DNA of 52,850 nucleotides from Patescibacteria group bacterium (GCA_030917065.1 JAUPVL010000033.1:1-52850); one strand, 5' to 3'. Positions 1 to 52,850 are shown, numbered from the stretch's first letter. The notes: generated by a model not told the origin, from the letters alone. Translations and numbers: made by a program.

Positions 1-54
1 CTGGCTCAAAAAAGCTCCAAAAAAATATTCTGCCAAAGTGCTATAATAGTGCTT

Positions 55-999
55 ATGTCAGAAATAAAGATGTATGACCTAATAATAATCGGCGCTGGAC
101 CAGCCGGTATCACAGCCGGGGTTTATGCTGCACGTAAAAGACTTAAAACCTTGATATTGACCCAAGATATTGGTGGCCAAATGGCATGGAGTAGTGATGT
201 AGAGAATTACCCTGGGTTTAGCATGATCAGCGGTGGTGATTTGGTAGAAAAGTTTGAGAGCCATATTGAGCAGTTTCGTGATGTGCTTGAGCTTCGCCTT
301 ACTTCCAAGGGGGTTACAAGTATAGAAAAAAACAAGACGTATTTCTCAGTCAAATCAGGTGACGGCGGTAGTGAACACGCTCGAGCAGTCATAATTGCTG
401 GTGGCAGAAAACCAAAGGAGCTAGGCATAAAAGGAGAAAAAGAATTTCTAAACAGAGGTGTTAGTTATTGTGCGTGGTGTGACGGCCCTATTTTTAGAAA
501 TAAAGATATAGCAATCATAGGGGGTGGTAATTCTGCTCTTGATACAGCGATCAATATACAAAGATCCGTGAAGTCTATAGTGATAGTGAATGTCACAAAA
601 GAGCTTTTGGGCGATAAGATATTGATAGAAAAAGTCACAAATGCACAAAATATCAGGATACTGAACAATACTGAAGTGACTAGTATCAATGGGGACAAAT
701 TTGTTAGCTCAATCACGATAAAACCAGTCGACAAAGATAATACAGAAGACCTGAGTCTAAGCGGGGTTTTTATTGAGATAGGCAGTATTCCAGCGACCGA
801 TTATCTCAAGGATATGCTCAAACTCAATAGCAACGGAGAGATTATCATTGACAAAAAAAATATGAGCTCTGCGGAGGGGCTTTTTGCGGCTGGTGACATT
901 ACCGATATTGAAGAGAAGCAAATTGTGACAGCTGCTGGCGAGGGTGCAAAAGCCGCAATAATGGCATCAAAGTATATAGCTCGTTTTCTGGATCAATAA
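55..999 (+). CDS. trxB: thioredoxin-disulfide reductase
   Basis: The protein has an FAD fold (IIIGAGPAG), a redox-active CAWCDG motif, a second dinucleotide fold (IIGGGNSA) and a C-terminal GLFAAGD. The ORF is open from GTG 49. ATG 55 (or 70) is the likelier start because TATAAT sits at 42-47. Confidence 0.85.
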   Translation: MSEIKMYDLIIIGAGPAGITAGVYAARKRLKTLILTQDIGGQMAWSSDVENYPGFSMISGGDLVEKFESHIEQFRDVLELRLTSKGVTSIEKNKTYFSVKSGDGGSEHARAVIIAGGRKPKELGIKGEKEFLNRGVSYCAWCDGPIFRNKDIAIIGGGNSALDTAINIQRSVKSIVIVNVTKELLGDKILIEKVTNAQNIRILNNTEVTSINGDKFVSSITIKPVDKDNTEDLSLSGVFIEIGSIPATDYLKDMLKLNSNGEIIIDKKNMSSAEGLFAAGDITDIEEKQIVTAAGEGAKAAIMASKYIARFLDQ

Positions 1000-1028
1000 T
1001 TGACTATGTGTGCCTGATAAACTAAAAT
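1000..1028 (+). promoter_or_regulatory. sigma70-like promoter (TTGACT-17 nt-TAAAAT)
   Basis: TTGACT lies at 1000-1005 and TAAAAT at 1023-1028, separated by a 17-nt spacer. It lies upstream of the GTG-initiated gene at 1061, which has an AAGGAG SD. Confidence 0.4.
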
Positions 1029-1060
1029 GTTATTTACCATAAGAAGTATAAGGAGACTTA

Positions 1061-1609
1061 GTGCAAAACGATATTAAAACTAAAAGTACTGATTTTTTAC
1101 CTGGCAAGCCGAGTATTGATAGTGTAGCCAAATCATCGGCTCCACAGCCCGATATGGATGCAAACCTCAGGCCTGTAGCTGCACCTTCAAGCGCTCATGT
1201 GATAGATCTCAAGAAGGCTTCTGTTTCTCCAGTAGATTCGCCCTTACTCAACAACAAGTCTACCGATCAAGAGATAGAAGAGCCTGCCAGTATCACCCCA
1301 GAATTTGACGGTATACAAAAAGATGCAAAACCAAAATCCGACATTGTCGTCAAACCAATGATGGACGAAGCCAGTCCAACGCCTGCACAAAACAGTGTTT
1401 CTACCACAGATCAGAGTCCGCAAGAGCACAAAGATATAAATAGTCTCAATCTCACCGAACCTACTACTCATCAAGATTCCCCCCAGACTGAAGACAAGCC
1501 AAAGAAATCATCTAAGCTCAAGTGGCTCTTACTCGCAGTTTTGTTTATAATAATTGGTGCAGCAGTTGCTGTAGGCGTAATATATGCGCTCAATACTCTA
1601 GCGATATAG
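1061..1609 (+). CDS. hypothetical low-complexity protein with C-terminal membrane anchor
   Basis: The GTG start lies 6 nt after AAGGAG. The body is Pro/Ser/Asp/Lys-rich, with a single C-terminal TM helix (WLLLAVLFIIIGAAVAVGVIYAL). Confidence 0.6.
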   Translation: MQNDIKTKSTDFLPGKPSIDSVAKSSAPQPDMDANLRPVAAPSSAHVIDLKKASVSPVDSPLLNNKSTDQEIEEPASITPEFDGIQKDAKPKSDIVVKPMMDEASPTPAQNSVSTTDQSPQEHKDINSLNLTEPTTHQDSPQTEDKPKKSSKLKWLLLAVLFIIIGAAVAVGVIYALNTLAI

Positions 1610-1644
1610 ATTCAAACAATTAATACAGATAGGATTATATAAAT

Positions 1645-1899
1645 ATGACAAAAGAAAACTCCAAAGAAGCCAAGGCGATAATCTACACTACTCCATGGTG
1701 TCAATTTTGTAAGCATGTAGAAGCTTATCTAGATGAGAAAAAAATACCTTATGAAAAGATAGACGTTCAGGCTGATCAAGATAAGGCAAAAGAAATGATT
1801 GAGAAGTCTGGTCAGATGGGTGTGCCGGTTACCGAAATCAAAGGTGAGATAATAGTAGGCTGGGACAAGCCTAGATTTGAAGCTCTTTTAGCAAAATAG
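1645..1899 (+). CDS. glutaredoxin/NrdH-like thioredoxin-fold protein
   Basis: This 84-aa protein has a WCQFCK CxxC motif near the N-terminus and a GVPVTEI motif typical of glutaredoxin-like proteins. It lies near trxB. Confidence 0.7.
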   Translation: MTKENSKEAKAIIYTTPWCQFCKHVEAYLDEKKIPYEKIDVQADQDKAKEMIEKSGQMGVPVTEIKGEIIVGWDKPRFEALLAK

Positions 1900-1920
1900 T
1901 CTAGATATTATTACACATCA

Positions 1921-1949
1921 AAACAGTCCGTATCTAATGCGGATTGTTT
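1921..1949 (+). terminator. hairpin after the glutaredoxin-like gene
   Basis: A roughly 12-bp stem forms between aaacagtccgta and tgcggattgttt (some G-U pairs) with loop tctaa. It is T-rich on the 3' side and lies immediately before the uvrB -10 box. Confidence 0.45.
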
Positions 1950-1961
1950 TATAATACTTAT

Positions 1962-3950
1962 ATGACAAGTTTTGCTCTAAACTCCAAATACCAACCCGCC
2001 GGCGATCAACCTTATGCCATCAAAAAGCTTACGGGTGGCCTGAAGGACAATCTAAAGGAACAAACCCTACTGGGAATAACAGGTAGCGGTAAGACCTTTA
2101 CCATGGCCAATGTGATAGCAAGCTACAATAAGCCAACCCTCATACTAAGCCACAACAAGACTTTGGCTGCTCAGCTCTACGGTGAATTCAAAGAGTTTTT
2201 CCCGAATAACGCTGTTCATTATTTCGTGAGCTATTTTGATTATTATCAACCAGAGGCCTACATAGCTCGCTCAGATACTTATATAGAGAAAGATAGTGCC
2301 ATCAACGAAGAGATAGATAGACTTCGTCATGCCACCACTGCAGCGTTACTTAGCAGAAAGGATGTAGTAATAGTTGCATCGGTAAGCTGCATATATGGCA
2401 TCGGTAATATTACCGACTACACCAACATGACAGTCAAGCTGGGTCTAGGCGAGCGAAGGGTTCGCGACAAATTACTGCGTCAGCTCAACGATATACAGTA
2501 TCAGCGCAACGACTCCGCATTTGAGAGAGGCAACTTCAGAGTGCGCGGTGAAAACCTCGATATCTTTCCAGTGGGTGAGGAGTTTGCTTACCGCATAGAG
2601 TTCTTTGGTGACGAGATATCGGCTATCAAGCAAATCAACTATTTAACGGGTGAGGTAGTTAAGAAGCTGCAGGAAGTATCTATCTTTCCAGCCAAACACT
2701 ACGTCACCCCACAAGACCAGCTCCGTGTTGCTATGGAAAAGATAAGAGTAGAGGCAGATGAGCGCATAGAATGGTTTAAGTCACATGATATGCTTCTCGA
2801 AGCACAGCGCATAGAGAATCGCGTAAAATACGATCTAGAGATACTGGAACAAACCGGCTATGTGAAAGGTATCGAAAACTATGCTAGATATCTTACTAAT
2901 CGCGAACCTGGTGCACAGCCAGCAACCCTAATGGATTATTTCCCTGATGACTACTTGATGTTTATAGACGAATCTCATATGACTATTCCGCAGGTTGGGG
3001 GTATGTACAATGGCGACAGAGCACGCAAGACTACGCTAATAGAGCACGGATTTCGTCTGCCTTCAGCACTAGACAACAGACCGCTCAATTTTACAGAGTT
3101 CGAAAGACATATCAACAAAGTCATATATGTATCTGCCACACCAAGTGAATATGAGATGAGTAGAAGCAGCCAAAAAGTCGAGCAAATCATCCGACCTACT
3201 GGATTGCTCGATCCGATAATAGAGGTACGTGGCTCAGAACACCAAGTAGATGATTTGTTGGCAGAGATACAACAAAGGGTGAAGTCTGGAGAAAGAACTT
3301 TGGTGACTACGCTTACCAAAAGGATCGCCGAAGATCTTACTGAATACATGCAAGAGATAGGCATCAAGGTACAGTACTTGCACAGTGATGTTGATACGCT
3401 AGAGCGTACTGATATACTGCGTGATCTTAGACTAGGAGTATATGACGTACTGGTAGGTATCAATCTATTGCGAGAGGGGCTAGATCTACCAGAGGTAAGC
3501 CTAGTAGCTATAATAGATGCTGACAAAGAAGGCTTCTTGCGCTCAGAGACTAGCCTTATACAGACTATTGGACGTGCGGCTCGTCACCAGGAAGGCAAAG
3601 TGATAATGTACGCCGATAAGATTACTGGTTCGATGAAAAGAGCTATAGATATCACAACCAAACGCAGAAAATATCAAGAAGATTACAATAATACTCATGG
3701 CATCACCCCTAAGACTGTTCAAAAGGCACTGGCAGACAGTATGCAAGCTGAGATAGAGGCTGAGAAATCTGATTTGCAATCAATTGATTTCAAAAAAGTG
3801 CCAAAAGATGAGCTACAATTTATTACCAAGCAACTGACCGAACAAATGGAGCTTGCTGCTGCCAATCTGCAATTTGAAAAAGCTGCCGAGCTAAGGGATC
3901 AACTAGAAGAAATCAAAGACGTATTAAATAGTAAAAGGATGAGTAAATGA
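1962..3950 (+). CDS. uvrB: excinuclease ABC subunit B
   Basis: The N-terminus is canonical (YQPAGDQPYAIKKL), with Walker A GITGSGKT, DESH, helicase motifs and a C-terminal UVR motif (QFEKAAELRDQLEEI). ATG 1962 is preferred over TTG 1944 because TATAAT at 1950-1955 lies inside the longer ORF. Confidence 0.95.
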   Translation: MTSFALNSKYQPAGDQPYAIKKLTGGLKDNLKEQTLLGITGSGKTFTMANVIASYNKPTLILSHNKTLAAQLYGEFKEFFPNNAVHYFVSYFDYYQPEAYIARSDTYIEKDSAINEEIDRLRHATTAALLSRKDVVIVASVSCIYGIGNITDYTNMTVKLGLGERRVRDKLLRQLNDIQYQRNDSAFERGNFRVRGENLDIFPVGEEFAYRIEFFGDEISAIKQINYLTGEVVKKLQEVSIFPAKHYVTPQDQLRVAMEKIRVEADERIEWFKSHDMLLEAQRIENRVKYDLEILEQTGYVKGIENYARYLTNREPGAQPATLMDYFPDDYLMFIDESHMTIPQVGGMYNGDRARKTTLIEHGFRLPSALDNRPLNFTEFERHINKVIYVSATPSEYEMSRSSQKVEQIIRPTGLLDPIIEVRGSEHQVDDLLAEIQQRVKSGERTLVTTLTKRIAEDLTEYMQEIGIKVQYLHSDVDTLERTDILRDLRLGVYDVLVGINLLREGLDLPEVSLVAIIDADKEGFLRSETSLIQTIGRAARHQEGKVIMYADKITGSMKRAIDITTKRRKYQEDYNNTHGITPKTVQKALADSMQAEIEAEKSDLQSIDFKKVPKDELQFITKQLTEQMELAAANLQFEKAAELRDQLEEIKDVLNSKRMSK

Positions 3951-4699
3951 GCGAACCAACACCGAAAGACAATAACGAATCGAGACCTGCATATGAAATG
4001 GGTACTCTCGGAGCATTAGAAGAAATGATGAGAAAACAGCAATCACATGCAGATTCAGAAAGTGAAAACATGCCAGAAAACCCAGTCGAATCTCAGATAC
4101 AACAATGGCAAACTGAGTCTGGCAAAGAACTAAAAGTTGAAATGAGTGAGTTTGGATACCCTATTATTGACTTATCGCAAACACCCCCAGAAGATGCGAT
4201 GGATTTTTTGAGGTTTATCGCTAGTCAGCAGGAGGTTGTCTATCCCGGCATGCACGATAATGAATTCCGTCGACAGGCTGGGATGCCAGATGTAGCGCCA
4301 TGGGAAACCTTAGACCCGTCATTATCGCACCAGCCCGAAGGCCGCAAGGCTGTTTATGCTACCAAGAGCTTAGAGGGGGGTATTGCTCATGCTGCCATAG
4401 AGCATAAAACATCAGACATAAACGATGGCGAAACTTATTCCCTAAAGATGAACTCAATTGGGAGCAGAATTGTAGAAGTATCACCTCAATTACATGAAAG
4501 AATTCAAGAGGGAGGGGAGGTTTTCACTGAAGGCCTATTGTATGTTTTGCCCGCCGAGCCATTCCATGATACCAAAGATAGTAATCACGAAGTTAAAACA
4601 CAGAAAAAAGTTAGGCCGGTACTAGTCGTGAAGATTGGTGGATCGTTAGGCCGAAGTGTTATTACCCCGGAGTCTACAGAAGTTAGAGGAGGAAAATGA
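3947..4699 (+). CDS. hypothetical protein, MSEP-N-terminal family member 1
   Basis: Its start overlaps the uvrB stop (ATGA). The N-terminus, MSEPTPKDNNESRPA, is shared with the next gene and with 47296..47826. No recognisable domain was seen. Confidence 0.6.
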   Translation: MSEPTPKDNNESRPAYEMGTLGALEEMMRKQQSHADSESENMPENPVESQIQQWQTESGKELKVEMSEFGYPIIDLSQTPPEDAMDFLRFIASQQEVVYPGMHDNEFRRQAGMPDVAPWETLDPSLSHQPEGRKAVYATKSLEGGIAHAAIEHKTSDINDGETYSLKMNSIGSRIVEVSPQLHERIQEGGEVFTEGLLYVLPAEPFHDTKDSNHEVKTQKKVRPVLVVKIGGSLGRSVITPESTEVRGGK

Positions 4700-5892
4700 G
4701 CGAACCAATCCCAGAAGATAATGCAACAAGTAAGCCAGCGATGTCACCGGAGACAATTGCAGAGCTAAAGGCTATAGCACAAAAAGACAAACCATCTGCC
4801 CAAGAACCTGATCCTGATAAGACAAGTAATTGGGAACAGTATTATAGAAAAAATCAAACTAACGAAAGTGAGGATGATATGAACGATGAAAACTTTGAAA
4901 AAGCCTGGAGTATGTATGCTGGCTACGACGAGTATTATCAGCGTGTCAACGAACAAAGAGCAGCAAGTGGGAAGGTTGCAATCGAGAAGTTTGGACTAGG
5001 CAACGAAGTTACTATTATCGCTAGTATCAATGTAGATCCAGTGTCTGGTAAAGCCATAGATGGACATGATTACCATCCAGAAGCACGAAGTATGCGCGAT
5101 ATAGAAGAGGCATGGCAAAAATATCTGTCAGAAACTCCTCCAGAAGAAAGATTTGTGATTTTTGAAGGAAATAGCGAAAGTTTCTCGGATCGAGATACTG
5201 CCATACGTCAGCGTACTGAAGCAGGTATGATGATGTATCATGCCGACCAAGAGGGCGTAGAGCGCACCACGGGAGAACCAAGCGATCTAGTAGTGGCTGA
5301 AGAGCTAGAGAAAGCCGGCATTACGAGAGAAGAAACAGCATTGCTTTTTACTCTCAGATCTCTTGCGACACATGCTAGCAGTGAGCCAATTGGTGATATG
5401 TCTAAGAATTTCTATCCACATATGGCATCAGTAGGATTTGAAGGATTTCCTCAGTACAAAGAAGAACAAAAAAAAGTATTCGAGCAAGATAAAGATGGCA
5501 AATTTGTCGACAATAGTCCAGAAGCAGTCGAGCAAAGGGCGCAGATAAATCGTGAAATTTTTGATAAGATTGTTCCTTTTGTAGATAAATGGAACGAAGC
5601 CTTGGAGAGCTATGGACTACCAAAGCTCTCGGTCAGTGAAGACCAAGAAATTGTGTTTGAAGAATCAGTATCAAGAGGTGATGTTGCAAAAAGTAGCAAT
5701 CCCGCCGGTGAAGGACAGCACTCTGAGCGTATGGCACAAATGACTGCAATTCGCGACAGACATATTTTCGAAACGATTGTTGAAGCTACTAAGTCAGGTA
5801 GAAAACCTTTTGTGGTTTACGGCGGATCTCATGTAGTTAGTTTAGAGCCGACACTCAAGCAGTACTACGGTTCGCAAAGAGTTCTTGAATAG
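4696..5892 (+). CDS. hypothetical protein, MSEP-N-terminal family member 2 (weak TraB/GumN/ChaN-like C-terminal motifs)
   Basis: It has an ATGA overlap with the upstream gene and the N-terminus MSEPIPEDNATSKPA. The C-terminal IRDRHIFETIVEA...KPFVVYGGSHVVSL resembles the (E/A)R(N/D)xxM...fvavGxxH signature of the TraB/GumN/ChaN (Tiki) superfamily. That match was made by eye only. Confidence 0.55.
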   Translation: MSEPIPEDNATSKPAMSPETIAELKAIAQKDKPSAQEPDPDKTSNWEQYYRKNQTNESEDDMNDENFEKAWSMYAGYDEYYQRVNEQRAASGKVAIEKFGLGNEVTIIASINVDPVSGKAIDGHDYHPEARSMRDIEEAWQKYLSETPPEERFVIFEGNSESFSDRDTAIRQRTEAGMMMYHADQEGVERTTGEPSDLVVAEELEKAGITREETALLFTLRSLATHASSEPIGDMSKNFYPHMASVGFEGFPQYKEEQKKVFEQDKDGKFVDNSPEAVEQRAQINREIFDKIVPFVDKWNEALESYGLPKLSVSEDQEIVFEESVSRGDVAKSSNPAGEGQHSERMAQMTAIRDRHIFETIVEATKSGRKPFVVYGGSHVVSLEPTLKQYYGSQRVLE

Positions 5893-5926
5893 TATTGACT
5901 TTGGTGATACAATTGAGCCTTAATTT

Positions 5927-8743
5927 ATGGCTCAACACGACAAAATCATCATCAAAGGTGCGCGCGAGCACAATCTTAAGAACATCGATGTCGAAATACC
6001 TAGAGACAAGCTGGTGGTGATTACTGGACTCTCCGGAAGTGGTAAAAGCTCTTTGGCATTTGATACTATCTATGCCGAGGGACAACGTAGATACGTAGAA
6101 TCGCTCAGTGCGTATGCCAGACAGTTTTTGGGGCTTATGGAAAAGCCTGATGTTGACCAAATAGACGGGTTGAGCCCAGCAATATCGATAGACCAAAAAT
6201 CATCTAGTCGCAATCCTCGTTCGACGGTCGCCACAGTGACAGAAATATATGATTATCTAAGACTTTTATTTGCTCGTATTGGAATACCCCACGATCCTAC
6301 TACAGGCGAGGTATTGACTCGTCAAACTCCCCAGCAAATAGTAGATATCATCAAACAATATCCCAAAGACACCAAGATAATAGTACTGGCACCGATAGTC
6401 AAAGACAAAAAAGGGGAACACAAGCACTTACTCGAGGAAGCACAGAAGGCTGGCTATACTAGAGTTCGTCTAGACGGTAATATTTATGAGATAGATGAAG
6501 TTCCGGCAATTGATCGCAACAAAAAACATACCATTGAGATTGCAGTAGATAGAATAAATATCGATGCAGAGAATCCTCAAAGACTAGTGGAGTCAGTAGA
6601 GGCTGCATTGCATCTAGGCGAGGGTGTGATCAATATATTGAATTTTGATACAAATGAAGAAAAATTATTCTCAGAGCACTATACGACTGTCAATTCTGAA
6701 TACGCCTTACCTGAGATAGAGCCCCGACTTTTTAGTTTCAACTCGCCTCACGGAGCGTGTCCCAAGTGTATGGGCCTCGGCTCACTACTAATAGTTGATC
6801 CAGAGCTGATAGTGCCCAATAAGAAGCTTAGTATTGCAGAGGGAGCAATAAGACCTTGGAGCAGAACCACCCAACGGCTTAGTTGGTACACCAAGTTACT
6901 AGAGGCAGTTTCTAAACTGCACAAGTTCAACTTAAACGTACCGGTCGACAAACTCTCCAAATCGAGTTTTGATATCATCTGTTACGGTACGGGTGACGAA
7001 GAAATAGGTGTACCAGGTCCAGGTGGTAAAATTTACAAAACCAAATTTGAAGGAGTAATACCAAATTTAGAAAGAAGATATCGAGAAAGCGATAGTGATT
7101 TTGTAAAAAGAGAAATCGAGAAATACATGACAACTCAGGTTTGTACGGAGTGTGATGGCAAAAGACTCAAACCCGAAGTGCTCGCTATAACCATCAAGGA
7201 CAACTCCATCGCAGATGTCACTGAATTGACCGTTGAAGACGCGCTGGATTATTTTTCTTCACTCAAGCTAGTAGATCAAGAAGCGACTATAGCCAACCAA
7301 ATTCTCAAGGAGATCAATGCCAGGCTGAAGTTTTTGAATGATGTTGGTCTTAGCTACTTATCGCTGAATCGTGCTGCCAATACTCTTGCTGGTGGAGAAG
7401 CACAAAGGATTCGTCTCGCCACACAGATAGGCTCTAGTCTTATGGGAGTACTCTATATACTAGACGAGCCTTCGATTGGGTTGCATCAACGAGATAATGA
7501 CAGACTCATAGATACTCTCAATACCCTAAGAGATCTTGGCAATACTGTAATAGTAGTAGAACATGACGAGGATACTATCAAGGCTGCTGACTATGTCATA
7601 GATATAGGGCCTCTTGCAGGTGAAGAAGGCGGACATGTTGTAGCAGCCGGTACGCCAGCAGAAGTGCAAAAGGTCAAGCAATCTTTGACTGGACAATATC
7701 TGAGCGGTAAAAAGAAGATAGAAGTACCCAAAAATCGCCGTAAGCCCGACGGGCGTTATCTGGAGATAATAGATGCCAGTGAACACAACCTCAAAAACAT
7801 AAGTGTAAAAATACCACTAGGGATCATGACAGTTGTCACTGGTGTATCAGGCAGTGGGAAATCTAGTCTTATCAACGACATACTCGCCCGCAAGCTCAGT
7901 CAGGAATATCATCGGTCCCAAGAGCCTGCCGGTAAATTTAAAGACATAGTTGGCACACAACATCTAGATAAGGTTATAGACATAGACCAAAGTCCCATAG
8001 GTCGCACGCCTCGAAGTAACACTGCTACATATACTGGAGCATTCAATGATATACGAGACCTTTTTGCCATGGTTCCTGAGGCAAAGATACGGGGTTATAG
8101 CGCAGGTCGATTCAGCTTCAATGTAAAAGGTGGTAGATGTGAAAACTGTAAGGGCGATGGAATAATCAAAATAGAGATGCATTTCTTGCCTGATGTATAT
8201 GTGACCTGTGAGTCATGTAATGGCAAAAGGTACAATCGAGAAGCTCTGGAGATACTGTACAAAGGCAAAAATATTTCAGATGTACTGGAGATGACAGTAG
8301 AGACTGCATGCGAATTTTTTGGCAATATACCCTCTATCTCAAGAAAACTAGAAACATTACGTAGTGTAGGATTGAGCTATATCAAACTAGGGCAACCAGC
8401 CACCACACTCTCTGGTGGGGAAGCGCAGCGTATTAAGCTCGCTTCTGAACTAAGCCGCCGTGCAACCGGTAAGACCCTATATATCTTAGACGAACCAACC
8501 ACCGGACTGCACTTTGAAGATGTTCAGAAATTACTAGAGGTATTGCAGGCGCTAGTGTCATTGGGTAATTCAGTACTCATAATAGAACACAACTTGGATG
8601 TAATTAAATCAAGTGATTGGGTGATAGATCTTGGCCCAGAAGGTGGCAACAAAGGAGGCCAAATAATCGGCTGTGGAACTCCCGAGCAAATTGCTAAGAT
8701 CAAGAATTCATATACAGGCCAATACCTCAAAAAAATGCTATAG
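5927..8743 (+). CDS. uvrA: excinuclease ABC subunit A
   Basis: There are two ABC modules ([10 protein letters not shown] and [11 protein letters not shown]alker A, with [13 protein letters not shown] signatures twice) and Zn-finger Cys pairs ([24 protein letters not shown]). At 938 aa it is full length. Confidence 0.95.
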
Positions 8744-8783
8744 TCGACTTGAATCGTTATAATAGATTGAAGTAGATATTGCT

Positions 8784-10211
8784 ATGAACAAAAACTTAAA
8801 AGATAAGCTCTCGAAATTACCAAACTCACCCGGTGTATATTTTTTTATAAATAAATCCGGCGATATTATCTATATCGGTAAGGCCACGAGTTTGCGTTCT
8901 AGAGTCCGTTCGTATTTTCAATCCACTCACAACGATTACAAGACTCCAATGCTCGTAGAAAATATTTACGATCTTCGCACTATTGATGCTAATTCAAGCA
9001 TTGAGGCACTTTTCTTGGAAGCTGAGTTTATTAAGCGTCATAAGCCACTATATAATGTTCGTGAAAAAGACGATAAGAATTTTGTATATATAAGGCTAGC
9101 AATCGCAGAAGACTTCCCGTCTATAACAATAGTCCGCAGGCCAGCCGATGACAAATCTAAATACTATGGGCCATTTATTGCATCCTTTCAGGTAAAAGAA
9201 GCTCTGAGATATTTACGCAAAATATTTCCGTATTATACAAAGCCACAAAAAACACATTCATCAAAGCTAGAATATCAGATTGGCATCATACCACACCCCT
9301 CTATATCGCAGCTAGAATACAAAAAAAGCATTCGAAAATTAATGCTAATATTTGAAGGCAAGACCAGTCAGTTATTATCTCAACTCGAGAAAGAAATGAA
9401 CAAACTCTCAAAAACAAAAGATTTCGAAAAAGCTGCAGAAGTTCGAAATCAATACCTGGCAATTAAAGGGTTGAGCACTAAGATATCCATAGGCGATGAC
9501 GATACTTTTGATATACAGCTTGACCAGGCTCTTAGTCAATTGGCCAAAACCTTGAAACTCAGTAAGAATCCTAAAAGAATCGAATGTTATGACATAAGTA
9601 ATTTTGCTGGTACCGATGCTGTTTCGAGTATGATAGTTTTTACAGATGGCATTCCAGATCAAAAACAATACAGACATTTCAAGATGAGGACCAAAGGCCC
9701 AAATGATTTTGCAATGATGCAAGAGACTATAGAGAGAAGATTCTCATCACGCAACTCAGGCTGGGCTACTCCAGATCTAATAATCGTAGATGGAGGGAAG
9801 GGTCAGCTGAGTTCGGTAGCTAAAACATTACAAGAACTGAATCTAGACATACCAATATGTGGCCTTGCCAAACGATATGAGACTATTATAGTTCAAAATT
9901 CCGCTTCTCAAGAAGATAATTTTTCAGAATACAATTTCGAATCTAGTTCTCCACTACTTCATCTTTTACAAAGGATCAGAGATGAAGCCCACCGTTTTGC
10001 CATAAGCTATCATAGAGTATCCCGTAAAAAGCGCATTGACAACTCAGAGCTAGAGCAAATTGCTGGAATAGGTTCATCTACAGCAAAAAAACTCTTAAAA
10101 CACTTTAAGAGTACCAAATCAGTCAAGCTTGCCACGAGAGAAGAGATTGCAGAGATAGTAGGAATATCTAAGGCCGATCTTATTGTTGATTATTTCGACT
10201 CAAGTAAGTAG
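8784..10211 (+). CDS. uvrC: excinuclease ABC subunit C (compact, 475 aa)
   Basis: The protein has a GIY-YIG N-terminus (PGVYFFINKSGDIIYIGKATSLRSRV), a UVR motif (DFEKAAEVRNQYLAIKGL), an endonuclease domain (IECYDISN...IIVDGGKGQL...IRDEAHRFAI) and a C-terminal HhH (IAGIGSSTAKKLL). Confidence 0.9.
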   Translation: MNKNLKDKLSKLPNSPGVYFFINKSGDIIYIGKATSLRSRVRSYFQSTHNDYKTPMLVENIYDLRTIDANSSIEALFLEAEFIKRHKPLYNVREKDDKNFVYIRLAIAEDFPSITIVRRPADDKSKYYGPFIASFQVKEALRYLRKIFPYYTKPQKTHSSKLEYQIGIIPHPSISQLEYKKSIRKLMLIFEGKTSQLLSQLEKEMNKLSKTKDFEKAAEVRNQYLAIKGLSTKISIGDDDTFDIQLDQALSQLAKTLKLSKNPKRIECYDISNFAGTDAVSSMIVFTDGIPDQKQYRHFKMRTKGPNDFAMMQETIERRFSSRNSGWATPDLIIVDGGKGQLSSVAKTLQELNLDIPICGLAKRYETIIVQNSASQEDNFSEYNFESSSPLLHLLQRIRDEAHRFAISYHRVSRKKRIDNSELEQIAGIGSSTAKKLLKHFKSTKSVKLATREEIAEIVGISKADLIVDYFDSSK

Positions 10212-10265
10212 TAGATCTCTGTATTGTCACTTTATGTTTAGTCTGAATTCTGTTAGAATAGAGCG

Positions 10266-10625
10266 GTGTTAAAGAGATTCTTGTTGTCGTGGCTAATAAA
10301 CGGAGTTGGACTATTTGTGGCGTCATTGCTATTTTCTGGTGTCGGGTATGGCAACAAGATAACCGTATTGATTATAGCAAGTCTAATATTTGGGCTAGTC
10401 AACTCACTTGTAAGACCGCTGATTATATTACTTAGTCTGCCTGCTATAGTTTTAACATTGGGACTTTTTACATTTATCGTCAATGCATTTATGCTCTGGA
10501 TAACCAGTCTGCTATATCCAGCCTTCCAGGTCAATTCTGTTTTCTCAGCAGTTGGTGCAGTTGTGATAGTGTGGTTTACGAATTACTTTTTTGATTTATT
10601 CATTTTCAAAGACAAGGAGCAATAA
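10266..10625 (+). CDS. small multi-pass membrane protein (phage-holin-family-4 / YvlD-like)
   Basis: This 119-aa protein has 3-4 TM helices. The pattern LVNSLVRPLIILLSLPAIVLTLGLFTFIVNAFML resembles DUF360/YvlD proteins. It uses a GTG start. Confidence 0.5.
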   Translation: MLKRFLLSWLINGVGLFVASLLFSGVGYGNKITVLIIASLIFGLVNSLVRPLIILLSLPAIVLTLGLFTFIVNAFMLWITSLLYPAFQVNSVFSAVGAVVIVWFTNYFFDLFIFKDKEQ

Positions 10626-10626
10626 T

Positions 10627-10845
10627 ATGAAGAATACATTAGCAATAATTACTATAATATCTAGCATCATGCTAGTCGTTGCTATCCTATTGCAAAATCA
10701 AGGTAGTGGGCTAGGTACCGCATTTGGCGGAGAAAGCAACTTTTATAGGACAAAAAGAGGGGCTGAGCAGGTACTGTTTTATCTCACAATAGTATTGGCA
10801 GTAGTATTTGTAGGTTGTCTTATCGGTCTATTGCTAGTTAAATAA
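10627..10845 (+). CDS. secG: preprotein translocase subunit SecG
   Basis: ATG 10627 follows AAGGAG. The protein has two TM helices flanking LLQNQGSGLGTAFGG, typical of SecG. The longer ORF from 10591 overlaps the upstream gene and lacks an SD. Confidence 0.75.
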   Translation: MKNTLAIITIISSIMLVVAILLQNQGSGLGTAFGGESNFYRTKRGAEQVLFYLTIVLAVVFVGCLIGLLLVK

Positions 10846-10852
10846 AATACCG

Positions 10853-12592
10853 ATGAGTTCTTATTTTCGTTTTCAGCTAAATAGAAAAAGCAGAAAGTAT
10901 AAGCATAAATTTAGATCTTGGAGACGATGGGCTCTAAACTACACAGACCGGCATATTTTTGGAGGTTGGGAGAAGTTCAGCCAGTCAAGATGGGTATTTA
11001 TCTCTCTATTACTCGTATTTGTAGTGAGTATGTTTGGTTTATGGCAACAGCTATTGGCTCAAAATGACAGGTATCTTGGTATAGCCGCAGAATACGGAGG
11101 TACTTATGCTGAGGCCTTGAGCGGCCAAGTAAAAGGGGTTAATCCACTGTATCCGGATAACTCTGCTACAACAGATGTAACAGCGGTAGTTTTTTCTGGA
11201 CTTACGCGTGTCAACAGTGATCGCAAAATAGAGCCAGATCTAGCTAGTAGCTGGGAGGTGAGTGCCGATAAAAAAACATACACATTCAAGTTACGCCCAA
11301 ATCTCAAGTGGCATGATGGAGAAAAACTCGATGCCAACGATGTAGCATTTACGATATCTAGGATTCAAAACCCAGACTCCAGAAGTCCACTTTCAAGCAA
11401 TTGGAGTGGAGTAAATTACGAAGTATTAAATGATTTGACAATAAAATTTAGTTTGCCCAATAGCTACTCACCGTTTTTGTATAACACTACTGTAGGTATC
11501 ATACCTAAGCATATTCTAGAGGGAGTTCGACCTAGTCTTACCAAGACATTTGAATTCAATCAAAAACCAGTAGGTAGTGGTCCCTACAAGCTACCGGAAA
11601 TAGTAGAGAAAAGCGATGAAATAAACCTTGTTGCCTACGACGAATATCACTTCAGAAGACCTTATATAGATAAGCTCAAGTTTGTTCAATATACTAGCGA
11701 AAACGACTACCTAGATGGTTATCAGAAAAAACAGATCAGTGGGTTTGCAATAAGTGATCCTGATATTGAAAAGAAGGCAAGTCAGATTGATCAGCTCAAG
11801 ATCAACCATCTAAGCCTACCTGCTTATGGTGCGCTTTTTTTCAACATGAATTCACCAAATGTTAGTGATGTGAATTTCAGGAAAGCTCTTACATATGCTA
11901 CAGATAAAAACTCAATAGTCAAAAATCAACTTGATTCTCAGGCTATAGTAGTAAACTATCCCATACTGGCAGGCTATTCTGGATTTGATAGTACTGCTCC
12001 AAAGTATAGCTATGATGAGGCCCAAGCTAAGTCTATCATAAGCTCTATAGATCAGGAAAAAATAAAAAATACTCGAATACGTTTAGCTACACTTAGAAAC
12101 TCGGTCTATGAAGACATCGCTCTATCTGTAAAAGAGATGTGGGCAAAAGTAGGTGTTCAAGTTGATATAGCAAGCGTAGATCTTGACGAGCTACAACAAT
12201 ACTATATTCGTACCAGAAATTATGATGTTTTGTTGTATGGCCAAGATATAGGCTACGACTCAGATATATATGCCTATTGGCATTCTTCGCAGGCTAAAGA
12301 CCCAGGTCTCAATATTAGCCAGTACGTCAATCCTGAAGCTGATAAATATCTAGAGACCGGAAGGCTTGCAAAAGATACAGACTATAAGAATAGTCGATAC
12401 TCAGCTTTCTTGCAGACTTGGAGTAAAGACTTGCCTGCAATCATACTGTATACTCCTTATTACAACTATGCCCAGAGTATCGAAGTAAAAGGCTTCAGTG
12501 CCAATAAAATTGTAGAGCCAAGCAATAGATTCTACAATATTCAAGATTGGTACGTACTGACCAAACAAGCACCCAAAACTAATTCGAATTAG
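10853..12592 (+). CDS. ABC transporter substrate-binding protein, family 5 (peptide/nickel type), membrane anchored
   Basis: This 579-aa protein has an N-terminal basic segment plus a TM helix. The body shows family-5 SBP-like patterns (LTRVNSDRKIEPDLASSWEVSADKKTYTFKLRPNLKWHDGEKLDANDV). No permease or ATPase genes are adjacent. Confidence 0.7.
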   Translation: MSSYFRFQLNRKSRKYKHKFRSWRRWALNYTDRHIFGGWEKFSQSRWVFISLLLVFVVSMFGLWQQLLAQNDRYLGIAAEYGGTYAEALSGQVKGVNPLYPDNSATTDVTAVVFSGLTRVNSDRKIEPDLASSWEVSADKKTYTFKLRPNLKWHDGEKLDANDVAFTISRIQNPDSRSPLSSNWSGVNYEVLNDLTIKFSLPNSYSPFLYNTTVGIIPKHILEGVRPSLTKTFEFNQKPVGSGPYKLPEIVEKSDEINLVAYDEYHFRRPYIDKLKFVQYTSENDYLDGYQKKQISGFAISDPDIEKKASQIDQLKINHLSLPAYGALFFNMNSPNVSDVNFRKALTYATDKNSIVKNQLDSQAIVVNYPILAGYSGFDSTAPKYSYDEAQAKSIISSIDQEKIKNTRIRLATLRNSVYEDIALSVKEMWAKVGVQVDIASVDLDELQQYYIRTRNYDVLLYGQDIGYDSDIYAYWHSSQAKDPGLNISQYVNPEADKYLETGRLAKDTDYKNSRYSAFLQTWSKDLPAIILYTPYYNYAQSIEVKGFSANKIVEPSNRFYNIQDWYVLTKQAPKTNSN

Positions 12593-12618
12593 CTATTCTG
12601 GTATAGTGGTATTAATAA

Positions 12619-12707
12619 GCCGAAGTGGTGGAATTGGTAGACACGCTAGCTTCAGGAGCTAGTGAAACGAAAGTTTCTTGGAGGTTCAAATCCTCTCTTC
12701 GGCACCA
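12619..12707 (+). tRNA. tRNA-Leu (CAG)
   Basis: The acceptor pairs gccgaag/cttcggc, and the anticodon stem ctagc/gctag carries loop ttCAGga. It has a long variable arm, a T-loop ttcaaat and an encoded CCA. Confidence 0.9.
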
Positions 12708-12713
12708 GTGCAT

Positions 12714-13577
12714 TTATTGTTTTATATAATAGAAATTATATCCCGAGTCTCTGTTCCTATCCCATGTATAGGTTGGGCTAAGTAAACACCAGAATTGTTT
12801 ATAACAATCCAATCCTGCTATTTGATGTTCGAACGTTGAAGCTTCAGCTTGTTCTACATTGTTTCCGATCCTAGACAAGATTGCTCCCTCAGGAATCCCC
12901 GAGACTGGTCTTACGCAAAAGTCCGTTCCTTCAGGTATACCAAATGAGAATCTACCTTCACTATCGGTAGTTACTGTTCTATCTGCACTACATAGATTCA
13001 AGACCACTCCAGGCAAAGGTGCATCGTTAAGCGTTACTCTTCCATTGACTATTACATTATAACTACCCGATGTAATGCCAAATGGCTTAGGTGGTGGTGA
13101 TGGAGCGGGAGGAGGTGTCGCGGGTTCATTAGCTGCACTCGAAACGTTTGAGATCTGATCCTCCACCGCACTCGGTACGACCGCTCCTTTTGCCCAACAT
13201 TTAAAGCTAGAGCTCCATGGGGCAGTGCCTGCTTGTGCAAACGAAAGATAAAACCTTTCATCTTGAATCTCAGGCGGAGCATCGGCAGGGTCATAGTAGC
13301 CTTTGTAGTTGCCCCATGTAGAATAACTGTATTGATAAGCCCCGCGATATTTGGGGTTTTTCTTGTTGCCATAAAAAGTTCCAGATTCACACTGTGCAAT
13401 TCTAGGTCTCCAATAGTCTGGATTGTCTCTAAAGACAGTTACTCCTGCAGCAAGTGAGCGATAAATAAAGAATATCCCAAAAATTACAAAAACTATTATC
13501 AGTATGTATAACAAGGGCTTGTTCTTGACGGCTTTGGCCAGAGGGTTCTTGCCGGTGTGGGTTTTTTTGTTTTTCAT
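12714..13577 (-). CDS. secreted Rpf-like transglycosylase with Pro-rich linker and carboxypeptidase-regulatory-like beta domain
   Basis: An N-terminal TM/signal anchor is followed by IAQCESGTFYG...YRGAYQYSYSTWGNY...PWSSSFKCW, which resembles the transglycosylase-like (Rpf) domain. Next comes a PATPPPAPSPPPKP linker, then VNGRVTLNDAPLPGVVLNL...TTDSEGRFSF. Confidence 0.6.
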   Translation of the reverse strand: MKNKKTHTGKNPLAKAVKNKPLLYILIIVFVIFGIFFIYRSLAAGVTVFRDNPDYWRPRIAQCESGTFYGNKKNPKYRGAYQYSYSTWGNYKGYYDPADAPPEIQDERFYLSFAQAGTAPWSSSFKCWAKGAVVPSAVEDQISNVSSAANEPATPPPAPSPPPKPFGITSGSYNVIVNGRVTLNDAPLPGVVLNLCSADRTVTTDSEGRFSFGIPEGTDFCVRPVSGIPEGAILSRIGNNVEQAEASTFEHQIAGLDCYKQFWCLLSPTYTWDRNRDSGYNFYYIKQ

Positions 13578-13673
13578 AATACTTATCTTTAAGATAACAT
13601 TTTGGTCAAGCCTAGGTCAATCAAAAGAGCAGTTGATTGATAATAAGCACAATAATTGTTATGATTATTCTAA

Positions 13674-15308
13674 ATGAAATCAATCCCCCGAAATTTATCA
13701 AACCTGTTAGACGGTGAGTTGACTTGCTCAGAAAAAACTCGCGATTATTTTTCTACAGATGGTAGTATATTCAAGATCAACCCCAAGATTATTATCTATC
13801 CAAAAAACGAAGAAGATATCATCAACACCGTTCGATACTTGAGCTGGGAGGTTCAAGAGGGTCATAAGATATCTATTACGGCTAGAGGTAAAGGAACGGA
13901 TCAAGCGGGCGGTGCGCTAGGTGACGGAGCTATGCTGGTATTTCCGGCCCACATGAAGGCGCTCAAAGACATCACCAAAAATACCGTAACTGTCCAGCCA
14001 GGTATGATATATTCACATCTTCAAGGTATACTACGTAGTCACTGGCGCTTCTTACCTCCTTATCCGGCTAGTGTAGACTTCTGTACTGTCGGTGGTGCGG
14101 TGGCCAATAATTCTGCTGGGGAAAAAACAATCAAGTATGGATCAACGCGCAATTGGGTCAAAAGTCTTAAGGTGGTCTTGAGCAATGGGGATGTCATCAC
14201 TACAAGTCGGCTGACAAAAAAACAACTAAAAAAGAAGAAGGCTCAACCGGACTATGAAGGACATCTTTATCGTGAAGTCGATAGGATTATAGAAGAGAAC
14301 AAAAGTCTTCTCAATAGTTCTAGGCTTAGGGTTAGTAAGAACTCTACTGGCTATGACCTGTGGGACATCAAGAAGAAGGACGGGTCATTTGATCTAGGTC
14401 AGCTTTTCATAGGCTCTCAAGGTACTTTGGGTATAGTCTCGGAGATTACGTTTTATACTCAGCCGTACAACCCCCAAACCTCACTTCTGGTGGCGCATTT
14501 CGATGACGCTATCAACGCAGAACAGGCAGTCCGTAAGATATTGCCGCTAGGCCCTAGTGCAGCAGAGCTAGTCGATTATCACACCCTGGAGTTTATAGCA
14601 GAACACAATCCCAGTATGCTCAAGGGCATTGATGCCGACAATCTTCCTAAGATAATATTATTGATTGAGTTTGACGATGAAAAGCCTAAGCTCAGAAACA
14701 AAAAGTCTCTCAAGGCTCACAAAATACTTTCCAGTCATACCAATACAGTTAAGTACGCAACCACACTAAAAGAACAAAACGCACTTTGGAGTATCAGAAG
14801 AGGTGCAGCTGCTGTAATATGGACTCATCAAGGCGCAAAAAAGGCATTACCAATCATAGAGGATGGAATAGTTCCTATTGAGAAATTTACTCAATATCTG
14901 GACAATGCCTACAAGCTGTTCAAAAAATACAACATCAAAATAGCAACATGGGGGCATGCCGGTAACGCCAATATGCATATACAGCCATTTCTGGATCTAT
15001 CTAATATGAGAGACAGGGCAAAGATATTCGATTTAGCAGATGAGTACTACAAGATGGTTATCAAACTAGGTGGTAGTACAAGCGCAGAACACAATGACGG
15101 TATCATGCGTGGACCTTATCTCAAAGACTTGTTTGGCCCTAAGCTTTACGGAGTATTTAATGAGATAAAGGACCTGTTTGACCCATTGAATTTCTTAAAT
15201 CCTACTTCCAAGATGAATGTCACCAAACAAGATGCGATGATAAAAATGCGCAAGGAATACTCAATGAAACACCTATACGAGAACCTTCCTTCTAGCTACA
15301 ATCACTAG
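13674..15308 (+). CDS. FAD-binding oxidoreductase (GlcD / D-lactate dehydrogenase-like)
   Basis: This 544-aa protein has FAD_binding_4-like motifs (ITARGKGTDQAGGA, VQPGMIYSHLQ, GGAVANNSAGEK) and a C-terminal FAD-oxidase domain (GGSTSAEHNDG). Confidence 0.75.
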   Translation: MKSIPRNLSNLLDGELTCSEKTRDYFSTDGSIFKINPKIIIYPKNEEDIINTVRYLSWEVQEGHKISITARGKGTDQAGGALGDGAMLVFPAHMKALKDITKNTVTVQPGMIYSHLQGILRSHWRFLPPYPASVDFCTVGGAVANNSAGEKTIKYGSTRNWVKSLKVVLSNGDVITTSRLTKKQLKKKKAQPDYEGHLYREVDRIIEENKSLLNSSRLRVSKNSTGYDLWDIKKKDGSFDLGQLFIGSQGTLGIVSEITFYTQPYNPQTSLLVAHFDDAINAEQAVRKILPLGPSAAELVDYHTLEFIAEHNPSMLKGIDADNLPKIILLIEFDDEKPKLRNKKSLKAHKILSSHTNTVKYATTLKEQNALWSIRRGAAAVIWTHQGAKKALPIIEDGIVPIEKFTQYLDNAYKLFKKYNIKIATWGHAGNANMHIQPFLDLSNMRDRAKIFDLADEYYKMVIKLGGSTSAEHNDGIMRGPYLKDLFGPKLYGVFNEIKDLFDPLNFLNPTSKMNVTKQDAMIKMRKEYSMKHLYENLPSSYNH

Positions 15309-15343
15309 AAAAAAATCACAAACTTTGTTAGTATAGGCGTTAC

Positions 15344-15382
15344 GCGGACGTGATGGAACTAGTATACACGCAAGCTGTTGAG
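15344..15382 (+). pseudogene. tRNA-Leu 5'-half remnant
   Basis: The sequence gcggacgtgatggaactagtatacacgcaagctgttgag matches the first ~37 nt of the intact tRNA-Leu(GAG) 120 nt downstream. It has 3 substitutions and a 2-nt insertion, then diverges. No T-arm or 3' acceptor strand follows. Confidence 0.55.
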
Positions 15383-15463
15383 TGCAACGAACTATGAATA
15401 TGAGGCTTGACTAGCCCCTCAATGAGTTGGGGAGCTAATGAAACAACATATCTCGACTGATAT

Positions 15464-15550
15464 GCGGACGTGGTGGAACTGGTAGACACGCAAGCTTGAG
15501 GGGCTTGTGGCCGAAAGGCTGTGGAAGTTCGAGTCTTCTCGTCCGCACCA
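15464..15550 (+). tRNA. tRNA-Leu (GAG)
   Basis: The acceptor pairs gcggacg/cgtccgc, and the anticodon stem caagc/gcttg carries loop ttGAGgg. It has a long variable arm, a T-arm ggaag-ttcgagt-cttct and an encoded CCA. Confidence 0.9.
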
Positions 15551-15556
15551 ATGAAA

Positions 15557-16396
15557 TTATTTTGTAATCCTGGCTGAATGCAAGACATTTTGTAGTATCA
15601 TTACAACTGTAAGTGGACCAACTCCTCCTGGCACTGGCGTGATAATACTAGCGATATTCTTCACACTGTCAAAATCAACGTCACCCTTGAGCCTGCCACC
15701 TACATCATTGATGCCCACATCTATCACTATGGCACCAGACTTTATCATGTCTGCAGACAATAGTCCTGGCGATCCGGCGGCGGATATGACTATGTCGGAC
15801 TGCTTGGTCAGCCCAGCAATATCTTTGATTTGACGATGACCGACCAACACCCTTGCACCAGCATGTTCTAGTAGGTATCTGAGTGGCATGCCAACCAAAT
15901 GACTGCGTCCGATCACTGCTACCACCTTGTCTTGTATGTCAACATTGTACTCTCGTAATATTTGCATGACAGCCATAGGAGTGGCAGGTACGATGCGAGG
16001 CTGATTTTGCTCTAAGACGGTTTGATTGGTGCTAGTCAGCCCATCTACGTCTTTGTTAGGGTCAATATAGTCAATAAGATCTTGTGGGTCGTACCAGCCG
16101 GCTAGAGGAAGTTGCAATACTATGCCATGAACACCATTGTCATTGCTTAGCTCTTGTACTGCATCGATGCACTCCGCATGATTTTTTTTGCCAAGATCTA
16201 CGTACTGTGTATCGATACCAATCTCTTCGGCTCGCTTGAGCTTCATGCGTATATATACTTGCGACCTTGTATCTGGCTGTATACCAACTATTACTAGCTT
16301 GGGTTTAATACCGCCTTTTATTAATTTATCAGCCTCTTTTTTGAGCTGGTTTACTACTTGTTGAGCTAATTTCTTACCGTCTACTATTTGAGCCAT
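15557..16396 (-). CDS. folD: bifunctional methylenetetrahydrofolate dehydrogenase/cyclohydrolase
   Basis: This 279-aa protein begins AQIVDGKKLAQQV. It also carries LPLAGW, VAVIGRSHLVGMP and ITPVPGGVGPLTV, all typical FolD motifs. Confidence 0.9.
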   Translation of the reverse strand: MAQIVDGKKLAQQVVNQLKKEADKLIKGGIKPKLVIVGIQPDTRSQVYIRMKLKRAEEIGIDTQYVDLGKKNHAECIDAVQELSNDNGVHGIVLQLPLAGWYDPQDLIDYIDPNKDVDGLTSTNQTVLEQNQPRIVPATPMAVMQILREYNVDIQDKVVAVIGRSHLVGMPLRYLLEHAGARVLVGHRQIKDIAGLTKQSDIVISAAGSPGLLSADMIKSGAIVIDVGINDVGGRLKGDVDFDSVKNIASIITPVPGGVGPLTVVMILQNVLHSARITK

Positions 16397-16398
16397 GA

Positions 16399-16707
16399 CT
16401 AAAATAATCTTACCTTTAATTTTTTGTTCTTGACGCTCTTACCTGTTGTATTGATTCGATAATATATTATTATAATTAAATACAGTAAAAATGTGGTCGC
16501 TATTAGGGTGTGTCCTAAGAAAATAGCAAAATCATTTACCAGCAACAGCTTATACCAGATGATAACAACCGCGAACAGTCTTATTAGCTCACCAATGATA
16601 GATATGTCTAGAGAAGAATGCCTTCTTATGACATGCACTATTTGTAAGATATTGTTAAAACAAAGCCCTATATAGGCAACTATAGTTAAAATGTCGATAG
16701 TGCTCAT
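16399..16707 (-). CDS. small 3-TM membrane protein (PQ-loop / SemiSWEET-like, tentative)
   Basis: It has three TM helices. LQIVHVIRRHSSLDISI resembles the PQ-loop motif with P replaced by L. ATG 16707 is preferred over TTG 16725. Confidence 0.4.
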   Translation of the reverse strand: MSTIDILTIVAYIGLCFNNILQIVHVIRRHSSLDISIIGELIRLFAVVIIWYKLLLVNDFAIFLGHTLIATTFLLYLIIIIYYRINTTGKSVKNKKLKVRLF

Positions 16708-16751
16708 AGCTATTAAGTATAACAAAAAAGACCAACAAGTTGGTCTTTTTA

Positions 16752-16828
16752 TGGTGGGTGATGAGGGGCTCGAACCCCCGACCTCCTCGGTGTAAACGAG
16801 GCGCTCTAGCCAGCTGAGCTAATCACCC
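16752..16828 (-). tRNA. tRNA-Val (TAC)
   Basis: The reverse complement reads gggtgattagctcagctggctagagcgcctcgtttacaccgagg...ttcgagc...atcacccacca. The anticodon loop is ttTACac and CCA is encoded. Confidence 0.9.
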
Positions 16829-16865
16829 TTATCTATATATACTAGGACATTATACTAAAATATGT

Positions 16866-16894
16866 TTGTTTTGTCATCTGTTGTGTGCTATAAA
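16866..16894 (+). promoter_or_regulatory. sigma70-like promoter with extended -10 (TTGTTT-17 nt-TGcTATAAA)
   Basis: TTGTTT lies at 16866-16871 and TATAAA at 16889-16894, preceded by TGc. It lies upstream of AGGAGG (16919-16924) and GTG 16931. Confidence 0.4.
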
Positions 16895-16930
16895 TAGTAC
16901 ATTCTTTTGCACCTACCCAGGAGGTATGCC

Positions 16931-17428
16931 GTGCGAAGCTATACAATACGGACAGTCGCTCAAAAGGTCGAGGGAATCAACAGCTTTCTCTCTGCACTTC
17001 GAGAGTATGTTGATGAAGATACTGGAATCAAAGTATTTTCAATGAATAGATTCGCGCGAGGAATATACCGAAATTACGGTGAAATGGATTGGGCAATAAA
17101 AACCCTCAAAAAGCTTGGATTGCTTGAAAATCTCGGTAGCGCAGGCAAAGCAGGGGGCACCTGGCGAGTTGATCTTAGTGATCGTATGGTAGCTGCAGAA
17201 GATCTACATGGATATAGTGGGAACTATTCTGTCCCCCATGATATTCTTGTCCAACAACTAACTACTGAACGTGCCAAAGTAGGTAGGTTGGAGCGAGAGC
17301 TTGCAAGTAGAAATGCAAGAGTAGATGACCTAGAGCTTGAGTTGTCTAGCTTGCGTGAAAGTACCCGTAATGAACTACTTGCTTCTTTGGCCATTTTCTT
17401 AGAAGAGCAAACAGACCCTCAGTCTTGA
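16931..17428 (+). CDS. hypothetical protein, possible winged-helix N-domain plus C-terminal coiled coil
   Basis: GTG 16931 lies 6 nt after AGGAGG, while the ORF is open from TTG 16907. KTLKKLGLLENLGSAGKAGGTWRV looks like a wing, and the C-terminus (ERAKVGRLERELASRNARVDDLELELSSLRE) is heptad-like. Confidence 0.5.
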   Translation: MRSYTIRTVAQKVEGINSFLSALREYVDEDTGIKVFSMNRFARGIYRNYGEMDWAIKTLKKLGLLENLGSAGKAGGTWRVDLSDRMVAAEDLHGYSGNYSVPHDILVQQLTTERAKVGRLERELASRNARVDDLELELSSLRESTRNELLASLAIFLEEQTDPQS

Positions 17429-17434
17429 GGGTCT
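17413..17434. terminator. shared bidirectional hairpin between convergent genes
   Basis: A perfect 9-bp stem (agaccctca / tgagggtct) carries loop gtct. The TGA stop of the + gene (17426-17428) and the TAG stop of the - gene (17433-17435) lie in or at the stem. An A/T-rich run follows. Confidence 0.6.
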
Positions 17435-35593: not shown

Positions 35594-36214
35594 ATGTTTT
35601 TAACTAACGATATAATTATTGGCATCAACGATTTCGCCGCTCAGATAATCGAGATATTGCCTCTGATCATAAGCGGCATATTACTGACAGTAGTAGGTAT
35701 ATTGGTAATAAAATTACTTTCTAGACTACTGGCGAAGTTTATTGACTACGTTAGAATATCACTGGGACTAAAAGAAATAATATTGATACTAGCTCGGGCA
35801 GGGCTATGGGTACTATTGACTATAGGCATACTTCAGATACTAGGCCTTTCGAACATGGCACTCGCACTTAGTGGATTTGTGGCTGCGTTTTCGATTGGTA
35901 TATCACAAGGATTTACCCATATGGTAGGCGATTTGGTAGCAGGTATACAGCTGGCAAATGACCAAGACTTCAGAGTAGGAGACAAAGTAGAGATTGGTCC
36001 AAGCGATATGCGGATAAAAGGATATATTGTAGAGATGGATACAAAAAAAACCAGAATCCTTGATGCCAATAAAAAACTACATGTCATACCAAACTCTGTA
36101 GTAGATAAAAATGAATGGACTATACTCGAGCAAGATGAAATAACACTTGTTCATCTCAACAGGAGTGATATAATAAAAGTAGTATCACATAAGATTAAAA
36201 AGGACAAAAAATAA
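35594..36214 (+). CDS. small-conductance mechanosensitive channel (MscS family)
   Basis: Three TM helices are followed by the beta domain FRVGDKVEIGPSDMRIKGYIVEMDTKKTRILDANKKLHVIPNSVV. Confidence 0.7.
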   Translation: MFLTNDIIIGINDFAAQIIEILPLIISGILLTVVGILVIKLLSRLLAKFIDYVRISLGLKEIILILARAGLWVLLTIGILQILGLSNMALALSGFVAAFSIGISQGFTHMVGDLVAGIQLANDQDFRVGDKVEIGPSDMRIKGYIVEMDTKKTRILDANKKLHVIPNSVVDKNEWTILEQDEITLVHLNRSDIIKVVSHKIKKDKK

Positions 36215-36486
36215 TGGATGCACTTACGATGGCGCTTCTGGTAGTAATGTCGATAGCCTTGATCATACTAATAACTTTTACAGTCATTTTCTTATATGTC
36301 ATGATAAAAGCTCTCAAGCAAGTACAGTTTGCTGCTGAAAAAGTCCAGGAAAGTGCTGACTCTGCTGCTGAGCTTGTAGATGAGGTGAGAAGAACTGTAG
36401 TAAATCCAGGCATTATAGCCGTCATGATAGAAAAGTATCTGCATGGACGATCAAAATCTAAAAAAAGGGGAAATGATAATGAATGA
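36214..36486 (+). CDS. DUF948-like membrane-anchored protein
   Basis: It has a TAATG overlap with the upstream gene. An N-terminal TM helix precedes an Ala/Glu-rich helix (QFAAEKVQESADSAAELVDEVRR), the arrangement seen next to YtxH-type genes. Confidence 0.5.
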   Translation: MDALTMALLVVMSIALIILITFTVIFLYVMIKALKQVQFAAEKVQESADSAAELVDEVRRTVVNPGIIAVMIEKYLHGRSKSKKRGNDNE

Positions 36487-36946
36487 AAAAAAAGGATTCT
36501 TTAAAGGAGTAGTAATAGGAGGTATTATAGGCTCTATTACAGCTCTACTGTTCGCTCCAAAATCCGGAGAAGAGCTGCGCGCTGATATCAAGAAGAAACT
36601 AGATGAAGCTAGTGCAGATCTATCTCACAAGACTCAAGAAGCTAAAAAAACTGCACAATCAGGAACAAAGGATCTCATAGAAAAAGCTGAAAGATTGCAG
36701 AAGATTCTCGATAAAAAAAGTGACGAGATATCAAAAAGTGGTAAGAAGGTCGGAAAAGTTACCGCCAGCGAAGCCAAGAATCTAGCGGCACAGGCGAGAG
36801 AATTATCTGCACAACTAGCCAACAGCACAAAGAAAGTAGTAGATACTTCAAAGAAAGAAGTAGAGCGTTTGCAAAAAAAATCAGCTCAAGAAAGAGCTAA
36901 AAAACAATACGTAGATAACACCAAATCTCCAGCAGACAAAAAATAA
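36479..36946 (+). CDS. YtxH domain general-stress-like protein
   Basis: GFFKGVVIGGIIGSITALLFAPKSGEELRADIKKKLDE is the YtxH signature, and the C-terminus is a Lys/Ala/Glu-rich coiled region. ATG 36479 lies 8 nt after GGGG. Confidence 0.7.
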   Translation: MNEKKGFFKGVVIGGIIGSITALLFAPKSGEELRADIKKKLDEASADLSHKTQEAKKTAQSGTKDLIEKAERLQKILDKKSDEISKSGKKVGKVTASEAKNLAAQARELSAQLANSTKKVVDTSKKEVERLQKKSAQERAKKQYVDNTKSPADKK

Positions 36947-36953
36947 GCTCTAT

Positions 36954-37205
36954 ATGGCTAGTAAGAAAAACAATCGTGAAATTCCAACAGAAATAGCCAA
37001 CGCAACCGGTCTCGACTCTATTACAGAGCTTATCAACAATAAAAGAAAACTATTCTGGCTGAATACAACCACGGGGTTTACAAGAGGTTTTTTTGGAGTT
37101 TTAGGTGCGGCATTTGCAGTTGTCTTGATTGGTTTTTTAGTAGCTCAGTTGGGTTGGCTCCCTGTTATAGGTGAGTTTCTTCAGAATCTAGGCGCAGCCA
37201 TTTAG
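36954..37205 (+). CDS. small membrane protein
   Basis: This 83-aa protein has one or two TM segments (FFGVLGAAFAVVLIGFLVAQLGWLPVIG). It is the third member of the DUF948/YtxH string. Confidence 0.5.
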   Translation: MASKKNNREIPTEIANATGLDSITELINNKRKLFWLNTTTGFTRGFFGVLGAAFAVVLIGFLVAQLGWLPVIGEFLQNLGAAI

Positions 37206-37296
37206 ATGTTCTAGTGACCTTAAAGCCTTTGTTCGATCTCAATATAGCGCCAGTAGCATAATTAGTTATGATAAAATTGTATTGAAGAGGTGAGTT

Positions 37297-40200
37297 ATAG
37301 ACAGTATAAACGTTGAGCATCTAAATCAGACGATTTTAAAAGCCCGTTCTCAAAAGGGGTTTGTTGATTTTGTTCACCTACACAATCACACCCACTACAG
37401 TTTGCTGGATGGATTACAGAAAATACCGCCTTTACTCGATCATGTTGAAGAGCTGGGGCAAACAGCTTGTGCCATCACTGACCATGGCAGTCTTTCGGGA
37501 GCAATAGAATTTTACAAAGCCTGCAAAAGTAGAGACATAAAACCCATCATAGGCATAGAGACATATGTGGCTCCTCGTACTCACAAAGATAAAAACAGTG
37601 CAGAAGACAGAAATCCATACCACTTGATTTTATTAGCCCAGAACTTAACTGGGTACAAAAATATCATGAAGCTTAGCACCATAGCAAACCTTGAGGGGTT
37701 TTATTATAAGCCGAGGGTTGATCATGATTTGCTGCAAAAATACAATGAAGGCATTATTTGTTTGTCAGGCTGTATTGGTGGTGAGGTAGGTACTCATTTG
37801 AACAACGACAATTACGAAGAAGCTAAAAAGATCGCCGAGTTCTATAAGGGAGTGTTTGGTAAGGATAGATATTATCTAGAGATGCAAGCGCACACCGATT
37901 GGGCACCACAAGTAAAGGTCAATAACGGATTGAAAAAACTAGCTAGTGAACTAGAACTAGATCTAGTTGTGACTGGTGACGCTCATTACACAAAGCCTGA
38001 AGATCATTATTCACACGATATATTGCTCTGCGTACAAACGGGCAGCACCGTGGAAGATCCAAATAGAATGCGTCTTGATCAAGATTTGAGTGTTCATTCG
38101 GGTGCAGAAATATTAGAGAAATTCAAAGATACTCCAGAGGCAATATCTAACACTGTAAAGATAGCCAAGATGTGTGATTTGGAAATAGAATTGGGTCAGA
38201 TACTAATACCGAGATTTCCAGATTTACCTAAGGGTGAAACAGAAAACAGCTACTTGCGCAAATTGGTGTATCAAGGTGCGGCCAATAGATATACAGATAT
38301 ACCTAAAGAAGATATACCAGACATATCTATCGGCAAAGTAGAAGATAAACTAACATCTAAAATAAAGGACAGGATAGAGTTTGAGTTGAGCGTAATATCT
38401 GATATGGGATATGAAGGCTATATGCTGATTGTCGCAGATTTAATCAACTGGAGTAAATCTCAAGGGATTATTTGCGGCCCAGGTAGGGGTTCGGCTGCTG
38501 GTAGTATCATCGCGTATGTAACAAATATTACCGAGATAGATCCCCTCAAATATGATCTACTTTTTGAGCGCTTTTTAAACCCAGACCGTATCAGTATGCC
38601 AGATATCGACATGGACTATGCAGACGATAGACGCGAAGAGGTCATAGCTTATGCTACGGAAAAATACGGAACTGAGAGAGTGGCTCAGATAATAACTTTT
38701 GGGATAATGGCCGCTCGAAATGCTGTGCGTGATACAGGTAGGGTTTTGGACATGCCCTATGGAGAAGTTGATGCGATAGCAAAGCTAATCCCTCCACCCA
38801 TACAAGGTAGACACATACCTTTGGAGAAATCCATAGTAGAGAGTCCAGAGCTTAAGTCGGAGTACGAGACCAACCAAAAGGCCAAGAAGATTATTGATAT
38901 AGCCATCAAGCTAGAGGGAACTATAAGAAACGCTGGTACACATGCTGCAGGAGTAGTTATAGCACCTGAAAATCTGGTCGAATACGTACCCCTGACTCGA
39001 GCCAGCAAAGGGGGTGTGGCTACTCAATACTCCATGAATCCGGTTGAAGATCTTGGGTTGCTCAAGTTTGATTTTTTAGGTCTGTCAAACTTAACAATAC
39101 TAAAAAACACTCTAAGAATTATCAAAAAAGTTAATAACATCAATCTCGAGATTACTGACATACCTATAGACGACAAGAAGACTTATCAGTTGCTTAGCTC
39201 GGGGGATACTACTGGCGTCTTTCAGTTGGAGTCGTCTGGTATGAAGCGCTACATCAGAGACCTAAAGCCTGATAGATTCGAAGATATTATCGCTATGGTT
39301 GCGCTATATAGGCCAGGCCCAATGCAATGGATAGAAGATTTTATCAACAGAAAACACAATCCTGAGCTTATCTCTTATGGTCATCCTAAGATGAAAAAAG
39401 CTCTTCAGAATACATATGGTATCATCGTATATCAAGAACAAGTCATGCAAATCGCTAAAGATCTTTGTGGTTTCACTGGTGGGCAGGCCGATACATTGCG
39501 TAAGGGTATAGGTAAAAAAATACCCGAAGTTATAGCCAAGATGAAAAAAGACTTTATAGATGGTGCTTTGCAAACATCCCAAGTAGAACCAAAGTTTATT
39601 GAGGATTTATGGAAGAGTATAGAAGATTTTGCCGCTTATTGCTTCAATAAGTCTCACGCAGCTTGCTACGCTCTAATAGCAGTACAGACAGCATATCTAA
39701 AAGCGCATTATCCCTCTGCATTTATGGCAGCTATCATGACGAGCGATCATGAAAACTTAGATAGAATAGCCATAGAAGTGGCAGAGTGCCGCAAGATGGG
39801 CATTGAACTGTTGCCTCCAGATATCAACGAGAGCTATTCAGAGTTTGCGATAGTACCCGACACCAACAATATTCGTTTTGGGTTGGGGGCTGTAAAAAAT
39901 GTTGGGCAAGGTCCTATCGAAAAAATACTAGAAGCACGTTCTGAGGGTGGCAAGTTTACTAACCTCGAAGATTTTTGTAAGAGAGTAGATGCAACAGTAA
40001 TAAACAAAAAAGTCATGGAATCGCTAATAAAATGCGGTGCCTTTGATTCGTTAGGCAACCGAGATACCTTGCTAAACAATATACCAATTATTACTAGCTA
40101 TGCATCGAGAGTTCAGAAAAACGCCCTGAGTGGCCAGATTGATATATTTGGCACCAGCGGTATGACAAATGAAGTACCACCGCTTGCTCTAGAGCCTCCA

Positions 40201-40953
40201 CGACAAAAGCCAGACCCCAGATCTCACCTGATGTGGGAAAGAGAGCTACTTGGTCTGTTTATCAGTAGCCATCCTTTGGATGACTTTAGAAATTACTTAG
40301 AATTCAAGACACAGTCTATTAAGAGCTTCAATAGCTCAAATGACTCCAGCCCTATAACGGTAGGCGGTATTATTACGGCAGTTCGACAGATATATACTCG
40401 CAACAATGATGCCATGGCATTTGTAAAGATCGAATCATTAGACGCCGAACTAGAGATAGTGGTATTTCCTAGAGTCTACGAAAAATACAAAGAAGCTTGG
40501 ACGGTAGACAACGTGGTGGAGGTCAAGGGAAAAATCAATGCTCGAGATAGAGATGGCAAGCCAACTGATGATATCAAGGTATTGGCTGACGGTGTTAAAA
40601 TACTGAGTCCCGAAACAGCCAAACATTACCCAGCCCAACCCAAAAAAGATAATAGTGTTGTGGCTGAAGAAAACGAGCAAAAAGAATTGCAAATTGAGCC
40701 TGGTGCATCAGACCTAAAATCTGTAATTTTTAAATTGCCTACACCGAGCAATCCAAAAGTACTTGTGGAGATAAAAAAACTTCTTAAAGTCCATGAAGGG
40801 CAAGTCTCTCTATTTCTTAGCTTTGAAGGCCAAAATAAGAAGCTTAAATTACCTGGCGGAGTTAGCGGTAACGAAGACTTTATAAAATCAGCTCAAGATA
40901 TTGTAGGCAAAAACAATGTTGTTTTAGAAGAATCTGTCACAAAGATTAGCTAG
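37297..40953 (+). CDS. dnaE: DNA polymerase III alpha subunit
   Basis: The reading frame is open from 37294. The PHP N-terminus FVHLHNHTHYSLLDG is encoded at 37369-37413, upstream of the first canonical start (TTG 37402). The polymerase core, HhH and OB-fold regions follow. The start assignment (ATA 37297 after AGAGG, or ATT 37333) is tentative. Confidence 0.9.
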   Translation: MDSINVEHLNQTILKARSQKGFVDFVHLHNHTHYSLLDGLQKIPPLLDHVEELGQTACAITDHGSLSGAIEFYKACKSRDIKPIIGIETYVAPRTHKDKNSAEDRNPYHLILLAQNLTGYKNIMKLSTIANLEGFYYKPRVDHDLLQKYNEGIICLSGCIGGEVGTHLNNDNYEEAKKIAEFYKGVFGKDRYYLEMQAHTDWAPQVKVNNGLKKLASELELDLVVTGDAHYTKPEDHYSHDILLCVQTGSTVEDPNRMRLDQDLSVHSGAEILEKFKDTPEAISNTVKIAKMCDLEIELGQILIPRFPDLPKGETENSYLRKLVYQGAANRYTDIPKEDIPDISIGKVEDKLTSKIKDRIEFELSVISDMGYEGYMLIVADLINWSKSQGIICGPGRGSAAGSIIAYVTNITEIDPLKYDLLFERFLNPDRISMPDIDMDYADDRREEVIAYATEKYGTERVAQIITFGIMAARNAVRDTGRVLDMPYGEVDAIAKLIPPPIQGRHIPLEKSIVESPELKSEYETNQKAKKIIDIAIKLEGTIRNAGTHAAGVVIAPENLVEYVPLTRASKGGVATQYSMNPVEDLGLLKFDFLGLSNLTILKNTLRIIKKVNNINLEITDIPIDDKKTYQLLSSGDTTGVFQLESSGMKRYIRDLKPDRFEDIIAMVALYRPGPMQWIEDFINRKHNPELISYGHPKMKKALQNTYGIIVYQEQVMQIAKDLCGFTGGQADTLRKGIGKKIPEVIAKMKKDFIDGALQTSQVEPKFIEDLWKSIEDFAAYCFNKSHAACYALIAVQTAYLKAHYPSAFMAAIMTSDHENLDRIAIEVAECRKMGIELLPPDINESYSEFAIVPDTNNIRFGLGAVKNVGQGPIEKILEARSEGGKFTNLEDFCKRVDATVINKKVMESLIKCGAFDSLGNRDTLLNNIPIITSYASRVQKNALSGQIDIFGTSGMTNEVPPLALEPPRQKPDPRSHLMWERELLGLFISSHPLDDFRNYLEFKTQSIKSFNSSNDSSPITVGGIITAVRQIYTRNNDAMAFVKIESLDAELEIVVFPRVYEKYKEAWTVDNVVEVKGKINARDRDGKPTDDIKVLADGVKILSPETAKHYPAQPKKDNSVVAEENEQKELQIEPGASDLKSVIFKLPTPSNPKVLVEIKKLLKVHEGQVSLFLSFEGQNKKLKLPGGVSGNEDFIKSAQDIVGKNNVVLEESVTKIS

Positions 40954-41021
40954 CAGTCTGTAGCCATATAGTAAATATAATACTTGCAGATAATAGGTGA
41001 TTATGATAGACTAATTGAATT

Positions 41022-41684
41022 ATGAACGCTATAGCAAATCTAGAATCCAGCCAGAAAAAAACAAAGTTGCCATCTATCAATGTTGGCGACACTGTTAAGA
41101 TACACCAAAGAATTACAGAAGGTAAGAAAAGTCGTGTCCAGATTTTTGAAGGGCTAGTTATCCGCTATAGAAAAACAAATAGTCTTCAAGCATTTATTAC
41201 TGTCCGAAAGATTGCATCAGGAGTAGGCGTTGAAAAAAGCTGGTTTGTTCATAATCCTACCATCGAAAAGATACAAGTAGTCAAAAGAAGTAAAGTTCGT
41301 AGAGCCTTCTTGAGCTATATGCGAGATCGTCGCGGTAAGTCAGCTCGTCTAGCTGAAATGGGATTTGATCGTGACAAGGCCAATGAATCTGATCACAGAA
41401 CCAAGCAACAATTAGAACTTGAGGAACAAGAAAAAATCTCTAAAGAGGTTGAAAAAGATGCCGATACGGATGCTCAAGACGATGTAATGAATCAGCCCGA
41501 CACTCAAAGTACCGAATCAGAAGCCAAGAAAGAGGTTAAAGCAGCAAAATCTGAAGACCCTAGCTCAGCTGATGACGATGAACCAACAACCGCACCAGAA
41601 CAAGAGAAGGTTAATGCATCCGGCAATGACGAGCAACAACTCGCCGCCGAAGAAGCTCAAGAAGGCGTAGATAAGAAAAAATAA
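41022..41684 (+). CDS. rplS: 50S ribosomal protein L19 with ~100-aa acidic C-terminal tail
   Basis: The L19 core reads LPSINVGDTVKIHQRITEGKKSRVQIFEGLVIRYRK...IEKIQVVKRSKVRRAFLSYMRDRRGKSARL. A low-complexity Asp/Glu/Gln/Lys tail follows. Confidence 0.9.
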   Translation: MNAIANLESSQKKTKLPSINVGDTVKIHQRITEGKKSRVQIFEGLVIRYRKTNSLQAFITVRKIASGVGVEKSWFVHNPTIEKIQVVKRSKVRRAFLSYMRDRRGKSARLAEMGFDRDKANESDHRTKQQLELEEQEKISKEVEKDADTDAQDDVMNQPDTQSTESEAKKEVKAAKSEDPSSADDDEPTTAPEQEKVNASGNDEQQLAAEEAQEGVDKKK

Positions 41685-41700
41685 CCAAGCTAGAACACAC

Positions 41701-41731
41701 AAAAAAACCCCACATTTTGAGGGGCTTTTTT
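41701..41731. terminator. weak terminator-like hairpin after rplS
   Basis: The sequence is aaaaaaacccc-acattttga-ggggctttttt. It has only a 4-bp GC stem, flanked by complementary A and T runs. Confidence 0.35.
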
Positions 41732-41824
41732 GTTGTTAGATGCTAAATTTACATTGATATAAATTAACCCCTCCTGCGAAGGAAGGGTATCGTTCAAGAA
41801 ACGCTAGGGGATCGGTATCTTAAA

Positions 41825-42190
41825 TCAGCTGGGCTGATTACGGAACCTTAGTAGAGTTGCCTCATCTGACTCGCTAAGTACACGTTCGAGTATTTGCACT
41901 AGTCCTACCGAGTGAGCGATCTGACACCATACCTTCCAGCCTGCTAGACCCTCGTTTGCCGGTACATCTACAACCAAGAAGAGTTCGGAATTAGTGGGAT
42001 TGAGACTATGCGCCGGGTCTAGAACGTACCCTTCGTCTATAAGCTCTTTTAGGTAGTCGTATAGATATTCTACTGGGTACTCTCCACAACCTTCGGTTGT
42101 GCTAACAGGCCCATAACTGCCTTCGGTGTTCTTGAATGCAATGAAGGTAGAGAGCACAAAAGTATCTTTGACTACTGATGTATCGGTCAT
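41825..42190 (-). CDS. hypothetical protein (orphan, cytosolic)
   Basis: ATG 42190 follows AAGAGGAG, so the longer ORF to 42244 is unlikely. The 121-aa protein has no recognised motif. Confidence 0.55.
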   Translation of the reverse strand: MTDTSVVKDTFVLSTFIAFKNTEGSYGPVSTTEGCGEYPVEYLYDYLKELIDEGYVLDPAHSLNPTNSELFLVVDVPANEGLAGWKVWCQIAHSVGLVQILERVLSESDEATLLRFRNQPS

Positions 42191-42415
42191 GACGCTCCTC
42201 TTGCAGATTTGTAAGTACAGCTTTGAACCAATACATATTGCCACAAATACAGTTAATAGTCAATATACGACATATAATCTGGTGATTATCCTCAATAGAG
42301 TAGTGAAATAAATAATAGATGTGGTAATGTTTCACACTACCAAGTGATTATTGCTTATGTGTAATTAATTTTGCATCGAAAAAAGTTGATATAAGAATTA
42401 TTTGTGAAATAATTA

Positions 42416-42435
42416 ATCCTCGATTTCTCGAGGAT
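42416..42435 (-). terminator. hairpin downstream of the 2-TM orphan gene
   Basis: A perfect 8-bp stem (atcctcga / tcgaggat) carries loop tttc. It lies 20 nt past the stop at 42456 and is followed on the minus strand by an A/T-rich run. Confidence 0.45.
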
Positions 42436-42455
42436 CATATGCTACCCATTGCGGG

Positions 42456-42833
42456 TCATTCTGAGACTGTGTCTATCAAGAACAATTCCGCTTCGAGCAA
42501 CATTATTTCGTTGCAAGCCCTTTCTTGAGAGTTCTCGAACCTCACCAATTTGCGATGAGAAAAAAGAGACAGACCCAACCCTGATAGGCTAGCTCCAAAG
42601 GTTACAATTGAGAAGATAAAACACCAGAATCCCCTGTCATCACCAGTAGAAATTCTGAATGCGAAGATCCACATGACTGTAGAGATGAGAAACAGAACTA
42701 TCGCGACTATAAAGCAGGTATTTCTAATAGTCGCAGCAAAATTCCCCGCGTACTCGAGTCCTTCGCATTCGAGCCGTCTATCTGCTAGCTGGTCTCTGAG
42801 CCTCTTGGATGTTTCCTCTGTCTCAAAGGACAT
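42456..42833 (-). CDS. hypothetical 2-TM membrane protein (orphan)
   Basis: This 125-aa protein has a charged N-terminus, two TM helices (FIVAIVLFLISTVMWIFAF and FWCFIFSIVTFGASLSGLGLSLF) and a charged C-terminus. Confidence 0.55.
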   Translation of the reverse strand: MSFETEETSKRLRDQLADRRLECEGLEYAGNFAATIRNTCFIVAIVLFLISTVMWIFAFRISTGDDRGFWCFIFSIVTFGASLSGLGLSLFSHRKLVRFENSQERACNEIMLLEAELFLIDTVSE

Positions 42834-42944
42834 CTTACTCTCCCCCTGGGTATTGAATAAGTCGTAATTATATTAGTCCAAAAATGTGTAAATATCAATT
42901 ACTTGTGCTTGCAGGGCCTAAGGGTCTAGAGTGAGAATAATACT

Positions 42945-43304
42945 ATGAGCAAGAACACCACAGCAGTTGGTAATAGAGCAGAAACACTAGCGTGTGAATA
43001 TTTATTGTCAAATAGATACAAAATAATTGAGCGAAATTATAAAGATAGATTTTGCGAGATCGACATTGTCGCCAAGCACAAAGATACTATTGCATTTGTA
43101 GAGGTGAAGTATAGAGCAAGTGCAGATTTTGGCGGTGCTATCGGCTCTGTTACTCCCACAAAACTTAAGCGTATGCAAAACTCTGCTCAGTATTGGCTGG
43201 CAAAGCATGAAGACTATATGGACTATCAGCCACGCCTTGATGTCATTACTATAGTTGGTGATATTAATTTTCCTGAAATAGCACATATAGAAAATGTTAA
43301 TTAG
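42945..43304 (+). CDS. yraN: YraN family (UPF0102) endonuclease-like protein
   Basis: GNRAETLACEYLLSNRYKIIERNYKDRFCEIDIVAKHKDTIAFVEVKYR matches the UPF0102 pattern (G...E..A..yL...Gy.il.rN.r...GEiDli...........FVEVK.R). Confidence 0.8.
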   Translation: MSKNTTAVGNRAETLACEYLLSNRYKIIERNYKDRFCEIDIVAKHKDTIAFVEVKYRASADFGGAIGSVTPTKLKRMQNSAQYWLAKHEDYMDYQPRLDVITIVGDINFPEIAHIENVN

Positions 43305-43324
43305 CACTCTTGACACTAGAGTGC
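43304..43324 (+). terminator. hairpin at the yraN stop
   Basis: A 7-bp stem (gcactct / agagtgc) carries a 7-nt loop. It starts at the last base of the TAG stop and is followed by tagttttat. Confidence 0.45.
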
Positions 43325-43384
43325 TAGTTTTATATACTATTTTATATAGTCTAATAGATAAACTTAGGGTATAATAAAACCGTA

Positions 43385-43423
43385 GTCGATGGAGTAACAA
43401 AAATAAAACCCACCGACTTTTTT
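43385..43423 (+). promoter_or_regulatory. terminator-like hairpin in the nusA leader
   Basis: TATAAT lies at 43370-43375. The stem then pairs gtcgatgg (43385-43392) with ccaccgac (43410-43417), 8 bp with 1 mismatch, followed by TTTTTT (43418-43423). It lies 60 nt upstream of the nusA ATG. Confidence 0.4.
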
Positions 43424-43482
43424 GTTCACAGAGACCAAACCTAGTCCACACAATTTAATAGAGAAAAGGAAATTATAAAATT

Positions 43483-44757
43483 ATGCAAAGCCAATTCGTA
43501 ACAGCCATAGAACAGATATGCGAAGAAAAAGGAATCAGTAAAGATTCTGTTATTGAGGCTATAGAAGCTGCTCTTATTGCAGCTTACAAAAAAGACTTCG
43601 GAGACAAAGATCAGGAAGTACGAGTAACTCTCGATAATGACACTGGCGAAGCCAGAATATTCGTATCTAAAGAAGTAGTCAAGGAAGTTCAAGAAGGATT
43701 TGAAATGCTACAAATCTCACTAGCAGACGCTAGTAAGCTAGATTCAAAGGCCAAGCTAGGTGAAATGGTAGAATATGAAGAAGACAACAAAGAATTTGGT
43801 AGAGTTGCAGCGCAGACAGCCAAACAAGTGATAATGCAAAGAATACGAGAAGCCGAGCGCGAAGTGGTATTCTCAGAATTTTCAGACAAAGAAGGTCAGA
43901 TCATATCAAGTACTGTTCAGCGTGTAGAAAGAGGTAATGTATATATCGACCTGGGGCACGCCGTAGGCGTACTATTCCCAAATGATCAGTTACCCAATGA
44001 AAGATATTACACTGGTCAAAGAGTCAAGGTATATGTAGTACGCGTAGAGCAAACTCAACGAGGGCCACAGATAGTAGTCAGTCGAACACATCCAGAAATG
44101 ATACGTAGACTTTTTGAGATGGAAGTACCAGAAATATCAAATGATAGTGTAGAGATAGTAGCTATTGCAAGAGAAGCAGGTATGCGTACCAAGATAGCAG
44201 TCAAAAGCAATATTGACGGCGTAGACCCAGTAGGAACATTCGTGGGAGGTAGAGGAAGTAGAGTGCAGGCCGTCATGAATGAAATAGGTGAAGAAAAAAT
44301 CGATATCATACCATATAGCGAAGATCCTGTAGAATACATCTCTTCAGCTCTGTCACCTACCAAAGTTATCAGCGTTAAAGTAGATGACGACGAGAAAAAA
44401 GCTGTTGTCAAAGTACCTGAAGATCAGCTGAGTCTTGCTATCGGCAAATCAGGACAAAACGTGCGACTTGCTGCCAAGCTGACTGGTTGGAACGTAGATA
44501 TTGATGGAGCAGACGAGTCAGGTATAGAAGAAACTGCAGAGGCTGTTCAGGACGAGCCTAAGACAATCAAGACCAAAGACTTGGAAGAATCTTTGATATC
44601 AGCAGCAACTACGACTGAAACTGACTCTGAAGGCAGCAAGGAAAAAACTACAGAAGAATCTAGTAAGAAAGAAGTAGCAGAAGAGTCAGAAGACGATAAT
44701 GATAAAAATACCGAAGATCAACAGAAGCCAGAGCCAAAAGGCGATATAAAAGACTAA
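43483..44757 (+). CDS. nusA: transcription termination/antitermination factor NusA with acidic C-terminal tail
   Basis: The N-terminal domain (IEQICEEKGISKDSVIEAIEAAL) is followed by an S1 domain and two KH domains (RGSRVQAVMNEIGEEKIDII and AIGKSGQNVRLAAKLTGWNVDI). An Asp/Glu/Lys-rich tail of ~80 aa follows. Confidence 0.9.
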   Translation: MQSQFVTAIEQICEEKGISKDSVIEAIEAALIAAYKKDFGDKDQEVRVTLDNDTGEARIFVSKEVVKEVQEGFEMLQISLADASKLDSKAKLGEMVEYEEDNKEFGRVAAQTAKQVIMQRIREAEREVVFSEFSDKEGQIISSTVQRVERGNVYIDLGHAVGVLFPNDQLPNERYYTGQRVKVYVVRVEQTQRGPQIVVSRTHPEMIRRLFEMEVPEISNDSVEIVAIAREAGMRTKIAVKSNIDGVDPVGTFVGGRGSRVQAVMNEIGEEKIDIIPYSEDPVEYISSALSPTKVISVKVDDDEKKAVVKVPEDQLSLAIGKSGQNVRLAAKLTGWNVDIDGADESGIEETAEAVQDEPKTIKTKDLEESLISAATTTETDSEGSKEKTTEESSKKEVAEESEDDNDKNTEDQQKPEPKGDIKD

Positions 44758-44793
44758 CTCAAATACCAGTATTTGAATTAAGGAGGTGAACAC

Positions 44794-47277
44794 ATGAAGC
44801 CAGAGGGATTCCCAGACGTTTTTGACAGATTTACGCAAAATGCAAAACAGACTTTGCAATACAGTGGACAGTTAGCTATACAGATGGGAGCTGCCTATGT
44901 GGGTACTGAACATTTGCTGTTGGGTATTTTAAAATCTCCAGGATCATTGGGTGCTAAGCTTCTAAAAGAGAGCGGGGTAACTCTAGATAAAATCAACCCT
45001 AGTCTCATATCTGCCACTGGTGCAATAGTCGAGCCTAATAGCCCCCAGATGATTGATCTTTCCGAAACCGCCAAAAAAACTATTACGCTTGCATTGAGGG
45101 TAGCACAAGAGTTTGGCCAGACCTACGCAGGCACAGAACATATCTTATTTGCAATTCTCAATCAAAAGAACTCTAGAGCTCAAACTATTTTAGCTGAAAT
45201 CAAGGTGGATCCAGTCAAGCTGAGATCTGATGTGGAGAGTTTCTTACAAAACCAACCACATTCATTTGAACAGCCTTCAGTAACCAAAGAAGACAATGGA
45301 GCCAACAGTAAGACACCAGCACTTGATCACTTCAGTATTGATCTGACCCAAAAGGCCAAAGAAGAGAAGCTAGATCCTATGGTTGGGCGCAGAGCTCAGC
45401 TTGATAGGATGATATCCATACTCAACAGAAGATCCAAAAACAACCCCGTACTGATAGGTGAGCCGGGAGTGGGAAAAACTGCAATAGTAGAAGGACTGGC
45501 CCAAAGAATCGTAGAAGAAGAAGTCCCAGATCTTTTGGTTGGTAAGCGGATAATGATGTTAGACATGGCATCAGTGATTGCGGGTACAAAATTTCGTGGT
45601 GAATTTGAAGAGAGACTCAAAAAAGTACTCGATGAAGCCAAGGAATCTGATGACGTTATATTGTTCATAGACGAATTGCACAATGTAGTCGGAGCTGGAT
45701 CTGCAGAAGGAGCTATAGATGCTGCCAATATCTTAAAGCCTGCCCTCGCGCGTGGTGAAGTGCAGACTATAGGCGCCACAACCATTGAGGAGTATCGTAA
45801 GTATATAGAGAAGGACTCGGCGTTAGAACGTAGATTTCAACCAGTTCAAGTGCCAGAATCTACAATTGATGAAACTATCGAGATACTTAAAGGTCTAAGG
45901 CCTCACTATGAGAAATTTCACAATGTTGAGATTTCTGACGAAGCCTTAGAACAAGCTGCCAAACTGGCCAAGAGATATATTTCTGACAGATTTATGCCCG
46001 ACAAGGCAATAGATCTCATTGATGAATCTTCCGCTCAAGCCCGTATCAACCGAGGTGGGATGGGCAAAAAACAACGACAATTGGAAAAGAAACTCAATGA
46101 CCTCAACAACTCTATTGAAGACTCTGTGTACAACCAAGACTTTGAATACGCTGCAAAACTCAAATCAGAGGTTTCGGTCCTGGAGCAAAAACTAAAAGCC
46201 CAACTAAAAAAAGACGACAAGAAGACTGCTGTCTCTGTGACTGCTGAAGATATTGCTATGGTAGTGGCACAGACTACCGGCATACCTATCACTAAACTCA
46301 TCAAGTTCGAAACAGAAGCGCTCAAACGACTTGAACAGAGTCTTAAGGCCAAAGTAATAGGTCAAGACGAAGCTGTTGAGGCTGTAGCGAGAGCCGTGCG
46401 CCGTAGTCGTACCGGTATCGCTGAAGAGAATAGGCCGATTGGCTCGTTTATATTCTTGGGCCCTACTGGAGTTGGTAAGACTGAGCTGGCACGGGTACTC
46501 GCGGAAGAATTATTCCAAGACAAAGATGCCATGATCAAGGTAGACATGAGTGAATTTATGGAGAAACACAATACTGCAAGATTAGTGGGTGCACCGGCTG
46601 GATATGTCGGCTATGACGATGGCGGACAGCTTACAGAAAAGATTCGACGAAGACCATATAGTCTGATACTTTTTGATGAAATCGAAAAAGCTCATCCTGA
46701 GGTATTCAATATATTGCTACAAATACTAGAGGATGGTGTGCTGACTGACGCCAAGGGTCGCAAAGTAGATTTCCGTAATACTATGATTATTATGACTAGT
46801 AATGTTGGAGCGAGACAATTGCACGAAGAAGCTGAAATAGGTTTTGCAACTATTACTCAAAAAGACGAAGATAGACTTGAGAAGGTTCATGACAAGATGA
46901 AGTCTACAGTCAAAAAAGAACTTAAGAAGAGTTTTCGTCCAGAGTTTTTGAATCGCATTGATCACGTAGTGGTATTTAGAGCACTCAGTCAAAAAAGCAT
47001 TTCTCAAATCATCAACCTTCAGCTGGCTGACCTTGCCCGTAGACTCGAGGCCAAAGAGGTGATATTGAGATTTTCCAAATCAGTTAGTGGTATGCTCTTA
47101 AAAGAAGGCTATGACGCAGATAATGGAGCCAGACCTATGCGCAGAGCCATACAGCGACTCATAGAGGACCCGCTCGCCACTCAAATGATCGACGGGAGTA
47201 TCAAGCCAGGCGATACGGTCAAAGTAAGCGTAGACAAAGACGATAAGGTAGAGCTAAAAGTTGCGCTTGGTGTATAG
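44794..47277 (+). CDS. clpC: ATP-dependent Clp protease ATP-binding subunit ClpC
   Basis: An AAGGAGG SD precedes the start. The protein has Clp_N repeats, two AAA+ modules (GEPGVGKTA and GPTGVGKTE), a UVR motif ([16 protein letters not shown]) in the middle domain and a C-terminal ClpB_D2-small domain. Confidence 0.9.
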
Positions 47278-47295
47278 GCACTCTATAATGTAGAC

Positions 47296-47826
47296 ATGAG
47301 TGAACCAACACCAATTGGCAATGAAGATGAGCCGAATGAGTCAGCATTGGCACTGCAGATTAATAGACTTTGTAGTGAACTTAAAGGACCTGATTCGATA
47401 AATAGAGCAAACGAAGCAGACGGGTATGCAACACCAAGCGATAGGGTTCTGCCAAAAGTTGGTTTACCTGTTGAACTCCAAGCTAAGTTTGGCAAAAATG
47501 TTAAAACAGTCATTAGTGGAGACACGATCGAAGGCTATAAAGTAGAATTAAGTGGTAAAAAAATTGATGGTATAATAGCTTATATTATATCTAGCGGCTA
47601 TCCATTAGAGAACACTCCAACACTCCATAAAAGAAGATATGCATCGATACAAGAGGGCGACGGAAAACTAAGGCGAGGCGTAAAACTCTTTGATGTAGAC
47701 ACTGGCAAGCAACCTAATCCAGCGGGCAAAGAACTAGTAGTAGAAGAAGATCTTGTTGAACTAAAAAAAATTCTAGAATCAGCCAAAGAAAAATATGGTT
47801 CAGGTGAAGACACGGTCATTTGGTAG
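47296..47826 (+). CDS. hypothetical protein, MSEP-N-terminal family member 3
   Basis: The N-terminus MSEPTPIGNEDEP is encoded by ATGAGTGAACCAACACC, nearly identical at the DNA level to the start of 3947..4699. TATAAT lies 6 nt upstream of the ATG. The gene lies between clpC and radA. Confidence 0.6.
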   Translation: MSEPTPIGNEDEPNESALALQINRLCSELKGPDSINRANEADGYATPSDRVLPKVGLPVELQAKFGKNVKTVISGDTIEGYKVELSGKKIDGIIAYIISSGYPLENTPTLHKRRYASIQEGDGKLRRGVKLFDVDTGKQPNPAGKELVVEEDLVELKKILESAKEKYGSGEDTVIW

Positions 47827-47895
47827 ACAGAAAGTTACTATACTTTACTCTCTAGTACTTTCGCTTTGTGTTCGTTTTTGATATAATAATTACAA

Positions 47896-49239
47896 ATGGC
47901 AAAACCAACATCACAATTTGTGTGTCAAAACTGTGGAGCAACATTTGCGAAATGGAACGGTAAGTGTATGCAATGCGGCGCATGGGATAGCTTGGTGGAG
48001 TCTGTATCTCAGACTGAAATGGTGGGCAACAAGGTAGGCAAGATACCATCAGCTGTCAAGGTAGAGTCACTATCTAGTATCAAATCCAATCAAACTCCAC
48101 GGATACCCACCGGCAATTCGGAGATAGATACTGTGTTGGGCGGAGGGATAGTCCCCGGCAGTCTCATACTACTTGCTGGTGATCCTGGCATAGGTAAGAG
48201 TACCTTAGTGCTTCAGCTGGCTGCTGATGTTTCAAAGAACGATAAAAAAGTACTATATGTGAGCGGAGAAGAGTCGGCTAGTCAGATCAAGCTTCGTGCA
48301 GAGAGGATCAAGGGTCTCAGTGAGACGTTTGATTTTTTGTCTTCGACTGATCTTGACCAGGTGCTTGCACAGACATTTACTAAGGCCTACGATCTGATCA
48401 TTGTAGACTCCATACAGACAATGGCGAGTGCCAATATAGCCTCGGCAGCCGGCACGGTCAGTCAGATAACTAATGGCGCCAATGCACTCATGCAGTCAGC
48501 CAAAAGCACCAACACAGCATTTATACTAATAGGGCACGTTACCAAAGAAGGTAACTTGGCAGGGCCTAGGCTGCTGGAACATCTAGTAGATACTGTATTG
48601 CACCTAGAAGGTGAGAAATTTGGTGCAGTTAAGTTTTTGCGGTCTATCAAAAATCGTTTTGGTTCTACCAATGAAGTAGGTGTGTTTGAAATGAGTGACA
48701 CAGGCCTATTGCCTCTCATTAATCCCAGTGGAGTATTGCTAGAGGAAAGGTCCGATAGCCCGGGTAGTGCAATATTTGCAACCATGGAAGGCACGCGACC
48801 GATACTGGTAGAAGTGCAGGCACTCGTGAGCCCAAGTGTGTATGGATATCCCAAACGTACCGCAGTAGGGGTAGATCTGAACCGCCTGGGTCTGCTATGC
48901 GCAGTCATGACTAAACGCGGAGGTATCAATTTGAGCTCCTCGGATGTATATGTTAATATTGTGGGTGGATTGAAGATTTCCGAACCAGCTCTTGACCTTG
49001 CAATTATTTTGGCAATAGCCTCAGCAAATAAAAACATTAGTATTAATTCATCATATGTTGTTTTTGGAGAAGTTGGTCTTTCGGGTGAGATTCGATCCGT
49101 CAATAGTTCTGATCGCAGGCTCAAGGAAGCTACCAAGCTTGGCTACAAAAAAGCAATAGTTCCTAGCGGACTCAATGGATCTGGTCTATTTTGTCCCAAG
49201 ACCATCAGGCAGGCTATTGAATTTATTACCAAAAAATAA
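47896..49239 (+). CDS. radA: DNA repair protein RadA (Sms)
   Basis: It has an N-terminal zinc finger (CQNCG...CMQCG), Walker A (GDPGIGKST), a KNRFG motif and a Lon-protease-like C-terminal domain. Confidence 0.92.
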   Translation: MAKPTSQFVCQNCGATFAKWNGKCMQCGAWDSLVESVSQTEMVGNKVGKIPSAVKVESLSSIKSNQTPRIPTGNSEIDTVLGGGIVPGSLILLAGDPGIGKSTLVLQLAADVSKNDKKVLYVSGEESASQIKLRAERIKGLSETFDFLSSTDLDQVLAQTFTKAYDLIIVDSIQTMASANIASAAGTVSQITNGANALMQSAKSTNTAFILIGHVTKEGNLAGPRLLEHLVDTVLHLEGEKFGAVKFLRSIKNRFGSTNEVGVFEMSDTGLLPLINPSGVLLEERSDSPGSAIFATMEGTRPILVEVQALVSPSVYGYPKRTAVGVDLNRLGLLCAVMTKRGGINLSSSDVYVNIVGGLKISEPALDLAIILAIASANKNISINSSYVVFGEVGLSGEIRSVNSSDRRLKEATKLGYKKAIVPSGLNGSGLFCPKTIRQAIEFITKK

Positions 49240-49253
49240 TCTGAAAGGAAAAA

Positions 49254-50042
49254 ATGTATATATTTATAATTGCCGCCTTGGCACTTGCAGTTTTGATACT
49301 ATCAATTGCAATGTATTTACTCACCAAAAAAACCAACCCTAAGTCAACTGGATCAGATGCTATCAAGTCAGCTAGTGTTGATCATTCTCAGATACTCGTA
49401 GACACGTCAGCAATCATCGACGGCAGAATAGCAGACATCGCAAAGACTGGTTTTGTACCTGGTAAGTTGCTAGTGCCTAGATTCGTACTCGCTGAGCTAC
49501 AAAACATCGCTGATTCCGAAGAGCCAATGCGACGTAGTCGTGGTAGAAGAGGACTAGAAATGCTCAACCTTATACGCGAGAATCCTAGTGTAGAGCTAGA
49601 TATCGTAGAAGATAATCCTGAGGATGTAGCGGAAGTAGATCACAAGCTTGTACATCTCGCTAGAGAGTACAACTGTGATATCTTGACTACAGACTATAAC
49701 CTCAATCGTGTAGCTACTATAGAGCAAGTCAAGGTACTCAATATCAACGAGCTAGCCAACTCTATACGTGCAGTAGTATTACCAGCCGAAGAGATGCGAG
49801 TAAAGGTAGTACAAAAAGGCAAGGAGAAAAATCAAGGCTTAGCTTATCTTGAAGACGGCACAATGATAGTTGTAGAAAATGGCGATAAGCTGATAGGTAA
49901 AGAAATAGATGTCGAAGTCACTAGAATATTTCAAACTGTTGCAGGCAAGATGATATTTGCAGCTCAAAAAGGCCATGCCAGAAAAACCAGCTCCAATAGA
50001 TCAAATAACAATCACAATAGTAGAAGAACTAACAAGTCTTAA
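49254..50042 (+). CDS. PIN/TRAM domain protein (YacL-like)
   Basis: An N-terminal TM helix is followed by a PIN domain ([13 protein letters not shown]...[12 protein letters not shown]) and a TRAM domain ([34 protein letters not shown]). It follows radA, as in the Firmicute clpC-radA-...-yacL order. Confidence 0.8.
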
Positions 50043-52850
50043 GGGTATATATTTGAGCCACCGTCTACTCGAACATAGATGTTAGACCCAGCTCCATTCA
50101 CGCCATTCCAAGATGAAGAACCAGGCCAGCTAGAGCTGTTCCAGCCATAAGGCGACGTAGAATCTGAAGCAGTACCTGCTCCTGGGCCTGTATTATATAA
50201 AATCGCTGTTCCAGATGTTACGCCCGTAAGGCTACATGATTTTGGTACACTACAACTTAATGCTGGAGACCCTGATCCACCGCCAGTTGCATTTACAGAT
50301 ACCGAATTACTCTGAGCATTATAAAGACCGCTATCATATACCTTGGCGAAGTAGCCATGCACGCCTGTTCCTGGAGTATCATTGATAGTTATGGTTCCTC
50401 CAGCGCCCACAGCTTGAGAACTGATAACTCCGCCATCGCGATAGAAGTCCACGCGATTTAGAGGGAATTTACCGCCAACTATATTGGCTGTCACACTGAC
50501 GGTGCCAGCTCCAGTTGCTGTCGCTGAGATACTGATTGACGGAAGAGTGTCGCCACATTGATGCACATCGTCTTTGTCTGTAGGTATTGATCCACCCGAA
50601 CTATAACCAAGGCTTCTAGCAAGCGCCGCTACTGGTGGGTTCCATCTATTGAAAGATGGGTCGGTGGTAGGTATTTCTGCTGTCATAGACCCACCCGTAA
50701 CCTCTTGCTTGGCATCTGCAGGCGTACACTCTGTGGCGAGCTTACCACTCACCTTATCGATAGTGCCTTTTTGTGAGGCATCTGCTTTGGTAAGAGAATA
50801 CCAAGATGGGAATATGTCGGTGCGGGTTTGTTTGGTAATCTCTGTTGGAGTCTTGCCAGTATTGGCATCTAGTGTTATTTTCTTAAGACCTTGGGCTTGT
50901 GTGAATTGTTCTACAGGCGTGCCTTCTAGGGCTGTTTTCATAAATTTGTTCCATATAGGTGCAGACACAATACTCGCGGCTTGTGTCATTGGTTTGTTGT
51001 CATTATTACCTGCCCAAACGGTAGTAGTTATTGAAGGGGTATAACCTACTGTCCATGCGTCTTTGTAATCTTCGGTAGTACCGGTTTTGGCCGCTACAGG
51101 TCTAGATCCAAGTGTCAGAGGGTTGTTACAAGAGAATGCACCCAGGCTACATCGAGCAGTATTGTCAGATAGTATACTAGTAATTTGGGAGGCAATTTGG
51201 GGGTCTAGTACTTGTTTGGGTTTATTCTTCTCGTCGTTGTTTTCATCTACAACTTTTCCTGATGGATCGGTTACTTTGAGCCAATATACTTGGTCGTGCT
51301 TTTGTCCATTATCGGCGAGTGTAGAAAAGGCGTTGGCCATATCTACCATCTTGACTTCTCCAGATCCTAGCGCCAAACTCAACCCATATTCATCAGAACT
51401 GCGATCAAAAGTAGTAATTCCCATATCTTTGGCTGTACCAATAAATTCGTCTACACCACCAATGTATAGCGCTTTGACGGCAGGTATGTTGAGTGAGCTA
51501 GCAAGTGAAGATCTGGCAGATTGCACGCCGTAGAATCGACGTGTGTAGTTTTGTGGCTTGTATCCACCACCGAAGTCTGTTTGTACATCATAGAAAGTAC
51601 TACCAGCACCCCAGTTTTTCTTAAACAGATTGGAGTATACCAATGGCTTGATAGATGATCCTGGCTGTCTACGAGCCACCGCTACATTGTAAGAGCCAAA
51701 CTCTGCGTTGTTATAGTCATAGCTACCAACCATCGCAAGTACTTGTCCGTTCTTAGGGTCTGCAGCCGTCAAGGCAGCATTGCTACCACCGTTGGCACGC
51801 ACGCTATCTATATTGGATGCAACAGCATCTTCAGCTAGTTTTTGTTTGTCATAGTCTAGCGAGGTAATGACTTTGAGGCCACCTTCGTTGACTCGCTTGA
51901 TACCAAATTTATCTTCCAAAAGTTCTCGTGTATATTGTACGAAATGAGGTGCCGTGACATTTGCGTATGGGTTGTATGGCTTGAGCTGTGCCAATACGTC
52001 CACTTGCTTGGCTTCTTTGGCTTGATCTTCGGTAATGTATTTTTGTTCCAACATCAAATCCAGTACCTTATCCTTCTTGGTAAGTAGTGCTTCTTTGTGT
52101 GTCCCGTAGGGTGAATAATAGGTAGGTGCTTGCGGCAAGCTAGCCAGCATCGCACATTGAGATAGATTGAGGTCTTTGGCATCTACACCGAAATATTGTT
52201 TAGATGCAGCTTGTATACCATAGGCGGTGGAACCATACGGTATTTCGTTGAGATAGAGCTTCAAGATATCATCTTTTTTGTATAGCTGCTCTATCTCGAT
52301 AGCCAAGATAAGTTCTTTGATCTTTCGAGCGTAGCTACGTTCGCTCGTCAAAAGAGCATTCTTGACGTATTGCTGTGTGATAGTGCTACCGCCACCACGA
52401 CTATTATCTCTAAACAAAATGCCGGAGAATGCTCTCGCCAACCCCTTTGGGCTAAAAGCCCCTTGTTTGTAGAAATCTTTATCTTCGAGGGCGACTGTTG
52501 CATCTTTGATGCATTGCGGCATTTGATTGAATTCTATCAGGCTACGATTTTTGTCACCATATATCTCTACTAGTAAATGCTCTCCTGTACGGTCATATAG
52601 CTTGGTGGTTTGTGCGCTAGTAAGAGCATTTATCTTGTTGGGGCTAGGCAGGTCCTTTGCAAACCAAGCAAATACAGCAGCCACCGCAAGAATACCACTC
52701 AGTGCACCAATAGCATAAAGTTTGAGTGCTTTCTTGCTACTAATAATCTTCCATACGTGATCAGGGGCAAATTTCTTGATACCTTTGGCCTTTGGTACTG
52801 CAGGAGTAACAATCCAACTCCAAAAATTACCTTTCTTGGTTGCTTTATTC
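50039..52850 (-). CDS. class A penicillin-binding protein (transglycosylase/transpeptidase), 5' end beyond the window
   Basis: The GT51 motifs read [15 protein letters not shown] and [12 protein letters not shown]. The transpeptidase motifs read SSIKP, SLN and KTGTT. A Gly/Ser/Thr-rich C-terminal extension of ~240 aa follows. The frame stays open upstream of the GTG at 52684 all the way to the window edge and encodes the TM helix there, so the gene is partial. Confidence 0.88.

Follow-up and report, generated by a model that had tools for sequence, protein, structure and literature searches.

Unrelated enzyme genes between uvrB and uvrA in Saccharibacteria share a short N-terminal leader

The window analysed here, that is, the whole 52,850-nt stretch of DNA, comes from an uncultured Saccharibacterium (TM7) and carries two additional genes, X1 (250 aa) and X2 (398 aa), in its uvr locus. 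ORF calling across the window gives the order uvrB, X1, X2, uvrA, uvrC, all on the + strand, with the following features:

1944..3950, + strand: uvrB (ORF; Pfam UvrB_inter, UvrB, Helicase_C and UVR above cut-off)
3947..4699, + strand: X1, candidate accessory enzyme gene of 250 aa (ORF; rare family)
3947..4033, + strand: X1 leader, 29 codons, MSEPTPKDNNESRPAYEMGTLGALEEMMR
4244..4246, + strand: X1 codon 100, CCC (Pro), at the family's near-invariant His of the VV[YF]HG motif (alignment A5)
4686..4699, + strand: X1/X2 junction (sequence)
4696..5892, + strand: X2, candidate anchor enzyme of the slot, 398 aa (ORF; Saccharibacteria-specific family)
4696..4782, + strand: X2 leader, 29 codons, MSEPIPEDNATSKPAMSPETIAELKAIAQ
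5065..5070, + strand: X2 His124-Asp125, invariant in 34 sequences
5164..5166, + strand: X2 Glu157 (FEG), invariant
5752..5757, + strand: X2 Arg353-Asp354 (RDRH), invariant, inside a weak Pfam ChaN match (residues 308-380)
5821..5832, + strand: X2 Gly376-Gly377-Ser378-His379 (GGSH), invariant
5893..5926, + strand: X2-uvrA spacer, 34 nt (sequence)
5927..8743, + strand: uvrA (ORF; Pfam well above cut-off)
8784..10211, + strand: uvrC (ORF; Pfam well above cut-off)

The TGA stop of uvrB, at 3948-3950, overlaps the ATG of X1, and the ATGA stop/start overlaps pointed out in the initial annotation, at 3947-3950 (uvrB/X1) and 4696-4699 (X1/X2), are both real, as is the shared 13-nt start ATGAGCGAACCAA, found at 3947 and 4696 and at no other place on either strand in the whole window. 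The proposed translational coupling of X1 and X2 is supported as well. The purine-rich GAGGAGG at 4686-4692, made up of the last X1 codons (RGGK), lies ahead of the second overlap and would act as a Shine-Dalgarno-like element for the X2 start, and the related locus L027 has an identical X1/X2 junction (...GGAGGTAAATGA). That uvrA follows X2 was confirmed too, at a distance of 34 nt and not the 35 nt first given. A promoter-like TTGAAT-17-TACAAT spans 5885-5913, a consensus match only, from a scan that overall did no better than shuffled controls. The surroundings, in the window and in related loci, comprise a trxB-like gene, glutaredoxin, uvrABC, a holin-like gene, secG and an ABC substrate-binding protein; the window also holds a ClpC-type ATPase gene (44794-47277), which is a housekeeping gene.

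Judged by dN/dS, at 0.24 for X1 against its L027 orthologue and 0.13 for X2, both are shown to be real genes. They are lineage-specific, as had been suggested, with homologues in Saccharibacteria only. For X2 we found 37 homologues; X1 belongs to a rare family, with eight homologues in an index of 5.8 billion proteins and 38 relatives in a representative set of 1.84 billion.

What the two proteins share is their N-terminus. BLASTP of X1 against X2 returns one significant segment, residues 1-35 (14/35 identical, E=1e-4), and no further significant similarity beyond it. The leader itself covers ~29 residues, 12 of which are identical between the two window copies, and consists of a disordered acidic proline-rich stretch, then an amphipathic helix, then a variable linker; AlphaFold2 places the helix at residues 19-37 of X1 and 18-29 of X2, preceded in both by a low-confidence N-terminal stretch, and a hydrophobic core of the Sec type is lacking from the leader. 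When the window and 35 related loci (468 kb; 2,821 ORFs, each 50 aa or longer) were scanned with an HMM of the 29-residue module, only genes of the uvrB-uvrA slot matched at E<0.01. A scan of one metagenome collection, in which the clade is rare, added only two further loci, both uvrB-linked, while a leader query of the protein index gave zero matches and also missed known X2 proteins. Within these 468 kb and that collection the leader is always confined to the slot, which does not prove confinement genome-wide. The shared module is thus real, specific and recovered in orthologues, and the idea of a common, portable tag gains from its presence on at least four enzyme families that are unrelated to one another, namely X1, X2, a zincin peptidase and a GT2 glycosyltransferase. 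L027 carries it on X1, X2 and a zincin, L034-36 on the GT2, a zincin and an X2 paralogue, and L012 on a fusion of two X2 copies. The window X1 leader is the most diverged copy, sharing 12-15 of 29 residues with the others.

Mean pairwise identity is 0.66 in the leader and 0.68 in the X2 core, against 0.43 in the adjoining linker, and in the paralogue P0030 the corresponding values are 55% (leader), 38% (core) and 3% (linker). Furthermore, 7 of the 11 identical non-Met leader residues are encoded by different codons in X1 and X2 of the window. Because the leader is conserved like the X2 core and has diverged at synonymous sites, selection is shown to act on the peptide, and the leader behaves as a portable one. 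In another lineage, X2 members have a second leader type (..RNVYAELKAGMEKGK) in common with the X1-like P0055, the likeness being limited to the first ~36 residues.

The content of the slot, in contrast to its conserved flanks, changes in nearly all close relatives. X2 occupies the uvrB-uvrA interval in 13 of 24 species-representative loci, as well as in L025, L027 and L034-36. In most slot loci its start overlaps the uvrB stop, an arrangement that persists over deep divergence, with X2 identities as low as 33%. The remaining 11 of the 24 X2 homologues are outside any uvr context, and in most genomes X2 is alone. None of the 24 species loci has X1; L001, L012 and L025 are without it although their UvrB and UvrA are >90% identical. 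Slot contents are not the same among relatives with 86-93% identical UvrB. Relatives were seen to have in it a zincin peptidase gene, a gene for a GT2 glycosyltransferase, one that is kinase-like or, in L012, a tandem X2-X2 fusion. The 602-aa GT2 cassette passes the Pfam Glycos_transf_2 cut-off (31.7 bits vs 23.3), and the 242-256-aa zincin cassette has HE[FV]GH and EDYAES motifs, with one member giving a weak ATLF match. The kinase-like domain assignments are weak.

X2 evolves far faster than UvrA/B, with identities of 40-74% at loci whose UvrA is still 95% identical. Between the window and L027, 4-fold degenerate sites differ by only 36% in X1 and 34% in X2, compared to 65% in uvrB, 63% in uvrA and 71% in uvrC (Fisher p=2e-14); by this measure, the X1-X2 block is shown to have been exchanged laterally. 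These observations speak against the fixed accessory pair, stoichiometric with excision repair, that the initial annotation had envisaged. Natural fusions are known for X1-X2, X1-X4 and X2-X4. In P0048, an X1-X2 fusion, the X2 part matches at E=3e-53, and one C-terminal domain recurs in two other fusions, joined to X2 in P0029 and to X1 in P0050 (E=2e-21). On the evidence of P0048 and this common domain, X1 and X2 are shown to be functionally linked.

What kind of enzyme could X2 be? Its AlphaFold2 model (pLDDT 85.6, pTM 0.79) carries the invariant order His124, Glu157, Arg353, His379, which resembles that of the TIKI/TraB-PrgY-GumN/ChaN/erythromycin-esterase proteins. The TIKI superfamily has a catalytic 2His/2Glu set and, on the core sheet, a basic residue that is conserved, and the RRSP endopeptidase of MARTX toxins uses H3902-E3930-R4001-H4030 (PMC6254334). 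The His-Glu and Arg-His spacings are 33 and 26 in X2 and 28 and 29 in RRSP, whereas the Glu-Arg gap is ~196 residues in X2 and ~71 in RRSP, and the second catalytic Glu of the 2His/2Glu set was not identified in X2 next to its four invariant residues. Sub-threshold matches recur across the 34 X2 members (Cofac_haem_bdg in nine, DUF5694 in seven, TraB_PrgY_gumN in three), the best for the window copy being Cofac_haem_bdg at 16.5 bits vs a 27.7 cut-off (E=0.009). X2 nevertheless stays below every Pfam cut-off, no TIKI/TraB/ChaN/Ere model matching at its curated threshold. Foldseek against the PDB gave nothing at E<0.5 (best E 0.59, TM ~0.1, TIKI-family structures not being listed), a profile search of PDB sequences found no TIKI-family member, and hhalign against E. 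coli YbaP was not significant (probability 0.2). The TraB/GumN/ChaN (Tiki) likeness noted initially is thus partly supported, by motif order and sub-threshold matches, with no fold match. We regard X2 as hydrolase-like and as a candidate divergent TIKI/TraB/ChaN-like enzyme, this assignment being a weak lead.

For X1 (AlphaFold2 pLDDT 75, pTM 0.71), superfamily alignment A5 shows G101 and E215 to be invariant and H100 and Y137 to be at least 90% conserved, in the order His (HG motif), Tyr (VYAT), Glu. Such an order is shared with the H-Y-E ADP-ribosyltransferases (ARTs) of the PARP/DarT type. The window copy differs in having Pro for the triad His at position 100, where the L027 orthologue has His, yet the gene has been kept intact. 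X1 has no Pfam or NCBIfam match; among 37 relatives, DUF6886 matched three members below cut-off (best 9e-5) and NarE matched one at 0.23, and a search of the relatives against PDB sequences found none, so that no sequence match to any ART family emerged from Pfam, NCBIfam or PDB sequences. Against BFVD, the X1 model has an uncharacterised Megaviridae protein as its top match (E=5e-6), and its matches include phage DarT (E=0.058, prob 0.82, TM(target) 0.52) and other ARTs of low significance (E 0.1-0.7), a viral NAD+ ART being among the fold matches; against the PDB, CNFy (its ART-like part), PARP4 and exotoxin A were found at E 0.2-2, likewise of low significance. X1 may thus be a candidate ART-like fold with an H-Y-E-type triad, an assignment by model that is a weak lead. 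X1 with X2 recalls DarT with DarG in that the partner, adjacent or fused, is hydrolase-like, but X2 is not a macrodomain.

Effector families of the T6SS (MIX/RIX) and T7SS (LXG) are defined by a common N-terminal marker. The slot genes share with them one N-terminal module before many unrelated enzymatic domains, as well as polymorphism, fusions, lateral exchange and lineage-specific marker variants. They differ in that the leader is much shorter (~29 aa), that they sit inside a housekeeping repair operon, and that cognate secretion, adaptor or immunity genes are not found nearby. Encapsulin and bacterial microcompartment cargo is targeted by short terminal peptides with an amphipathic helix, and the combination of a helix and flexible linker common to different adjacently encoded enzymes is similar here, but a shell gene was not seen in the window or related loci. 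The zincin cassette resembles anthrax lethal factor/MtfA-like zincins in its motifs and ATLF match, and the GT2 cassette the GT-A glycosyltransferases; the slot versions of both differ in bearing the Saccharibacterial leader, and neither is in the window.

In our preferred reading, to which we give a probability of roughly 40%, X1 and X2 are cassettes of a variable, laterally exchanged enzyme array, and the leader is a predicted tag to a delivery or export route. A delivery or export partner is thought likelier than the repair machinery because the enzyme repertoire (TIKI-like hydrolase, LF/MtfA-like zincin, glycosyltransferase, ART-like and kinase-like proteins), its turnover, fusions and lateral transfer resemble effector kits. 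Several points count against this reading. In the loci examined, where Pfam covered the slot genes together with a few of their neighbours, genes for secretion or delivery do not adjoin the slot, and no adaptor or immunity-like partner gene is evident near it. The leader lacks a Sec-type core, its confinement to the slot holds for the sequence scanned, and the enzyme classes given to X1, X2 and the kinase-like domains are weak. Nor would a purely accidental hitch-hiker need to keep the overlap of the X2 start with the uvrB stop.

That same overlap, in most of the 13 species loci and the further slot loci, is what a repair accessory kit, in essence the idea of the initial annotation, would lead one to expect, as is the location of all leader-bearing genes found in the uvrB-uvrA slot. 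Here the leader would dock onto UvrB, UvrA or UvrC, for instance through the UVR helical hairpin, and recruit lesion-processing enzymes to stalled excision-repair complexes, such as a hydrolase or protease acting on DNA-protein crosslinks or on ester-linked adducts, and an ADP-ribose-handling enzyme; the two putative peptidases in the slot and the weak match of X1 to DarT, a DNA ADP-ribosyltransferase whose lesions are repaired by nucleotide excision repair, would fit. We nonetheless think this unlikely, given that the slot varies among relatives with nearly identical UvrA/B, that X1 is often absent, that X2 evolves much faster than its flanks and often has no uvr neighbour, that the X1 relatives P0044 and P0041 are located elsewhere and leaderless, that no excision-repair role is known for GT2 glycosyltransferases or kinase-like proteins, and that the cassette block moves laterally. 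A little less probable still is an intracellular conflict module, with X1 as an ART-like toxin acting on DNA or protein, X2 as the hydrolase reversing or restraining it, the other cassettes as alternative effectors and the leader mediating partner assembly. X1-X2 fusion, co-transfer and adjacency, the ART-like hints, domain shuffling with kinase-like and HD domains, and a PD-(D/E)XK/HSDR_N gene adjoining X2 in L011 all agree with it, but X2 is mostly solitary, the window X1 is intact despite lacking the near-invariant His, a regulator or sensor component was not seen, and 0/10 slot proteins and fusions tested matched PADLOC (none better than E=0.019).

The leader might also be functionless, genes having been captured in frame behind the first X2 codons via duplication of the uvrB-stop/X2-start junction, which would make the similarity a decaying historical scar or a re-initiation need after the ATGA overlap. 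Unrelated genes directly 3' of uvrB indeed retain just the first few codons, X3 of L012 keeping MSEPTPD and a 145-aa gene of L027 keeping MSE with the same ATGAGCGAA start, and the window X1 copy is the most decayed. We hold this to be improbable, as the leader is conserved like the catalytic core and far above the linker, identical residues use different codons, genes of L027 and L034 off ATGA junctions still carry it, and the second type is common to different families in another lineage. Least probable is a degradation or regulatory tag, e.g. for a Clp-type unfoldase, placing the levels of all slot enzymes under one control: the module is disordered then helical at the extreme N-terminus and the window encodes a ClpC-type ATPase, but this is a housekeeping gene, specific support is lacking, and co-variation of leader type with lineage fits any binding partner.

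Returning to the leader-tagged array, it would fill the space between uvrB and uvrA in a single clade of Saccharibacteria from the environment. X2 would be the slot's long-standing anchor, hydrolase-like, bearing the invariant His...Glu...Arg...His set and with its translation coupled to the end of uvrB, and X1 an optional partner with an H-Y-E signature and a hint of an ART-like fold that works with X2. The leader would be one recognition peptide bringing all slot enzymes to one partner, more likely a delivery or export route than the repair machinery. Patescibacteria are reported to carry a type IV secretion system that is widespread among them and has no known substrates (10.1101/2025.01.22.634366). 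A dedicated excision-repair role is not supported and seems unlikely; the uvrB and uvrA flanks may mostly act as a hot spot for recombination and as a source of expression. The genes are probably a linked enzyme kit and not additional parts of the repair machine, and the enzymes would be directed at the host bacterium or at competitors.

The order uvrB-X1-X2-uvrA-uvrC is found on the forward strand of the window, X1 and X2 being the two ORFs between uvrB and uvrA, an interval that we refer to as the slot:

1944-3950, + strand: uvrB ORF, confirmed by Pfam
3947-4699, + strand: X1 ORF, 250 aa
4696-5892, + strand: X2 ORF, 398 aa
5927-8743, + strand: uvrA ORF, confirmed by Pfam
8784-10211, + strand: uvrC ORF, confirmed by Pfam

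Both ATGA stop/start overlaps reported by the initial annotation (uvrB/X1 and X1/X2) are present in the sequence, and uvrA indeed lies directly 3' of X2, but across a spacer of 34 nt instead of the 35 nt claimed. The end codons of X1 (RGGK) read GAGGAGG, a Shine-Dalgarno-like element immediately 5' of the X2 start. A promoter-like TTGAAT-17-TACAAT (with TG) spans the X2 end and the X2-uvrA spacer at 5885-5913, and from this consensus match uvrA may have its own promoter; in a promoter/terminator scan, counts were no higher than in shuffled controls. The G+C content of the window is 41%, its proteins have relatives from Candidatus Saccharibacteria / Patescibacteria assemblies, and near-identical DNA is present in freshwater, activated-sludge and bioreactor metagenomes. 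Contigs from four metagenome runs, compared with the locus for X1-less variants, were all fragments of low depth, in which the gene order was unchanged and no joint was informative. Elsewhere in the window, the gene at 1061-1609, between thioredoxin-reductase-like and glutaredoxin-like genes, encodes a protein of 182 aa that is rich in Pro, Ser and Thr, has only one hydrophobic segment, at the C-terminus, and is kept in the related loci L001, L012 and L025; the remainder is housekeeping, such as DNA polymerase III alpha (37402-40953), a ClpC/ClpB-type ATPase (44794-47277) and a class A penicillin-binding protein (50039-52684, - strand).

Comparison with related loci shows the slot to be variable, with gene cassettes that differ from locus to locus.

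Contents of the uvrB-uvrA slot in the window and in related loci (L numbers).
Window: X1, X2
L001: X2
L025: X2, next gene cut off at the contig end
L012 (= L026): 372-aa gene with MSEPTPD alone in common, then a tandem X2-X2 fusion with full leader
L027: 145-aa gene, 242-aa HExxH zincin, X1, X2
L034-36: 602-aa GT2 glycosyltransferase (above the Pfam cut-off), zincin, X2 paralogue
L013: X2, zincin
L011: X2, HSDR_N / PD-(D/E)XK gene

The initial annotation had proposed that X1 and X2 are made stoichiometrically with the excision-repair machinery; X2, however, is only 40% to 85% identical where UvrB is 91-93% identical, unlike the behaviour expected of such subunits. Recurrent in the slot is a zincin-like family of 242-256 aa, which carries the same N-terminal module as X1 and X2 (the leader, of about 29 residues). 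Its HE[FV]GH and EDYAES motifs (L013 3486-4256, L027 2675-3403, L034 3876-4613) would by our interpretation make it an LF/MtfA-like zincin, and it has one weak Pfam match, to ATLF. In related loci, an additional ~1.6 kb (about 11900-13600) separates uvrA from uvrC in L007-L010, where the window has a spacer of 40 nt; the uvrB ORF of L022 (18-2627) has a LAGLIDADG-like segment (..LLSGLFAGDGWI..) at its beginning, suggestive of an intein; and that of L014 (524-2050) is just 508 aa long, without roughly residues 286-474.

X1 and X2 are real genes, with dN/dS values of 0.24 and 0.13, respectively, against their orthologues in L027. An index of 5.8 billion proteins holds 37 homologue clusters of X2, none annotated, and 8 homologues of X1, for which only 38 relatives emerged when 1.84 billion representatives were searched exhaustively with a profile. 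An X2-seeded scan of GTDB species representatives gave 24 loci; X2 lies between uvrB and uvrA in 13 of them, and the other 11 homologues have unrelated gene contexts. In most of the 13 (L001-L004, L009, L011, L013, L014, L022) the X2 start overlaps the uvrB stop, and this overlap is seen down to 33% X2 identity. X1 occurs in none of the 24 loci, so that a conserved uvrB-X1-X2-uvrA order across the lineage is not borne out; in L001, uvrB adjoins X2 directly despite 92% UvrB and 95.5% UvrA identity to the window. More distant X1 relatives occupy other genome positions and lack the leader: P0044, after dnaG-rpoD, and P0041, flanked by an SMC-like gene and, by sequence reading without a domain scan, an RNase III-like gene. 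An identical copy of the window's X1 protein is recorded for 11 contigs.

What the slot genes have in common is the leader. As first noted, X1 and X2 resemble each other only at the N-terminus (residues 1-35, 14/35 identical, E=1e-4), where AlphaFold2 models a low-confidence stretch and then a helix in each protein, and within the window the identical 13 nt ATGAGCGAACCAA are found at their two starts only. An HMM of the 29-residue module, run at E<0.01 against all 2,821 ORFs of 50 aa or more from the window and 35 loci (468 kb), matched only slot genes, which fall into four families unrelated to one another (X1, X2, GT2 and zincin), and a degenerate-pattern scan of a metagenome collection added just two loci, each at uvrB. 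A search of the protein index with a 44-aa leader alignment returned zero matches and likewise failed to recover the known X2 proteins, making it uninformative rather than negative. Recent gene conversion as the source of the 13 identical bases and common peptide is ruled out, because 7 of the 11 identical non-Met residues (12/29 residues are in common) use different codons. For X2 proteins with the leader type of the window's lineage (type A, MxEPTPxDNxxSKPAxSxxTLxxLKAMA), pairwise identities average 0.66 over the leader and 0.68 over the core, against 0.43 over the linker, and the divergent paralogue P0030 retains 55% of the leader, 38% of the core and 3% of the linker. The leader is a portable module, with the peptide itself under selection. 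A second leader type (..RNVYAELKAGMEKGK) is common to X2 proteins of another lineage (P0008, P0016, P0018, L013) and the X1-like P0055, with similarity restricted to the first ~36 residues. Within lineages, the leader therefore varies in concert across enzyme families, as would be expected of a peptide binding one lineage-specific partner, and we infer that it is a common recognition peptide.

X1 and X2 are also joined in other ways. P0048, of 554 aa, is a natural fusion of X1 and X2 whose X2 part (E=3e-53) lacks the leader, and the same C-terminal domain, X4, is fused to X2 in P0029/L005 and to X1 in P0050 (domain homology E=2e-21); its D-x4-N ... D motifs read as kinase-like. These fusions show X1, X2 and the third domain to be functionally linked. 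P0073 combines an X1-like domain with an HD-like region slightly under the Pfam cut-off (19.9 bits vs 22). In L035, a 309-aa gene directly upstream of uvrB (1416-2345), which starts MPKHIPEPTPEP and ends ..DLNGNNIL..RYTLIDIA (kinase-like motif), resembles the X4 domain and has zero Pfam matches. Furthermore, between the window and L027, 65% of 4-fold degenerate sites differ in uvrB, 63% in uvrA and 71% in uvrC, compared to 36% in X1 and 34% in X2. The X1-X2 block (L027 3426-5365, window 3947-5892) is about half as diverged as its uvr flanks (Fisher p=2e-14) and was therefore swapped between lineages after the uvr genes diverged, which points to lateral transfer of the pair into the same slot.

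Neither X1 nor X2 has a Pfam or NCBIfam match at threshold. In a 37-member X1 alignment, G101 and E215 are invariant, and H100 (in an HG motif) and Y137 (in VYAT) reach 90% conservation or more, which reads as an H-Y-E pattern. Weak fold matches cluster on ADP-ribosyltransferases (phage DarT at probability 0.82, a viral NAD+ ART, PARP4, exotoxin A, CNFy), and the sole strong one (E=5e-6) is to an uncharacterised protein of a giant virus. Codon 100 of the window's X1 (4244-4246) encodes Pro instead of the His of VV[YF]HG that at least 90% of the superfamily, the L027 orthologue among them, share. This X1 is intact and under purifying selection, and its leader is the most decayed copy; from Pro100 and the leader it may be an impaired copy, possibly catalytically.

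Invariant in X2 are H124-D125, E157-G158, R353-D354 and G376-G377-S378-H379. The TIKI-like ending seen initially finds some support in the His-Glu-Arg-His order, common to X2 and RRSP, the TIKI endopeptidase of MARTX toxins, with local spacings of 33 and 26 in X2 and 28 and 29 in RRSP (PMC6254334), and in recurrent sub-threshold Pfam matches among X2 members (Cofac_haem_bdg, DUF5694, TraB_PrgY_gumN). However, Foldseek found no PDB match below E=0.2 for either the X1 model or the confident X2 model (pLDDT 85.6), which has no PDB neighbour; neither protein thus has a relative of solved structure, and a TIKI fold is unconfirmed. Alignment profiles of X2 and X1 hit only spurious PDB sequences (chemoreceptor fragments, HIV protease), and hhalign of X2 against E. 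coli K-12 YbaP, a true TraB-family protein, was insignificant, a single-sequence template being a weak test. We regard the TIKI resemblance as a lead, not membership. The fusions X1-X2, X1-X4 and X2-X4, the co-transfer of X1 and X2, and their invariant, catalytic-looking residues are solid, and make both proteins good targets for biochemistry.

So what does the leader do? We tentatively favour, at a probability of roughly 0.4, that it would act as the address by which an effector-like enzyme kit is delivered or exported, because of the enzyme types, their turnover, the fusions and the lateral transfer, and because the type IV secretion system of Patescibacteria is widespread and without known substrates (10.1101/2025.01.22.634366). 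The probability is no higher because no secretion or immunity gene was found linked to the slot in the window and related loci. That the slot genes form a toxin/antidote-type module seems doubtful to us, and PADLOC gave no defence-system match for ten slot proteins and fusions. It is somewhat less doubtful, though still unlikely, that the leader docks slot enzymes on the excision-repair machinery: the deeply conserved uvrB-X2 overlap argues for it, as does the confinement of the leader to the slot in the window, the 35 loci and the metagenome scan, whereas stoichiometric subunits would be unlikely to diverge from UvrB as X2 does.

On a par with the toxin/antidote module in improbability, the leader might be a UvrABC docking peptide that recruits to damaged DNA a varying assortment of lesion-processing enzymes; the same low odds cover, jointly, the enzymes this would involve, namely a TIKI-like hydrolase/protease, a zincin protease, a DarT-like ADP-ribosyltransferase relative and a glycosyltransferase. 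If true, DNA-protein crosslinks or ADP-ribosyl/ester adducts would be dealt with by a modular, repair-coupled system of a type that to our knowledge has been described in no bacterium. For a capture scar without function we see little chance, the leader being about as conserved as the X2 core, and a degradation tag strikes us as very improbable.

Our literature searches found no description of the X1/X2 families, the leader or genes inserted in the Saccharibacteria uvrBA operon, and nothing relevant on DUF6886, DUF5694 or Saccharibacteria with uvrA/uvrB. The leader follows a logic similar to that of marker-defined effector families and cargo-targeting peptides, but is far shorter, and its genes lie within a housekeeping repair operon with no delivery machinery linked. 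Patescibacteria, including the Saccharibacteria, inhabit the surfaces of other bacteria, and their action on these hosts is largely unexplained. A short, lineage-specific leader on at least four unrelated enzyme families provides a searchable handle on candidate effectors, binding partner and export. Should its partner be UvrA or UvrB, the leader would reveal a modular extension new to nucleotide excision repair; should the delivery reading hold, the leader and its enzymes would be the first delivery signal and effector set to be recognised in Patescibacteria.
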